From an uncultured Pseudomonadota bacterium (GTDB lineage: Bacteria; Pseudomonadota; Gammaproteobacteria; Steroidobacterales; Steroidobacteraceae): a stretch of DNA of 64,000 nucleotides. The stretch is from NCBI GenBank assembly GCA_963748005.1, contig CAVVHH010000002.1:2085336-2149335 (forward strand), written 5' to 3'. The notes under the pieces are model-generated. The model was not told where the DNA came from. It searched no databases and saw nothing but the letters and a program-made list of their open reading frames with translations. Shown here piece after piece: positions 1-64,000 of the stretch. Both the position numbers and the translations under genes were made by a program. The first letter of the stretch is position 1. The number at the start of each line of letters is the position of its first letter.

Positions 1-615
1 CCGAAAAACATTACTTATACGGAAGCAGCTGGTCTGGGTATTGCGACTGTCACCGGCATTCGTGCGGTGAATGTCACCAATGTGACCAAAGGTCAGCGCG
101 TATTGATCACGGGGGTATCCGGTGGCGTCGGCAGTGCCGCGTTGCAGACGGCCAAGGTCAAGGGTGCATACGTAATTGGCACTGCATCAGCGCGCCACCA
201 CGACTACCTGCGCTCGCTGGGCATAGACGAAATCATCGACTACACCAAAGTGAAGTTTGAAGATCAGGTCAGGAATGTGGATGTGGTCATTGATACGGTT
301 GGCGAGGACACTGCCGAACGCTCATTTGTTACGCTCAAGAAGGGCGGTATGTATATCAGTGTTGCAGCGCGCAATCTTGAACCCAAATGCGCAGCGGCCG
401 GCGTGACCTGTGCACCCCGCGGTTCGGCAGCCGGAGTCGACAGAAGCATATTCGAGGAAGCCGCTTCGCTGGCCGGCGCTGGCAAACTCAATGTACATAT
501 CGACAAGACCTTTCCGCTGGCGCAGGCGGCAGAAGCTCAGATCTATGGCGAGCAGGGCCGCACGCAGGGCAAGATCAGCCTGATCGTGAACGCGGCGGAA
601 GCCGGCAGGAAGTAA
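1..615 (+). CDS. NAD(P)-dependent oxidoreductase, MDR (zinc-ADH/quinone oxidoreductase-like) family; 5' end lies outside the window
   Basis: Frame 1 is open from nt 1 to the stop at 615. It has the Rossmann motif LITGVSGGVGS. The C-terminal ~180 aa align colinearly, at roughly 80% identity by eye, with the next gene. Confidence 0.8.
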   Translation, partial: PKNITYTEAAGLGIATVTGIRAVNVTNVTKGQRVLITGVSGGVGSAALQTAKVKGAYVIGTASARHHDYLRSLGIDEIIDYTKVKFEDQVRNVDVVIDTVGEDTAERSFVTLKKGGMYISVAARNLEPKCAAAGVTCAPRGSAAGVDRSIFEEAASLAGAGKLNVHIDKTFPLAQAAEAQIYGEQGRTQGKISLIVNAAEAGRK

Positions 616-803
616 TGAACCGCAGTCAATTGATGAGTTTGGCCGGATGGCATTTTCTTGCAGGCTTTTGTCTGCATGTGCGTTTACAATTCTTATTCGA
701 ATTCGGGAGCCTTGCATGCCATAAATCAGCGCGGGCTTCCTGCTTCCAGGTCAGTCCGCTGCGCGGATAACCCGCTGTGTATCCAACAATTGAGGAATGC
801 ATC

Positions 804-1907
804 ATGAGACCGGATAAGTATGAGCTGCTGCAAGCTGTGAAATCTTCTGCATCCTCGCTGGTTCGCAAAGCCCTGCTGGCAGGCGTGGTTGGCGCGAGTG
901 TCAGCGCTGCGCTTGCCGCCACACCCAAAGAACAGCAGGCCATCGTGCAGACCGGCCTGGGCGGTCCGGAAATCCTCAAGTTGCAAACCGTACCGGTGTC
1001 TGAACCGGGCGCGAATCAGGTACTGATCAGGGTGTATGCGGCGGCCGTGAATCCTTCGGATATCAAGGCGCGTACCGGTGAGGACGGCTATGCGCCTCCA
1101 GCGGGCACCTCTCCTACCAGTGTTCCCGGCGGCGATGTAGCCGGTGTGATAGAAAAAGTCGGTCCCGGCGTGACTGGGTTCAAAGTCGGCGATTCGGTGT
1201 TTGGAGTCGTGCCGCGCGTTCCGGGTACCTTGAATGGCGCCTATTCGGAATATGCTGTGGCTCCGGTTGCAACCGTGGTTACCAAACCCAAGAACCTCAG
1301 CTACGCGGAGGCATCAGGTCTGGGTATTGCCGGCATCACCGGTGTGCGCAACGTAAATGTCACGAAGGTCTCCAAAGGTCAACGCGTGTTGATTACCGGT
1401 GCTGCCGGTGGCGTGGGCAGCACCGCCGTCCAAGCGGCCAAGGCCAAGGGCGCATATGTGATCGGCACTTCTTCCGCGCGCCACAACGATTATCTGCGCT
1501 CGCTTGGCATCGACGAGATCATCGACTACACCAAGGTCAAGTTTGAAGAGCAGGTGAAGGACGTCGACGCAGTGATCGACACCGTGGGTGAAGACGACAA
1601 CACCGCAGAACGCGCCATGACCACACTCAAGAAAGGCGGCATGTACATCAGCGTGGGCGCGCGGAATCTGGAAGCCAAGTGCGCAGCAGCGGGCATTGTG
1701 TGCGCAGGTCGTGCCAGTGCACCCGCCGTCGAGAGAAGCATCTACGAGGAAACCGGCGCGCTCGCGGCTGCCGGCAAATTGAAGGTCCATATCGACAAAA
1801 CCTTCCCGTTGGCCGAAGCGGCTCAAGCACAGGTCGCGGTTGAGCAGGGCCGTACCGAAGGCAAGATCGTGCTGATTGTGAATGCGGCGGAAGCCGGCAA
1901 GAAGTAA
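804..1907 (+). CDS. MDR-family NAD(P)-dependent oxidoreductase with an N-terminal signal-peptide/anchor-like segment; tandem paralogue of the upstream gene
   Basis: ORF 777..1907. The ATG at 804 is preceded by GAGGA (791-795). It carries GAAGGVGS and the GroES-like ADH N-domain (VLIRVYAAAVNPSD). The N-terminus SSLVRKALLAGVVGASVSAALAATP is hydrophobic. Confidence 0.8.
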   Translation: MRPDKYELLQAVKSSASSLVRKALLAGVVGASVSAALAATPKEQQAIVQTGLGGPEILKLQTVPVSEPGANQVLIRVYAAAVNPSDIKARTGEDGYAPPAGTSPTSVPGGDVAGVIEKVGPGVTGFKVGDSVFGVVPRVPGTLNGAYSEYAVAPVATVVTKPKNLSYAEASGLGIAGITGVRNVNVTKVSKGQRVLITGAAGGVGSTAVQAAKAKGAYVIGTSSARHNDYLRSLGIDEIIDYTKVKFEEQVKDVDAVIDTVGEDDNTAERAMTTLKKGGMYISVGARNLEAKCAAAGIVCAGRASAPAVERSIYEETGALAAAGKLKVHIDKTFPLAEAAQAQVAVEQGRTEGKIVLIVNAAEAGKK

Positions 1908-1965
1908 TCAGCAGGCACGTACTGTCGGAACGGGCTGGCGAGATAGCTGGCCCTGTTCCATCCGC

Positions 1966-4608
1966 TCAGGGGACACCGGAAATCTGACGCAAAGCCTGAC
2001 GCGCTTCGGGACGCGCCGGCTGTACCCGAGCCAACTCCGTCAGCAGCGCAGCTGCGTCATCCGTGTCTGTTTTTGCCAGCAGGGTTGCCATGCGAATCAG
2101 CGGGTCATAGGCAGGGCGGAAATCCGGGCTGATGCGCAACACGGACAGCAGCGGTTCACGCACCTGCGCCAACATGCTGTGCACATCCGACGTAGGTCGC
2201 ACATCTCGGCCTGATTCGATGAAGCGATCTCGCGCAGCCCAGTAAGCCGCGAGGCGACGCGGCAATATTTGGTCTGGCAGGGCGGCGATCAATTCCGTTG
2301 GTTCAATGGAAAGTTCTCGCAGCAGTGTGACCAGCCGGTCGCGTGGCAGTGAGTCGGGTGCATAGGTGACCTGTGGCGCGCGATAGGCAACGACAGGATG
2401 ATCATCAGTATTCAGGGCGGCGTTGCCCGCGAAGCGCTGCAGGGCCTTCGGTCCAGCGACGAAACTGCCCAGCAGCGCGAATTCATCTTCGATGCCGATG
2501 TTGGACAGTCTCGCCGGCAGCACCACACTGGCAAGTTGCTCGCGTAGCGCACCGACATCGAAGCGTTCGCCATCGCGACGCCCGACAAGGCCCAGCACCG
2601 GCGTCTCAAGGCTGTTGCTTGCCAACATGGCCCAGCCACCCGGATAGACCGACACAAACGACTGCACGATGCTGCGTAGCGTTTCCAGATCGAGCTGATG
2701 CAGCGGCAGCCACTGACAGAAAATGCCATGTGAGTCGAGTCGTTCGTGCACTGCCGAGAAATGCTCTGCCGTATACAGCGAACCCGCGCCGCTGCGCGCA
2801 GGATGAAAGTTATCCGACACAATCACGTCGTATCGCTGGTTACTGGCGCGCACATAGCGACGCGCATCGGCGGCCAGCAAATGCAGGTGTGGGTTGATGG
2901 CATCGTTTGAGAGTGGGCGGGTGAAGTGAACAGAGGCGTTGATCACCTCTGGCAGCAGTTCTACCGCATCCACCTGCAATCCCGGGAATTCTGCCGCCGC
3001 AGAAGCGGTAATGCCGGTGCCCAGGCCGAGGAACAATGCACGCCTGGGGTCGGGATGCAGCAATATGGGCAGTAACGCCTGCCGTGCGTCGACCCGGAGT
3101 GTTGAGCTGCTGCCTTCCTGTTGCCGGTTATCGATGCGTAACACGGCAACGCCATGCGCATCTTCAACCACGCTGACGGCAGCCATGATGCCTTCCTGGT
3201 AGCTGACCATATGTCCGCCCTCAGGAATATCAATGAAAGCCAGCGGCGGCGCCCAGAGCAACATGGCAATCACCGCGCTCGCGGGTATCCACAAGAGGGA
3301 AGTGAACCATGCTCGCCATGTGATGAGCCCCAGATAGCCGATACAAACCAGCAATAGTGCGAGCTTTGGTCCGAGCACCGGAAATGCCAGTACACCGAAT
3401 ATCAACGGCGCGGCTGCAGCACCCAGTGTGTTTACACCGAGGGCCTGTCCGAAACTGATGCCGGATGCACTGGCCCGCTTGCTCAGATGACTGAACAACG
3501 CGCCCATTACCATGGTGGGTGGACCGAACGCGACCAGTGCGAGCAGGGCTTCAGCGGCGATCGCGGAACTCATGCTGGCGCCGAATATGTGCAGCGCTGC
3601 GGCTTTCAGTTGTTCCGCAAACCATAGGCTTGCTGTGCTCACGATGCAGGTGGATGCCATCGCGCAGAGCAATGGGTTATCAGGCGTTCTTGCATCGTCA
3701 AGTTTTGCAGACCATCGTTCATAAGCGGCGGCACCTGCTGCACTGCCCACCAGGTACACGGCGAGCAGCATGGCGAAGGTATAGACCGTGTCTTCCGCAA
3801 CCTGACTGAGTACCCGCACCACCAGCACTTCATAACCAATCCCCAGCAGTCCCGTCAGCGCCAGACGCACGGCTACGCCTCTTGCGTGGGGCGCAGTGCG
3901 TGCCACGGGCCTGGATATTGACACGGACGTCTTTGCGAACAGTCTCAGCGCCACCGTACCGCACACTGTATTCAGCACGACACAGACGATTGCAGTCCTC
4001 AGCAATCCGAGCGTGGGTATCAGGCAGAATGCGATAGTGAGTACGCCGATCACCGCACCAAAGGTGTTGCTGGCATACAGTGGCGCAATGGAGCGCGCCT
4101 CAGTCCGCAGTTGCGCGGTAATCCGCTCCATGGCCGGCAATGTTGCTCCCATCGCTGCAGTCGCGGGCAGCAGCAGCAAAAAAGTCCCGAAGAAGGCCAC
4201 CGTCCACTGCCACAATGGCGCTGGTTGTGCGCCGGTGAGACCAAGCAGCCATGTGCTGAAGGGCGACATCATCATGGCGAGCAACAAACTCCAGGCTGCG
4301 ATGATCATTTCGCATCCTGCATACCAGCGTACCGGCCCGGCGCTTTTCTCGATATGCGGACCCAGCGCCAGCGCTCCCGCTGCCATGCCACCGAAGAACG
4401 CCGTTACCACCGCCAGCACGCTGGCGGATTCGTGGCCCAGCCACAGAGCGCATTGCTGGGTCCATACGATCTGATAGCCCAGCCCGGAAAACCCGGAAGC
4501 CGCCATCAACAATAGCGATGCTCGCCAGTGCCAGGGTTTGCATTTGTCTGCAGGCACGGTCGGCAAGGCGATCAAACTCAACCGCCGAATTTGATGACGT
4601 AGCCCCAC
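1966..4608 (-). CDS. Fused polytopic membrane domain / spermidine-synthase-like class-I methyltransferase fold / helical (TPR-like) C-terminal protein
   Basis: 880-aa ORF. The first ~480 aa are almost entirely hydrophobic helices. The central region has FLGLGTGITASAAAE...VDAVELLPEV...YDVIVSDNFHP (GxGxG plus acidic-loop pattern of spermidine synthase-like enzymes). The start is uncertain; Met35 at 4506 is an alternative. Confidence 0.7.
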   Translation of the reverse strand: MGLRHQIRRLSLIALPTVPADKCKPWHWRASLLLMAASGFSGLGYQIVWTQQCALWLGHESASVLAVVTAFFGGMAAGALALGPHIEKSAGPVRWYAGCEMIIAAWSLLLAMMMSPFSTWLLGLTGAQPAPLWQWTVAFFGTFLLLLPATAAMGATLPAMERITAQLRTEARSIAPLYASNTFGAVIGVLTIAFCLIPTLGLLRTAIVCVVLNTVCGTVALRLFAKTSVSISRPVARTAPHARGVAVRLALTGLLGIGYEVLVVRVLSQVAEDTVYTFAMLLAVYLVGSAAGAAAYERWSAKLDDARTPDNPLLCAMASTCIVSTASLWFAEQLKAAALHIFGASMSSAIAAEALLALVAFGPPTMVMGALFSHLSKRASASGISFGQALGVNTLGAAAAPLIFGVLAFPVLGPKLALLLVCIGYLGLITWRAWFTSLLWIPASAVIAMLLWAPPLAFIDIPEGGHMVSYQEGIMAAVSVVEDAHGVAVLRIDNRQQEGSSSTLRVDARQALLPILLHPDPRRALFLGLGTGITASAAAEFPGLQVDAVELLPEVINASVHFTRPLSNDAINPHLHLLAADARRYVRASNQRYDVIVSDNFHPARSGAGSLYTAEHFSAVHERLDSHGIFCQWLPLHQLDLETLRSIVQSFVSVYPGGWAMLASNSLETPVLGLVGRRDGERFDVGALREQLASVVLPARLSNIGIEDEFALLGSFVAGPKALQRFAGNAALNTDDHPVVAYRAPQVTYAPDSLPRDRLVTLLRELSIEPTELIAALPDQILPRRLAAYWAARDRFIESGRDVRPTSDVHSMLAQVREPLLSVLRISPDFRPAYDPLIRMATLLAKTDTDDAAALLTELARVQPARPEARQALRQISGVP

Positions 4609-5201
4609 GAGTCAAGCCGCAAGGGAATGGCGTTGAATGCCAACGTGATGCGCCGCTCGCCTTGATTGGGTGGTACCGCATGCATGAGATAACTGGGGAA
4701 CAACACCATGTCGCCGGGCTGCGGTGCAGGGCTGATCCACTTGTCGGCGCTGTATGGGCCCGGTGTCATGCCTTTGTGATCGTTCCTGAACAGGAAGTCG
4801 GTGCCGCCCGGCGATTTCATGAATACCGTCTGCGATCCCGGATGCGTAGGTGTCAGGTACACGACGCCCGAAATAAAACTGTTGGCGTGGTTGTGCATGG
4901 CCTGATGACCACCGGTATCCAGCACATTGACCCACATCTCCTTCAGCGACCAGCCCATGCGCTCACCGAACAGCTGGGCGCCAAAGTCGACCAGCTTGGG
5001 CGTGATGAGCGCTGCGGCATCGACGAACAGCGGACTGTCGTCCGGCCGAAGCATCTCGGTGTGCGAGAGGTTGGCGGAAGAATTGTTATCGCGGGTCGCC
5101 AATGCGGAGAAGTGCGCGATCAGGCCACTTACCAGTTCGCGGCCGAGCACTGCCGGAGCGCGCAGGAAGGGTATAGGAAAGAGACTGATCATTTCGTCCA
5201 T
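4578..5201 (-). CDS. TIGR02466-like putative 2OG-Fe(II) oxygenase superfamily protein
   Basis: 207-aa ORF with WVNVLDTGGHQAMHNHANSFISGVVYL...GDMVLFPSYLMHAVPPN (HxH/D...H double-stranded beta-helix pattern). Its 3' end overlaps the longest-ORF start of the downstream gene by 31 nt. Confidence 0.6.
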   Translation of the reverse strand: MDEMISLFPIPFLRAPAVLGRELVSGLIAHFSALATRDNNSSANLSHTEMLRPDDSPLFVDAAALITPKLVDFGAQLFGERMGWSLKEMWVNVLDTGGHQAMHNHANSFISGVVYLTPTHPGSQTVFMKSPGGTDFLFRNDHKGMTPGPYSADKWISPAPQPGDMVLFPSYLMHAVPPNQGERRITLAFNAIPLRLDSWGYVIKFGG

Positions 5202-5382
5202 AACACGTCATTGTCGCTGGCGTGTGTGACAGTTTCGAGAAGGAACAATCGGCAGCGTGGTGGGTTTCATGCGCGGCACTTGTTTGCCAGGCGGCCGGGA
5301 TCAGGTTGGTACATGTACTGCCAAATGCAGCAATTGCCAGGTCATCCGGCCTTCACATTGACATGCCAGTGTGTGACGGAAA

Positions 5383-7506
5383 TTGAAGCCGCCTTTCGTT
5401 GTGTGTGGTCTGAGGTTCAAGGTGATTGCAACTGAGTGGCGATTGATAAACACCCCGGCCTGGTTCGTCTGCACTGTAATGCTGCCAGCCATGATGCCGA
5501 TTCTCGCGGGAGCTGCCGGCATTTCCGGTCGATCGCTGGAGGAGGTGGTCGTGCTGGCGAGTCGTGTCACCGACCTGGTTGGCCAGGCGGGTGCGGCCAG
5601 TGAAGGTACGGTGACTGCCGCACAAATCGAAAACCGCCCGATGCTGCGTACGGGTGAAGTGCTGGAAGTGGTGCCGGGACTGATCGTGACTCAGCACAGT
5701 GGCGACGGCAAGGCCAATCAGTATTTCCTGCGCGGGTTCAATCTGGATCACGGCACCGATTTTGCGTCGCGTGTCGAGGGCATGCCGGTCAATATGCCGA
5801 CACATGCGCATGGTCAGGGATACAGCGACATCAATTTCATGATTCCGGAACTTGTAGAGCGCGTTGAATACAAAAAGGGAACTTACTACGCCGACGAAGG
5901 AAACTTTTCGGCGGCAGGATCTGCAGATATCAGCTACAAGCGCTTACTACCGGAAACGCTTATCTCTGCCACCTTTGGAGAATACAACTATCAGCGCGGC
6001 GTACTGGCGACTTCATTGCAGGCAGGCAACGGGGATCTGCTCATTGGCATTGATGCAACATACAACGATGGACCGTGGGACCTTGAAGAAAACCTGCGCA
6101 AGGCGAATGGCGTCATCAAGTACACCTATGGCGATGCAAGCTCCGGTTTCAGTGTTGAGGGCATGGCTTACAACGGCAAGTGGCAATCGACTGACCAGAT
6201 TTCGCAGCGCGCGGTGGAAAATGGCGAGATTACCCGCTTCGGTTTCATCGACGCCACGGATGGCGGCAAGACACATCGCTACAGTCTTTCGGGAAACTGG
6301 TGGAGCGACATCGGGCCGGGACACCTGAAGGCATTGGTATATGGCATCGACTACCAGCTGGATCTTTTCTCCAACTTCACTTACTCGCTTGACGCGGAGC
6401 ACGGGGATCAGTTCGAGCAGTACGACAAGCGGCAGGTATTTGGCGGAGATATGCGTTACACATTGCCGCTTGAGCTGTTTGATGCGCCGGGAAATTTCAA
6501 TGCAGGAGTACAGATCAGATATGACGATATTGCACCGGTGGGACTGTATCTGACCCAGGCTCGTGAGCGATACGCCACGGTGCGTCAGGACAATGTCGGG
6601 CAGACCAGTTACTCCGCTTTTCTCAGTCAGGAGAGCAGATGGACGGACTGGTTTCGCAGTGCAGTGGGAGTGCGGGCCGACGCATTTGATTTCAGCGTCG
6701 ACAGCAGCCTGGCTGCGAATTCGGGCACGGCCCATGACAGTATTGCGAGTCCGAAGCTGGCACTAGCCTTTGGTCCGTGGCAACAGACCGAAATCTTCCT
6801 GGACTGGGGGCAGGGCTTTCACAGCAACGACGCACGCGGCGCCACCATCACGGTCGATCCGGTCGATGGTGTAACACCGGTCGACAAGGTAACGCCGCTG
6901 GTGCGTGCGACAGGTGAAGAGGTGGGCATGCGCACGGCAATCATTCCACGCGTCCAGCTTGCCGCATCGCTATGGAGACTTGATCTGGATTCGGAGCTGC
7001 TGTTCGTCGGCGATGGTGGAGCAACCGAGCCCAGCCGCGCCAGCCGACGCTACGGTGCGGAGCTGGCAGCCTATTACACGCCGATCAACAACCTGATCAT
7101 TGATGCCGACCTGGCCTGGTCGCACTCGCGTTTCACCGATGACGACCCTGTCGGTAATCGCATTCCGAATGCCGTCGAAGGCGTGATGTCCCTTGGCCTC
7201 ACTTACAACAGTTCGATGGGCTGGTTCGGTGGCGCACGCCTGCGCTACCTGGGACCTGCGCCGTTGATTGAGGACAACTCTGTGCGGTCTGACTCCACCA
7301 CGCTGGTCAACGTCGATCTGGGTTACCACCTCACACCTGAAATCAAGGCGTCGTTGACACTGCTGAATGCTTTTGATGCGCAGGCCAATGACATCACCTA
7401 CTACTATGAATCGCAACTGGCTGGCGAAGCGGAACCGGTTAATGACATTCACTTCCATCCGGTGGAGCCACGCCAGATTCGGGCAACGCTGGCGGCGCGG
7501 TTCTGA
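5383..7506 (+). CDS. TonB-dependent outer-membrane receptor
   Basis: 707-aa ORF. Plug region: EEVVVLASR, TGEVLEVVPGLIVTQHSGDGKANQYFLRGFNLDHGTDF. The C-terminal barrel strand ends in a terminal Phe (ATLAARF). The start is uncertain (TTG 5383, GTG 5422 or ATG 5479). Confidence 0.85.
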   Translation: MKPPFVVCGLRFKVIATEWRLINTPAWFVCTVMLPAMMPILAGAAGISGRSLEEVVVLASRVTDLVGQAGAASEGTVTAAQIENRPMLRTGEVLEVVPGLIVTQHSGDGKANQYFLRGFNLDHGTDFASRVEGMPVNMPTHAHGQGYSDINFMIPELVERVEYKKGTYYADEGNFSAAGSADISYKRLLPETLISATFGEYNYQRGVLATSLQAGNGDLLIGIDATYNDGPWDLEENLRKANGVIKYTYGDASSGFSVEGMAYNGKWQSTDQISQRAVENGEITRFGFIDATDGGKTHRYSLSGNWWSDIGPGHLKALVYGIDYQLDLFSNFTYSLDAEHGDQFEQYDKRQVFGGDMRYTLPLELFDAPGNFNAGVQIRYDDIAPVGLYLTQARERYATVRQDNVGQTSYSAFLSQESRWTDWFRSAVGVRADAFDFSVDSSLAANSGTAHDSIASPKLALAFGPWQQTEIFLDWGQGFHSNDARGATITVDPVDGVTPVDKVTPLVRATGEEVGMRTAIIPRVQLAASLWRLDLDSELLFVGDGGATEPSRASRRYGAELAAYYTPINNLIIDADLAWSHSRFTDDDPVGNRIPNAVEGVMSLGLTYNSSMGWFGGARLRYLGPAPLIEDNSVRSDSTTLVNVDLGYHLTPEIKASLTLLNAFDAQANDITYYYESQLAGEAEPVNDIHFHPVEPRQIRATLAARF

Positions 7507-7746
7507 ACAACCGTCACCACTCAGAAAATTCCCAGGGACAAGGGATCTGGTGTGCAGGTGTATTGGGTCCGTCGACAAAAGGCCAACATTGACTGCCACG
7601 TTTCAAGGAAATCACGATTCGTCGCGTCACTATCATCAAAGCTTCACATGGCTGTCACGATCCGCGGATGAAAATCTCCACGAGCAGCGCCCATGAAGCG
7701 GCGCGCCTAAGCGACGAAAGATTTTCCAGACCTGGGAGCGACCGCG

Positions 7747-10101
7747 ATGAATCTGAATCCAAAATCCCGCCAGAACAATCTGATAGCCCTTGCAGTGGCA
7801 ACAGCCGTCAGCGCCATGGTAGCCGCGCCAACGGTCGCGACGGCAGACGGCAGGAAGCCAGACAAGACATCCGGCAAGTATGTTGCCGGCGATTTTCACA
7901 ATCACACTACCTGTTCGGATGGATCGATCTCGATGCAGAAGCTGGTGCGTAAATCCACCGGTAGCGCCGCTACAAGCGAATCCGATGGTTTTGGTCTCGA
8001 CTGGTTTGTACAGGCTGGCCATGGTGGCAGCGGCAACCGCAACTGCACCCTGACAGAAGATGCCACGCTCGATACGCCCGTCTATCCCTACACCGGCCAG
8101 GCGCCCACCACCACCTGGCAGAACACTGCGGGCCCAAGCGGTCCAGTGCAACCCAAGGGCTTGACGTCGGGGTCATCGCCCAACCAGAACATGTGGCGTT
8201 GGCAGTCCATTCAGGAGTTCCAGTATCCGTTGATTGAATACCTGAATGCCTACAAGGACCGGCCGCTGTTCTTGGGTGTTGAATCGGTGGTCGCCGGTCA
8301 CGAGCATTCCTCCATGTCGGTTATTACCGGCCAGATTCCTGCTGCTCTGGACGCGGATACGCTGCCTGTTGCCCCAGTGTCAACAGCCGGTGTCAGTCGT
8401 TACACGGCGATCGGCAACGCCACCGCGCTTGCGCAATGGGAATATTGTTTTGATCGCGGTGATACGGATACCAGCCGCGGCAATACCGTTGTGGGCGGGT
8501 CCGTCGGCAACAACTGGAATTGCTCGGTTCCCGGCAGCCTGAACGCCGCCGACGTGAGCTGGAATGCCACTGCACAAAAGCTGATGCCCGCGGGCGGTGC
8601 AGGTACTGGCATCAAGGGTCATAACAAGACCGTCGAGGCCTTGAAATGGATGGTGGCCTATGCCGCGAGCGAAAGTTACTACGTGCCGGCACACCTTGAG
8701 CGAGCCGGACCTTTCAATCCAGATGGCAACAACGGCTTCAATATTGAGCACCTGCGCGACTTCAACAATGCAGCGCCAGATGTAGCCTTTGGTTTTGAAA
8801 CACAGCCGGGTCACGGTGCATCATCCGACCGCGGTGAATATGCAGTGAAGCGCAACAACATCGCTGGCGTTCAAACGGACTCGGTAGGCGGCACAACCTA
8901 CGGCGGTACAGGTGTCTATGGTGGGCAGGTCGGTGGCGTATGGGATGCGTTGCTGGGCGAAGGTCGCAACTGGTGGTTCTTTGCCAGTTCCGACTGGCAC
9001 AACCGCGGCAGCTTCGGACCGGACGATCGTCGCACGACCCAGGACTTTTTCCCTGGCGAGTACCAGCGCAACTACACGATGGTGCGTGCGGATGATCACC
9101 GGGGTCGCTGGGACGATCGGGATGAACACTCGGACAAGCATGGCCACGATGCAGACAACAAGCTCACCCCGCAGATGATTGTTGATGGTCTGCGCAGCGG
9201 CAATAACTTCGCTGCCAGCGGCCAGTTGATCGACCGTCTGGCGTTCGTTGCCTGCATCGGCAATGGCTCGCCGCATGGCCGCAGCGAGGCAGCGGTGGCA
9301 GCGCTGGCGGCAGAAGCCGCAGCCGACAATACCGACATCGACTTCAAGGGCTGCGCCACGATGGGCGAGAAGCTGGTGGTGCCGCAGGGTGGCGACGTCG
9401 TCGTCGCGATCGTGGTGCGTGACCCGGAAGGCGCCAACAACTCGCCATACACTTTCGCCAATCCCTCGCTGCTGCAAGTGGGCATCACGCAACCACTGAA
9501 CATGCCGGTGCTTGATCACATCGATGTGATCCGTGGTCTGGTGAGCGGCTACAAGACCCCGGGATCAGCGGACTACTCGGGCGAGTGGCCGCGCAACACC
9601 AACTGGTTGCACACGGATGGCACGACCGCGGATTTGTCGGTAGTGCCCGCCGCCGCCAAGAACACCACCGCTGCGGTGATCAAAGTGTTCAACGACAACA
9701 ACTGGAAAACCCGCCACGGCGATTTCGTGACGATGAGCTTCCGTATCCCGGCAGTCTCGGCTTCCCAGTATGTGCGGCTACGCGGCACCAATCTGCCGCC
9801 CGCGGTGCCGTATGAAACCGATGCCAACGGCAACCCGCTGGCGGACGTCTATACCAATGCCAGCAACAGGAACATGCTGAGCATTCCGTGCACCACACCA
9901 CACAGCGCCAGCAGCCAGTTCGACGGCTGTCCCGATCACCTGGCGACCGCTACGACGACTGCCACCAGCCCATACCTCAGCCCGATTGTGGGACAGAAGG
10001 CCGTGTCGTACGACGTGGCGGCATGGGCTGACCTGTGGTTCTACAGCAACCCGATCTATGTAGAGGTGGCAGGCGCGACCCAGATTGCTGGCGTCAAGTA
10101 A
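7747..10101 (+). CDS. Large secreted protein with an N-terminal PHP-like (polymerase/histidinol-phosphatase) metal-binding motif; function unknown
   Basis: 784-aa ORF with a signal peptide (LIALAVATAVSAMVAAPTVATA). GDFHNHTTCSDGS matches PHP motif I (hHxHTxxSDG), and a later VVAGHEHSS is present. Followed by a terminator. Confidence 0.55.
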   Translation: MNLNPKSRQNNLIALAVATAVSAMVAAPTVATADGRKPDKTSGKYVAGDFHNHTTCSDGSISMQKLVRKSTGSAATSESDGFGLDWFVQAGHGGSGNRNCTLTEDATLDTPVYPYTGQAPTTTWQNTAGPSGPVQPKGLTSGSSPNQNMWRWQSIQEFQYPLIEYLNAYKDRPLFLGVESVVAGHEHSSMSVITGQIPAALDADTLPVAPVSTAGVSRYTAIGNATALAQWEYCFDRGDTDTSRGNTVVGGSVGNNWNCSVPGSLNAADVSWNATAQKLMPAGGAGTGIKGHNKTVEALKWMVAYAASESYYVPAHLERAGPFNPDGNNGFNIEHLRDFNNAAPDVAFGFETQPGHGASSDRGEYAVKRNNIAGVQTDSVGGTTYGGTGVYGGQVGGVWDALLGEGRNWWFFASSDWHNRGSFGPDDRRTTQDFFPGEYQRNYTMVRADDHRGRWDDRDEHSDKHGHDADNKLTPQMIVDGLRSGNNFAASGQLIDRLAFVACIGNGSPHGRSEAAVAALAAEAAADNTDIDFKGCATMGEKLVVPQGGDVVVAIVVRDPEGANNSPYTFANPSLLQVGITQPLNMPVLDHIDVIRGLVSGYKTPGSADYSGEWPRNTNWLHTDGTTADLSVVPAAAKNTTAAVIKVFNDNNWKTRHGDFVTMSFRIPAVSASQYVRLRGTNLPPAVPYETDANGNPLADVYTNASNRNMLSIPCTTPHSASSQFDGCPDHLATATTTATSPYLSPIVGQKAVSYDVAAWADLWFYSNPIYVEVAGATQIAGVK

Positions 10102-10125
10102 GCACAGCAGCTGATCGAAACCCTG

Positions 10126-10157
10126 AGCGCCGCACGGTAACGGGCGGCGCTTTTTTT
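10126..10157 (+). terminator. Rho-independent terminator
   Basis: AGCGCCGC (10126-10133) pairs with GCGGCGCT (10144-10151), followed by a T7 run; 25 nt after the stop at 10101. Confidence 0.75.
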
Positions 10158-10268
10158 GTGGCCGCAAGGAAATGCCGTTCGCTGGCTCCCATTTACTGTC
10201 GCTTGTCATCGTTCTGACTTTTTACTGGCTTACGATTTTCAGTTATCGCTACCGTCCGTCAAATCAAC

Positions 10269-11168
10269 ATGTCTACAACTTTACCCACCGCACCACTGCC
10301 CACGTCCAGCTTTGACGATGCGACGCCGTTGCACCGGAAGACCCATCTGCCGGGCTGGACGCGTGAACCGTTGCTGCATTTTGTGGTGCTGGGTGGGCTG
10401 CTGTTCGGCATCGATCAGGTCGTGGCCAGCCGGGTTGACGATCCGCACACCATCGTGGTGGGCACCGAAGTGGACAGCGAAGCGGTGCACATATTCGAGG
10501 AAACGCGCGGCCGGGAGCCGAATGAAGCAGAGCTTAAAGCCTTGCATCAAATCTGGCTTGATAACGAAGTGCTGTATCGCGAAGGTCTGGCGATGCAGGT
10601 TGACAAGGGCGACGATGCGATTCGCGAACGCGTTATCTTCAAGGCGTTAAGCGTGATCGATGCGAACGTCAAGTTGCCACCGATCAGCGATCAGCAGCTG
10701 CGCGAGTGGTTCGAGAGTCATCGCGCCAAGTACGACGAGCCGGCCCGCTACGATTTTCAGGAAGCTGCCCTCGCGGGTGATACTTCCGAGTCGGCGGTGC
10801 GCGCCTTCGTCGACGCGTTGAATGCCGGCACGCCCGGTGATGCTCAGGCCGGATTGAGGGTCTTCAAGGGCCGGCCGTACGCCAACCTCGTGCAAAGTTA
10901 TGGCGAGGAGTTTGCCAAAGCGCTTGAAACGATACCGCCAGGTCAATGGCGGGCTTTGCAGACGCGCGATGGCTGGCGAGCCATGCGGCTAGATAGAAAT
11001 ACGCCCGCAAAGCCAGCCGTCTATGAAACATTGCGCGGCGTGGTAATGCAGGACTGGAAGGACGCCATCGCATCCGAGCAACGTACTGCAGCCGTGCGCA
11101 CGCTGGCGAAGAAATACACGGTGAAGTTCGAAACGCATACCGAGCAGTCAGGACACTCAACCAAATGA
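10269..11168 (+). CDS. PpiC/SurA-type rotamase-family-like periplasmic/anchored protein (function uncertain)
   Basis: 299-aa ORF with an N-terminal hydrophobic helix (LLHFVVLGGLLFGI). Its overall composition resembles PPIC-type PPIase-domain proteins that precede HupE-like genes. The stop overlaps the next start (ATGA at 11165-11168). Confidence 0.4.
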   Translation: MSTTLPTAPLPTSSFDDATPLHRKTHLPGWTREPLLHFVVLGGLLFGIDQVVASRVDDPHTIVVGTEVDSEAVHIFEETRGREPNEAELKALHQIWLDNEVLYREGLAMQVDKGDDAIRERVIFKALSVIDANVKLPPISDQQLREWFESHRAKYDEPARYDFQEAALAGDTSESAVRAFVDALNAGTPGDAQAGLRVFKGRPYANLVQSYGEEFAKALETIPPGQWRALQTRDGWRAMRLDRNTPAKPAVYETLRGVVMQDWKDAIASEQRTAAVRTLAKKYTVKFETHTEQSGHSTK

Positions 11169-12130
11169 ACTCCCGGTTGCATACGTGGCTGCTGGCGGGG
11201 ATTGCGCTGCTGACAGCATTCCTTCCCGACCTGGCAAGCGCACATGAGATGAGCATGGCCGAGATGGAGTTGCGCGAAATGTCGCGCGGCGAGTTTCTCT
11301 GGCAGTGGTCAGCCACCAACGACAAACGGCCGGGCACCGATGACCTGCAGCCCCACTGGCCGGAAAGCTGCGTGGCCGAATCAAACGTACTTCACTGTGG
11401 TCAGCAGGGTCTGCGCGGCACACTGTCAATCGACGGCATCGGCAAGGGCTATTCGGCTGCGCTGGTGAAGGTCTTCTGGCTTGATGGCCAGTCACGTGTG
11501 TACACGTTCACGACCGGTCAGCAGAAGATCCAGCTGTATGGTTCAGCGGATGACCGGCGTGGCCGGGGCGAGATCGCTTCAGCGTACATCGTGCTGGGCA
11601 TCGAGCATATTCTCAGCGGCTTCGACCATCTGCTGTTTGTGTTCGGGTTGCTGTTTCTGGTCGGTTTTCAACGCAAGCTGGTGTGGACGATTACGGCATT
11701 TACTGCGGCGCACAGCCTGACGCTGGCCAGCGCTGCGTTGGGTTGGCTGACGCTGCGTTCACCGCCGGTGGAAGCCACCATTGCGCTGTCGATCGTACTG
11801 GTGGCCGGCGAGGCGCTGCATCAGCACCTGACGCTGGCGCGTCGCTGGCCGGCCGTATTGGCATTTATATTCGGACTGGTACATGGCCTGGGCTTCGCCG
11901 GCGCGTTGAAGGACATCGGACTGCCGCAGAACTATCTGCCAACCGCATTGCTGACCTTCAATATCGGTGTCGAGCTCGGGCAGTTGATGACAGTTACCGT
12001 TGCGTGGCTCGTATGGCGCGTGTTGCGGCGCTGGCCCATGGCCGGACTGGCTCGCACGCCGGCACTCTACGCGATCGGCTCGATGGCGGCCTACTGGTCG
12101 TGGCTGCGCGTGGCGGCGATAATTACCTGA
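11165..12130 (+). CDS. HupE/UreJ family membrane protein (putative Ni/Co or metal transporter)
   Basis: 321 aa with a signal peptide. GIEHILSGFDHLLFVFGLLFL is the characteristic H-x3-G-x-DH-x2-F motif, followed by multiple TM helices. Confidence 0.75.
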   Translation: MNSRLHTWLLAGIALLTAFLPDLASAHEMSMAEMELREMSRGEFLWQWSATNDKRPGTDDLQPHWPESCVAESNVLHCGQQGLRGTLSIDGIGKGYSAALVKVFWLDGQSRVYTFTTGQQKIQLYGSADDRRGRGEIASAYIVLGIEHILSGFDHLLFVFGLLFLVGFQRKLVWTITAFTAAHSLTLASAALGWLTLRSPPVEATIALSIVLVAGEALHQHLTLARRWPAVLAFIFGLVHGLGFAGALKDIGLPQNYLPTALLTFNIGVELGQLMTVTVAWLVWRVLRRWPMAGLARTPALYAIGSMAAYWSWLRVAAIIT

Positions 12131-12678
12131 TGGAATTCAGCATGCCTCGTCAGTCGCTAACGCTTGTGGCGCTGTTCGCGATCAGCTTCATGGCCTTTGT
12201 TGGTTATCCCTACCTGACGCGTCCGCAAAGCGCCGCCGCAGCCAAAGCACTGGCAACCGCGGCCGCTCCTGTGTCCACCCAGCAAGTCGAGAGCGGTGCG
12301 GGGCAGATTGAGCCGACGAACGCGTCACCATCCACCCCTGCCGAGGAATTGGACAAATTAATAGCCGAAGCGACTGGGGAAGATGCCAGGGCACGCGCTG
12401 CTGCGATTACCGCACTCGGTACAGCGCCAAGATTACAGGCAATACCCGTTCTGCAGAGAGTGCTGAGATCGGGCGAACCGGTTGTCGATCGGCCGTTGGC
12501 GCTGAACTCCCTGCGCACATTGGCGCTGCAACAGGGCGATGCAGATGGCGGCATCCGCAACGTGCTCCGCCAGGCGATTTATCACGGCGACGATGAAGCA
12601 ACGACGAATGGCGCGCAGACAACACTGGATGACGTTGAAGGCTATCTCAGCCAAGCCGTTGCGAATACACACCCTTGA
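12130..12678 (+). CDS. Membrane-anchored HEAT-repeat-like hypothetical protein
   Basis: The ATG at 12130 overlaps the HupE stop (ATGA). It has an N-terminal TM (LTLVALFAISFMAFVGY). ARAAAITALGTAPRLQAIPVLQRVL resembles PBS-lyase HEAT repeats. Confidence 0.5.
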   Translation: MEFSMPRQSLTLVALFAISFMAFVGYPYLTRPQSAAAAKALATAAAPVSTQQVESGAGQIEPTNASPSTPAEELDKLIAEATGEDARARAAAITALGTAPRLQAIPVLQRVLRSGEPVVDRPLALNSLRTLALQQGDADGGIRNVLRQAIYHGDDEATTNGAQTTLDDVEGYLSQAVANTHP

Positions 12679-12703
12679 GCCTGTGCTCGCTTACAACCAG
12701 CAA

Positions 12704-14008
12704 TCAGCGTGGCGCCTTCAGTCCCTGTTCGATCATTCCGGTAAAGCCATCGACGATTGTGTTCTCGCCGCAGCCGGGCTTCAGTGATGAGGCACGGTTT
12801 TCAAAAATCAACGCATCATAGGCTGCGTCGTCGATGATGTAACTGACACGACCATTGCTCAGCGACACCAGTATGGTGTTCACCAGGGGCGATTTCTGCT
12901 TGAGGTGCGAGTAGATATTGGTGACTACCTCGCCGGCGAATCCCGCCAGCGCGATGTTGTTGATCATGAGCAGTCCGAGGCGCATGGGTTGCGGGTCGGC
13001 ATCGATGAAACGGATCACACCGGCCGGCGCCTGCGGGTCGCGTTGACGACCGGGACAGTAGCTGAGTTTTTCATCCGACCAGATACGCGCAGTCGTTTCG
13101 AACCTGGCGGAATCCGCGGCGCGAATCGCTTCTTCACCCAGCACACGGCCAAGCGTGTCCGAGAGCTGAAAGCCTTGTTCACCCGGCTCGCGAATCTTGT
13201 GCGTGAGCACATCGTCCAGATCCCATGACGAGAAGATCGGGTTCTGATCACCTGCGGGACCGGAAGTCCACAGCGCCACTGCCTTGTCGTGATAATAGGA
13301 CTCGATGAAGCGCGATGTTGAGCCGGGCAGGTCGCCGGTGATCTGGTCGTTGTCAGGCCCCAGCATCAGGCCATGCACACCGTAATTGACAAAGAACGCC
13401 AGCGGTTCGCCAGCCAGCGTGTCAAAGCGCAGCACCCACACTGTCTTGTCGGAGGGGCGAGCGGGATTGCGCCCCGTCTTCCAGCGATCGCCAACAAATT
13501 CGTCACGATTGATGTTGATGTCGGCACGGCCGGCAGCGAGACCCATCCTTGCAGGTTGCAGCCCCGCCTTTGCCTTGCGTACGGCATCGAACAGGGCTTG
13601 TTCTGCTTTGGCATAGAAAGCAGCGGATTGCTCACCGAGCTGGCGGCCCTGTACGGCAGGGCCGATGCCGAACACGGGCGCGTTGTGCCCGTGAGTTGCG
13701 GTAATCATGATGTTCTGCGCCGGAATGTTTAATTCCTTCTGCATGCGTTGTCGCAAAGGCAGTGTGTCCGGAGTGGAGCTGGTATCCACTGCGATGAGCG
13801 CTGCACTGGTAGCGCCATTGTCGATCACGATGGTGCGGATATAAATGTGATCGTGAATGCCCTTGAATTCGTTACCCCACACGTTCTTCAGGCCACTGGC
13901 CTGAGCAGGGGTAATATCAACCCGGGCGGCACCGACACGGAGGGCGTTCTGGCCGAACGCGGACGAGAGCGCCAACAGCAAAGGAAGAACCAGAGTGATG
14001 TGTTTCAT
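12704..14008 (-). CDS. Exported neutral/alkaline ceramidase-N-terminal-domain-like hydrolase (paralogue 1 of 3)
   Basis: ORF 12704..14017; the likely start is the ATG at 14008 (MKHITLVLPLLLALSSAFG signal). LRVGAARVDITP plus ITATHGHNAP match the family signature. It is colinear with 22987..24309 and 45444..46757. Confidence 0.7.
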   Translation of the reverse strand: MKHITLVLPLLLALSSAFGQNALRVGAARVDITPAQASGLKNVWGNEFKGIHDHIYIRTIVIDNGATSAALIAVDTSSTPDTLPLRQRMQKELNIPAQNIMITATHGHNAPVFGIGPAVQGRQLGEQSAAFYAKAEQALFDAVRKAKAGLQPARMGLAAGRADININRDEFVGDRWKTGRNPARPSDKTVWVLRFDTLAGEPLAFFVNYGVHGLMLGPDNDQITGDLPGSTSRFIESYYHDKAVALWTSGPAGDQNPIFSSWDLDDVLTHKIREPGEQGFQLSDTLGRVLGEEAIRAADSARFETTARIWSDEKLSYCPGRQRDPQAPAGVIRFIDADPQPMRLGLLMINNIALAGFAGEVVTNIYSHLKQKSPLVNTILVSLSNGRVSYIIDDAAYDALIFENRASSLKPGCGENTIVDGFTGMIEQGLKAPR

Positions 14009-14205
14009 GACCCTCACAATAAGAGATGAGCCTGGACAAGTACAAGGTATGCAAATCGCGCATCCTTGTTTGTTTACGAATCGGGTTCATCGCCAGGCAT
14101 GACGTCACTCCAGCAGTCACTGACAAGACTTCACACTTGTTAATTGCACTATCAGTTGTCGGAGCCGTACGATCTGCAGGCTTTTTTCACCACGCGGGGC
14201 TCAAC

Positions 14206-14844
14206 ATGAAAACAAATTTACTCGCTGCTGTTTGCGGTGCCGCCACAATTGCCTTGTTGAGCGCCGCACATGCACAGATGCCTCCTCCTCCCGGTGCGGC
14301 GCCAGGACCCAATCCTGCTGTCACGCCAGATCCGACGCGTTTGCCGGGAGACAATCCACCCATGATGGGACCACGGCCAGCGGGCGCGCCCCCGGCTGGA
14401 GGACCTCCACCCGCCGCCATGCCAAGACCTGCCCCAGCACCGGGTCCATCGCTGGTACTGGCGCTTGAAGCTGCACAGGCTGCGCTTGATGCATGCACTG
14501 CAGATGGACTCAAGGTGGGCGTCGCGGTGGTGGACTCTGCGGGTCAATTGCGAGTTGGACTGATGGCTGATGGCGCGAACCCAGGTCGCATCTACATGGC
14601 GGTTCGCAAAACGCTGACCGCACTGGCATTCAGGACCCCGAGTTCCGAGGCGCAAGCAAAAATCGCTGCCGATCCCGCTGCCGCTGCCATGGTCAAGCCG
14701 AACATGGCGACCGTCCCCGGTGCAGTGCCGCTGCTGGTGGGAGACCAATTGCTGGGAGCCGTCGGCGTCAGCGGTGCCACCAGTCAACAGGACGAAAAGT
14801 GCGCCGTGGCGGGCGCTGCGAAGATCAAGGCACGGTTGCAGTAG
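14206..14844 (+). CDS. GlcG/HbpS (DUF336) family haem-binding-like protein with signal peptide and Pro-rich linker
   Basis: ATG at 14206 (MKTNLLAAVCGAATIALLSAAHA). The C-terminal domain has VGVAVVDSAGQLRV...GAVGVSGATSQQDEKCA, typical of GlcG. Confidence 0.7.
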   Translation: MKTNLLAAVCGAATIALLSAAHAQMPPPPGAAPGPNPAVTPDPTRLPGDNPPMMGPRPAGAPPAGGPPPAAMPRPAPAPGPSLVLALEAAQAALDACTADGLKVGVAVVDSAGQLRVGLMADGANPGRIYMAVRKTLTALAFRTPSSEAQAKIAADPAAAAMVKPNMATVPGAVPLLVGDQLLGAVGVSGATSQQDEKCAVAGAAKIKARLQ

Positions 14845-14871
14845 TTAGTTGGAAGGCTGAGCCAGCGATGT

Positions 14872-14903
14872 AAAAAAAGAGGCAGCCACGCTGCCTCTTT
14901 TTT
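14872..14903. terminator. Rho-independent (potentially bidirectional) terminator
   Basis: A7 run, GAGGCAGC (14879-14886), loop CAC, GCTGCCTC (14890-14897), then T6. Confidence 0.8.
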
Positions 14904-15034
14904 GCTGAACACGCAGCTCGTGAATACACGTCCCGCAGCGCGTAAGATTGAGAATTGAACAGGGACTTGCGCTTCGCGGTCCCAACCCTGCTTCCAATGG
15001 TTGAACAGCATTTCTTGAGAGGTACGGCAGTTTT

Positions 15035-16606
15035 ATGAAACACACATTCCTGTGCGCCGGGGGACTGCTGACCTTGTTGGGCACTACCTTTGCGTCGCAG
15101 GCGCTGGCCGCCACCACGCATACCGCCTGCGCAGATCTTGCCGCCGCGAAATTACCCGACACAATGATTACCCTGGCCGAGGAAGTCACCAGCGGCACCT
15201 TGACCACTGGTGGCGAAAGACCGATGACCGGCCTGCCACCATTCTGCCGCGTCGCAGCGACTACCAAGCCAGCGGTCAAGTTCGAAGTCTGGCTGCCGCT
15301 CGACAACTGGAATGGCAAGTTTCAGGGCGTGGGCAATGGCGCCAACGCCGGAAATATCAGCTATGGCGCAATGGTCACAGCGCTGAAGCGCGGTTATGCA
15401 ACCGGCAGTACGGACACCGGTCATCAAACCGAGAATGCTCGCGATGCGTCCTGGGCTTTGGGACATCCGGAGCTGGTCACCGACTTCGGCTATCGCGCCA
15501 TCCATCTGATGACCGACAACAGCAAGAAGATCGTCAACCAGTTCTATTCACAGCCGGCAGCACATTCGTATTTCGTTGCCTGCTCCACGGGCGGGCGCCA
15601 GTCGATGATGGAAGCGCAACGCTTTCCGGAAGATTACGACGGCATCATTGCCGGTGCGCCGGCATTCAACTGGTCGCGCTTTCAGACCGGCGGGCACGCA
15701 TGGGATGCGGCGGCGGTGAACAAGGATCCCGAGAGTTATCTGCCGACGTCGAAGCTCAGGGCGTTGGGCGATGCGGTGAACGCGGCATGCGACAAGCTGG
15801 ATGGCATTGCCGACGGCATTCTCAACGATCCGCGCCAATGCAGCTTCGACGCAAAGGCGCTGCAGTGTGCGGCGGGCGTAGACGATGCCAGTTGCCTGAC
15901 GCCGAAGCAGGTAAAGGCCGTTAATGACATCTGGGCAGGCTCGCGCACCGCCAAGGGCGAGGTGATCTATCCCGGCATCTCGCGTGGCGCCGAAGCGGCG
16001 CAGGGCGGCTGGAACGCCTACACGACGGGCACCGGCCCGATGACAGGCACACACTGGGATCAGGCCGAGAACACGATGAAGTACATCATCGTTGAAGATC
16101 CCAACTGGAAGTTGAGCAGCTTCGATGTCGAAAAGGACGCCGCTTATGCTGTGAAGAAGGTCGGCAAGACCATGGATGCGTTCGATGCGGATCTGTCGCG
16201 CTTTCGCGCCCGTGGCGGTCGTCTGTTGATGTACCACGGCTTCAACGATCCGAACATCGCGGCGCAGAACACGATCAACTACTACGAGCAGGTGGTAGCA
16301 AATGTGAAGAAGAAGTCGAAAGGGCAGGACGCGCTGGCACAGACGCAGGAATTCGCGCGGCTATTCCTGGCGCCGGGTGTGCTGCACTGTGGTGGTGGCC
16401 CGGGCCCGAGCAACTTCGACATGGTGACCGTGCTGGAACAGTGGGTCGAGCAGAAGCAGGCGCCGGAGCGCATCATCGCGTCGCACTCGACCAACGGTAC
16501 CGTCGATCGCACGCGCCCGCTGTGTGCGTATCCCAAGATGGCGTCTTACACGGGGAGCGGCAGTACGGATGATGCTGCGAATTTCGTGTGTAAGGATGCC
16601 CAGTAA
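15035..16606 (+). CDS. Tannase/feruloyl esterase family alpha/beta hydrolase (exported)
   Basis: 523 aa with a signal peptide. FCRVAATTKPAVKFEVWLPLDNWNGKFQGVGNGANAG and CSTGGRQ (nucleophile motif) are typical of the tannase/feruloyl esterase family. Confidence 0.85.
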   Translation: MKHTFLCAGGLLTLLGTTFASQALAATTHTACADLAAAKLPDTMITLAEEVTSGTLTTGGERPMTGLPPFCRVAATTKPAVKFEVWLPLDNWNGKFQGVGNGANAGNISYGAMVTALKRGYATGSTDTGHQTENARDASWALGHPELVTDFGYRAIHLMTDNSKKIVNQFYSQPAAHSYFVACSTGGRQSMMEAQRFPEDYDGIIAGAPAFNWSRFQTGGHAWDAAAVNKDPESYLPTSKLRALGDAVNAACDKLDGIADGILNDPRQCSFDAKALQCAAGVDDASCLTPKQVKAVNDIWAGSRTAKGEVIYPGISRGAEAAQGGWNAYTTGTGPMTGTHWDQAENTMKYIIVEDPNWKLSSFDVEKDAAYAVKKVGKTMDAFDADLSRFRARGGRLLMYHGFNDPNIAAQNTINYYEQVVANVKKKSKGQDALAQTQEFARLFLAPGVLHCGGGPGPSNFDMVTVLEQWVEQKQAPERIIASHSTNGTVDRTRPLCAYPKMASYTGSGSTDDAANFVCKDAQ

Positions 16607-16639
16607 GTCTCAGCATCGCCTGCTTGCGGGGTCTTTGAT

Positions 16640-16777
16640 CTAAGGAAGGTCTGATTTACTTGTCATTTCGAACGCAGTGAGAAATCTTTCTTTGCTTGGA
16701 TACTTGGCTATCAATCACTTGCAAGATTTCTCCCTTCGGTCGAAGTGACAGTGATGGGTTAATCAGACATTCCCTAA
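16640..16777. repeat. ~138-bp imperfect palindrome (MITE-like element) at the left edge of the low-GC island
   Basis: Outer arms: TTAAGGAAGGTCTGAT.. / ..ATCAGACATTCCCTAA. Inner arms: GTCATTTCGAACGCAGTGAGAAATCT (16662-16687) against the reverse complement of AGATTTCTCCCTTCGGTCGAAGTGAC (16724-16749), about 22/26 matches. Confidence 0.6.
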
Positions 16778-16835
16778 TCCATTCGGTTTGAGCGTGTCGA
16801 AGCTTGCTTCTGCAGGCTCAGCCCGAACTGGAGAA
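16778..16835. repeat. Second nested hairpin repeat
   Basis: TTCGGTTTGAGC (16782-16793) pairs with GCTCAGCCCGAA (16817-16828), with an inner GAAGC-TT-GCTTC hairpin. One frame reads NPFGLSVSK...SARTG, reminiscent of the widespread PFVLSLSKH/FDKLRANG-type intergenic repeats. Confidence 0.4.
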
Positions 16836-17192
16836 GACCGTCCTTAATGTTCCGACTTAATTAAAGCCGCAAAAAACCACAATGGAGTTGGAAACAAACT
16901 AATGTGGCTTTCGGCCCTGAGCAGTCACTCGACCCTAGACGCCAATTTTCCAGAGATCGGACATTCGAGTACCGCTTGGTGAGTCTACGGCGGTGTGGAT
17001 TCCAAGACATTCAGATTGACAAGCTCTTTGCTTGGCGGCAGAAGCGGCAAGGTTTTCGGCGAAAGCGTTGCTGCCAAGAACGACATTGACGCTGGGCAGT
17101 CTTTCTGGCGCTGCCAACGATTCCCAGCATGTGAAGGTACCCTACGTATATGATTGGTCAGTGATTAGGGAGCGCTCGGGAGATAACAAAAA

Positions 17193-18857
17193 TTGGACAT
17201 TAGAACTGCATGGGTTAAGCCACCCCCTCAGGTAGGTGGGTTGGATCATCTTGCCGTACAAGCGCCATGTATCAGTGTTTACGGACGCCTGCTGCCGGGC
17301 ATCACTAACGTTACTGACCGCGCCCGGTACTATTCTTTCTATCCGTGGCTGCTCTGGGCATTCGACAAGCGCGGCTACACCAAATTTGATGACGACTTCG
17401 TTGAGCGATTTCGACGCGCCGATTGTCTTTTCTCCCTGATCGCCGAGCGCCATGCGGCAGTTTCAGAAGATGCTCGCGAGGATCATGCGACCGCTGTTGT
17501 GGGTAGCAATACGCTTTCGCCCGTGGCCAACGGATTGGATTCGGGGGGTAGTACGACGCTGTCGAAGTACTCCCTCCGTACAGGCGCAGACATTCGCTAC
17601 TTTAAGAACAAGCTGGGCGGTCTCGGCCAGTACTACTTGGGTGTGTTGAGAGAACTGGCTATCCTCGACGGTGACACATCAAGCGGCGTTCGGTACACAC
17701 GGCAAGTTGGACAGTTTGTAGCTGAGCACATGGGTGAGGGATTCAACGGCGAGCTTTTCATGGACGTTGTTGAATCGGACCTAGTCAGTGCAAAGCAGTT
17801 AGATGACCTGAGTGGCCTTTGTCCCTGTCAATTAACTAAGAATATTGGCGAGGCAAGCATCCTCAGCGACTTGTTCTTCGTCCGGAGTAAGTTTTACGAC
17901 GTTGACGCACTACCCCGGCGCAGGTCGCTGCAACTGATTCTGCATTTGGCGGGCGAGTTATTAAATGAAGAAATCGGCCTGTATGAGGAAACATTTCGCG
18001 GCTGTGCTTACGCTGGTGCGTTGCCCAGCGGAAAGCCTTGGTTACCACCCATTTCATTGCTAAACACCAAGGAGAAGTGGGCGATCTATTCACGGAACGA
18101 ATTGCTGTCCATCGCAGTCCAGGGACTGTTCACTGTCTTGCTCGATGCATATCAGGAATCTGGTCTGCATTTTGACTCAAGCGCTGAAGTTGCAGACTGG
18201 TTCGTATCACAGCCGGAAGCTATCCAGGCGCTCGTCCAACTAGGGCCGGACCACACGTTATCAACCTGCATCAATACTTGCGGCACCTGGCTCCCACCGC
18301 TCGCCGAGTGGACACATGCAACTCACGAAGTAATGTTGGCCGAGGATATTGCTCAGTTGTCCCGACAGGCGAGTTCTGAGGAGAGTCGCCGCGACATTGT
18401 GGTCGCGTCACTTAGGGTGCTAGTTGCGCTGGCTCACAGAAAAGTAGGTCATGAGAATCCCTATGGGGACATGATTTTTGACGAGAGCTTCTTTCGGTAT
18501 TACCCGATCAACTTGGTATCGTTCAATGCACACACGGCCAGTACATGGTCCTCATTAACCATGTGCGACCTGCTTCGCTGGTTGCTGCTGAACTGGGGAA
18601 TTGAGCTTCACCTGCGAGTCGCGCTGAGGAAACTTCGAGGCCAATCGCAATCGACGTTCCGGATCCGGCCGACTGAGGACCGGGGATTGGAGGTTATTGA
18701 AGTGCCGCCAGCCGTCCATACCCGACCCCGCTTCAATCAGGCCGTACGTGTACTTAGGGATATTGGAGCGCTCAAGCGAGTCGAGAAGGACGGCGTGGAT
18801 AACTGGATACCAAGTGACCTTGGCTTGGCGATGCTGGAGTTAGGCGATGCACCCTAA
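17193..18857 (+). CDS. Hypothetical protein, 554 aa, no recognisable family; first gene of the candidate defence cassette
   Basis: Long ORF with no overlapping competitor. It starts at a TTG (GGGAG 11 nt upstream); there is no in-frame ATG until codon 180. No signal peptide or TM is evident. Its stop overlaps the downstream ATG by 11 nt. GC is lower than the flanks. Confidence 0.7.
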   Translation: MDIRTAWVKPPPQVGGLDHLAVQAPCISVYGRLLPGITNVTDRARYYSFYPWLLWAFDKRGYTKFDDDFVERFRRADCLFSLIAERHAAVSEDAREDHATAVVGSNTLSPVANGLDSGGSTTLSKYSLRTGADIRYFKNKLGGLGQYYLGVLRELAILDGDTSSGVRYTRQVGQFVAEHMGEGFNGELFMDVVESDLVSAKQLDDLSGLCPCQLTKNIGEASILSDLFFVRSKFYDVDALPRRRSLQLILHLAGELLNEEIGLYEETFRGCAYAGALPSGKPWLPPISLLNTKEKWAIYSRNELLSIAVQGLFTVLLDAYQESGLHFDSSAEVADWFVSQPEAIQALVQLGPDHTLSTCINTCGTWLPPLAEWTHATHEVMLAEDIAQLSRQASSEESRRDIVVASLRVLVALAHRKVGHENPYGDMIFDESFFRYYPINLVSFNAHTASTWSSLTMCDLLRWLLLNWGIELHLRVALRKLRGQSQSTFRIRPTEDRGLEVIEVPPAVHTRPRFNQAVRVLRDIGALKRVEKDGVDNWIPSDLGLAMLELGDAP

Positions 18858-21396
18858 ACTCTCGCTACTCGATGAATTGCGTAGGGGCGGCTATGAATCT
18901 TCGCTGATTACGACCTTCAATGCCTATCTGCCGTTTTACGAAGAGGTCGTTTTGCGGCGTCTTATGAGCGCAGGGGTTCGGCATAACGTGCTGATGATGG
19001 ATTCGCAGCAATACGCAGCTTCGCTGGGTAGCCATCCACCGCGCCTGGCCGGTCGCCGGTACACGCTGCTTCCTGTCGATGTTCCGGGAGCATTTCATCC
19101 CAAACTTATTTTCCTCGTGGGTAAGAGTAAGGGGCTCGTAGCAATTGGCAGTCACAATATGACGCTATCCGGTTTTGGCTTTAATCGTGAACTAACGAAT
19201 GTAGTAACGATTAAAGGCGCTAACGACTCAGCAGGTATTGCCGTTGCGCGAGATGTTTGGAAGGAGGTCGAGTTGTGGCTGGAAATCGCGTCCAAGCATG
19301 TACCTGGGCAAGTGGTCGACATGGTGCTGCGAGTTAAAGAATCAGCACCATGGCTAGATACGGAATCTGTTCCAGACGAAGCGATCAAAGTTATTGCGGG
19401 TCGTCCCGGCGGCAAGCCGCTATGGGAACAATTCACACAGCTAACCTCTGGTAGTGCTACTGACATCCTGTTAAGCGGCGCCTTCTTTGATGAACAGCTA
19501 AAATTCATAGAAAGAATCAAACAGAATCTGAAGCCGAACCACCTAGTGATCGGTGTTGACCCTAAGTCAGTTCAAATTTCAAATAAGGCAAGATCGCTTC
19601 TTGACGTATCGCTAGTTAACGCCAGCACCCTCGCAGCAGAAAAGCCGGCACAGGAAAAAGGTACCGGTTATTTACATGCGAAGGCCATATTCGTACGTCA
19701 GACAGATGGCGAAACGATCTTCGCCTCCGGCAGCGCTAATCCCAGCACGCCCGCGTGGCTGGCGACCGATACAACCGGCAACGTAGAGTTGATGCTGGTA
19801 CGTCGAGGTGAGAGCGCAGTGCTTGCTGCTGAAGAAACGGGGTTCTTGGGCCTCCTCGAGATGCCGGTGCTGGATGATAATGACTGGACTGCCATTCACG
19901 AGAATCACACAAAGAACAAGGTATCCGAGCCACCAGGCTACGCTAGCGGGATCGCAGTTGTTGAGGATGGGGCAGTCCATATCCAGATGGCACTACTCGA
20001 CCATCTGGTTGATCCGGAGTTCGTACTGCTGAACGAACAAGGCCAGGAGGTCGATCGGTCAAAGCGTGTCCATGTGGGTGGCAATCATGCGCTAATTGAA
20101 TTCCCGCCCGACAAGCTGACGACGGCAGTAATGCTCGAGTGTTTCATCTCCGATCAACTGGTGTTGAAATTGTTGTTGCATCATTCACGCGCCATCGAAG
20201 AGCAGGCTCGCACTGGTGTCCAGCGTAAGTTCAAGGAGGCGCTGCTGAGTCTGAACAGTGGCTCACCCAATTTCGCGCTGCTACTGGAGTGTTTGGACAA
20301 GATGTTATTTTCAGATGAGCGCAATGCGTCTGCCCCGCTGCTCCGTGAAGCTGGCGCGCGGGACCAGTCAGAAACCGAAGACAACCTTGATCCAGGGTCC
20401 TTGGCAATCGATGTAAAAGACATAAAGAAGAGAAAATCCAAGCGGCGCTTGCTCCACACCGGCGATCTGGCGTACTTGCTGGATACCTTGATCTATCACC
20501 TCAAATATCACGAAGAAAAAGCGATCGAGGAGCTGGATCGGTTTGGTCGAAATGAAGAGGAGCAGGTCGATTCCGACGATGAAGACGACTCAGTCGCGGC
20601 GAGGGAACTGGTAGATGAACAGAACCAGCTTTTAGCTCTTTGCCATTCAAAAGTTCACACTGTGGTTAATCGCATGTTGGCTCAATTTGCAGCATATACA
20701 GCCGGCAAACAGCCGCTCGCCAACGTGATAGTGCGCCTGCTGGGGGTCTTGGCAGTTCTTCGCGAACTCCGATCCTGCGATGGGCGTTCTACTTGGGTCG
20801 AAAAGGGTCAGACCGCAGTACCTGAAGAGGAGCGTGTTCGGTTGCTGAATACCGTCATGCTCACTCTGTTCGAAGGTAAGACCTCGCTACTGAACCTCGA
20901 TCCTCTTGGCGAGGAGTTCGCGCAGAGCGACGATGTGGCGCGTCTTAAGGGTCTTGTGCTCTGGCTGGCCTGGGACTGCGGCCTGACGCTGGACCTTCGT
21001 AAGCCTTTCATGGAAGACATTGAGGATCGGCGCCAACGACTGCTAGAAAATGCCATGGTATTGGCCTTGGCTCAGCTCATTCGTAATGACGATGTGGTGA
21101 TTGACGAAGCGCGCCAAAGCATCGGCAGCCTCTCCACCAGTGAGATGGAATGGCTCAAAGACGTAGAGAAGCTGGCTTCGCAATGTGAGTCACTCCAGTC
21201 TGGTCGCGAAGGTCTGAGAGATGCCGTCCATGCGGAGCCGGGTGACATCGCCATCCACAAGACAGTGAAAAACTGGACGCTTCGGATCGTCGACAGTAGC
21301 GATGAGGAACGCATCTCGCTGATCAAGCTGGTCGATTCAGATGACGATCTGATCCCGTTCAAGGCAGATCACGTCTTGGTAGGAAAGCTTTCGTAG
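18847..21396 (+). CDS. PLD-superfamily (Nuc/BfiI-like nuclease fold) protein with two degenerate HKD motifs and a long helical, charged C-terminal region
   Basis: 849 aa; GGAG lies 7 nt upstream of the ATG. Motif 1 is FHPKLIFLVGKSKGLVAIGSHNMT (H84, K86). Motif 2 is LHAKAIFVRQTDGETIFASGSANPS (H277, K279). No signal peptide or TM. Confidence 0.75.
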   Translation: MHPKLSLLDELRRGGYESSLITTFNAYLPFYEEVVLRRLMSAGVRHNVLMMDSQQYAASLGSHPPRLAGRRYTLLPVDVPGAFHPKLIFLVGKSKGLVAIGSHNMTLSGFGFNRELTNVVTIKGANDSAGIAVARDVWKEVELWLEIASKHVPGQVVDMVLRVKESAPWLDTESVPDEAIKVIAGRPGGKPLWEQFTQLTSGSATDILLSGAFFDEQLKFIERIKQNLKPNHLVIGVDPKSVQISNKARSLLDVSLVNASTLAAEKPAQEKGTGYLHAKAIFVRQTDGETIFASGSANPSTPAWLATDTTGNVELMLVRRGESAVLAAEETGFLGLLEMPVLDDNDWTAIHENHTKNKVSEPPGYASGIAVVEDGAVHIQMALLDHLVDPEFVLLNEQGQEVDRSKRVHVGGNHALIEFPPDKLTTAVMLECFISDQLVLKLLLHHSRAIEEQARTGVQRKFKEALLSLNSGSPNFALLLECLDKMLFSDERNASAPLLREAGARDQSETEDNLDPGSLAIDVKDIKKRKSKRRLLHTGDLAYLLDTLIYHLKYHEEKAIEELDRFGRNEEEQVDSDDEDDSVAARELVDEQNQLLALCHSKVHTVVNRMLAQFAAYTAGKQPLANVIVRLLGVLAVLRELRSCDGRSTWVEKGQTAVPEEERVRLLNTVMLTLFEGKTSLLNLDPLGEEFAQSDDVARLKGLVLWLAWDCGLTLDLRKPFMEDIEDRRQRLLENAMVLALAQLIRNDDVVIDEARQSIGSLSTSEMEWLKDVEKLASQCESLQSGREGLRDAVHAEPGDIAIHKTVKNWTLRIVDSSDEERISLIKLVDSDDDLIPFKADHVLVGKLS

Positions 21397-21807
21397 ACGT
21401 AGACGGTTCCGGGCACGGCGTTAGCGGTAATTCGCGCGAGCGATACGCTTCAATGACTTTCAATTACTGGTTTGGAACAGCATTGACGTCCGCTCCGGGT
21501 CGTTAGTGTCGTTCTTGTTCTCGACTATATTTGCTGGGAACACTGGAATTGGTACACCTCTGGGCTTCGACGACCGCGCGAGTCTCGCCTGCTTCTTGGC
21601 GACATGGTCTTCAATGATGATCTGATTGCTCTCCAGACGTGCATCGCAACCTTGGTGAATCCATCCGGCGCGCGTGCCTAGAACATCAGGATGCTGGAGT
21701 TCATCGTGGACTTGGCTGCCATCCAGCGATATATGAGCGTATCGAACTGGCCCATGTTGACAGCCGTGCGCCGTGCGATGGCGAACGGCTGTCGGGAAAG
21801 CACTGTT

Positions 21808-22974
21808 TCAATTGGCAAGAAACGCGAACACGGCCGGACTTGGAATCGACATGGATTCACCGGTCGGTGTCAGCTTTCCAGTCGAACGTTCAACGCTGAA
21901 CACCACCACCGAATTCGAGACATCGTTGGCGAGCAGCAGCCAGCGTCCCGTGGGATCGAAGGTAAAACTGCGCGGTGACTTGCCTTGCGCGGCAATGCGC
22001 TGAATTTCGGCGAGCTTGCCGGTGCTCTTGTTCACTTCGTACACGACGATGCTGTCCTGATCGCCGCGCAACGTTAAATACAGAAAGCGACCGTCGCGCG
22101 ACATGCCGATTTCAGCCGAGCTCTTGGCATTGCCGGTATACCCGGCGGGATATGCTGGCACGGCCTCAACGAGTTGCAGGGTCGCCTGTTTCGCATCCCA
22201 GCGATAGATCAGCACTTCGGCGCTGAGCTCAGTGTTCACATACAGGAATTTTCCATTCGGATGAAACACCTGATGGCGCGGACCCGTGCCGGGCTGTGAT
22301 GCCACAAAGGGTGTTGCTGCCGGTGTCAGCGCGCGTGTTTTCCCGTCGAAGTGATAGACGAAGGTGCGATCTGCGCCCATATCGGTTGAGATCAGGTAAC
22401 GGTTCGTGGGATCGACAGCGGAGGAGTGGGGGTGAGGTGCGGCTTGCCGGGGATGCGGGCCGGTGCCGTATTCCTTCTGGCTTGATGCAACCGGTCCAAG
22501 CTGTCCGTCCGACAGAACAGGCACGGCTGTTACATCACCACTGGCGAACGAGGAACCGAACAGTGTTTTTGATTTTGCATCCAGATACAGATAAGTCGTG
22601 TCTCGTCCACCGGAGCTGACCCGGTTGAGTTCCTTCAACGTGCCCGTGGCTTTGTCTGCTGCAAAGCTGTGAATGTTTGAATTCACCGTCAGACCACCTT
22701 CGGCATTCGCCACCGAATACACCACCGGCAGTTTCGGATGTGTTACCACCCAGGCGGCATTCTCCAGTTCAGCCTGAAGACCAATCATGGTCAGCTTGCC
22801 GGTGTTGCTGTCAAAACGAGCGGCATAAACGCCCACTTTGGGACGCGGCGTACCTGCAGCAGGCGGGGCGCCTGCACGCGTGCCTATGTAGAGCAGGTTG
22901 CTGGTGGCTTCTTTGGCTTGCACTGTCAGCGCCACCAATCCAAGGCACAGTGCCACGAATGTCTGTCGTTTCAT
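21808..22974 (-). CDS. Exported lactonase, 7-bladed beta-propeller family (6-phosphogluconolactonase/muconate-lactonising-enzyme-like)
   Basis: 388 aa with a signal peptide (FVALCLGLVALTVQA). It has the repeated propeller pattern and motifs GTGPRHQVFHPNGKFLYVNTELS and PRSFTFDPTGRWLLLAN, typical of this lactonase family. Confidence 0.75.
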   Translation of the reverse strand: MKRQTFVALCLGLVALTVQAKEATSNLLYIGTRAGAPPAAGTPRPKVGVYAARFDSNTGKLTMIGLQAELENAAWVVTHPKLPVVYSVANAEGGLTVNSNIHSFAADKATGTLKELNRVSSGGRDTTYLYLDAKSKTLFGSSFASGDVTAVPVLSDGQLGPVASSQKEYGTGPHPRQAAPHPHSSAVDPTNRYLISTDMGADRTFVYHFDGKTRALTPAATPFVASQPGTGPRHQVFHPNGKFLYVNTELSAEVLIYRWDAKQATLQLVEAVPAYPAGYTGNAKSSAEIGMSRDGRFLYLTLRGDQDSIVVYEVNKSTGKLAEIQRIAAQGKSPRSFTFDPTGRWLLLANDVSNSVVVFSVERSTGKLTPTGESMSIPSPAVFAFLAN

Positions 22975-22986
22975 CGTTGGTTTCCT

Positions 22987-24309
22987 TCAGAGATGCTTGT
23001 TGATCATGTCCACTACAGTGTTGACGATGCCATTCTCGACACAGCCACGCACAGCAGAGTTGCTTTGAACTTCAGCGGTGGGCGTGTCATAGGCCGCATC
23101 ATCGACGAAGTAACCGGTGCGGTCGTTCGCCATCGACACCATGATGGTGTTGGCCAGCGGCGAGGCCTGCTTGAGATGATAGTAGATGTTGGTCAGCACT
23201 TCGCCCGATACCGATGCCAGCGCGATCTTGTCGATCAGAATCAGGCTGAGGCGGATGGGCACGCCGGTGATCTGTTCCGGCTTCATGCCGCCCAGCTGGA
23301 AGTACTGGTGCTCTCTGGCGCCCTCGCGCAATGGGCAGGTGATGATGCGTTCTTCGGCTGACACCTTGGTCGCCGCAATCGTCGGCCGGATCTGGTTGGC
23401 GACGCGCACGACTTCCGCGCCGAGCATGAAGCCCTGCGCGTTCATCACCTCGAACGCAGCCGGGCGTTTGTCCTTGTTCTCGGCAGCGGTGGGCAGGTCG
23501 TAAATCCGCGGGTCCTGATCGCCGCCGGGGCCCATTGTGAATAGCGCGACCACCTTGTCGCCGTACTGCTGCTCGACATAGCGCTCGGCCGCGCCGGGCA
23601 GGTCGCCGCTGACCATCTTCTCGCGGCGCGTCACCACCGGGTGCACACCGTAATTGAACATCACTGCCAGCGGTTCGCCCGCCAGTGTCTCGAACTTGAG
23701 CACCCACACGGTTTTGTCCGAAGGACCGTTCTCGTTGACGCCATAAACCCAGCCCTTGGGCGTATAGACATCGCGGTTCACATTGACGTCGGCATGGCCG
23801 GTACCGAGTCCTATGCGCGCCGGTTGCAGCGCCGCCTTGGCCTGCTTGAGCGCGGCAACGATGCGGTCGTTGACGAAGCTGGTGTAGACATCGACTTCAG
23901 GTCCACCGGTCTTGGCATTGGCGCCCGGTGTGCGATTGCCCAGCATGGGCGCGCTGTGATCGTGGGTGGCAGCAATGATGATGTGGCTGGCGGGAATCCC
24001 GAGTTCCTTCTGGATGCGCTCGCGCACCGGCAGCGTATTGCCCAACTGGTTGTTGTCGAGTGACACCAGCGCAACGGAGTTGCTGCCGTTGTCGATGATC
24101 ACTACGCGGGCGAAGATGGGGTCGTGCACACCGATAAAGTTTTCACCGTCATTCGGATTCACCTTGATCAGACTCGTAGGCGTGATATCCAGCTTGGCCA
24201 CGCCGACACGCAGAGCGTTTGCGTCCGCTGCCCAGAGCGATTGGGTTGACAGCGCCAGCAAGCAACACGCCGAGCCCAGCAGATTGGCGATCAGGCCGCG
24301 ATTATTCAC
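22987..24309 (-). CDS. Exported neutral-ceramidase-like hydrolase (paralogue 2 of 3)
   Basis: ORF 22987..24435. The preferred start is the GTG at 24309 with GGGGGAGG 5 nt upstream, giving a signal peptide. LRVGVAKLDITP and IIAATHDHSAP are present, and it is colinear with paralogue 1. Confidence 0.7.
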   Translation of the reverse strand: MNNRGLIANLLGSACCLLALSTQSLWAADANALRVGVAKLDITPTSLIKVNPNDGENFIGVHDPIFARVVIIDNGSNSVALVSLDNNQLGNTLPVRERIQKELGIPASHIIIAATHDHSAPMLGNRTPGANAKTGGPEVDVYTSFVNDRIVAALKQAKAALQPARIGLGTGHADVNVNRDVYTPKGWVYGVNENGPSDKTVWVLKFETLAGEPLAVMFNYGVHPVVTRREKMVSGDLPGAAERYVEQQYGDKVVALFTMGPGGDQDPRIYDLPTAAENKDKRPAAFEVMNAQGFMLGAEVVRVANQIRPTIAATKVSAEERIITCPLREGAREHQYFQLGGMKPEQITGVPIRLSLILIDKIALASVSGEVLTNIYYHLKQASPLANTIMVSMANDRTGYFVDDAAYDTPTAEVQSNSAVRGCVENGIVNTVVDMINKHL

Positions 24310-24578
24310 ATTAACCTCCCCCGGATATTGTTCGTAATTAGTCTTGTATTGGTGGGACTGGGCGATGCACAACCAGTCGACCACGTCGCCAAGTCTGTCC
24401 GATGTGAAGCCACATCTAAATACCACGGGCAGCAAAATTGCGCAGATTGAATCACCGGGTCTTTACAATCGATCCATGTGTGAAGCGGAAGCGACCCACA
24501 ATTCGCATGTCAGCAGTTGCAGCGACTGCGTGACCGGGTTCTGTAAAGAAATGACAACAATCCACCTGGGGTAAAGAC

Positions 24579-25772
24579 GTGCGTTCAGTTCATCGCATCA
24601 TCACCATATTCGTGGTGATCTTCACACTGTATCTGGGCGTCACCGGAACGCTGATCCAGCTGGTCGATCTGCGTACCTTGTTTACCCATGCGCCGGCCGA
24701 AGATCCCAACATGGCTTCGATCCGCGAAGGTATTAACGGTCCGGGCAGCTTTCAGGTGATTGCCAATGCGGACTATACCGGTGCCGTGCTGCCTGCCGAC
24801 CTGAATCTTGAAACCACCCTGGACAAGGTTCTCGAGTCTGCGCGCGCCGCGCAGGGCGATGTGCCGTTGGCATATCTGGAACTGCGCATGGCGGATGGCA
24901 AACCGGTGGGCCAGGTGAAAGCCAATAACCAGGTACTGCGCTTTGACGCCATCACGGGTGATTCCCTGGGTCCGGTCGTTGTGCCACACGAGCCGCAGAT
25001 GCCAGACTCGCAGCGCAACACGGTCAAGCATCTGCACCGCATGACCGCCATTGGCGACTGGACGCTGTGGATCAACGTCGTTGTAGGCGTCTCGTTGTGC
25101 GTGATGCTGGTTACCGGTCTGGTGATGTACGTCCAGCTGCTGTCCGCGCGTGCACGCTCGAAGCGTTCCGGGCTGTTCTGGCAGGCGGGAGGATGGTGGC
25201 GCTCTGTGCATCGCTGGATTTCGCTGACTTCGGCCGTGTTTCTGCTGGCGGTGGCGCTGAGTGGCACCTGGCTGGCGGTCGAATCGCTCGCCTTCGGTGT
25301 CTACATGGCCACCCATAAGCCGGTGCCCGGTGCACCGCGTCCCAATCCCATCACGCCGCTGATCGATGTTGATGTGCCCGCCATGGCCAACACAACGCTG
25401 GCTGCATATAAAGCCACCAATCCGGACCTTCCAATCAGAGTGTTGCGATTGCGCACCTTCGGCGGCATGCCGCAAGGCGTGATCATTACCGGTGCTGAAG
25501 AAGCAGAGCAGTGGGTGTTCAACGCGACTACTGGGCGCAGGGCCAGCGAAACCGAACCCGGCTATCCCGTCACCGGCTTCCCCTTCGGCTGGCAGGCGCA
25601 CCAGATTGCCAAGCAAGTCCATCGTGGCGACTTCATCGGCCTGACAGGCCGCTGGATGGATCTGTTCGCCGGCCTGTCGATGATCTATCTCTCCATCTCC
25701 GGCGCAGTGATGTACTTCGACATGTGGAGTCGGCGACGGCGGATGGGTCGCACTGGCTGGTTGTGGAAGTGA
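24579..25772 (+). CDS. PepSY-associated TM helix domain protein (PiuB-like)
   Basis: 397 aa with a GTG start. HRIITIFVVIFTLYLGVTGTLIQ and the C-terminal HRGDFIGLTGRWMDLFAGLSMIYLSISGAVMY are typical of the PepSY_TM family. Confidence 0.75.
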   Translation: MRSVHRIITIFVVIFTLYLGVTGTLIQLVDLRTLFTHAPAEDPNMASIREGINGPGSFQVIANADYTGAVLPADLNLETTLDKVLESARAAQGDVPLAYLELRMADGKPVGQVKANNQVLRFDAITGDSLGPVVVPHEPQMPDSQRNTVKHLHRMTAIGDWTLWINVVVGVSLCVMLVTGLVMYVQLLSARARSKRSGLFWQAGGWWRSVHRWISLTSAVFLLAVALSGTWLAVESLAFGVYMATHKPVPGAPRPNPITPLIDVDVPAMANTTLAAYKATNPDLPIRVLRLRTFGGMPQGVIITGAEEAEQWVFNATTGRRASETEPGYPVTGFPFGWQAHQIAKQVHRGDFIGLTGRWMDLFAGLSMIYLSISGAVMYFDMWSRRRRMGRTGWLWK

Positions 25773-25899
25773 AGCGCCCAGCACCTGGTTGCTGCTGACT
25801 ACGAGCCGGATCACAAGAGGCTTAAGGAGTACTTATAGCTGAGCCATCTCTGTGCGCGTATGCTTGCCATCGGACCATGGACAGAAAGGAGGATCTGAG

Positions 25900-27603
25900 A
25901 TGGCTATATCTGACTTCCAGGTTACTGGTAAGAACCCGAAAGCGTTCTTTACGCTGAAACTCCATCGCGGCGACGGGATGTGTCTTATCGCGATGAACTG
26001 GAAGAAGGGCAAACCACCAAATGACTTCGTGGGGTTCGCGATTGAAAGCAAGCCACCGGGCGGCGACAGCTTTTTCCCCCTGAACAATCGCATAGCGTTT
26101 GCGGGCGCAGATGGTTCGATCAATCCGCTGCAATTATCGACGCTTGTTTCGCCCATTCAGAAATTTCGCTGGGTGCATTTTCCACGCAACGCCAACCTCG
26201 ACGGCGAATTCACGTATCGGGTTACACCCATCTTCATGGATGCCGAAGACCGGCTCAGTCAGGGCAGCCCGCAGGAAGCCGGCATTGAGCTTCGCCGCGA
26301 AACTTATCCGGGACAAGTCAACGTTACCTTTACGCGTGGGTTCGTTTCTTCGCAGGCGTTTGTAGATCGCTTCGAAAAATCCGGACCGATCAAGACACTT
26401 CTGCCCGCCAAGGCGGCCGACGGCCTGAAGTTCAAACCGACGCACCCCAAGGCGAAGGAAGCGCTCGCGTGGATGGGATTCGAAACCCGTGAAAGCATCT
26501 TTGATCTTCTCGATCAGGCGATAAAAGAAAAGGCCGAGGTTCGCGTCGTGGCCTACGACCTGAGCGAGCCGGAGGTTGTCGGGCGGTTTGCGAAGCTCGG
26601 CAAGCGCCTGAAAATCATCATCGACGATAGCAAGGAGCACGGCGAACCAGCGTCCGGCGAGTCCCAGGCTGCAAAGCGACTCGAAAAAACCGCTGGCAAG
26701 GCGAACGTGAAGCGGCAGCACATGAAAAGCCTGCAGCACAACAAGATGATCATCGTTGCTGGCGCGACCAGGAAAGTTGTGTTCGGCTCCACCAATCTCA
26801 GCTGGCGCGGACTGTATGTACAGGCCAACAATGCCCTTATTGCCGAGGGAACCAAGCCAGTCGAACTCGCGCTCGCGGCGTTCGACAATTACTTCAACAA
26901 TGAAACGACATTCGGCGATACCAAATCGGCAACACTGACCAACCTGGGGCTCAAGAACATCGACGCACAAGTTGCATTTTCTCCACATTCTTCCGCAAAT
27001 TCCCTGCTCGATGAGATCGGTAAAGACATCGACAGGACCACCTCGTGCTTGTTCTATTCGCTCGCTTTTCTCTCGATTACCCCGGGCGTCGTCAAGGAAG
27101 CAATCAGGAAGGTCTCAAAGAAACCGGGCATCTTCGTGTACGGCATCGCCGACAAGAAAGTTGGCGGCATCGATCTGCAGATGCCGAATGGAAACATCGC
27201 TCCAGTATTTGCCGCTGCGCTCGACAAGAATATTCCGGCGCCTTTCAACAAGGAACCCACGGGCGGTGGCGGCAATCGCATGCATCACAAGTTCGTCGTG
27301 ATCGACTTCGACAAGCCAACTGCACGGGTTTACCTCGGCTCTTACAATTTCTCGATCCCGGCCGACCAGAAGAACGGCGAAAACTTGCTGGTGATCCGCG
27401 ATCGACGTATCGCGGTGTCCTATACCATCGAAGCGTTGCGCATCTTCGACCACTATCATTTCCGGGTCGCCCAACGCGAAGCCAAGAAAGCCAAGAAGCC
27501 GCTGCAGCTTGCCAAGCCACCGAGCAAAGCTGGCGAGAAGCCCTGGTGGGCCGAAGACTATACGGATGCGCGAAAAATCCGCGATCGCGAGTTGTTTGCG
27601 TAG
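25900..27603 (+). CDS. Phospholipase D-like protein with two HKD motifs and a ~200-aa N-terminal domain of unknown function; no signal peptide
   Basis: The ATG at 25900 has AGGAGG 7 nt upstream. Motifs: LQHNKMIIVAGATRKVVFGSTNLS and MHHKFVVIDFDKPTARVYLGSYNFS (canonical HxKx4D...GSxN). Confidence 0.85.
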   Translation: MAISDFQVTGKNPKAFFTLKLHRGDGMCLIAMNWKKGKPPNDFVGFAIESKPPGGDSFFPLNNRIAFAGADGSINPLQLSTLVSPIQKFRWVHFPRNANLDGEFTYRVTPIFMDAEDRLSQGSPQEAGIELRRETYPGQVNVTFTRGFVSSQAFVDRFEKSGPIKTLLPAKAADGLKFKPTHPKAKEALAWMGFETRESIFDLLDQAIKEKAEVRVVAYDLSEPEVVGRFAKLGKRLKIIIDDSKEHGEPASGESQAAKRLEKTAGKANVKRQHMKSLQHNKMIIVAGATRKVVFGSTNLSWRGLYVQANNALIAEGTKPVELALAAFDNYFNNETTFGDTKSATLTNLGLKNIDAQVAFSPHSSANSLLDEIGKDIDRTTSCLFYSLAFLSITPGVVKEAIRKVSKKPGIFVYGIADKKVGGIDLQMPNGNIAPVFAAALDKNIPAPFNKEPTGGGGNRMHHKFVVIDFDKPTARVYLGSYNFSIPADQKNGENLLVIRDRRIAVSYTIEALRIFDHYHFRVAQREAKKAKKPLQLAKPPSKAGEKPWWAEDYTDARKIRDRELFA

Positions 27604-27834
27604 GATTGAAATCCAGGCAAACGATAGCTTGCAACATGGCTCCCACAATGGGTACGTCGCGCTGGTTTGGCTAAATGTCGAGGAGCTCGTGGGCGCACGG
27701 GGAAGACGTGCGCCGCAAAAAAACTAGAACTAACTGGTCATGGAGAATCGTCGATCCGATTCTTGGCCTGGCTATTACGGTGCCGTGCAGATATGCGCTG
27801 TAAACCTGAGAGTTGGCGCCGCACTGTACCTTGG

Positions 27835-28449
27835 TTATTCCTTCGCTTCTGGATCTTTGGATGACCAGCCCACCACTTCACCGCTGGCCAGCACGTGGCC
27901 GTCGATGGCGGCTTCCATCATCGGAAAACTCGACTTGGCATTGCTGTCGATGACGGTATCCAGTGCCAGTACTTGCAGGTGATAAGGCTGTCTCACTGGC
28001 GTATGTGTGTGCGGACCGGTGTAGGGATTGTTGACGCCATGTACTGTCACGCCGTAAGTGGATCCTTGCGGCGGCGTGGTCATGCCCGCCGGTAGGCTGG
28101 TGACGCTCGCCGGTACATTGAACAAGGTGAAATGAATGCTGGTCATGTCACCTTTCGGCAGTATGCCCTGCATGACCACGACATAGGACCTCGTTCCAAT
28201 CGGACCCGCACTCCAGTTCAGGCCCGGAAAAATATTGCCGCGATACTGTGTGTTCTCGTATGGCATGTCGGCGCCGTCTTTGTACGCGGGGGTCGTCACC
28301 GTGAGTTTGGCGTTGCTCTTTGCGGGATGCGCCAGGATCACCAGTTGTTTGGCATGTCCGCCAGTGGGCTCTTTCTCCTGTGCGTACACAGGTGCGGTGA
28401 TAGCTGCGAGTGTGGCCGCCAGAATAGTCAGCAGGTTCGTGCTCTTCAT
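27835..28449 (-). CDS. YbhB/YbcL (PEBP/Raf-kinase-inhibitor-like) family protein, exported
   Basis: 204 aa with a signal peptide. NIFPGLNWS...YVVVMQG...FTLFNVP...GPHTHTP...YHLQVLALD fits the PEBP family. Confidence 0.7.
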   Translation of the reverse strand: MKSTNLLTILAATLAAITAPVYAQEKEPTGGHAKQLVILAHPAKSNAKLTVTTPAYKDGADMPYENTQYRGNIFPGLNWSAGPIGTRSYVVVMQGILPKGDMTSIHFTLFNVPASVTSLPAGMTTPPQGSTYGVTVHGVNNPYTGPHTHTPVRQPYHLQVLALDTVIDSNAKSSFPMMEAAIDGHVLASGEVVGWSSKDPEAKE

Positions 28450-28540
28450 GATGAAGTCTCCTGGTCAGCGGTGTTACCGCCATTCTCAGACAACATGCGC
28501 TGCGGGCAAGAGCTCGCAGCGCATGGATGCTATCGGAGTG

Positions 28541-29521
28541 TCAGAGCTTCGAAGGATCGACGAACAGCTCCTCGACCGACATGCGGCGCGGGGTCAGGTT
28601 CATGCGAAAGGCCGCTTCTTCCAGATAGGTGATGGTTGGCAGATTGGCTTTCAGGCCATAAGGCAGCGGATCGCCGACGACCTTGGCCAGCTTGGCGTAC
28701 TTCTTGTCGCCATGCAGTTCGTTGCCTGAGGCAATACGGCTGTCGAGGCCGGCCAGCCATTGGTCCTTGGCATGGGTGAAGGCGTCGTTCAGTGACTTTG
28801 CCACCCAGGGGTGTTCGGCCAGGACGGAGTCCTTGACCACGATGGTGCCATGCATCGGGTAAACACCGGTGCGGCCAAACCATTCGGCTTCCAGTTCCGC
28901 CGCATTGGGGAACAGGTCCGGGAAGTCGACCTCAACTTCCTGCCAACCACCGGTCGGGTTGCCCTTGCGACCAATGCCCGCGGCGGCGCCGAAGCCGGCG
29001 ACCAGTTCGCCGCGCATGATCATGTCGTACAGGGAGTCAGGCGGGTTGCAGTGCTCCACGTTCGGCGGCAGTTTCAGCTGGGTCACGTGTTCCTCATCGT
29101 CCACCACCCAGGTCACCTTGTCGTTGTCCATGCCGAACTCCTTGATGAAGATCGCACGGGTCCAGGCGCCGGTGGTCACGGAGTAGGCGCGCACGCCCAC
29201 CTTCTTGCCTTCGAGGTCCTTGGGGTGCTTGATGTTCGCGTCGGGGCGAACCAGCAGGCCGGAGTGGTGGAAGCGACGCACCACGAAGATCGGCAGTGCC
29301 TTGAACGGCGCGCCGTAAGCGCGGGCGATGTAGTAGGTCGTGGGCGCAATTTCGCAGACGTCGAACTCGACGTCACGCACCATGCGGCGGAACGCGCCGA
29401 TCTGTGGTTTGACGGTGATGATCTCGGCATCGACGCCTTCAATCGGAATCGAACCGTTGCGGATGGCGGATGTATGAGGGTGCTCGGCGACCGCGATCTT
29501 GAGACGAACTTTGCCAGCCAC
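28541..29521 (-). CDS. PhtD-like (4,5-dihydroxyphthalate decarboxylase-like) / NMT1-type SBP-fold cytoplasmic protein
   Basis: 326 aa with no signal peptide. IPIEGVDAEIITVKPQIGAFRRMVRDVEFDVCEIAPTTYY resembles the PhtD family. Confidence 0.5.
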   Translation of the reverse strand: MAGKVRLKIAVAEHPHTSAIRNGSIPIEGVDAEIITVKPQIGAFRRMVRDVEFDVCEIAPTTYYIARAYGAPFKALPIFVVRRFHHSGLLVRPDANIKHPKDLEGKKVGVRAYSVTTGAWTRAIFIKEFGMDNDKVTWVVDDEEHVTQLKLPPNVEHCNPPDSLYDMIMRGELVAGFGAAAGIGRKGNPTGGWQEVEVDFPDLFPNAAELEAEWFGRTGVYPMHGTIVVKDSVLAEHPWVAKSLNDAFTHAKDQWLAGLDSRIASGNELHGDKKYAKLAKVVGDPLPYGLKANLPTITYLEEAAFRMNLTPRRMSVEELFVDPSKL

Positions 29522-29914
29522 TGGGTATTCTCCTAATTCAAATAAATCATGCAGATAAGATTGTCCGAAAAAGCGGCATGAGGGCAGACGATATCTGCGC
29601 GATTGTGGGTACTCCGCCGCTCAAAAAACACTCGCGGCGCAATACGTCGGTGAGCCGTTTTCGAGGGCGCTAACAATGCCCAATTAGGCCGCTACAACGC
29701 AATCAAAAAGCGACTTCGGGATATAAATTCTCTGTCTTGATTGCGTGGACAACCAGGTCGGCCCCAAGACTTATGGTCGCTATCGCAAAATCAATGCCCT
29801 GTTCCAAGGCAAATGCATTAACTTCTCGGCCCGCGCCAGAAGGGCTTTTCCTTGCCTTGGTGCGGTACCGCTGACAAGCTACCTTCCCCCCGAAACGAAC
29901 GCGACGGACAGACC

Positions 29915-30937
29915 ATGATTATCGACTGCCACGGGCATTTCACCACAGCACCCAAATCTCTGGGCGCCTGGCGCCAGAACCAGCTTGCGAATATCAACAA
30001 TCCGGCCAGCCGGCCCAAGCCCAGCGATCTGAAGATCTCGGACGACGAAATCCGCGACGCCATCGGCAACGGCCAGTTGAAGATGCAGCAGGAGCGCGGC
30101 GGCGACCTGACCATCTTCTCGCCGATCGCCGGCCAGATGGGCCACCACCTGGGCGATGCCCGCACCAGCGTCGAATGGTCAGAACTGTGCAACGACCTGA
30201 TCAAGCGCGTCGTCGATCTGTTTCCCGAGAACTTCGCCGCCGTCTGCCAGCTGCCCCAGTCGCCCGACACCCCGGTCGATAGCTGCGTCGCGGAACTGGA
30301 ACGCTGCGTCCAGAATGGCTTCGTCGGCTGCAACCTGAATCCCGATGTGTCCGGCGGCTACTGGAAGACGCCGGCGGTGACCGACCGCCACTTCTATCCC
30401 CTGTACGAGAAGATGGTGGAGCTGGACGTGCCTGCCATGATCCACGTGACTGGCTCGTGTAACGCCTGCGTGCAGCACACCGGTGCCCACTACATCGCCG
30501 GGGATACCATCGCCTTCATGCAGATGCTGCAGTCGGACCTGTTCAAGGACTTCCCGACCCTGCGCTTCGTCATTCCGCATGGCGGCGGGGCGGTGCCCTA
30601 CCACTGGGGTCGTTACCGCGGCCTGTCGCTGGACCTGATGAAGCGCGACCTCGAGCCGATCCTGAACAACGTGTTCTTTGACACCTGCGTGTACCACTAC
30701 CCAGGCGTTGAATTCCTGACCCGCGTCATTCCAGTGGAGAACATCCTGTTCGGCTCGGAAATGATCGGTGCGGTGCGCGGCAAGGATCCGAAAACCGGCC
30801 AGTACTTCGACGACACCAAGAAGTACGTTGAGGCCTGCCAGAACCTTAGTACTGACGATCGTCACAAGATCTTCGAAGGCAACGCCCGCCGTGTGTATCC
30901 ACGTCTGGATGCACTGCTGAAGAAGCGCGGCAAATAA
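29915..30937 (+). CDS. Amidohydrolase-2 family enzyme, LigJ (4-oxalomesaconate hydratase)-like
   Basis: Starts MIIDCHGH. Also has FYPLYEKMVELDVPAMIH, IPHGGGAVPYHWGR, LFGSE and IFEGNARRVY, the metal-ligand pattern of the ACMSD/LigJ family. Confidence 0.65.
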   Translation: MIIDCHGHFTTAPKSLGAWRQNQLANINNPASRPKPSDLKISDDEIRDAIGNGQLKMQQERGGDLTIFSPIAGQMGHHLGDARTSVEWSELCNDLIKRVVDLFPENFAAVCQLPQSPDTPVDSCVAELERCVQNGFVGCNLNPDVSGGYWKTPAVTDRHFYPLYEKMVELDVPAMIHVTGSCNACVQHTGAHYIAGDTIAFMQMLQSDLFKDFPTLRFVIPHGGGAVPYHWGRYRGLSLDLMKRDLEPILNNVFFDTCVYHYPGVEFLTRVIPVENILFGSEMIGAVRGKDPKTGQYFDDTKKYVEACQNLSTDDRHKIFEGNARRVYPRLDALLKKRGK

Positions 30938-31037
30938 GCAGGAAGACACCATGGAAAGCCGCCGGCATTAGCCGGCGGTTCGCCTGTGTCTGCCGGCCAA
31001 ATCATTTCTAGTTTACGGATAATTTTCAGGAGCCTTC

Positions 31038-31898
31038 GTGTCACAACTGCCGCGCCTTAACGGCATCATCCGCGCCTGGGAGCAGGGACGGCCTTGCTAT
31101 GCTTCCTTTGTTCATCCCGAACGGCAGTCCGCCATCGAGTTCAGTACTGCGCCGTACGACTGCGCGGTGTTCGAGATGGAACACAACTCATGGGATGCCG
31201 ATAAATTGCAGGATTCGCTGCAGTACCTGCTGAATCGTCGCCAGATTCACGAGATGGGTTCGCTGGCGCCCAGGATAACGCCCATCGTGCGTATTCCTTC
31301 CAATGGTGCCGAAAAGAACGAATGGCTTGCCAAGCAGGCGCTGGATCGTGGCGTGTACGGCGTCGTCTGGCCACATGTCAGCACAGTCGAGCAGGCCTAT
31401 AGCGCAGTAGCGGCATGCCGCTATCCGCGCCCAAAGACGTCCCCTATTTTTCAGCCCGAAGGACAGCGTGGCGATGGTCCGCATTCCTGTTCGCGGTATT
31501 GGGGGCTTACCCAGCAGGAGTATTACGCCAAGGCCGATGTCTGGCCTCTCAATCCAAATGGCGAAGTCCTGGTGTTCCTGATGATTGAAGACGTATTGGG
31601 TATCCAGAATCTGGACGACATCCTGGGCAATGTGCCGGGCATCGCATGTGTGCTGATCGGTGAAGGCGATTTGAGCCAGGAGCTGGGCGTGCCGCGCCAA
31701 TATGAACATCCGGAGGTCAAGGCGGCCATGGCGCAGATCGTGGACACCTGCAAAAAGCACAAGGTTCGCGTCGGTCATCCGCATGTCACCACCAAGAATG
31801 TGGAAGCCGTGCTGGTACAGGGCTATTCGTTCCTGATGTCGATGCCGGTGAAGAGCTATGCGGCCATCGAGAAGGCCAGGGAGATTGCCGGCGGTTGA
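31038..31898 (+). CDS. HpcH/HpaI-family aldolase
   Basis: 286 aa. VFEMEHNSWD, IVRIPSN, VVWPHVSTVEQA and LMIEDVLGIQNLDDIL...IGEGDLSQELG are typical class II aldolase motifs. Confidence 0.7.
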   Translation: MSQLPRLNGIIRAWEQGRPCYASFVHPERQSAIEFSTAPYDCAVFEMEHNSWDADKLQDSLQYLLNRRQIHEMGSLAPRITPIVRIPSNGAEKNEWLAKQALDRGVYGVVWPHVSTVEQAYSAVAACRYPRPKTSPIFQPEGQRGDGPHSCSRYWGLTQQEYYAKADVWPLNPNGEVLVFLMIEDVLGIQNLDDILGNVPGIACVLIGEGDLSQELGVPRQYEHPEVKAAMAQIVDTCKKHKVRVGHPHVTTKNVEAVLVQGYSFLMSMPVKSYAAIEKAREIAGG

Positions 31899-32132
31899 CA
31901 GGTAACTGACAGCTTACAACAGCAAGCTGCGTGAACATGGCGGCTTGCTGCCTGTAGGGTGCATGGGTGAGCTCGAGTCAGGCAGTACCAGTTATCGGGC
32001 TGGTTGCGTCAATAGCAGAAACTTATAACACTTCACGGTCTTTCTATTTTTTCTGAATCCCTCCACCCCTGAGAATCCGCTTCCACGTGCGGCACGGCCG
32101 ATTCGTCGCCGCTTCAGTAAAGGTTTAACAAC

Positions 32133-32984
32133 ATGTCAGCACGTTTGATCGACATCCACCCGCACATCATCTCGGACAACGAGACCCGCTATCCACCTGC
32201 GCCGTTGTTCGGCAAGCGTTCGGACTGGTCGCAGGAACGGCCCAACACCGTTGAAGCGCTGATCGCGGCGATGAACGAGGCAGGCGTAGACAAGGCCGCC
32301 GTAGTTCACTCCTCCACCACCTACGGCTTCGACAATTCCTATGTCGTGGATGGCTGCAACGCCTATCCCGACCGCCTGATCGCGGTGGGCTCGGTGGATG
32401 TGGCTGCGCCCGATGCGGTGAAAGTGATCAGGGAGTGGGTGGGCAAGGGGCTGAAGGGTCTGCGCATTTTCACCGGCGGTTCGACCAAGGACTTCGATCC
32501 CACCGAGCTGGAAAATCCCGCCGCCTATCCGGCGTGGGAGCTGCTGGGCGAGCTGGGCATACCGATGTGCATCCAGACCGGTCCCATCGGCCTGCCGCAG
32601 GTGAGGGATCTGGCCAGGCGTTTTGCCAACGTGAACATCATTCTCGATCACCTGGCCCGCCCGGATGTGCTGGATGGTCCGCCCTATGCCAACGCCGAGA
32701 GCCTGTTCCAGCTGGCGGACCTGCCCAACATCTACCACAAGCTGACACCGCGCATCTTCGGCGACGTGAAGAAAGGCAAGGCCAGCGCCGAAACTTTCTT
32801 CCCCAAAGTAGTCGAGGCGTTTGGCGCCAATCGCCTGGCCTGGGGTTCGAACTTCCCGACCTCGCCCGGCACGCTCACCGAAATCCTCGCCGAAGCGCGC
32901 GCAGGTTTGGCCTGCTTGTCTGCCGAGGATCAGGCATGGATTTTCGGCAAGACCGCGCAACGTCTGTATCCGTCACTGGCCTAG
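32133..32984 (+). CDS. Amidohydrolase-2 family hydrolase (LigI/lactonase-like)
   Basis: 283 aa. LIDIHPHII..., ILDHLARPD and LAWGSNFP follow the TIM-barrel metal-dependent hydrolase pattern. Confidence 0.65.
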   Translation: MSARLIDIHPHIISDNETRYPPAPLFGKRSDWSQERPNTVEALIAAMNEAGVDKAAVVHSSTTYGFDNSYVVDGCNAYPDRLIAVGSVDVAAPDAVKVIREWVGKGLKGLRIFTGGSTKDFDPTELENPAAYPAWELLGELGIPMCIQTGPIGLPQVRDLARRFANVNIILDHLARPDVLDGPPYANAESLFQLADLPNIYHKLTPRIFGDVKKGKASAETFFPKVVEAFGANRLAWGSNFPTSPGTLTEILAEARAGLACLSAEDQAWIFGKTAQRLYPSLA

Positions 32985-33056
32985 CGGCTGCTGGCGATTC
33001 GGGGGCAGCTCAGCTATAAAAGCCGGACGATAACAGTCCGGCGGGGCGAGCAAAAA

Positions 33057-33878
33057 ATGGCAAGTGATTCAATCAAGTTGAGCGTCCGAAACGTTCAGAA
33101 GGCGTTTCGTCTGCGGGCCGGTATTGGGCCTGACAACAGGGACGACAAGGATCGCTTGCTGCAGGTGCTCGGTAACGTGAGCTTCGATGTGCGGCAGGGT
33201 GAGGTTGTTTCTCTGATCGGCGAGAGTGGCTGCGGCAAGACCACTCTGCTGCGCATCATCCAGGGGCTCATCCGCCTTGATGCCGGTTCGGTGCTGGTGG
33301 ACGACAAGCCCGTGACGGCGCCCGGTCGCGATCGTGGTTTCGTTTTTCAGCAGGCTACCTTGCTGCCGTGGCGTACCGCCCGGCAGAACGTCGAGTTCGG
33401 TCTGGAATTGCAGGGCATGGCGAAGGCGGATCGTCAGCGCCGTTCCACAGAGCTGCTGGATCTGGTCGGACTCGCTCACGCCGCAGAACAATATCCCCAT
33501 GAGCTGTCGGGTGGCATGCAGCAGCGCATTGGTCTGGCGCGGGCACTGGCCATCGATCCGGCCATCATGCTGATGGACGAGCCCTTCAGTGCACTCGATG
33601 CCCAGACCCGCGAAGTGCTGCAAGTGGAGCTGATGCGCATTCACGAAAAGACTGCAAAAACGACCTTGTTTGTCACGCACGATCTCGATGAGGCCATCTA
33701 CCTCAGCGACCGTGTCGTGGTACTGGCAGCGAAGCCCGGTCGTGTGAAAAAGATTATCGATGTGCCTTTCCAGCATCCGCGGCCGGAACTGGCGGAACTG
33801 CGTATTGATCCTGTGTTCCAGGAAATCCGCCGCGAGATGTGGTCGCTCATCCGTACTCCCGTACAGGTGGCGGCATGA
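33057..33878 (+). CDS. ABC transporter ATP-binding protein (NitT/TauT-type)
   Basis: Walker A GESGCGKTT, signature LSGGMQQR, Walker B IMLMDEPFSALD. Confidence 0.9.
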   Translation: MASDSIKLSVRNVQKAFRLRAGIGPDNRDDKDRLLQVLGNVSFDVRQGEVVSLIGESGCGKTTLLRIIQGLIRLDAGSVLVDDKPVTAPGRDRGFVFQQATLLPWRTARQNVEFGLELQGMAKADRQRRSTELLDLVGLAHAAEQYPHELSGGMQQRIGLARALAIDPAIMLMDEPFSALDAQTREVLQVELMRIHEKTAKTTLFVTHDLDEAIYLSDRVVVLAAKPGRVKKIIDVPFQHPRPELAELRIDPVFQEIRREMWSLIRTPVQVAA

Positions 33879-34723
33879 CCAACGTGACTCAAACTTCAGT
33901 TCCGCAGAAAAGCGAAGCCGGCGCACCCGTTACCGAAACGGTGGTTGAGGATCTGGTGCCGCCGCCGCGTTCAAACAGCAAGCTATGGATTGTCAGGTTG
34001 ATATCGATCGTGTGCGTCTTTGCTGCTTGGGAATATTTCGGTCGGCAGATCAATCCATTATTCATGTCCTATCCGATAGCGATCGCCAAGGCCGGAGTGG
34101 TGTTGGTGGCAAACGGAGAATTGTTCGAAGCACTCAAAAGCAGTTTGTGGACGCTGGTAGTCGGGTTCACGCTGGCTTCGACTATCGGCATCACCATCGG
34201 TCTGGCCATAGGCCGCTATCGCTATGTGGATGCCGCCACGGACTGGATCGTGAACGCGCTGTACGCCACGCCGCTGATTGCCGTCATTCCGCTGGTGATT
34301 CTGTGGTTCGGTCTGGGTGACACCGCCAAATTATTTATTGTGACCATTCTTGCGGTGTTCCCCGTGATCATCAATACGGCTTCGGGCGTCCGGAATGTGC
34401 CAAGTGCATTGATCGATGTCGGTAATGCCTTCGCCGCCAATGAACATCAGGTGTTCATGAAGATCATACTGCCGGCAGTATTGCCGTACATCATGACCGG
34501 TCTGCGTCTGGGCATCGGTCGTTCTATCATCGGCATGGTGGCAGCGGAGTTTTATACCGCCATTACAGGTTTGGGCGCGCTCATCACCAAATACGGCAAC
34601 CAGTACGACACGGCGTCCATGTTCGTACCGATCTTCATTCTTATGTTCCTTGGCATCACGCTGACGTCGATCGTGCGCAAGCTCGAAGAGATGTTTGCGC
34701 CGTGGCGCGGGACAGACGATTAA
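33875..34723 (+). CDS. ABC transporter permease (NitT/TauT-type)
   Basis: The ATG overlaps the upstream stop (ATGA). It has about 6 TM helices and the EAA-like loop NAFAANEHQVFMKIILPAVLPYIMTGLRLGIGRS. Confidence 0.85.
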   Translation: MTNVTQTSVPQKSEAGAPVTETVVEDLVPPPRSNSKLWIVRLISIVCVFAAWEYFGRQINPLFMSYPIAIAKAGVVLVANGELFEALKSSLWTLVVGFTLASTIGITIGLAIGRYRYVDAATDWIVNALYATPLIAVIPLVILWFGLGDTAKLFIVTILAVFPVIINTASGVRNVPSALIDVGNAFAANEHQVFMKIILPAVLPYIMTGLRLGIGRSIIGMVAAEFYTAITGLGALITKYGNQYDTASMFVPIFILMFLGITLTSIVRKLEEMFAPWRGTDD

Positions 34724-34765
34724 CGACGCGACTGCGTCGGACCCTTTCAACAAACATCAGAGGCG

Positions 34766-35659
34766 ATGCTCCAGATGGAAGCACTTAAGTTACGAACCAA
34801 TCTTCAAGACTATCCAGTCACCATGGCCATCAAGGATGGTCGAGTGAATTCGCCCATCGTGACTCTGGATTGCTGTGGTCCAAAGGTTGCGCACAATGGT
34901 TTCAAGGATCTGCTGCGTAATAACAAATACGACGCCAGCGAACTGGCCATCGTCACGTATCTGCAGGCCAAGACCTACAACAAACCGTGGGTGCTGATTC
35001 CGGCGCCGGTGCATGGTCGTTTCCAGCATCACTGTTCCGGCTACAACATCGAGCGCGGCGAGATGAAGCCCAAGGACATTGAAGGCAAAAAAGTCGGCGT
35101 ACGCACCTATGCGCAGACTACCGGTCTGTGGATTCGCGGCATCCTGCAGCACGAATACGGTGTGGATATGAACAAGGTGAATTTTTATACGGTTGACGAA
35201 GGTCACCTTGCCGAGTACCAGGACCCGCCGAATTGCACGCGCCTGCCGCCCGGCAGCGATATTGGCGAAATGATGCTGAAGGGCGAGCTGGACGCGATTC
35301 TGGCCGGCAACGATCTGCCCAAAGACCCACGCGTGACCTCGCTGGTGCCTGATCCACATAACGCCGCCAAGAAGTGGTATGAGCGCGAGCATGTGATTCC
35401 GATCAATCACGTGTTCGTGATTCACGAGGACATCGCCAACAAGAACCCCGAGGTGGTGCGCGAAGTATTCCGCATGCTGTGCGAAAGCCGTGCGGCCGCG
35501 CCGGCCGAGGCGCAGAAAGGCCTACCGCCGATGGGCTACGAGGCCAACAAGAAGGGCATCGAGCTCGCCATCGAGTGGGCCTATGACCAGAAGATCATTC
35601 CCCGCCGATTCAAGGTGGATGAGCTGTTCAACGATCTGACTGCTTCGCTCAATCCCTGA
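34766..35659 (+). CDS. PhtD-like/NMT1-type SBP-fold protein without signal peptide (second copy)
   Basis: 297 aa, colinear with 28541..29521 (DIEGKKVGVRTYAQTTGLWIRGILQHEYGVDMNKVNF versus DLEGKKVGVRAYSVTTGAWTRAIFIKEFGMDNDKVTW). Confidence 0.55.
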   Translation: MLQMEALKLRTNLQDYPVTMAIKDGRVNSPIVTLDCCGPKVAHNGFKDLLRNNKYDASELAIVTYLQAKTYNKPWVLIPAPVHGRFQHHCSGYNIERGEMKPKDIEGKKVGVRTYAQTTGLWIRGILQHEYGVDMNKVNFYTVDEGHLAEYQDPPNCTRLPPGSDIGEMMLKGELDAILAGNDLPKDPRVTSLVPDPHNAAKKWYEREHVIPINHVFVIHEDIANKNPEVVREVFRMLCESRAAAPAEAQKGLPPMGYEANKKGIELAIEWAYDQKIIPRRFKVDELFNDLTASLNP

Positions 35660-35772
35660 ACTATTGCCGCGCTGTATGTGGCGCGGCAGTTCACGATCCC
35701 GTTCCACCCTGTACAATTCGCGCCCCGGCGTATCGCCGGGGAGGCTGGCGTTCATGTCGGCCCGCGGACCGG

Positions 35773-37482
35773 TTGACCGGTCTGTGCCAAGCGACAGCAT
35801 CCAAGGCGATCAACGACGTGCAAACCGAAACCTCGACGAAGCAACTCACCGGTGGCCAGATTCTGGTCGAAGCCTTGCGCCGGCAGGGCGTGGATCGCGT
35901 TTACTGCGTACCGGGGGAAAGTTATCTGCCGGTGCTGGATGCCCTGCACGATGCGCCGGAAATCGCCGTGGTCAGCGCGCGTCACGAAGGCGCAGCGGCC
36001 AACATGGCGGAAGCGGATGGCAAGATCACTGGCCGACCCGGCATCTGCATGGTGACGCGCGGACCGGGCGCCACGCATGCCTCGATCGGCGTGCATACGG
36101 CCTTTCAGGATTCCACGCCGATGATTCTGTTCATCGGTCAGGTGGCGCGCGACGCACGTGACCGTGAAGGTTTCCAGGAAGTGGATTACCGCGCCATGTT
36201 CGGGCCCTTGGCCAAGTGGGCCAGTGAGATCGACGACACCTCGCGCATTCCCGAATACATCGCGCGCGCCTATCGCGTGGCCATGTCGGGCCGGAAGGGG
36301 CCGGTGGTGCTGGCCCTGCCCGAAGACATGCTGTCAGAAGTGGTCGCTGAACCCAACTATGCGCCGCTCATTCCCGCGGCCGGCAATGCGCCGCGCGCCG
36401 AGGACATGCAGGCCTTTGCGTCCCTGCTCGGCGCCGCCAAACGTCCATTGCTGGTGGTCGGCGGTACAGGCTGGGATGAAGTCGGCAGCAAGAATCTGCT
36501 GCAATTCGCCGAGCGCAACGGCCTGCCACTGGTGGCCAGCTTCCGTCGCCAGGATGTGATCGACAATCGTCACGCCAATTACTGCGGACACTTGGGCTTG
36601 GGCGTGGACCCCACGCTGGCCGAGCGCTTGAAAACCGCCGATCTGGTCGTTTCGATCGGTTCGCGACTCGGCGAAAACACCACCAATGCTTATACCTTGC
36701 TGACACCGGCGGTGCCGACTCAAAAACTGGTGCATGTGTATCCCGACCCCAACGAATTGGGGCGCGTGTACCAGCCCGAGCTGGCGATTGCCTGCGGCCT
36801 GGCCGACTTCAGCAATGCCCTGGCGGGTTTGGACGTGCCCGGCAAGGAGCAGCGCGCTGCCTGGCTCAAGGAAGCGCGCGAAGCCTATGTCAAATTCAGC
36901 ACGCCCGGCGCTGCGCCGCCCAAGGGTGTGGATCTCGCAGCGGTGGTTGGTTGGCTGAGCGAGAACCTGAAGGACGATGCCCTGATCTCGAACGGTGCGG
37001 GTAACTACACGGTGTGGGTACACCGTTATTTCCGTTACCGTCAATTGCGTACCGAACTGGCGCCCACCAGCGGCGCGATGGGTTACGGCGTGCCTGCGGC
37101 CATTGCCGCCAAGCTGCGTTATCCGCAGCGCGAGGTGGTGGCGTTTGCCGGCGATGGCTGTTTCCTGATGTATCCGCAGGAAGTGGGAACTGCCGTGCAG
37201 TATGGCGCCAATGTGATTTTCATCGTCGTCAACAACGGCATTTACGGCACGATCCGTACCCACCAGGAAAAGCGTTATCCGGGGCGTGTCATCGCCACGA
37301 ATATTCAGGATCCGGATTTCGTTGCCATGGCGCAGAGCATGGGTGCGTATGCAGAACGGGTGGAAGCGACCGGGGCGTTTGCCGATGCATACCGTCGCGC
37401 CGCCGCCGCCGGCCGTCCGGCACTGCTGGAATTGCGCACCGACCCATTGCAGCTGTCGCCGGTATTCAGGCTGAAGGGTTAA
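35773..37482 (+). CDS. Thiamine-diphosphate-dependent enzyme (acetolactate synthase large-subunit-like)
   Basis: TGGQILVEALRRQGVDRVYCVPGESYL, the GDG motif AFAGDGCFLM...NNGIYGTI, and a central FAD-like domain. The start may be the GTG at 35818. Confidence 0.8.
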   Translation: MTGLCQATASKAINDVQTETSTKQLTGGQILVEALRRQGVDRVYCVPGESYLPVLDALHDAPEIAVVSARHEGAAANMAEADGKITGRPGICMVTRGPGATHASIGVHTAFQDSTPMILFIGQVARDARDREGFQEVDYRAMFGPLAKWASEIDDTSRIPEYIARAYRVAMSGRKGPVVLALPEDMLSEVVAEPNYAPLIPAAGNAPRAEDMQAFASLLGAAKRPLLVVGGTGWDEVGSKNLLQFAERNGLPLVASFRRQDVIDNRHANYCGHLGLGVDPTLAERLKTADLVVSIGSRLGENTTNAYTLLTPAVPTQKLVHVYPDPNELGRVYQPELAIACGLADFSNALAGLDVPGKEQRAAWLKEAREAYVKFSTPGAAPPKGVDLAAVVGWLSENLKDDALISNGAGNYTVWVHRYFRYRQLRTELAPTSGAMGYGVPAAIAAKLRYPQREVVAFAGDGCFLMYPQEVGTAVQYGANVIFIVVNNGIYGTIRTHQEKRYPGRVIATNIQDPDFVAMAQSMGAYAERVEATGAFADAYRRAAAAGRPALLELRTDPLQLSPVFRLKG

Positions 37483-37708
37483 TCCGTTCCCCTAAGAGCA
37501 TTTGACGCCCTGTATGCCGGACGGGTATACAGGGCGCAATACGGAAGCGCGGTTGCGCGAGTTGGAGTGCGGAATGGGGGAGACGTCCGCCTTATCCAAC
37601 CAAATGTCTGGCCAGACTATCAGCCGCCAGATCAATCAATTTTTCGGCAAGTGTCCAATCCAGGGAAAGGCAGGCGTCGGACCTGCTGCTACTTTAAGCG
37701 GGGTTGGC

Positions 37709-38998
37709 ATGACTGACTTGAATCTGAACAGACCTGAGTTCTCCACGAGCATCCGGCATCTCAAGGTATTCGACAGCGTTGCGCATCTGAACGGCGTCCG
37801 GCGCGCCTCCGATGAATGCCATCTTTCACAGCCTGCAGTCACTCAGGCCATCGCGAAGCTCGAAGAGCAGATGGGCGTGACACTGCTGGAGCGCCGCGCC
37901 AGCGGCACCTATCTCAACGAATTCGGCATCATCTTTCATCGACGCACGCAGCGCCTGTTCGCACAGTTCGAACAGGCACTGGTGGAGCTGGGTGTTCCGA
38001 GCGGGCCTATTCCCATTACTCGCATTGCCGGACGCATTTCCAAATCGCAAGTACGCAGCCTGATCGCCATTGTTGAAAACGGCTCATTTGCACAGGCCGC
38101 GCGTGCGTTGGGGGTGTCGCAAACATCGCTGCAGAGAGCTGCGCGCGACCTGGAGAGAACACTGCGGACACCGCTGTATGCGCAAACCGCCACCGGCATC
38201 ATGGCAACTCCGGCTGCCGCCGAATTTGCCCGCAAAATCAAACTTGCGTTGCGCGAAATCGAGTGGGGCATCAATGAAGTAGAGGCCGCTCGAGGCAATA
38301 TTGGCGGCGAGATCGTGATTGGCGCCTTGCTGCTGGCGGGCAGCGTGGTGCTGGCGTCGGTCATCAACGAATTTGTTTCGAACTATCCAAACGCCAACGT
38401 GCGGATTCTGAATGGCAATGCCGACGACATGCTGCGCTATCTGCGTACCGGCGATGTGGATGTTGTGGTTGGTTTGTTGCGTGACCCCGGTACAGACGAC
38501 CTGGTTCATGAAGCGCTTGCCGAGACGCCCTATGTGGTGGTGGCGCGGCATGGACATCCTCTGATTGAGAAAACCAGAGTGACCCTCGACGACCTCGCCG
38601 AGTATGACTGGATTGTGGGCACCCCCGGCGCCTCGCGACGTATCCGCTTCGACAAACTATTTGCCGGCCGACGCCCACCGCAGGCGCGCATTGCAACCTG
38701 TTCGCTGCCGACCATCCGGTTGTTGATCACCCATAGCGATCGTCTCACGCTGCTGACTTCATATGAATTGATATACGAAGAGGATGCGCTGACCGCAGTG
38801 CCATTCGGGCCGATCGAACCGGTGCCTTCCATTGGGCTGACGACGCGCCAGAACTGGTTGCCCACCCAGCTGCAGAGCAACTTCATCGAACTGATTCAAA
38901 AGCGGATCGTCGGCTCGCTGATGCCGACCAAGGTGCTGGAGCGAAGCACCGAAACCGCCAGCAAGAAAAAGGCTGCAAAATCTGCCGTGACGCGTTAG
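37709..38998 (+). CDS. LysR-family transcriptional regulator
   Basis: The ATG at 37709 gives the HTH IRHLKVFDSVAHLNGVRRASDECHLSQPAVTQAIAKLEEQMGVTLLER. The longest ORF starts at 37502. Confidence 0.8.
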   Translation: MTDLNLNRPEFSTSIRHLKVFDSVAHLNGVRRASDECHLSQPAVTQAIAKLEEQMGVTLLERRASGTYLNEFGIIFHRRTQRLFAQFEQALVELGVPSGPIPITRIAGRISKSQVRSLIAIVENGSFAQAARALGVSQTSLQRAARDLERTLRTPLYAQTATGIMATPAAAEFARKIKLALREIEWGINEVEAARGNIGGEIVIGALLLAGSVVLASVINEFVSNYPNANVRILNGNADDMLRYLRTGDVDVVVGLLRDPGTDDLVHEALAETPYVVVARHGHPLIEKTRVTLDDLAEYDWIVGTPGASRRIRFDKLFAGRRPPQARIATCSLPTIRLLITHSDRLTLLTSYELIYEEDALTAVPFGPIEPVPSIGLTTRQNWLPTQLQSNFIELIQKRIVGSLMPTKVLERSTETASKKKAAKSAVTR

Positions 38999-39008
38999 CC
39001 ATTGAAGT

Positions 39009-39034
39009 GCGCTGGCGAAGCCATTCGCCAGTGC
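39009..39034. terminator. Hairpin between convergent genes (possible factor-independent terminator, no clean U-tract)
   Basis: CTGGCGAA (39012-39019), loop GCCA, TTCGCCAG (39024-39031), extendable by 3 bp including one G-T pair. Confidence 0.3.
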
Positions 39035-39076
39035 CTGCAGCACACGCTTACTTTTTCGTGAGTTTCAGTGCACCAG

Positions 39077-40381
39077 TCACGCGACTTCCTTCACCTTGGG
39101 CGACCATTTGGGTCGCAGCAGGACGATGGTGTTGGTTGCGCCGATCACCAGGAAGGCAAAGATCACCATCATGGGCACGTCGTAACTGCCACTGACATGG
39201 AGCAGCCATCCCGACAGGGCAGCAGACACACCGCCCGCGAGGCTGGTGGCCACCTGCTGTACTCCGGTGGCCATGCCGATCACCTGCTTGGGAATCAAGG
39301 TCAACTTGCACAACGCCAGATTATTCGCGGTGTTCAGCCCCAGCAGCGACAGTGACAGCACGTTCCAGAACAGCGCTTCTTCAAGCGATTTGGCAAACAC
39401 GCCCATCAGCACGGTGGAGCCGCCCACAAAGCCGGCAACCACGAATGCCTTGCGCACAAAGACCGGGTCACGTCCGGTGGCGATGATCCGGTCCGCTGCC
39501 CATCCGGCAAGCATCGCGACGATCGCGATCCCCGCGAAGCTGAAGAAGGTGTAGAGCCCGGAGGATTCGAGGGACAGACCGCGTTGCTCAACCAGGTAGG
39601 CAGGCATCCACGTCATGCAATAGAAAGTGAAGTATCCATAGCAGAAGTTATTGATCATGGCGCCCCAGATAACCGGGCTGGACATGATGCTGCCGAACGT
39701 GACCGAGGAAGCTTTTTTCTTCGATACCGCCAGCTCCGCCTTTGACGGCAAATCGTTGTCGGTCATCGACAACCAGGGTATCAGCCAGAGCAACCCAACC
39801 ATGCCAGTAGCGACGAACATGAACTGCCAGGAATAATTGACGATGAACCACGCGGCGATCGGTGCACCGATGGCGGGACCCAGCTTGCCGCCCATCGAAA
39901 AAATGCCCACCGCCAGCCCCTTGTGGGCTTCGGTGAAGTTGTTGCCGATCCATCGATAACTCGCCGGCATGACGATGGCTTCTGTAGCGCCGACGATCAA
40001 ACGCATGATCAGCAGCGCCGTCAGTGCCGTCATCGCACCTGTTACAGCGGTGGCGAGGCACCACAGAAAGAAGCAGATCGCATAGGGCCACTTCACGCCA
40101 TAACGATCCACGATCCAGCCCATGGGCATCTGCACCAGTCCATAGGACCAGAAGAACGCTGAATTCAGCCAGCCGCGATCGACGCTGGTGAGCGCAAAAT
40201 GGGCGATGAAGTTCTTGTCCGCCAGCGCGGAAGACAGACTGGTACGATCGACAAAAGCAATCATCAGACCAACGGCAAGCAGCCCGAGCACGAACCAGCG
40301 GCTCGCAGGTACCGCTTGAGTCGCGCTCTTGGTCATGGTCAGCTGTTCTTGTTGGGCACTCATCATTTCATCCTGTGGCAA
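39077..40381 (-). CDS. MFS transporter (anion:cation symporter/ACS-like)
   Basis: 434 aa with 12 predicted TM. Has FVDRTSLS and GWIVDRYGVK, typical of ACS-family MFS transporters. Confidence 0.8.
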   Translation of the reverse strand: MPQDEMMSAQQEQLTMTKSATQAVPASRWFVLGLLAVGLMIAFVDRTSLSSALADKNFIAHFALTSVDRGWLNSAFFWSYGLVQMPMGWIVDRYGVKWPYAICFFLWCLATAVTGAMTALTALLIMRLIVGATEAIVMPASYRWIGNNFTEAHKGLAVGIFSMGGKLGPAIGAPIAAWFIVNYSWQFMFVATGMVGLLWLIPWLSMTDNDLPSKAELAVSKKKASSVTFGSIMSSPVIWGAMINNFCYGYFTFYCMTWMPAYLVEQRGLSLESSGLYTFFSFAGIAIVAMLAGWAADRIIATGRDPVFVRKAFVVAGFVGGSTVLMGVFAKSLEEALFWNVLSLSLLGLNTANNLALCKLTLIPKQVIGMATGVQQVATSLAGGVSAALSGWLLHVSGSYDVPMMVIFAFLVIGATNTIVLLRPKWSPKVKEVA

Positions 40382-40405
40382 TTTTCATGCTGCGACTCTG
40401 GCGCA

Positions 40406-41386
40406 TCACGCCGACCAGTACATGAAAGCAAAGCCTTCGCCAGTACCGGCTTCGGTACGATACACCGGTACGTAGTCGACCAGGTTCATTTTGAGCCCGT
40501 TTTGCGATGCTGCCACCATGACCGGCACATACAGCTTCACTTCGGAGGTGCCGGACTGGTACGAGCGATTGTCGATCTTCTCCAGACCATCGAAGTCCCA
40601 GTTCTTGAACAGCTTGAGGAAGGTCGCATCGAGCTCTTCATCACACACGAAGTGCGTCAGGCCACCGGAGGCGATGATCGCCACGGTCTTGTTGCTGTCC
40701 CACGACTCGATTGCCTTCAGCAGCGTCTTGCCGAAATTGATGCTGCGCTTCATCGATGGCTGATTCGGCGGATAGAAGCAGTTCATGATGATGGGCACGT
40801 TCGGCGGTACGTTGTCTTCCATGATCTGGTGATAGATGAAGCCATAGGCATGCGGCACGGCGTAGCTGGGGCCCGGCTTCATCCAGGTGTTCACCGGCCA
40901 CTTGAGCACTTCGGTCATGTCGAAACCTTCTTCCTGGAAGGCATTGATGAGATGCAACGCGAGTTCAGGATGGCCGGGATACGTCACATGGTGATCGGGG
41001 GCATACACCGGACGCTGCGGCGGGCCGTTCTCAATGGTATCGCCCATGAAGATGGCCATCGAGGGCGATACGTCGATGAAGATTTCCTTCTGGTCCTTGC
41101 CGAGGATGATGGCCACATCGGGTTTATGTTCCTTGTAAACGCGGCGCAGTTCATCGAGCGCGGCTCTACAGCGACCCAGGCGGGCCGTACGTTCTTCAAG
41201 GGTGTAGTACTGGGCGAAATTCTGATGGCCACGATGGGCGGCCAGTTCGTCGAATGTCCACATCTTGTTGCGGAACCACAGATCGGTTTTCTTGCGATCT
41301 CGTTCACCGTCCAGCAGCAGATCCTCGGGTGATCTGCCAAGCATGCCGCTGTGAGGCACCGCCATACCAAGTACTATCCGGGCCAT
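40406..41386 (-). CDS. Class III extradiol ring-cleavage dioxygenase, LigB family
   Basis: 326 aa. MARIVLGMAVPHSGML, AIILGKDQKEIF and IIASGGLTHFV fit the LigB/gallate/protocatechuate 4,5-dioxygenase-like pattern. Confidence 0.7.
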   Translation of the reverse strand: MARIVLGMAVPHSGMLGRSPEDLLLDGERDRKKTDLWFRNKMWTFDELAAHRGHQNFAQYYTLEERTARLGRCRAALDELRRVYKEHKPDVAIILGKDQKEIFIDVSPSMAIFMGDTIENGPPQRPVYAPDHHVTYPGHPELALHLINAFQEEGFDMTEVLKWPVNTWMKPGPSYAVPHAYGFIYHQIMEDNVPPNVPIIMNCFYPPNQPSMKRSINFGKTLLKAIESWDSNKTVAIIASGGLTHFVCDEELDATFLKLFKNWDFDGLEKIDNRSYQSGTSEVKLYVPVMVAASQNGLKMNLVDYVPVYRTEAGTGEGFAFMYWSA

Positions 41387-42179
41387 AAAAATCTCCTGGG
41401 AACGTTAATCTGCCCAAGCGCGCCGATTGTGCGGTTGTCGGCGATGAGGCCTGACAAACCCGACTTGCCTGGAGCGTCGCCGGCTGCATCAGGCGGACAG
41501 GGATCCACCCGGCATCCATCCGGCGAAAGTGGCTTCTTGTCATAAATTCACGAAAAGCACACTTTCAATTCAGCCTTGGAATCGTTGCATATTGGCACAA
41601 GGCGGTCCATCAAAAACCGCGTTGATCATCATAAGATTTAGCTTAAGACACTCGTCCCGTCGGTTTTGCGCTTGTCGGCGCCGCAGCAATGCTCCGCCGG
41701 CATTGAGTCGTACCGCGTTCAGTTCGCGGAATTCTTGCCCTGGAAAAACGGTCTGTGGCCGACAATCAGAGCGATTGGGCGGTACCGGGCTATCAGAGTT
41801 GCATCGCCCCTGATAATTTTTCGCAATCAGTCCCCTAAAGTGAGCACTAAGGCCTGTCAGTTCAGTGCACTATGGGAAGTCGAGAGAGTGAGCAGGAGCT
41901 GCGATCAGTCTGTTCGTGTGAAATGGGATCATGCATCCATCCGCCCGGACGATTGCGAAGCCGGCGAGGCTGATGAAACAGCAGATGGCAGCAGTGCATC
42001 GCTACGCCAAGAACTGCAAAGGTTCTCTGCAGCGTGGCAACGCATGGACATAAAATTCGCTCTGTAATCAGTGGTCTCGCAAGTCTGTATGAGTGAAAGT
42101 CATTGTTGGGTGTTGACCATCACCTGTGTTTATTCTTTGACCATTTCTGAAACAAGAGTTTAGTTGGGAAGGACTGCTA

Positions 42180-44069
42180 ATGAATCGGAGAAAATTTCTG
42201 ATTGGGCTGCCTGCGGCGATGATTGCCGCACACTACATGCCCGAGGCGTTGGCGCAGGGCCGGAAAAAGGACGTATTTCTGTTGAACCGGATCGGGCCGA
42301 CTACGTCCACGTTGTACATCGCCAATGCCGACGGCAGCGGCGAACATAAAGTCATCGACAGCGGCATGCTGGACTACAACGCATCGTTTTCTGCTGATGG
42401 CCAGTGGCTGGTGTTTACCTCGGAACGCGATGGTCTGGGTAATGCCAATATCTATCGCGCCCGCGTCGATGGCTCCGCCGTCGAACGCCTGACCGATTCT
42501 CCGGCCCTTGACGATCAGGCGGTGCTATCGCCGGATGGTTCGAAGCTCGCTTTCGTAAGTACACGCGAAGGCTTCCTGGCCAACATCTGGGTGCTGGATC
42601 TCAGTACCCGGCAACTGCGCAACCTGACCGGTCACGAAGGCATCAAGGGCGCCGCCGATCTGCCCAGCGGGTTCTTCCGTCCCGCGTGGTCGCCCGATGG
42701 TCAGTGGCTGGCGTTCTCCTCCGACCGCAACACCGACTGGAAGGGACACCATGGCGGCGCTGGCTGGGAGCACACGCAGGAATTGAGCATCTATGTCATC
42801 CGCGCAGATGGCACGGATTTTCGCAAGGTGGCCTCGCGCTCCGATTACTGCCTGGGTTCGCCGAAGTGGTCGCCGGATGGCAAGCGCATCGTGTTTTATG
42901 AAACCCTGGCTGAGTACACCTACTGGGCGCTGCGCCCCGATCTGCTGCTGCAGACCACTTCGCAGATCGTATCGGTGGACGTGGCTACCGGCGCGCGCAC
43001 CGAACACACCAATGGTCCCGGCATGAAGGTTGCGCCGCAGTATGTATCCGCAGATGAAATCGTGTATCGCCGCAAGGGTGGTCCCGATGACGGCCTGTAC
43101 TCTACAACCGGCAAGCCGGTAGTGAAGATCGGCGGGCTGCGTACACCGACGTGGTCACCGGATGGCAAGCAGGTGATCTACGAAAAATTTACCTTCCGTG
43201 GCTGGAAGCAGAATCAGCCGCTGTACAGCTGGGATCCAGCGTTTGAATACCGCTACACCGATGTGTGGCCGGCGTTCTCCAAGGATGGCTGGATGGTGCT
43301 CACCGAGAAGGGTGACAACTCTTCGGTCGCCATCATGAAACCGGATGGATCCGAACGTAAGCGCATTTTCGAAGTGGCCAATACTGGTCTGAATCAGGGT
43401 CTGGTCAAGCAGGGACTTGCTGGCGCCTTCTATCCAGTCTGGTCACCCGATGGTCAATGGGTGGTGTTCGGTGTGGGCAACTGGTTCGCCACACGTGACA
43501 TCGGCAACGCCACCATCATGCGCGTACGGCGCGATGGCACCGGGCTGGAGGCATTGACCGATGGCACCATCAATGCCGGTTTCCCCAGTTTCTCTGCCGA
43601 TGGCAAGGAAGTGGTGTATCGCATCTGGGGCAAGGACGCGCAAGGCAAGTCCATCTTTGGCTTGCAGATCCTGAACATTGCCACCCGCAAGACGCGCACG
43701 CTGACCACCGAGTACGACAACCTGCCGCTCTGGTCGCCGGATGGCAGCCGCATCATGTTCACGCGGCGCGTCAGGACCGGCACGGTGTGGGGCAACTTCG
43801 ATATCTGCACGATTCGTCCGGACGGTTCGGATTTCCGACGGCTCACCACCTCACTGGCCAGCGATGGTCACGCGGTGTGGACTAATGGCGGCAAGCAGAT
43901 ATTGTGGAACAGCGCCATGCATGGCTATCGTGATGAAGCCGTGTTGTACGACAACACCTTCCAGCCGTACGGACAGGTATTCATCATGAATGCCGACGGC
44001 AGCAACAAACGCCAGATCACGGACAGTCCCTGGGAAGACTCGACGCCGCAGTACGTTCCACCGCGCTGA
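42180..44069 (+). CDS. Tat-exported TolB-like/PD40 beta-propeller repeat protein
   Basis: MNRRKFLIGLPAAM twin-Arg signal with GAAGGA SD. Repeated PD40 motifs (FSADGQWLVFTSERDG, LSPDGSKLAFVS, WSPDGQWLAFSSDR, WSPDGKRIVF, and so on). Confidence 0.8.
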   Translation: MNRRKFLIGLPAAMIAAHYMPEALAQGRKKDVFLLNRIGPTTSTLYIANADGSGEHKVIDSGMLDYNASFSADGQWLVFTSERDGLGNANIYRARVDGSAVERLTDSPALDDQAVLSPDGSKLAFVSTREGFLANIWVLDLSTRQLRNLTGHEGIKGAADLPSGFFRPAWSPDGQWLAFSSDRNTDWKGHHGGAGWEHTQELSIYVIRADGTDFRKVASRSDYCLGSPKWSPDGKRIVFYETLAEYTYWALRPDLLLQTTSQIVSVDVATGARTEHTNGPGMKVAPQYVSADEIVYRRKGGPDDGLYSTTGKPVVKIGGLRTPTWSPDGKQVIYEKFTFRGWKQNQPLYSWDPAFEYRYTDVWPAFSKDGWMVLTEKGDNSSVAIMKPDGSERKRIFEVANTGLNQGLVKQGLAGAFYPVWSPDGQWVVFGVGNWFATRDIGNATIMRVRRDGTGLEALTDGTINAGFPSFSADGKEVVYRIWGKDAQGKSIFGLQILNIATRKTRTLTTEYDNLPLWSPDGSRIMFTRRVRTGTVWGNFDICTIRPDGSDFRRLTTSLASDGHAVWTNGGKQILWNSAMHGYRDEAVLYDNTFQPYGQVFIMNADGSNKRQITDSPWEDSTPQYVPPR

Positions 44070-44246
44070 GGTCTGATCTGCGCTTCCAGCCCAGGGCGCA
44101 CTGTGTTGGGAGCCCTTCGTCAGGCACGTCCCGGTTCATTCAACAATGGCTGGGGCGTTGCCTTTTGATGATGGCATTGGAAGTGAATAAGTCAGTATGC
44201 CGTGGCATCATCGCCAGCAAGACAAATTGAAGATGATGAGGGGCTC

Positions 44247-45281
44247 ATGCATCCGCTGCTTTCGCGCCGTGAACTGTTGTCTGGGATCTCCGGTGCTGCA
44301 CTGCTGAACACACCGTTTGTATCGGCCCGGGCGGCGTCATCGCCGGCCAACATCAAGATTGCAAATGCCGGCGGCAGTTTGAACCTGGCCATGGGCGAAC
44401 TGATGCGTCAGCAGAAGTTTCTCGAATCATTCGATCTTGCGCCCGACATGCTCACTGTTGCCGACGGCACCCGGATTCTGGGTGGCATAGTTGGCGGGTC
44501 CGTTGATGTTTCCATGGCGTCGGGATTCGGACAGGTATTTCCGGCGATCGAGCGTGGTGCCGCCATAAAGATCCTGGCGGGCGGCGCGTTGCTGCCGGCG
44601 CTCGCACTGTTCAGTGCCAAACCCCAGATCAAAACCTTGAAAGATCTTGAAGGCAAAGCGATCGGGACCGGTTCTGTCGGTGCGCTGGTCTATCAACTGA
44701 CTGTGTCATTGCTGCAAAAGTACAAGGTAGACACTTCCACAATCCACTTCGTCAACATTGGGTCGAGCGCCGATATTTTTCGTGCGGTCAAGGCAGGTAC
44801 GGTGGACGGCGGCGCGGTTGATGTTGCCCTGATTGAGAACGCAGCTGAACACAACGTCCATCTGATCGAGCGTGGCAACATGTCTGTCGAGCTCAAGGAA
44901 TACACCTATCAGGGCGCCTGGGCTTCGGATAAAAAAATCGCCACAGGTCGTGATGCGTTGGTGCGCGCTCTTGCGGCCTACGCAAAACTTTATCGCTTTG
45001 TGCAGAATCCACAGGCCAGAGACGCCTTCTTTCGTGCCCACCGCGCGGCTCTCCCGACCGCCCCCGAGAGCGAGCGCCTCGCGCTGTGGAACTATATTCA
45101 AACCTACAAGCCATTTGCCGTGGACCTTGCTTTAAGTCCGGAGCGGCTGCGTTACATGCAGGCATTGAACGTCAGCTTCAAAGTGCAGAAACAGATTCTG
45201 CCGTTCGAACGTGTTGCTGACATGTCTTTGGCGGCGGACGCGCTGAAGCTCCTGGACGGCAAGGCCAGCGGGGGCGGCTGA
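44247..45281 (+). CDS. Tat-exported ABC-type substrate-binding protein (NMT1/THI5-like)
   Basis: MHPLLSRRELLSGISGAAL signal. LKDLEGKAIGTGSVGALVYQL is typical of the NitT/TauT SBP family. Confidence 0.7.
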   Translation: MHPLLSRRELLSGISGAALLNTPFVSARAASSPANIKIANAGGSLNLAMGELMRQQKFLESFDLAPDMLTVADGTRILGGIVGGSVDVSMASGFGQVFPAIERGAAIKILAGGALLPALALFSAKPQIKTLKDLEGKAIGTGSVGALVYQLTVSLLQKYKVDTSTIHFVNIGSSADIFRAVKAGTVDGGAVDVALIENAAEHNVHLIERGNMSVELKEYTYQGAWASDKKIATGRDALVRALAAYAKLYRFVQNPQARDAFFRAHRAALPTAPESERLALWNYIQTYKPFAVDLALSPERLRYMQALNVSFKVQKQILPFERVADMSLAADALKLLDGKASGGG

Positions 45282-45443
45282 TTGATTGCTTTACGGATAT
45301 TCAAGACGCTCGACAGGTCCAGCGGCCGGATCCGGTTATTGAACGCAGTCGAAATGTCCGGTCGCTGTCGAAGCGTCCGCGTAGCCTGATACTTATGGTT
45401 GAGCCACGTTAATAACCACATCGAAAACAGAAGAGATGAACAC

Positions 45444-46757
45444 ATGAACATTCGGCTAAGGAAGTACCTCCTGCTGCTCGCTGTCGTGACCTGCCCGACC
45501 TTGGCAGCCGAAGGTGTGCTCAAGGCGGGTGCGGCGCGTGTAGACATCACGCCGCCAGTTGCGGAGCTGCCTGCACCTTACAAAACGATATACGACAAGA
45601 TTTACGTCCGCGCGCTGGTATTGGATAACGGCGCGACGCGCGCTGCGGTTGTTGTGGCGGATGTGCCCAATATTCAGGCCGGGATCTTCGCTGATCTGTC
45701 GCAGCGCATATCCCAGCAGGCCGGGGTGCCCCTCGAAAACATCCTGCTGGGTACGACCCACACGCATAACTCGATTAGAGTTGACGGCGATGGCATGGGT
45801 CTGTCCATCGCAGGGTCACAAAAATTTGCAGATCGCGTCGTTGCGGCGAGTCTTGACGCCGTGAAAAAAGCGATGTCCAGCTTGCAGCCTGCGCGCGCAG
45901 GCTATGCAGTCGGCAAGGCGCATCTCACTGGCGACCGCAACGAATGGTATCCAGCGCAGCATCGTTACATCGACGGCATCAATCGCAGCGGTCCCGTCGA
46001 TTTTTCCCTTGGGGTATTCAAGTTCGAAACCCTGTCAGGCGAACCTATTGCCTTATTGCTGAACTACGGGATTGAACCGGTGGTGGGCATGCCAGCGGCA
46101 AGCGAAATCAGCGGCGATGTACCCGGTGCTGCGTCGCGTTATATCGAAGAAAGGCTGGCCGACACAGCGGTGGCGATCTTTACCGTTGGCGCGGCGGAGA
46201 GCCCGCTGTACAGGGTATATCCCGAGTCCAAAGCGACCAGCGCAGACGTGGATAGAGTGCACAAGATCATCAACGCCATGGGTACCATTCTGGGTGAAGA
46301 AGCGTTGGCTGTGGCCAGTGAGATACGCAAGCCTGTCTCGAATGTACAAATCGGCGGCGCCAAGCGTGTCCTGCAGTGTCCCGGAAAAGCCACCACACCC
46401 TTCAATCTGCCCAATCAATGTGCTTACACGCCGGATTCCAAATTGCCTGCCTGTGTTTTCAAGGACAAGGATACCGATCCGGTGAAGTTGAGCATGTGGC
46501 TGCTGAAGATCGGTGATGTTGCGCTGGTACAAGCTGATGCGAACGTTGCGTCTCCGGTTGTGGAAAAGCTGCAGCAGGCATCACCGCTTGCCAACACCGT
46601 GTTCGTCGCGCTGACCTTTGGTCCGCTTCGATTCGTGGTTGACGATGCGAGTTATCCGCTCAATACCTATATAGCAACTGCCACCACTGCCAAACAGGGC
46701 TGTGCCGAACAGGGTTTTCTGGATAACGCGTTGCAGATGATGGAGCAGTTGCGCTGA
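45444..46757 (+). CDS. Exported neutral-ceramidase-like hydrolase (paralogue 3 of 3, most divergent)
   Basis: The ATG at 45444 gives the signal MNIRLRKYLLLLAVVTCPTLAA. LKAGAARVDITP and LGTTHTHNS are present. The C-terminal FVVDDASY...KQGCAEQGF parallels the other two copies. Confidence 0.7.
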   Translation: MNIRLRKYLLLLAVVTCPTLAAEGVLKAGAARVDITPPVAELPAPYKTIYDKIYVRALVLDNGATRAAVVVADVPNIQAGIFADLSQRISQQAGVPLENILLGTTHTHNSIRVDGDGMGLSIAGSQKFADRVVAASLDAVKKAMSSLQPARAGYAVGKAHLTGDRNEWYPAQHRYIDGINRSGPVDFSLGVFKFETLSGEPIALLLNYGIEPVVGMPAASEISGDVPGAASRYIEERLADTAVAIFTVGAAESPLYRVYPESKATSADVDRVHKIINAMGTILGEEALAVASEIRKPVSNVQIGGAKRVLQCPGKATTPFNLPNQCAYTPDSKLPACVFKDKDTDPVKLSMWLLKIGDVALVQADANVASPVVEKLQQASPLANTVFVALTFGPLRFVVDDASYPLNTYIATATTAKQGCAEQGFLDNALQMMEQLR

Positions 46758-46804
46758 CGATATCGACAGTCGTCCATGCGACTTGGTTTGCAATGAATAA
46801 AAAT

Positions 46805-46837
46805 GCGCCTGATGCAAAACCATCGGGCGCTGTTTTT
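46805..46837 (+). terminator. Rho-independent terminator
   Basis: GCGCCTGATG (46805-46814), loop CAAAAC, CATCGGGCGC (46821-46830, one G-U pair), then TGTTTTT. Confidence 0.75.
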
Positions 46838-47714
46838 GAACCGGCAGGATCGTTAACTTGCCTTCCGGCATAGATGTGGATTGCCGTTCCTGGTGTTGCA
46901 GTGTCGTGCTCAAGCCATGCATGGAGCTGCGCTGATTCTGTACTCACGAGCGCCTGTTCGGCACCGGCAGGCGCTGCGCCTGCGGCCGATGTACGGCCCT
47001 TGGTATGGCACTTATCAGCAATCCCAGCGCGACGAGCAGCCACTCCGTCGAGAACTAATCTCACCGATGCTGAATCTTATATATCCCAGCGTATATAAGA
47101 ATCCATACGGCCGTCTGCGTTTACCGCGTGACAAGACGTCGTGTGATTTGCGCAAGGTGGGAGCCGGTATCCGGGGAGCGGATACCCGCTAACGTGCTGC
47201 ATGTCCGGGGTTTGAGACGAACAAACGGGGTAGCAGTTGCCGCACGAGAGCATTTTCGCGAGGTACAGGGTGCCCAGGCGTTGGGGCCCGTCGGTCGAAT
47301 TTGATGCGACTGTGGATCTGCGGAGTATGCAGCGATCATCAGCAACTGGGATGGAGCAAATGCCAGGCCACAGATTCGATAAATGGGGACCCATGTATTC
47401 TGTAGACAGATATATGCCTGTCCGTGGAGGGGTGGTTTTTTGCGCTACTTGTGGTCGTTGCCGTACTTGGCTCAGACCAGAGGATGGCCGCAATGAATGA
47501 CCCGGCTGTCTCGTGCACGCCATCACGTTCGGGTGGCGCTATGACCAACTGCACCGGATGGATGATGGGCATATTGACTGGTAGTGAGGCGGAAACGGAT
47601 TCCGGATGCGCCTGCGCGTCGTTCATTCCGATGATGGGCTCAGCGCAGGTTTGACAATTGCCGCGCTCAGGGTCGCGGCGTACGATGATTCTACAACCTC
47701 AAGTCAGGGCCCAA

Positions 47715-48230
47715 ATGTCAGCACCGATGCGCAGTACGTTCTCCCGACTGTTTCTGGAAAGCGAGCAGGGCCTGCGGCGTTATGTGCGCAGATTGCTGCG
47801 CAATCCAGAAGCAACCGAGGACATTGTCCAGGAAGCCTTCCTGCGCACCTACGAACATGCCCAGCGTGTTGACAATCCCCGTGCGTTCCTGTTCTCGACG
47901 GCGCGCAATCTGGCGTTTGACACGTCGCGTAATGAGCGTACCCGCAAGACGGACACGTTAGGGGATTTGGACGCCCTGAACGTCGTATGTCCGGGAGAGT
48001 CGCTCGAAGGCCTGCTGCTCGCGGATGAGCAATCCCGAATGCTCAGGGAGGCCATCGAACTACTCGCGCCGCAGTGCCGGGCAGTATTCGCGCTGAGAAT
48101 ATTTCATTCGTGTTCGTACAAGGAGATCGCACGGCGGCTGAATATTGCTCCGAAAACTGTTGAGAACCATATCGCCCGTGCCTTGAGAGAGACGCACAGG
48201 TTCCTCGAAACGTACGACCAAAACAGATAA
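47715..48230 (+). CDS. ECF (sigma-70 family, FecI-like) RNA polymerase sigma factor
   Basis: Region 2 DIVQEAFLRTY and region 4 SYKEIARRLNIAPKTVENHIARAL. The longest ORF starts at 47658. Confidence 0.85.
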   Translation: MSAPMRSTFSRLFLESEQGLRRYVRRLLRNPEATEDIVQEAFLRTYEHAQRVDNPRAFLFSTARNLAFDTSRNERTRKTDTLGDLDALNVVCPGESLEGLLLADEQSRMLREAIELLAPQCRAVFALRIFHSCSYKEIARRLNIAPKTVENHIARALRETHRFLETYDQNR

Positions 48231-48240
48231 TGCAGTAAGT

Positions 48241-49284
48241 ATGGGCGATTTGTATCAGTTACCCGATGTGCGAGAGGCAGAACGCGAAGCCAGCGAGTGG
48301 ATCGCACGCCTGCAGGCGGATGATGTTTCAGCCGAGGACCGGGCACGATTCGAGGCATGGCGCTCGGCGCATCCGCAGCGCGCTGAAGCTTACGAAAAGC
48401 TCATGGGGACGTGGCGGCAATTTGCCGCCGCCGGGCCATTGGTGCGCGCAGTTTCTTTCGCACAGTCGGTCAGCGAGCCGGCCAATCTTGAGGAGCCGCA
48501 CCGGCGCTGGATGCCGGCGGCGCTGGCCGCCTCGCTGCTGCTGGCCGTCATTGGCGGCTTGTATTTTGTGTTGCTCCCGTCGGGGACGAATTTCACTACC
48601 GCTGTCGGTGAACAGGCCGAAGTTTCCCTGCCAGATGGTTCGACAATCAAGCTCAACAGCAACAGCGTCGCGCACGTCGATTACCGGCCAGATTCCCGAA
48701 TCATCCAGCTGGAAAAAGGCGAGGCTTACTTCAAGGTGGCTCATGACGTAAACAGACCATTCTGGGTAGTGAGCGGCAAGTCCTGGGTGCGTGCCGTGGG
48801 TACCGAATTCAACGTCTACGTGCATGATTCAGGCGTACGCGTCATCGTCAACGAGGGAAAAGTCAAGGTCGGATATGTGAGAACCCTGCGCAACGTGACG
48901 CCCAGCGACGCTGTGCTGGGCGACGTTGCGGCGTCATTCCTGACAGCGGGGCAACAAGCAGAATTGTCGGCTGCTACAACCGTTACCACCGGATTGTCTT
49001 CAGAACAGCTGGTGCACACTCTGGCTTGGCGCGATGGAGTCCTCTATTTCGAGAATCGCTCTCTGGGCGAGGTCGTCGAGGAAGTCAGTCGCTACACCAC
49101 AACGCAGTTGATCGTGGATGACGAAAGGCTGCGGCAGCTGGTGGTGGGCGGTACGTTCCAGGCCAATCCGCAGGGAGCAGAAGCGCTGCTTACCATGCTG
49201 GAGCAGGGTTTCGGCCTGGATGTTCGTCGTACCGAGGGTGCGGTTTATATCGACAACGGCCCTGACAGCAGCCGGAATCAGTGA
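48241..49284 (+). CDS. FecR-family anti-sigma factor / transmembrane sensor
   Basis: Has an N-terminal anti-sigma domain (EASEWIARLQADDVSAEDRARFEAWRSAHPQ), a single TM, and a FecR domain (GSTIKLNSNS...LEKGEAYFKVAHDVNRPFWV). Confidence 0.85.
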   Translation: MGDLYQLPDVREAEREASEWIARLQADDVSAEDRARFEAWRSAHPQRAEAYEKLMGTWRQFAAAGPLVRAVSFAQSVSEPANLEEPHRRWMPAALAASLLLAVIGGLYFVLLPSGTNFTTAVGEQAEVSLPDGSTIKLNSNSVAHVDYRPDSRIIQLEKGEAYFKVAHDVNRPFWVVSGKSWVRAVGTEFNVYVHDSGVRVIVNEGKVKVGYVRTLRNVTPSDAVLGDVAASFLTAGQQAELSAATTVTTGLSSEQLVHTLAWRDGVLYFENRSLGEVVEEVSRYTTTQLIVDDERLRQLVVGGTFQANPQGAEALLTMLEQGFGLDVRRTEGAVYIDNGPDSSRNQ

Positions 49285-49502
49285 CGTGCCGGGTTGTGAT
49301 GCCCGAGTGGTATGGGGTCGGCGCATGGAAAATGATAACGATCAGGCATATTCATGGTTCCTTCAGCCTGGCTGAATCGTGCTGCAGAAGCGGATTCAGT
49401 TGTGAGTGTGATTAAGTGCAACCGCGATTGGGGGTTTTTCTCCTCTCAAGAGTCTCTTGTACTGGAACCGCCCGCAGGCGGGGCCGGATAAAACGATTTG
49501 GC

Positions 49503-52500
49503 ATGTCCATTGGGGGGACGATAGTGGCTGCCGGTCGGGGAGTCGTCGCAGCAGCACGCATGCGGTTGTGGCGGAATCTGATTTTTGCATTGGGTTTGAC
49601 GGCAATGATTCCGTCAATCGCGGTTGCAGATTCAGTCTTCTTCGACATTGCAGCTCAACCACTCCCTGCGGCACTGAAGGTTTTTGCGGAGCAAGCCCGG
49701 ATGCAGTTGCTGTATCAGTACAGCGCTGTGAAGGATGCGCAAGGCGGCCGTGTGCACGGTACTCTGGACAAACGCGTTGCACTGGAACAGATGCTGCGCA
49801 ACACGGGTCTTGAGGTCATCTACAGCTCCGAAGAAGCAGCGACCATTCGCCCCGTTCAGCAATCGTCCCCGTCCCCGCAGCCATTGCAGGCAATTGAAGC
49901 CACGCATGGTGCGCCAGTCGATGCAGGCGAAATCGACAACATGAAGACCCGGGAGAAGACGATGACGAACGACAATTCGCGTTCAAGGCTCTACAGAGTG
50001 TTTGCGCTATGCAGTTCGGTGGCATTCGCCAGCGGCGTGTGCGCCCAAGGCGTTGCACAGCAACCAACCTCGACTGCCGCACAACCAGCGGATGCACGGC
50101 TGGAAGAGGTTGTGATCACAGGTTCACGCGTGATCACCAATGGCAACGACAGCCCGACGCCCGTTACGGTGGTAACCACCGAAGAACTGTCAGCTGTCCA
50201 TCCGGGCAATCTTGTCGAAGCCATGAACGATATGCCGTTGTTCAATGGCTCGCGTGGTCAGAACACCAATCCTGGCAACAATGGCGCGGCAGGCAGTCCT
50301 GCGGGCGCGGCTAATGCGACCAATCAGCTAAACCTGCGCCAGATGGGTGTGCTGCGTACCCTGATTCTGTACGACGGACACCGTGCACCGCCCAGCACCG
50401 CGGACGGCACAGTGGACGTGAACACTATTCCGCAGATGTTGCTGCAGCGCGTCGACGTGGTGACCGGCGGCGTGTCGGCGGTGTACGGCTCAGATGGCGT
50501 CGTTGGTGCAGTGAATTTTGTCACCGATACCAAATTCCAGGGCGTCAAAGTCAATCTGGAAGCGGGTCGATCGGATTACGGCGACGCTGACACGTCCGAA
50601 GTTGGCATTGCCTTCGGCACCAGCCTGTTCAGTGATCGCGGTCATCTCCTGGGCAGCTTTGAAAATCGCCATCAGGCGCCTCTCGAAAGCAAGTTTGACC
50701 GTCCCTGGGGCAAGAATGTTTACACCCTGCAGGGTTTTGGCACCGCGGCGCAGCCGTATTACCAGGTGTCAGGCGCGCGCCAGTCGAACCAGACTTTCGG
50801 TGGCCGCGTCACGGCTGGTCCGCTGGCTTCCTACCTGGGTAATGCTACCGATGGGACTCGCTTTGATACCGGTGGTTATCTCGTGCCATTCGTACGTGGT
50901 ACGCGTTTGGGGTTGGCGCCCACCTATAACGCCTCGGGCAACTGCGGCACCTGCGAAATCGGTGGCGATGGTGGTTATAGCGAAGGTCAGCTCCGCGCGG
51001 GCCTGGATATGAACCAGTTCTATGGACGCTTCGATTTCGACTTCACCGACGATCTGCACGGTTACCTGACGGTGGCCGATACCCGTAATCGCAGTACCGG
51101 CAGGGGCAACGGCTACACCTCTGGCAACTACACCATCACGCGTGACAATGCCTTCCTGCAACCGCAATACCGGAATGCGCTGGGGACCAGTCCGACAGTT
51201 AACACGACGTTCACCCTCGGCAAGATGTTTACTGAAATACCCCGTGCCTATACGGAAACCCACTCCGATCAGCTGTTTGGGGTCGCCGGGCTGCAGGGAA
51301 CGTTGGGGGATTACAAGTGGGATGTGGCTTACACATATAGCGATGGCTCGATCGATGTCCGGCAGAACATGGCGATCGACAATGGCCGTTTCTTTGCCGC
51401 ACTGGACTCGGTACCTTCTGGCGGATGGGTGAATGGCCTGCCCGTAGGCGTGCCGGTATGCCGTGCGTCGCAGACAAATGCAGCCTACGCGGGTTGCGTG
51501 CCGCTGAATCCTTTCGGCCAGAACGCCGGCAGTCAGGCGGCCATCGACTACTTCATACACCCGGTGTCCTACAAAACGAACATTGGCATGGACGATGTCG
51601 CGGCCAGCATCACCGGGGCGCCTTTCAGCACCTGGGCCGGTCCGGTCAATGCAGCACTGTCCGGCGAATGGCGCAAGCTGAGCTATGAAATTGTCAGCGG
51701 GACCCCGGACCCGACGGGCCCGATCCGCGCTAATTGTGCTGGCATTGCTGCTGGCTGTACTGCCACCACGACGGTTTACACCGCCTCAGTTGCCAACCTG
51801 GCCGAGACCACCCAGACGGTTAAAGAAGCAGCGGTGGAATTGAATGTGCCGCTGCTCAAGGACAAGTCGTTCGCGAAGTCCCTTGATATGAGTGCGGCTT
51901 ATCGCATTGCGAACTACGACACCCTGTCAGACAACGCGAATACCTGGAAGGTCGGTATGACCTGGGATCCATTCGATTCGTTGACGGTACGCGCTACCCG
52001 TTCGCGTGACTTCCGTGCACCCAGTCTCGACGAAACATTCCGGACACTGGTCGCTGGTGCGCCTGCCCGAACCTTCAGTGACTCGTTACCCGGCAATCCG
52101 GACTCGCCTCTGAACGCTAACGCGAGTTCCGTGAATTCGGGCAATCCCAATCTGAAGCCCGAAGTGGGCGACACGTTCAGTTACGGTTTCGTATGGCGCG
52201 CGACGCCAAATTTCGATATCACCGTGGATGCCTTTAACATCAAGATTCAGGATGCAATCTTTGTGGTTCAGGGTAATACCCCGGCGTATCAGAATTCCTG
52301 CTATGCGAGCGGCGGAACTTCAGTCTCCAATAATCCGGGCAACAACGTCTACTGCAACCTGATCGTCCGTGATTCAACCAATCACGTGATTCAGTGGCTG
52401 CAAAAGCCGTTTAATCTGGCTGAACTGGATACCTGGGGTGCCGATATCGAGCTCGGCTACAAGACGCTCATTGCCGATAAGCCGTTGTCGTTGCGCCTGT

Positions 52501-52964
52501 TGACCACCTATCAACCGCATCTCATCTACAAGCAACCTGGTCTTGCTGACGCTGACTATGCGGGCGCGTGGTTCGGTACCAATGGCCTGCAATCCAATCC
52601 GGTGTGGCGCGCCACACTGTTCGCGAGCTTCAAGCCCATCGACAGCCTGACGATCGCTGTGCAGGAACGTTGGCGCAGCTCGATGCCCAAGGTGGATGGT
52701 TTCCCGGAATGGGCGGCCGCTCCTGCCTACTATTCGGGGTCGGCGATCAAGTCGATTGCCTACACCAACCTCAATCTGACCTTCTCGCCGAAGCTCGATA
52801 TCGGCAAGCTGGACTTTTTTGTGACCGTGCAGAACCTGTTCAACACCGATCCACCGCAGGCCGGGTTCTGGGGTAACCCGAATCCGGGTCAATTCGGTGA
52901 AGTTCTCGCCGGCGACGACATCATCGGTCGCTACTACACCGCGGGTATTCGCTTCCGCATGTAA
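49503..52964 (+). CDS. TonB-dependent receptor/transducer with N-terminal STN signalling domain
   Basis: STN domain FDIAAQPLPAALKVFAEQARMQLLYQY...LEQMLRNTGLEV. Plug region LEEVVITGSRV...NLRQMGVLRTLILYDGHR. The C-terminus is YYTAGIRFRM. Start alternatives are 49416, 49503 and 49560. Confidence 0.8.
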   Translation: MSIGGTIVAAGRGVVAAARMRLWRNLIFALGLTAMIPSIAVADSVFFDIAAQPLPAALKVFAEQARMQLLYQYSAVKDAQGGRVHGTLDKRVALEQMLRNTGLEVIYSSEEAATIRPVQQSSPSPQPLQAIEATHGAPVDAGEIDNMKTREKTMTNDNSRSRLYRVFALCSSVAFASGVCAQGVAQQPTSTAAQPADARLEEVVITGSRVITNGNDSPTPVTVVTTEELSAVHPGNLVEAMNDMPLFNGSRGQNTNPGNNGAAGSPAGAANATNQLNLRQMGVLRTLILYDGHRAPPSTADGTVDVNTIPQMLLQRVDVVTGGVSAVYGSDGVVGAVNFVTDTKFQGVKVNLEAGRSDYGDADTSEVGIAFGTSLFSDRGHLLGSFENRHQAPLESKFDRPWGKNVYTLQGFGTAAQPYYQVSGARQSNQTFGGRVTAGPLASYLGNATDGTRFDTGGYLVPFVRGTRLGLAPTYNASGNCGTCEIGGDGGYSEGQLRAGLDMNQFYGRFDFDFTDDLHGYLTVADTRNRSTGRGNGYTSGNYTITRDNAFLQPQYRNALGTSPTVNTTFTLGKMFTEIPRAYTETHSDQLFGVAGLQGTLGDYKWDVAYTYSDGSIDVRQNMAIDNGRFFAALDSVPSGGWVNGLPVGVPVCRASQTNAAYAGCVPLNPFGQNAGSQAAIDYFIHPVSYKTNIGMDDVAASITGAPFSTWAGPVNAALSGEWRKLSYEIVSGTPDPTGPIRANCAGIAAGCTATTTVYTASVANLAETTQTVKEAAVELNVPLLKDKSFAKSLDMSAAYRIANYDTLSDNANTWKVGMTWDPFDSLTVRATRSRDFRAPSLDETFRTLVAGAPARTFSDSLPGNPDSPLNANASSVNSGNPNLKPEVGDTFSYGFVWRATPNFDITVDAFNIKIQDAIFVVQGNTPAYQNSCYASGGTSVSNNPGNNVYCNLIVRDSTNHVIQWLQKPFNLAELDTWGADIELGYKTLIADKPLSLRLLTTYQPHLIYKQPGLADADYAGAWFGTNGLQSNPVWRATLFASFKPIDSLTIAVQERWRSSMPKVDGFPEWAAAPAYYSGSAIKSIAYTNLNLTFSPKLDIGKLDFFVTVQNLFNTDPPQAGFWGNPNPGQFGEVLAGDDIIGRYYTAGIRFRM

Positions 52965-52981
52965 TAGCGATGTAGATCAAT

Positions 52982-53021
52982 CGCCCCCTCCATGTGCAAA
53001 CAGGAGGGGGCGCTTTGTTTT
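52982..53021 (+). terminator. Rho-independent terminator
   Basis: CGCCCCCTCC (52982-52991) pairs with GGAGGGGGCG (53003-53012), followed by CTTTGTTTT. Confidence 0.75.
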
Positions 53022-53079
53022 GTATGTACCTGAACTGACCGGGCGAGCCAGTAGATGTAGCGCCTGATAAGCAGGGAAT

Positions 53080-54714
53080 ATGGAGAAGTCTGCTTTGATC
53101 AAATTCAGTGTTCGCAGGTCTGTCACTCGCGTCATGCTTGCAACTGCGGTGATGCTGGCTTCAGGTGTGACAAGCGTGGCGATCGCTGCCATCAATGCTC
53201 CAACGCTTACCGAGTCGGGCCAGGTGTCCGGTGTTCCGGGGCGTGATTCATCCATCACGGTTTTCAAGGGCATTCCTTTTGCGGCGCCACCCGTCGGCGA
53301 GTTGCGCTGGAAAGCACCGCAAGCGTCCACTGCATGGCAGGGCGTGCGCACCGCCGATCAGTTTGGCAACACCTGCCCGCAGCTGATGCGCAATACAGCT
53401 TCCGGCAGTGAAGATTGTTTGTTCCTCAATGTCTGGACCGGCGCCAACTCTGCGAAAGAAAAGCGTCCGGTGTTTGTGTGGATTCATGGTGGACGATTCA
53501 TCTTCGGTGCAGGTTCACAACCCTTGTTTGATGGTGAAGGACTGGCTCGTAAGGGCGTGATCGTTGTGACTTTCAATTACCGGCTGGGCGTGTTCGGTTT
53601 TCTGGCCACGCCCGAGTTGACCCAGGAATCCGGACACAATGCATCTGGTAACTACGGCCTGCTTGATCAGATCGCAGCGCTGCAATGGGTGAGCAGGAAC
53701 ATTGCTGCGTTTGGCGGTGATCCGAATCGCGTGACCATTGCCGGCCAGTCTGCCGGTGCGGGCTCAGTGTTGCAGCTGGTCAACTCACCACTGACCAGGG
53801 GGTTGTTCCGGGGAGCGATTGCTGAAAGTGGTGCGCGTTACGCAAACGATCCGGATATCAGTGGGCTGGCAACTTCTTATCGCTTGCTCAATGGCGCCGA
53901 AGCTGATGGTGTCAAGTACGCTGAAGCACATGGCGCACACTCACTGAAAGAGTTGCGCGCACTGACGATGGAGCAGCTGCTGGTCGGCAACAATGCCAAC
54001 GACGAGGCTTATTCCGGCAAGCCGCCACCGCCGCTGTTTCGTCCAGTTGTGGACGGATGGGTTATAGCAAAAAACTATCGTGAGTCCATGGCGAGTGGTT
54101 CCGTGAACCGGATACCAGTGATTACCGGCAATAACCTTGATGAAAGTGGCGCATCGCCCCAGCCGAATATCAAGCTGGCTGATTATCAGAACACCGCGAA
54201 ACAGAAGTACGGCACACTGGCGGAGGAGTTCCTGAAACTCTATCCAGCTGCTACTGATGCAGAAGCGGGTCAGGCAACCAATGCAGCGGCTCGCGACAGT
54301 TCGCGGGTTTCCACGTTTCTGTGGGGCGCAGAATGGAGCAAGACGACCAGGCGTCCTGCGTACCTGTATTTCTGGACACATGCACCACCTGGACCGGACC
54401 GTGATCGACGTGGCGCTTACCACGAATCCGAGATCAACTACATCTTCAACAACCTGTACGCCACTGATCGGCCGTGGGCTGATGACGATTACAGGATTGC
54501 CGAGATCATGTCTTCGTACTGGGCCAACTTTACGATCAGCGGTGATCCCAATGGCAAGCAGCTCGTTACCTGGCCGGTTGCCGATGCCAAGTCCCCGATC
54601 GTGATGCGCCTTGGTAATGGAGCAGGGGGCGACGGTTTCGGCACGATGCCAGTTGCCGATGCAGCCAGGCTGGAGTTCTGGAAGCGATTCTTCCAGACGC
54701 AGAAACCCTGGTGA
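53080..54714 (+). CDS. Type-B carboxylesterase/lipase family protein (exported)
   Basis: FKGIPFAAPPVGELRW, EDCLFLNVW, active site GQSAGA, and a signal/anchor at the N-terminus. Confidence 0.85.
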   Translation: MEKSALIKFSVRRSVTRVMLATAVMLASGVTSVAIAAINAPTLTESGQVSGVPGRDSSITVFKGIPFAAPPVGELRWKAPQASTAWQGVRTADQFGNTCPQLMRNTASGSEDCLFLNVWTGANSAKEKRPVFVWIHGGRFIFGAGSQPLFDGEGLARKGVIVVTFNYRLGVFGFLATPELTQESGHNASGNYGLLDQIAALQWVSRNIAAFGGDPNRVTIAGQSAGAGSVLQLVNSPLTRGLFRGAIAESGARYANDPDISGLATSYRLLNGAEADGVKYAEAHGAHSLKELRALTMEQLLVGNNANDEAYSGKPPPPLFRPVVDGWVIAKNYRESMASGSVNRIPVITGNNLDESGASPQPNIKLADYQNTAKQKYGTLAEEFLKLYPAATDAEAGQATNAAARDSSRVSTFLWGAEWSKTTRRPAYLYFWTHAPPGPDRDRRGAYHESEINYIFNNLYATDRPWADDDYRIAEIMSSYWANFTISGDPNGKQLVTWPVADAKSPIVMRLGNGAGGDGFGTMPVADAARLEFWKRFFQTQKPW

Positions 54715-55024
54715 CTCAGTCAATCACGGCGACGTTTCCCTGTCTGCCCGGCACGTGGCCACAAGGCAAAGTACCGCGTCAGCTTGAATGAACATTGCCG
54801 ACAGCCGATGGGGCTCGAAGCGATGATTTGCCTCCTACCGAACGATTCGGGGCGCAAAGGGATTAATCGGGCCTGAGATGAGGCCCGCCAGCCGTGCGTC
54901 GCTGGACTGGCTTCGGCGGAAAAGCACGTTTATTCTTCCTATCCCCCGTTGAACCCCCTATCCTCCGGGGTCTAAATACCTGTTCAAAATCTCGGTGTCC
55001 TGTAAGGCCGCCCCGGAGCAAGAC

Positions 55025-55696
55025 ATGCTGAAAACCTTCAATGAATTCGACCGTCGCCCCGATCTGCTGAAGCGGTTCGACGAACTGCTGCCGGCCTATT
55101 CGATCTCCTGCATCTTCGGCGACGTGATGTATCGCCAGAACATCATGCATTCGGCCATCAAGCCGGCTTTCAAGGCCAAGGCCACCGGTCAGGCGATAAC
55201 GGTGCAGCTCTCGGGTGGCGATCTGGTCGATCCGCTGCGAGCGCTGGAGATGGGTCAGCCCGGCGACATCATCGTCGTCGATGCCGGCGGTGATACCGAG
55301 GTTTCGGTGTGCGGCGGACTCATGGGCGGCCTGGCGAAGAATCGCGGCATCCGCGCCATGGTGGTCGATGGCGCCGGACGTGACATCGACGAACTCGAAG
55401 ACATCGCCTGGCCGATCTGGACGCGCGCCATCACGCCGCGCGGCACGCACACGATGTTCTCGCAGCGCAAGGAGGAACTGTCGATCAACGTTCCTGTCGC
55501 ATGCGGCGGCGTGGTGGTGCGGCCGGGCGACTTCATCGTCGCCGACACCATCGGTGTCGTCGTGGTGCCGCTGGAGCGGGCCGATGAATTCCTGACGCTC
55601 GCCAAGGAACAGGCGGAGCGTGAACAGGCCACCCGTGAATGGGTGGCGCAGGGCAAGACTGTCGAGGATCTGCTGGCCAAGTTCGGCCGCATCTGA
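55025..55696 (+). CDS. RraA-family protein (4-hydroxy-4-methyl-2-oxoglutarate aldolase/oxaloacetate decarboxylase-like)
   Basis: GDIIVVDAGGDTEVSVCGGLMGGLAKNRGIRAMVVDGAGRD...VVVRPGDFIVADTIGVVVVP is the typical RraA/HMG aldolase core. Confidence 0.75.
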   Translation: MLKTFNEFDRRPDLLKRFDELLPAYSISCIFGDVMYRQNIMHSAIKPAFKAKATGQAITVQLSGGDLVDPLRALEMGQPGDIIVVDAGGDTEVSVCGGLMGGLAKNRGIRAMVVDGAGRDIDELEDIAWPIWTRAITPRGTHTMFSQRKEELSINVPVACGGVVVRPGDFIVADTIGVVVVPLERADEFLTLAKEQAEREQATREWVAQGKTVEDLLAKFGRI

Positions 55697-55748
55697 ATAC
55701 GCGTCCTCGCAGCGTCCGTCTGCTCAAGAATCCGTTTGATAAAAATTA

Positions 55749-57044
55749 GTGGGGAACGTGGTGGCAAAATCGCAAAGGGTCAGCCGGATACAGAAAATCT
55801 CCGTCGCGCTGCTGGTGGTCGCGGGGCTGGTGAACTATCTCGACCGCAGCACCCTCTCCTTCGCCAACCACGCAATCAGCGAGGAGATGCACCTCAGCGC
55901 CTTGCAGATGGGCATCCTGCTGTCGGCCTTCTCCCTGCCCTATGCGTTCGCCCAGCTGCCGATGGGGCTACTGCTCGACCGGCTGGGCGCGCGCGTGGTG
56001 CTGGGCTTCGGCATTCTCCTCTGGTCGGCGGCCCAGCTCGCCGGCGGGCTGGTGCAGACGCTGAACCAGTTCTACGCCGCGCGTTTCGTGCTGGGGATCG
56101 GCGAGGCCCCGGCCTTCCCGGCGGGCGCCAAGGTGTTCAGCGAGTGGTTCGCCATCAAGGAGCGCGGCCGCCCCACCGGCATCTACGTCGCCTCCACCAC
56201 CATCGCTCCGGCCCTGGCGCCGCCGCTGCTCACCTGGCTGATGCTGCAATTCGGCTGGCGCGGCATGTTCGTGACCATGGGCGCGCTCGGCATCCTCGCC
56301 GGTATCGGCTGGATTGCGCTTTATCGCGACCGCCGCGCCGTGCCGCTGGACGCCAGCGAGATCGACTACCTCAGCGACGGCGACAAGGCCTCGGCCGAGG
56401 AACGCAAGGTCACCGGCGCGGAGTGGGCCGGACTGCTGAGCAAGCGCACCACCTGGGGCATCCTGTTCGGCTGGATGGGCGTCATCTACATGGTCTGGCT
56501 GTACCTCACCTGGCTGCCCGGCTACCTGGAGAGGGAGCGCGGCGTCACCCTGGCGCAGGCGGGCTGGATGGTGATCATTCCCTACATCGCCGGCACCGCC
56601 GGCCAGCTGTCGAGCGGCTTCATCGCCGACGGACTGCTGGCGCGCGGCCTGAAGCCCATCGCCAGCCGCAAATGGCCGATCTGCGTCGGCCTGGTGTGCG
56701 CCGCGCTGTTCACCGTGCCGGCGGCTTACACGCCCAGCCTGGCGCTCGCGATCCTGTACATCTCGCTGGCCATGTTCTTCGTGAACCTGTCGAGCGGCGC
56801 GGGCTGGGCCTGGTCAGTGTTGCCGCCCCGCGCCGGCTGGTGGCGACGCTGGGCAGCTTCATGAATTTCGGCGGCTATCTGGGAGCCTCTTCCGCCCCGG
56901 TGATCACCGGCTATCGTGGTCGACAGTACCGGCTCGTTCGTGCTGGCGCTGCTGATTGCCGCCGCCGTGGCGGTCGCCGGAGCGCTGGTCTACCTCGTCG
57001 TGGTGCGCGATCCGATCAGCGACCCGGCCGCAGGCGGCGTGTAG
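55749..57044 (+). pseudogene. dgoT: MFS D-galactonate-type transporter, disrupted by two frameshifts (or sequence errors)
   Basis: The frame-0 ORF 55749..56864 has YLDRSTLSFAN and typical ACS-family TM helices. The sequence continues in another frame after ~56817 (LVSVAAPRRLVATLGSFMNFGGYLGASSAPVITG) and in a third after ~56910 (IVVDSTGSFVLALLIAAAVAVAGALVYLVVV, stop 57042-57044). Confidence 0.7.
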
Positions 57045-57051
57045 GTCCGCT

Positions 57052-57955
57052 ATGGCTTCAGCTGCATTGCTGGCCTGCGACTGGGGCACTACCAATCTGC
57101 GCGCGCTGGACGCTGGACGCCGATGGCGCGGTGGTGACAGAGACAGAACTTCCACTTGGCGTATCGACGCTGGCTCCCGGCGAAGCGGCGTCGACGCTTC
57201 GAGCAGGAAGTTCGTCCGGCGCTCGGCGCAGCGGGATTGCCGGCCATCCTGTGCGGCATGGTGGGCTCCAACCTTGGCTGGGCGCTGGCTCCTTATGCCG
57301 ACTGCCCTGCGGGATTCGCGGATCTCGCGCGCTGCTGCGATCGCAGGTTGCGCCGCAGGTGCGGATTATCCCCGGCCTGCGCTGCGCTGGACTGACCGGT
57401 GCGCCGGATGTCATGCGCGGCGAGGAAACCCAGGTGCTGGGCTGGCTCGCGCAACATCCCGACCGGCAGCAAGGCCGCCACCTGGTCTGCCACCCGGGCA
57501 CGCACGCCAAGTGGGTGGTGGTCGAAGATGGCCGCATCGTCCGCTTCGTGACCGCCATGACCGGTGAAATGTTTGCCGTGCTGTCAGCAAGCACAGCGTG
57601 CTGAAGAGCGATGCGCCCGCCAACGACGACGCGGCCTTCGAGGCGGGGCTCGCTGCTGCGGGCGACGGCAATGCGCTTGCTGGCGCGACTGTTCAGCGCC
57701 CGTTCGCGCGTGGCAGGCGGCGATGCCAGGGCGGAATCCACGCCCAGCTACCTGTCAGGCCTGCTCATCGGCTCGGAAGTCGCCAGCCTGCCGGCGCTGC
57801 TGGATGGTGGGGGCACAACAGTAGATCTGCTCGGCGATGCTGCGCTTTGCGGTCGCTACCGACACGCTCTGGAGAAACGCAATATCAAGTCCGAGACCTT
57901 CGACGGCAAGTCGGCGGCGATCGCCGGCCTGCTCGCCCTGCACCGGATGAGCTGA
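57052..57955 (+). pseudogene. dgoK: 2-dehydro-3-deoxygalactonokinase, fragmented across three frames (about 5 frameshifts)
   Basis: Conserved DgoK blocks occur in successive frames: ACDWGTTNLRA | WTLDADGAVV... | CGMVGSNLGWALAPY | IIPGL...VMRGEETQVLGW...HPGTHAKWV...MTGEMFAVL | HSVLKS...FEAGL | LFSARS...YLSGLLIGSEVAS. Confidence 0.7.
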
Positions 57956-57957
57956 AC

Positions 57958-58598
57958 ATGAAACTCAATGATGCGCTGGCCGAATGTCCCATTGTCGCCA
58001 TCGTCCGCGGCATCCGCCCCAGCGAGGTACTGGACCATGCCGAAACGCCTGTTCGCTGCGGGCGTGCGCGGCATCGAAGTGCCGCTCAATTCGCCGCAAC
58101 CGATGGACAGCATCCGCCTGCTGGCGGAACACTGGGGCGGACGCATGGCGGTAGGCGCGGGCACCGTGCTCGATGCCGGCAGCGTCGATGCGATAGCCAA
58201 GGCCGGTGGTGTGCATCATCATCTCGCCGAACACCAATCAGGCGGTGATCCGCCGCGCCATCGAACTCGGATTGGACCCTGCGCCGGGATTTGCCACCGC
58301 CACCGAGGCATTCCAGGCGCTGGAAGCGGGCGCGCGGCATCTGAAGTTGTTTCCGGCCATGACCTATGGTCCCGGGCATCTGAAACAGTTGAAGGCCGTG
58401 TTGCCGGCCAGTGCCACGGTGTGGGCTGTGGGCGGTGCGGGCCCGGACAACATGGCCGACTGGTGGGCAGCTGGCGCGCGCGCGTTCGGGCTCGGTGGCG
58501 AAATCTACAGGGCCGGTCAGAGCGTGGCTGACACTGCCGCGAAGGCGGCGCGCGCCGTGAGCGTCGCCCGCACACTCACGGCGCCTACCTCAGCCTGA
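57958..58598 (+). pseudogene. dgoA: 2-dehydro-3-deoxy-6-phosphogalactonate aldolase, two frameshifts
   Basis: PIVAIVRGIRPSEVLDHAE | LFAAGVRGIEVPLNSPQP...GAGTVLDAGSVDAIAKAGG | IISPNTNQAVIRRA...ATATEAFQALEAGARHLKLFP...YRAGQSV sit in three different frames, colinear with E. coli DgoA as I recall it. Confidence 0.7.
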
Positions 58599-58608
58599 TG
58601 TCGTTCGA

Positions 58609-59019
58609 TCAGACGTTGTCGAACACGTCGACCTGGAAGTTCTGGTCGAGCAGCGTGTTGCCGATGCCGGGCCATGCCTTGGCATGATCATCGGAATTCA
58701 CCCAGGCCATGCGCAGCTCTTCGGTTTCATAGGTCAGCTGGAAGCGATAGTTGATGGCCTTGGGCAGGGTCGGTCCCTGAATGTGCTTGCTGAGCTTCAG
58801 CATCTTCACGTCGATATAACCCTTGTGCCTGGTGGCGACAGGCGCAAACACCTTGTGGAAATGATCGAGCATTTCCTTTTCGCGCTTCGGATCGACTGCC
58901 AGATCGCAATAAAGCACGATTGATTTTTTGGGTTCCGCAGCAACCGCTGCCTTACCTGCAGCCAGCGTTGCGCCGGTGGCCGCCGCCATCGTCATCCAGT
59001 TTCTTCGACTGAGCTTCAT
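58609..59019 (-). CDS. Tat-exported small protein, possibly ABM/Dabb-like fold
   Basis: 136 aa with MKLSRRNWMTMAAATGATLAAG twin-Arg signal. The fold assignment is tentative. Confidence 0.45.
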   Translation of the reverse strand: MKLSRRNWMTMAAATGATLAAGKAAVAAEPKKSIVLYCDLAVDPKREKEMLDHFHKVFAPVATRHKGYIDVKMLKLSKHIQGPTLPKAINYRFQLTYETEELRMAWVNSDDHAKAWPGIGNTLLDQNFQVDVFDNV

Positions 59020-59053
59020 GTTGAATTCCCCGGGATACGTTCAGGATTGAGTG

Positions 59054-60100
59054 CTAGAAGTGATAGACCGGCATCTGACCGGGAATCTTCAGCGTCAACT
59101 TGTAGATGCTGGTGGAGCCCGTGAAGTATGCCGTCTTGCCGTCGGTGCCGCCCCAGGCCACGTTGGCAGCAACTTCCGGCAGGATGATCTGGCCCAGCAA
59201 CTGTCCCTTCGGCGAATAAATGCGGAAGCCACCCTGGCCCGAAGCCCAGAGATTGCCCTGTGAGTCGACCTTCACGCCATCGGGAACGCCGCCACCCGAC
59301 TCCTTGCTCAGGTCGGCGATCAGCTGGCGGTTAACCAGCGTGCCATCAGCCTTGACGTCGTACTTGTAGATGGCCGACGGGTTCTCGGAGTTTGCAATGT
59401 AGAACGTCTTGCCGTCCGGCGAAAATGCCAGACCGTTGGGACGCGTCAGGTCGGTGATCACTGCGGTCAGGTTGCCGTCCTTGTAGCGGTAGACGCCATT
59501 GAACTTGATGCCGTGTCCCGGATTCTTGTCCAGATCGGCCGTGGGCGAAGCCGGGTCGAAGAAGCCGTACGGCGGATCGGTGAAGTACAACGCGCCGTCA
59601 GCAGCGAAGACCAGGTCATTCGGGCTGTTCAGCTGCTGGCCCTGGTACTTGTCCAGGAACACCTTGACGTTGATCTTGTCGTCCAGCTGCACGATGCGGC
59701 GCGCGCCATGCTGCATCATCAGCACGGTGCCATCCTTGTTGGCAACCATCGCGTTCGAACCCCGGTAGGCGCCGGCCGGAAAGCTCGGCAAACCGCCGGC
59801 CTTGTCGAGCAGCAGCGTCAGCTTGCCGGCTGGTGTCAGGCTGTACATCTTGTTGCCGCTCAGGTCGCTGAACCACAGTGCTCCCTTGTGCCACATGGGA
59901 CCTTCGGTGAACACAAAGCCGGTGGCGATTTTTTCGATCTTCGCATCGGTCGCGATCACGGCGTCCAGTGCCGGCGAAGTGCGAACGATCTTCGCAGTGG
60001 GCACGGGCTGGTTGACGGCCATCGGTTCGGCGGCATGGACGGCCGCACTGAGAAACAACCCGGTAACCAGACCGAGCGCAGTAACTGTTGCAGATTTCAT
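59054..60100 (-). CDS. SMP-30/gluconolactonase/LRE family protein (exported)
   Basis: Has a signal peptide, FTEGPMW, NSPNDLVFAADGALYFTDP, PNGLAFSPDGKTFY and PDGVKVDSQGNLW. Confidence 0.85.
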   Translation of the reverse strand: MKSATVTALGLVTGLFLSAAVHAAEPMAVNQPVPTAKIVRTSPALDAVIATDAKIEKIATGFVFTEGPMWHKGALWFSDLSGNKMYSLTPAGKLTLLLDKAGGLPSFPAGAYRGSNAMVANKDGTVLMMQHGARRIVQLDDKINVKVFLDKYQGQQLNSPNDLVFAADGALYFTDPPYGFFDPASPTADLDKNPGHGIKFNGVYRYKDGNLTAVITDLTRPNGLAFSPDGKTFYIANSENPSAIYKYDVKADGTLVNRQLIADLSKESGGGVPDGVKVDSQGNLWASGQGGFRIYSPKGQLLGQIILPEVAANVAWGGTDGKTAYFTGSTSIYKLTLKIPGQMPVYHF

Positions 60101-60118
60101 TGGAATGGATCTCCCACG

Positions 60119-62269
60119 TTAACTATCCAGAATTACTCGATCAATTATGGCAGCGCGAAAACGACATAGGTGCCTGCCGTGATGCTGGCGTGCGTTGGTG
60201 CTGCTCTGCACCGCGCCGCGCCGCGCCGGACTGGTTGCAATCACAACATACTGCTTGCCCTTGACCGCATAGGTTGCCGGCGTCGCGGCGCCGTGACCCG
60301 GGAGCTGCCCGGTCCACAGAATTTTGCCCGTGGCGCTGTCATAGGCGCGGAACTTCAGATCGAATTCCGAGCCGCCGGTAAAGAGCACGCCCGTCGCGGT
60401 AAGCACGGAGCCGCCGTGACTGTCGGAACCGGTATCCGTCAGTCCCTTCTCCGCCAGCTCCGTGTACTGGCCGAAAGGCACCGTCCACAGATACTTGCCG
60501 GTATTCATGTCGATGGCATTGAGCGTGCCCCATGGCGTGCCGTATGCGGGGTAGCCCTCCGGATCGTTGAAGTAGCGGTAGCCGGTGAACACGTACTTGC
60601 TGCCCGCCGTACTGCTGTTATTGCGTTGCTGAGCGGGACCCACGGGGTCGCTGCCGGTGGTCAGAAACGAGACCACGTTGGTCAGCGCTTCGTCGGGGAG
60701 CGCCGGAAAGGCGGGCATGGTGTTGCGGCCGTTCTTGATGACCTTGGTCATTTCCTCGGCCGACAGGCGCTTGCCCACATCAACCAGCGACGGTATGGCC
60801 GGCGGGGTGCCCTTCCTTTCGGCACCATGGCAGACCATGCATTGCTGCCGATAGGCCCGCTCACCCTGGCCGGCCCGTCGAAACGTCGATGCATCAGCCA
60901 GGCTGCCCAGCGAGGCGACGTTGTTGACGTTGGCGTAGAGGATGCCCTTCTCGGGATCCGACGTCATGCCGCCCCACTCAACACCGCCCTTCCAGCCGGG
61001 CGAGACCATGGTTACCTTGTCGATGCTCAGCGGCGTGAAGGGCTGCATGGTGCCCAGGAACGTGTCGTACTCCTTCTGCGCCCAGGCGCGCATTTCCGGA
61101 GTGCGGTTCGTGACCTGGTCGCGACTCAGCGTCTGCCGGGCCAGCGGTGCCGGCAGCGTCGGGATGGGCTGCGTGGGCGAGGCCTGTTCGCCCGGCACAG
61201 TGCTGGCAGGTACTTTGGTCTCGACAATCGGGAACAGCGACTTGCCGGTGACCCGGTCGAAAATGAAGACGAAGCCCTGCTTGTTGGTGGCCGCGACGGC
61301 ATCGACACGTTTGCCGTTGCTGTTGACCGTCAGCAGCACCGGCGGCGCGGCGAAATCCGAGTCCCACAGGTCGTGATGGGTGGCCTGGAAGTGCCAGAGC
61401 TTCTTGCCGGTGTTGGCGTCGATTGCCACCACGCAGTTCGCGTAAAGATTGTCGCCCGGACGGCTGACGCCGTAGAAATCGTTGGCGGGTGAACCGGTTG
61501 CGATGAAGACGATGCCGCGATCGATATCGACGATGGAGCCCGCCCAGGCATTGGCGCCGCCTTCGGTCTCGCGCGCTCCCTTGGGCCAGGTTTCGGAACC
61601 GGGCTCGCCATCCGCAGGAATGGTGCGAAATACCCAGCGCAGCTTGCCGGTCCGCACATCGTAGGCGCGTTCGTCACCCGGCGACGCAGGCGGCGTTTCC
61701 GAAACCCGGCCACCGAGTATCAGCAGATCCTTGTAGACCACGGCCGGTGATGTCGCGTGGTACTGGTTGTCCTCCACGGTGCCGCGCAGATTGGCGCGCA
61801 GATCAATGCGGCCCTTGTCGCCGAAGGTCGTGATCGCAGTGCCATCTGCGGGATTGATGGCATAGATGTAGGTGGCCACCGCACTGAACAACCGGTTCTC
61901 CTTGCCGTCGCTCCACCACGTCAGTCCGCGCACGGCAGCGTTGGTGCCCACACCTGAATCAAATATCCATTTCTGCTTGCCGGTGGCCGCGTCGAGCGCG
62001 ATCACTTTCTGGCGTGGCGTCACGATGTACATGGTGCCGTCAACCACCAGCGGCGTGGTTTCGAGGGAGCCCGGGTCAGGAGTCTCGAAGCGCCAGACTT
62101 CCTTCAGATTGCCCACGTTCGACTTTGTGATCTGCTTGAGTGACGAATAGTGCGTCCCGCCCGGGTCGCCCCCATAGGAAAACCAGTTGTCGCCCGCCGT
62201 GGGAGCGGATTGGGCGGCACATGTCACTGCCAGAGACAGCAACAGCGGAAACCTCGAATACTTGTTCAC
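60119..62269 (-). CDS. PQQ-dependent beta-propeller dehydrogenase with inserted cytochrome c domain; the 3' end is possibly frameshifted
   Basis: 716 aa with a signal peptide. NWFSYGGDPGGTHYSSL, W-motif propeller repeats, and the haem site CMVCHG. The last ~40 codons look atypical (see findings). Confidence 0.8.
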   Translation of the reverse strand: MNKYSRFPLLLSLAVTCAAQSAPTAGDNWFSYGGDPGGTHYSSLKQITKSNVGNLKEVWRFETPDPGSLETTPLVVDGTMYIVTPRQKVIALDAATGKQKWIFDSGVGTNAAVRGLTWWSDGKENRLFSAVATYIYAINPADGTAITTFGDKGRIDLRANLRGTVEDNQYHATSPAVVYKDLLILGGRVSETPPASPGDERAYDVRTGKLRWVFRTIPADGEPGSETWPKGARETEGGANAWAGSIVDIDRGIVFIATGSPANDFYGVSRPGDNLYANCVVAIDANTGKKLWHFQATHHDLWDSDFAAPPVLLTVNSNGKRVDAVAATNKQGFVFIFDRVTGKSLFPIVETKVPASTVPGEQASPTQPIPTLPAPLARQTLSRDQVTNRTPEMRAWAQKEYDTFLGTMQPFTPLSIDKVTMVSPGWKGGVEWGGMTSDPEKGILYANVNNVASLGSLADASTFRRAGQGERAYRQQCMVCHGAERKGTPPAIPSLVDVGKRLSAEEMTKVIKNGRNTMPAFPALPDEALTNVVSFLTTGSDPVGPAQQRNNSSTAGSKYVFTGYRYFNDPEGYPAYGTPWGTLNAIDMNTGKYLWTVPFGQYTELAEKGLTDTGSDSHGGSVLTATGVLFTGGSEFDLKFRAYDSATGKILWTGQLPGHGAATPATYAVKGKQYVVIATSPARRGAVQSSTNARQHHGRHLCRFRAAIIDRVILDS

Positions 62270-62327
62270 TCTGACTTTCCCCGTCGAACCTTAGGAATAA
62301 TTGAATGCAATACGTTACATGCCGATC

Positions 62328-63320
62328 TTACGGGGCCCTTGCGGGCGTCGGGGACTGACCCGGGACGACCGGGTTCGGGCCTGTTTGCCCCGGAGCGCGG
62401 CGCGAAATGTACAGCCAGATCGACAGACTGTCCGGGTTCAGGTTCATCGACGAGTGGTAAGTCTTGCCGTTGGGCGGGGACAGGAAGGCGGCGGTGCCGG
62501 TCACTTTGCGGATCTCGCTGCCCAGAATGATATAGCCCTCGTCGGCCCCGACCTTCACCCAGATCTCCTCGACGCCCTTGATGTGCGCATGAGGCCCGCC
62601 ATAGGACATGGGCGGGAAGTAAATCGCCGACATGGTGGTGTTGATGCCATTCTTGTTGTCGAACATGGGCTTGGCCATATGGACCCAGTGCGCGCGACCC
62701 GTGCCGAACGGTTCAGAGAGGGTGTCCACCGTGAGAATTTCCTTGGGCGCGGTCATGCCATCGTTGTTAAGCCAGGACATCATGATCATGCTGAGTGGTT
62801 TGTCGCCGGTACTGATGAAGCGCTGCTTGACGTGAGGCCCAGCGAGCACCCCGATGCCGTTGCGCAACTTGAAGCTCCTGGTGCCCGGACCGGAATCGAT
62901 GGTTCCTTCTCCGCCCTGCACGTAGAAGAAATAGATCATCGGCGAGTCGTAGACAGAGGTTTCGAAGCCGGGTTCCAGCGTCGCCAGAGAAAGGTCGTCG
63001 CGATATTCGAGAACTGCACCCATCGCTCCCGGATTGTAGGGATCACCGTTGCGCAGCATGGAGCGGGCATTCAGGCCGCCATTGGTCACCCGCATGAAGG
63101 CCTTGTAGGGATCGCCGATAAAGCGGTCGATATCGACGCCGGTTACCTGATTGGACGGGATCTCACGTGGCACACCATCGTTGGGGCTACCCTGTCCACC
63201 TTGCGGTCCACCTGTCGCGTTTGACGGAGAGGCCGGCTGCTGCGCGACACTGAGCGGTGCTGTCGCCATCTGTACGGCACACAGCACTGCCGCCATTGTC
63301 AGAAACGGCTTTTTAATCAT
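62328..63320 (-). CDS. Exported bicupin-like protein
   Basis: The ATG at 63320 has GGGGGG 6 nt upstream. Signal peptide MIKKPFLTMAAVLCAVQMATA. YGGPHAHIKGVEEIWVKV is a cupin metal-site-like motif. Confidence 0.5.
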   Translation of the reverse strand: MIKKPFLTMAAVLCAVQMATAPLSVAQQPASPSNATGGPQGGQGSPNDGVPREIPSNQVTGVDIDRFIGDPYKAFMRVTNGGLNARSMLRNGDPYNPGAMGAVLEYRDDLSLATLEPGFETSVYDSPMIYFFYVQGGEGTIDSGPGTRSFKLRNGIGVLAGPHVKQRFISTGDKPLSMIMMSWLNNDGMTAPKEILTVDTLSEPFGTGRAHWVHMAKPMFDNKNGINTTMSAIYFPPMSYGGPHAHIKGVEEIWVKVGADEGYIILGSEIRKVTGTAAFLSPPNGKTYHSSMNLNPDSLSIWLYISRRAPGQTGPNPVVPGQSPTPARAP

Positions 63321-63554
63321 CGTCATCCCCCCTAATCGCATATCAGAGTGATGCTACCAGCGGCAGTTGTAAAGGCAAAGGATCCTGTTAATCTCTGGAA
63401 AGCACTGAATCTCAAATTGCAGTGAGGGGGATTTCCATGAAGCAGAATTTTGTGAAAAGTTGCAGGTCATGGTAACGATGAATACCACGAAGAAGTAACC
63501 TGACAGAACGAACCACCGTTTCGCAGGTAGCCAATACAACACCGGGGTGCCTAC

Positions 63555-64000
63555 ATGGCAAACAAGATTTCTCGACGTGCAACTTTGACTGGAGCGCTCG
63601 CCGCAGGTTTGGCTGCGAGTTCCAATTCCAGCGTTTCCGCTCAAACAGCGGCCAGTACAACTCCCGCATCGTCCGCCACCAGGGCGGCCGGCTTATCCGA
63701 TGTGTGGGGACAGGATTTTCTGTATCAGTGGAGCCCACCGGAGAATCTCAAACGGGATTTGACTGCGGGACCACAACATATTCGCTTGAGCAGCCAGAGC
63801 ACACCGCGCCTGACCGGCGAAGCAGGCGTGGATTACGCCGCCCTGTTCAAGTCCATGCGCGACGGCGGCTGGTCCGCCTGCGAGACCGCCTCTGCGGGAT
63901 GGCTTGCACGAAAAATGCCCGAAGCCGAGAAACAGGAGATCAAGAAGCAGGCGAAGGCGAATGACATTGTGTTCTACGGCATCCACTGTGCCGGGAACAT
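63555..64000 (+). CDS. Tat-exported xylose-isomerase-like TIM-barrel (sugar phosphate isomerase/epimerase) family protein, 3' end outside the window
   Basis: The ATG at 63555 opens a frame that runs to the window end. MANKISRRATLTGALAAGLAAS is a twin-Arg signal. The family call is tentative. Confidence 0.5.
   Translation, partial: MANKISRRATLTGALAAGLAASSNSSVSAQTAASTTPASSATRAAGLSDVWGQDFLYQWSPPENLKRDLTAGPQHIRLSSQSTPRLTGEAGVDYAALFKSMRDGGWSACETASAGWLARKMPEAEKQEIKKQAKANDIVFYGIHCAGN

Follow-up and report, generated by a model that had tools for sequence, protein, structure and literature searches.

The Azaca system (ZacA-ZacB-ZacC) was reportedly described by Millman et al. in 2022. Its gene order is ZacA, then ZacB. 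ZacA carries the domain DUF6361 and ZacB is a PLD enzyme; Azaca cleaves T4 DNA and cannot do so without ZacC and its Walker A motif, and conserved residues of ZacA are dispensable (bioRxiv 10.1101/2025.07.10.664194).

The two-gene cassette described here is located in a stretch of 64,000 nucleotides (64 kb, referred to as the window). Our preferred reading, which we put at about 60%, is that its two genes make up a horizontally mobile system, complete in itself, that most likely serves anti-phage or anti-plasmid defence. The ORF listing gives gene A (17193..18857, plus strand, TTG start, 554 aa) and gene B (18847..21396, plus strand, ATG start, 849 aa). Direct reading of positions 18830-18859, across the junction, gives gatgctGGAGttaggcgATGcacccTAAac. 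The coupling junction spans 18836..18857 (plus strand), with the GGAG of gene B at 18836-18839, a 7-nt spacer, the ATG at 18847-18849, and the TAA stop of gene A at 18855-18857. The two genes therefore overlap by 11 nt, as the earlier note had read. The TTG start of A is backed by an alignment of 32 homologues, nearly all with Met in the same column, and the motif xIxTAWVKPP comes right after this aligned initial Met.

Homologue searches gave 1,145 matches for A and 804 for B, almost all hypothetical or unnamed, and both are therefore real genes rather than chance reading frames. In about 75 of the 80 genome loci sampled, from many phyla, B comes right after A, and remnants of B are found in three further loci. 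The stop–start overlap in other loci is typically 4, 8, 11 or 14 nt. A–B is a conserved, translationally coupled cassette, and the coupling read beforehand from the sequence of the window is borne out by these loci. Plasmid-borne B-like PLD genes, too, are preceded by full-length homologues of A (hhalign), with a probability of 100% (E 1e-40) for the Myroides homologue, 99.8% for Prevotella, 98.4% for Halorussus (an archaeon), and 97.3% for Streptomyces. The combination of a full-length A and an adjoining B-like PLD gene thus extends to Bacteroidota, Actinomycetota and haloarchaea. Conjugative and mobilizable plasmids carry the pair, its occurrence among taxa is patchy, and decayed copies are present in five loci (L026, L074, L075, L078 and L080).

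The identities of A and B to the window proteins are correlated over the loci (Pearson r = 0.96, n=60), and A exceeds B in conservation by about 9.5 identity points. This difference, together with the translational coupling and the strict co-inheritance of the two genes, would also fit a toxin-antitoxin or abortive-infection module, which we consider unlikely. B would then be a toxic PLD nuclease restrained by A, and once freed on infection or element loss it would kill the host rather than selectively cut invader DNA. Two loci (L026 and L064) have an intact A with B lost or truncated, and none of the loci sampled is a clear example of B standing alone. Such copies fit the logic of losing the toxin first, but equally fit plain decay.

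The A protein is mostly helical and predicted to be cytoplasmic. A structure search with its AF2 model (pLDDT 87.5, pTM 0.87) finds no fold match in the PDB or BFVD, aside from a predicted winged helix-turn-helix at the C-terminus (residues ~490-550, 18660..18842, plus strand; secondary structure E-E-H-E-E-H in the AF2 model). Foldseek gives weak, short local matches (E values of 6-8, listed without their position in A), with an rmsd of 3.5-4.1 Å for ArsR-type regulators and of 1.5-2.0 Å for RIOK2 chains. Some members of the A family match the Pfam models HA2_N, HTH_45, Mrr_N and AbiEi_3_N weakly. A putative sensor or specificity role for A has this predicted winged helix as its one basis. The most conserved block of A, residues 32-76 (LLPGITNVTDRARYYSFYPW..., 17286..17420, plus strand), is invariant or nearly so in homologue alignments A1 and A5. 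Residues 1-18 are conserved in the homologue alignment and yet predicted by AF2 to be disordered, and could therefore serve as an inhibitory peptide if A were an antitoxin. On the other hand, A is a multidomain protein of 554 residues, far above the typical size of antitoxins, and has a DNA-binding-like domain of its own in the model.

Kyte-Doolittle hydropathy over 19 residues peaks at 1.15 in A and at 1.56 in B, and therefore no transmembrane segment is predicted. The motif scan finds no Walker A or B motif in either protein. The first description of the two proteins (no signal peptide or transmembrane segment in either, no Walker motif in A) agrees with the present results.

The B protein has a PLD fold with both lobes in one chain, the architecture that had been proposed for it, and its catalytic His, Lys and Asn residues are intact. 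Motif scan and alignment locate two PLD motifs at the residues first assigned to them, H84-P-K86...G101-S-H-N104 (19096..19158, plus strand) and H277-A-K279...G295-S-A-N298 (19675..19740, plus strand). The ten motif residues are invariant across 30 homologues at 38-60% identity. Both copies lack the Asp of canonical HxK(x)4D, and the term 'degenerate HKD' is therefore fair. The N-terminal two-lobed PLD/HKD domain (residues ~1-345) is followed by a beta domain (~365-446), a charged linker of low confidence (~491-567), a helical domain (~580-790) and a small C-terminal beta domain (~800-849).

The Foldseek matches of B fall to its N-terminal half and are led by human PLD1 (1.3e-6) and polyphosphate kinase 1 (PPK1, 5e-6), with R.NgoAVII (1.2e-3) and then NucT, Nuc and Zucchini below them. 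As the best match is a phospholipase, the fold alone cannot tell a nuclease from a lipid hydrolase. Pfam PLDc_2, with its best stretch at residues 79-121, scores 27.2 bits, right at the cut-off of 27.0. These observations would suit a non-defence role, with B as a PLD enzyme of the phospholipid or polyphosphate type or with A–B acting in the repair of DNA or the maintenance of mobile elements, a reading that we regard as very improbable. The closest profile matches of B are defence-type PLDs, namely the PADLOC models ZacB, PDC-M27B (30 of 30 B-family members), DrmC and PbeA (13 of 30 each), and neither A nor B has a signal peptide or transmembrane segment.

Profile comparisons link the cassette to Azaca. 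Among the PADLOC families, ZacA alone is recurrently matched by the A family (48 of 56 members, weakly, best E-value 7.9e-8), and its Pfam domain DUF6361 is matched by 9 of the 56 members and is below threshold for the window A. The match of the window A to ZacA (E=0.0033) covers the conserved residues 32-76, aligned to model positions 46-88 of 396. PADLOC ZacB is matched by all 30 B-family members (best 4.6e-17), with residues 215-326 of the window B aligned to the model. From these counts A–B is most likely related, at a distance, to the ZacA-ZacB part of Azaca and lacks the helicase, although the similarity to ZacB (about 45 bits) could stem from PLD chemistry in common and not from specific common descent. 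The scores are far below orthologue level, and PADLOC and DefenseFinder would presumably not call the locus Azaca. The earlier statements that gene A could not be assigned to a family and that the pairing was not recognised as any named system are therefore revised.

The two systems have in common a ZacA/DUF6361-like protein followed by a PLD protein that matches the ZacB model, apparently in the same gene order, with intact PLD catalytic residues, and both occur in defence contexts. In comparison, A–B has no ZacC SF2 helicase, either in the window or as a conserved gene in the 80 related loci. In addition, A (554 aa) matches the 396-position ZacA model over only about 45 residues, and B (849 aa) matches the 586-position ZacB model in its PLD part alone. 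Azaca needs ZacC, and the conserved ZacA residues are dispensable there, so the analogy leaves the working of a helicase-less pair unexplained.

The need of Azaca for ZacC and its Walker A motif raises the alternative of a non-autonomous accessory nuclease module that relies on a motor from outside the pair (HsdR, a BREX helicase, UvrD or RecQ) as ZacAB relies on ZacC. We hold this to be quite unlikely. The pair is located between hsdS and hsdR in several loci, with the gene order hsdS-(DUF4268, DUF4357 or PIN7)-A-B-hsdR in Microbulbifer and Pseudomonas and hsdM-hsdS-A-B-hsdR on a Myroides plasmid. In four Burkholderiales loci the gene directly upstream of the pair encodes a 1,740-aa RecQ+UvrD fusion helicase, on Sphingobium plasmids an SNF2 gene is in one gene string with the pair, and PglX/BrxX-like methylases are nearby in seven loci. 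However, these helicases come from unrelated families, and no helicase family or other third gene is conserved with A–B, the largest other gene cluster being present in 8 of the 80 loci. In 21 of 66 loci no gene on the same strand closely adjoins the pair at either end, and the tests of large ORFs over the 64 kb of the window reveal no helicase or R-M gene. The earlier view that the unit has no NTPase, helicase or methylase of its own agrees with these results.

In raw tallies, restriction-modification (R-M), Abi, toxin-antitoxin and helicase genes are recurrent neighbours of the pair in 80 other genomes, as would be expected of a defence system and not of the non-defence role. They include Methylase_S, N6_Mtase, HSDR_N, UvrD, AAA_5 and Eco57I/MmeI-type methylases, as well as AbiEii/AbiEi, AbiGi, HipA, Fic, patatin and RhuM. 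In Mycobacterium avium, a plasmid carries A–B with an AbiEii gene on one side and a methyltransferase/restriction-endonuclease pair on the other. The suspected association with defence genes and mobile elements is thus found in other genomes. The AbiE, HipA and other toxin-antitoxin neighbours, and the partition and conjugation genes that adjoin plasmid-borne pairs, would also suit a toxin-antitoxin module, but the place inside type I R-M operons, like that of type IV enzymes, fits direct restriction.

In the window itself the cassette is outside any defence island, its neighbours being metabolic among the large ORFs tested across the 64 kb. The upstream neighbour is a tannase/feruloyl esterase gene (15035-16606), and the downstream neighbour is a lactonase gene (21808-22974, minus strand). 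The neighbourhood is rich in hydrolases, with ceramidase-like genes and a second PLDc_2 gene (25852-27603) in addition to the tannase and the lactonase. If the role of A–B were not in defence, this metabolic setting and the second PLDc_2 gene would be relevant. The setting is not conserved, as the tannase gene is flanked by other neighbours in relatives of the source genome.

The GC content of the cassette is 53.3%, against a window mean of 58.5% (SD 2.4%), the fifth lowest among 299 windows of 4.2 kb. The GC3 values of its genes (0.57-0.59) compare with 0.62-0.77 in seven of eight neighbouring genes checked, an HbpS-like gene (GC3 0.575) being the exception. A low-GC segment (16607..21807, 52.9% GC) takes in the cassette together with non-coding flanks of 586 nt upstream and 411 nt downstream. 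It contains no tRNA or Rfam match and has no significant flanking repeats. The low GC sets the cassette apart as foreign to its surroundings, which also argues against the non-defence role, and the segment was probably acquired horizontally. The insert of distinct composition between unrelated hydrolase genes is as first described.

We infer a nuclease activity for B, a complex between A and B, and a defence phenotype, and consider the pair a credible candidate defence system. The putative effector B would be a single-chain, two-lobed HKD (PLD-superfamily) phosphodiesterase that cuts DNA without metal through a phosphohistidine intermediate, by analogy with Nuc, BfiI/NgoAVII, ZacB and the END nucleases, using H84/K86/N104 and H277/K279/N298. 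Its putative partner A would most likely bind both B and DNA, targeting or gating the nuclease, and translational coupling would keep the two made in fixed proportion. A–B would share ancestry with the ZacA-ZacB module and work without an SF2 helicase, and its extensions (about 150 residues in A beyond the ZacA model and about 260 in B beyond the ZacB model) may stand in for the contribution of ZacC. Because Azaca prefers phage T4 DNA and the pair has a genomic slot in common with the type IV-like TgvAB, one guess is that A–B recognises modified DNA.

Other known systems show partial likenesses. PrrC is an anticodon nuclease carried as cargo within type I R-M operons, and TgvAB is said to be GmrSD-like. 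TgvAB of Vibrio cholerae VPI-2 (PMC11411939) is a two-gene unit like A–B, and in several genomes A–B has the hsdS/hsdR slot in common with such cargo. The protein families of TgvAB and PrrC are unrelated to A–B. The PLD domain is common to B, DISARM DrmC, Mokosh MkoB, PbeA and the PADLOC candidate PDC-M27B. In contrast, DISARM and Mokosh need helicase partners, and PbeA is an HKD-SF2 helicase fusion that occurs with a CxC ABC ATPase and DndE (PMC10853773). PDC-M27A is matched in PADLOC by neither the window A nor the A-family members.

The PLD-family restriction enzymes and modification-dependent nucleases BfiI, R.NgoAVII, SauUSI and the END nucleases (PMC12191111) have HKD/PLD nuclease chemistry and combine a nuclease module with a distinct recognition module. 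R.NgoAVII is in addition a structural match to B, and the END nucleases have no cognate methyltransferase in the unit, as in A–B. Unlike B, which has two HKD copies per chain, these enzymes have one copy and dimerise, and their recognition domain is fused, whereas in A–B it would be the separate 554-residue A. ZacA and ZacB are known already from Azaca; here, a probably related pair is found without a helicase, across bacteria and archaea.

The cassette consists of two open reading frames on the forward strand, gene A at positions 17193-18857 (TTG start, 554 residues) and gene B at 18847-21396 (ATG start, 849 residues). Read directly from the sequence, the two genes overlap by 11 nt, exactly where the earlier note had placed them. 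A GGAG motif (18836-18839) is located 7 nt upstream of the ATG of gene B at 18847, and the TAA of gene A occupies 18855-18857. The TTG start of gene A is credible, as 32 homologs nearly all have a methionine in the same column, followed by xIxTAWVKPP. The cassette had also been described as a compositionally distinct insert, which is borne out by its GC content of 53.3%, compared to an average of 58.5% for the window (SD 2.4% over segments of equal length). GC3 is low as well, 0.57-0.59 for the two genes versus 0.62-0.77 for all the neighboring genes checked but one.

In the window, the cassette is a lone low-GC stretch amid metabolic genes. It is flanked by genes annotated as a tannase/feruloyl esterase and a lactonase, with ceramidase-like, HupE, HbpS-like and PepSY genes farther out, and the large ORFs tested over the whole 64 kb include no helicase or defense gene. 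Flanking repeats, tRNA genes and integrase genes were not found around the cassette as marks of insertion, and a 17-nt inverted pair (17075/21501) is at chance level, with about one such pair expected by estimate. The scan for promoters and terminators gave no excess over shuffled sequence, and Rfam gave no match. A 28-nt inverted repeat (16661-16750, 86% complementary, 34-nt loop), also with no Rfam match, lies just 3′ of the tannase stop, within the 586 nt of non-coding sequence that precede gene A.

Tannase orthologs (78-83% identity) were used for an empty-site comparison, and synteny is not kept among them. One relative with a 78%-identical tannase (locus L087, 13135-15030) has a TIR_2-TPR protein 3′ of the tannase and no A-B pair, which suggests that the tannase neighborhood is variable. 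The genome under study contains a second tannase paralog (P0409, 66% identity). Two ceramidase-like genes (neutral/alkaline) on the reverse strand bracket the region, at 12704-14017 and 22987-24435, with E values for the Ceramidase_alk N-terminal domain of 1e-13 and 4e-15, respectively. A 784-residue ORF with no Pfam match at E<=1e-5 (7747-10101, forward strand) adjoins a TonB-dependent receptor gene. A second PLD-family gene, unrelated to gene B, is located 4.5 kb downstream of the cassette (25852-27603, forward strand, 583 residues). PLDc_2 matches it over two stretches (E 9.6e-20), and it may encode a cardiolipin-synthase-type enzyme.

Protein B contains two HxK...G(S/T)xN motifs, as in the PLD/HKD superfamily. 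The first is H84-x-K86...G101-S-x-N104 and the second H277-x-K279...G295-S-x-N298. All ten motif residues are invariant in 30 homologs with 38-60% identity. The Asp residue of the canonical HxK(x)4D motif is missing in both copies, as the earlier note had observed; the residue five positions after the Lys is V91 in the first motif and R284 in the second, and is variable in the homologs. The Pfam PLDc_2 score of B is 27.2 bits, compared to a cut-off of 27.0. Walker motifs and membrane-spanning hydrophobic segments of sufficient length are absent from both A and B, again as described earlier. There is no NCBIfam model for either protein. In a sequence search of the PDB, the family profile of A had no match and that of B only matches at the level of noise.

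The AlphaFold2 model of B has a mean pLDDT of 79.6; for most of residues 10-345 the values are about 85-94, with low-confidence loops near residues 101-120 and 261-280. A Foldseek search of the PDB with this model finds human PLD1 (E 1.3e-6), PPK1 (5.2e-6 and 1.9e-5) and R.NgoAVII (1.2e-3), with further matches to NucT, Nuc and Zucchini. The N-terminal part of B has the PLD fold and groups with two-lobed or dimeric proteins of this fold. It is followed by a β domain (residues ~365-446), a low-confidence charged segment with a basic KKRKSKRR patch (491-563), an invariant acidic motif, GR(S/N)EEEQ(V/I)GxDD (residues 567-578, window positions 20545-20580), a helical domain (~580-790) and a small C-terminal β domain. 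The segments beyond the PLD part have no confident structural match. The conserved charged motifs in this region, which is predicted to be disordered, could serve in autoinhibition or in binding a partner. The C-terminal half of B is a separable module, as it is encoded alone in Lysobacteraceae bacterium NML93-0399 (L064, 11622-12878). There, an intact A gene is followed by a 418-residue ORF without a PLD domain, which matches only residues 448-844 of B (hhalign 99.2%). This ORF is either a naturally occurring variant without the PLD part or the result of an in-frame deletion.

Structure prediction, proposed in the earlier note for both proteins, thus placed B in a known fold and found no relative for A. 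The AlphaFold model of A is mostly helical (pLDDT 87.5, pTM 0.87), and Foldseek searches against solved structures in the PDB and against viral structures gave nothing with E<0.5. Pfam gave no match for the window protein at E<1. At its C-terminal end, the predicted structure has a β-β-helix-β-β-helix element, as is typical of winged helices. The few alignments to DNA-binding-type domains (ArsR-family regulators and RIOK2 chains) are short and local, with E values of about 6-8, and some members of the A family have weak Pfam matches to winged-helix families. A probably carries a DNA-binding winged helix, judging from the model. Since the model is confident and has no structural relative, A could represent a new type of sensor or regulatory domain. 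The first 18 residues of A (xIxTAWVKPPxQxGGLDH, window positions 17193-17246) belong to the best-conserved segments in the family, and they are predicted to be disordered (pLDDT 32-42). This segment is a candidate B-binding peptide.

Homolog searches gave 1,145 matches to A and 804 to B, nearly all of them hypothetical or nameless proteins. A few B homologs are named, and only as phospholipase D-like domain proteins, and many of the A and B homologs have neighboring locus tags within one genome. A profile search of 1.84 billion cluster representatives puts the A family at 1,592 clusters (50% identity), with E values below 1e-30 for 328. A scan with one genome per species yielded 104 loci. The 80 retained ones represent Alpha-, Beta-, Gamma- and Deltaproteobacteria, Acidobacteriota, Myxococcota, Gemmatimonadota, Fibrobacterota, Spirochaetota and Armatimonadota.

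Whether the pair is conserved, a point raised in the earlier note, can be answered from these loci. In about 75 of the 80, A is directly followed by B, remnants of B are found in three further loci, and A is truncated in two of the three loci without B. The stop/start overlap is kept across the loci, typically with 4, 8, 11 or 14 nt. The identities of A and B to the window proteins are strongly correlated (Pearson r = 0.96, n = 60), with A about 9.5 points more conserved than B. No third conserved gene was found when 1,101 flanking ORFs were clustered all-against-all, the largest other cluster covering eight loci, and there is no close same-strand neighbor on either side of A-B in 21 of 66 loci. 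The overlap, the co-occurrence across the loci and the lack of a third gene therefore define a unit of two genes. This unit is co-inherited and translationally coupled, and has an intact two-lobed HKD site and no NTPase.

The pairing extends well beyond the close family. With the PLD half of B as query, tblastn finds 33 plasmid records, including those of Bacteroidota, Actinomycetota and haloarchaea, and in all the plasmid loci inspected a gene for a protein of ~485-630 residues, split in one Roseomonas locus, overlaps or abuts a PLD gene of ~790-890 residues. By profile-sequence comparison, the proteins upstream of the distant PLD genes are full-length A homologs, with hhalign probabilities of 100% in Myroides (E 1e-40), 99.8% in Prevotella (1.6e-27), 98.4% in the archaeon Halorussus (6.5e-15) and 97.3% in Streptomyces (2.3e-11). 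Only the PLD half of the archaeal B-like protein aligns with the B profile. These comparisons indicate that the A-B pairing long predates the close family. No A homolog was found in phage records or in 2.9 million viral contigs. Decayed copies are seen as well. On a Roseomonas mucosa plasmid (L095, 4413-8559), a putative A homolog is split into ORFs of 405 and 107 residues, with an intact B-like gene 3′ of it, and the locus adjoins QueC-like, TatD and P-loop NTPase genes and an IS21 element. More such copies are found in loci L026, L074, L075, L078 and L080.

The neighborhoods of A-B in other genomes are rich in defense genes. In about 62 loci, the two ORFs closest to the pair on either side were scanned against Pfam. 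The upstream matches are to Methylase_S, N6_Mtase, HsdM_N, UvrD, DEAD, PIN7, DUF4357 and YhcG_C, and also to N6_N4_Mtase, AAA_5, patatin, Eco57I, MmeI_Mtase, Fic and DUF4268. Downstream matches are to ResIII, HSDR_N, T1R_D3, AbiEii, AbiEi, AbiGi, HipA_C, RhuM and Xre/MbcA/ParS. Several upstream neighbors match PADLOC models for type I methylase and specificity subunits. The gene order is hsdS-DUF4268-A-B-hsdR in Microbulbifer, hsdS-DUF4357-A-B-hsdR and DUF4357-PIN7-A-B-hsdR in two Pseudomonas loci, and hsdM-hsdS-A-B-hsdR on a Myroides plasmid. PglX/BrxX/MmeI-like methylases are near A-B in seven loci. In four Burkholderiales loci (L041, L043, L047 and L056, ~4727-9949), a 1,740-residue RecQ-like and UvrD-like fusion helicase is encoded directly 5′ of A-B on the same strand. 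The pair is found on conjugative and mobilizable plasmids, and on a Mycobacterium avium plasmid it has an AbiEii gene on one side and a methyltransferase/restriction-endonuclease pair on the other. On the conjugative plasmid p1 of Sphingobium sp. CAP-1 (L083, 3973-13638), SNF2-related (1,037 residues), hypothetical (587 residues), A-like, B-like and GIY-YIG nuclease genes follow one another on the same strand. A-B may here form the core of a larger composite system.

The pair thus recurs in defense neighborhoods and on plasmids, and this context points to defense, the enrichment being qualitative. Recurrent siting beside known defense genes is observed in unrelated genomes and not in the window itself. 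The earlier proposal of a candidate defense system is reasonable, while the copy in this window is not in a defense island. Dependence on a helicase supplied in trans is unlikely, and a PLD function outside defense is very unlikely; the context of the pair is variable, many of the loci stand alone, and the profile matches are of the defense type, all of which argue against both.

In the mechanism that we propose, A and B would form a complex in which A targets or gates B. Cleavage by Nuc and BfiI-type enzymes is metal-free and proceeds through a phosphohistidine intermediate, and by analogy B would cleave nucleic acid in the same manner. The trigger may, speculatively, be modified or otherwise foreign DNA, because Azaca prefers T4 DNA and A-B shares the hsdS-hsdR slot with type IV-like cargo such as TgvAB (PMC11411939). 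We give a probability of roughly 0.3 to the reading that A-B represents a widespread bacterial and archaeal class of NTPase-free, two-component, restriction-like immunity, in which A, with a previously unseen fold, recognizes foreign, possibly modified DNA and licenses a single-chain, two-lobed PLD nuclease. This class would be a minimal ancestral core, from which Azaca arose by addition of a helicase. That the same two proteins work instead by abortive-infection or toxin-antitoxin logic seems rather unlikely. If A-B protects cells, it would be a compact (4.2 kb) defense system without an NTPase that reaches archaea. Its recurrent siting confirms the hsdS-hsdR slot as a place to seek new systems.

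Several known systems were compared with A-B and rejected. The helicases of DISARM, Mokosh and PbeABCD (DrmA, MkoA and the PbeA fusion), DUF1998, methylase and CxC ABC ATPase genes are neither adjacent to the pair in the window nor conserved in the related loci. PbeA is an HKD-helicase fusion (PMC10853773) with different partners. The END nucleases are encoded by a single gene, with a PLD and an inactive EndoIII domain. DUF4007/SspB is a different HTH protein, with a tripartite HTH-wHTH-wHTH architecture (PMC12839542); in agreement with the earlier note, the DUF4007 profile has no match at E<=1 in A or in any of 56 family members. Literature searches on Azaca, its components and two-gene PLD systems turned up no account of the A-B pair, and the pair is one of many PLD-based candidate systems.

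The earlier view that A-B matches no named system needs to be corrected. The PADLOC model of ZacA, the DUF6361 protein of Azaca, matches residues 32-76 of the window protein A with an E value of 0.0033 and 48 of 56 diverse A-family members (best 7.9e-8), and is the only recurrent PADLOC family for A. Pfam DUF6361 matches nine of the 56 (best 8.4e-4, below threshold). B matches ZacB, the PLD protein of Azaca, with an E value of 1.3e-12 (45 bits) over its PLD part only, and all 30 B-family members match this model (best 4.6e-17). On B, PDC-M27B scores level with ZacB (~1e-12), followed by PbeA and DrmC. The ZacA match is not noise, given its recurrence together with those to DUF6361 and ZacB, and indicates distant homology of one segment rather than family membership.

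To our knowledge, the mechanism of Azaca is barely understood, and ZacA has no assigned role. According to a 2025 preprint, cleavage of phage T4 DNA requires all three Zac proteins and the Walker A motif of the SF2 helicase ZacC, and conserved ZacA residues are dispensable (bioRxiv 10.1101/2025.07.10.664194). In contrast to Azaca, no helicase is present in A-B or among the window ORFs tested, and none is conserved in the 80 loci. A-B matches only the first two Azaca components, and distantly; it is not a member of this system, as ZacC is missing and the scores are also far below the level of orthologs. As the ZacA, DUF6361 and ZacB matches recur across both families, A-B is best interpreted as a distant relative of the ZacA-ZacB module that is larger and has no helicase. 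A natural core of this kind would show what ZacA-like and ZacB-like proteins do alone, and thereby inform Azaca. From these profile matches, A-B is a candidate helicase-less variant related to Azaca, widespread in bacteria and reaching archaea.
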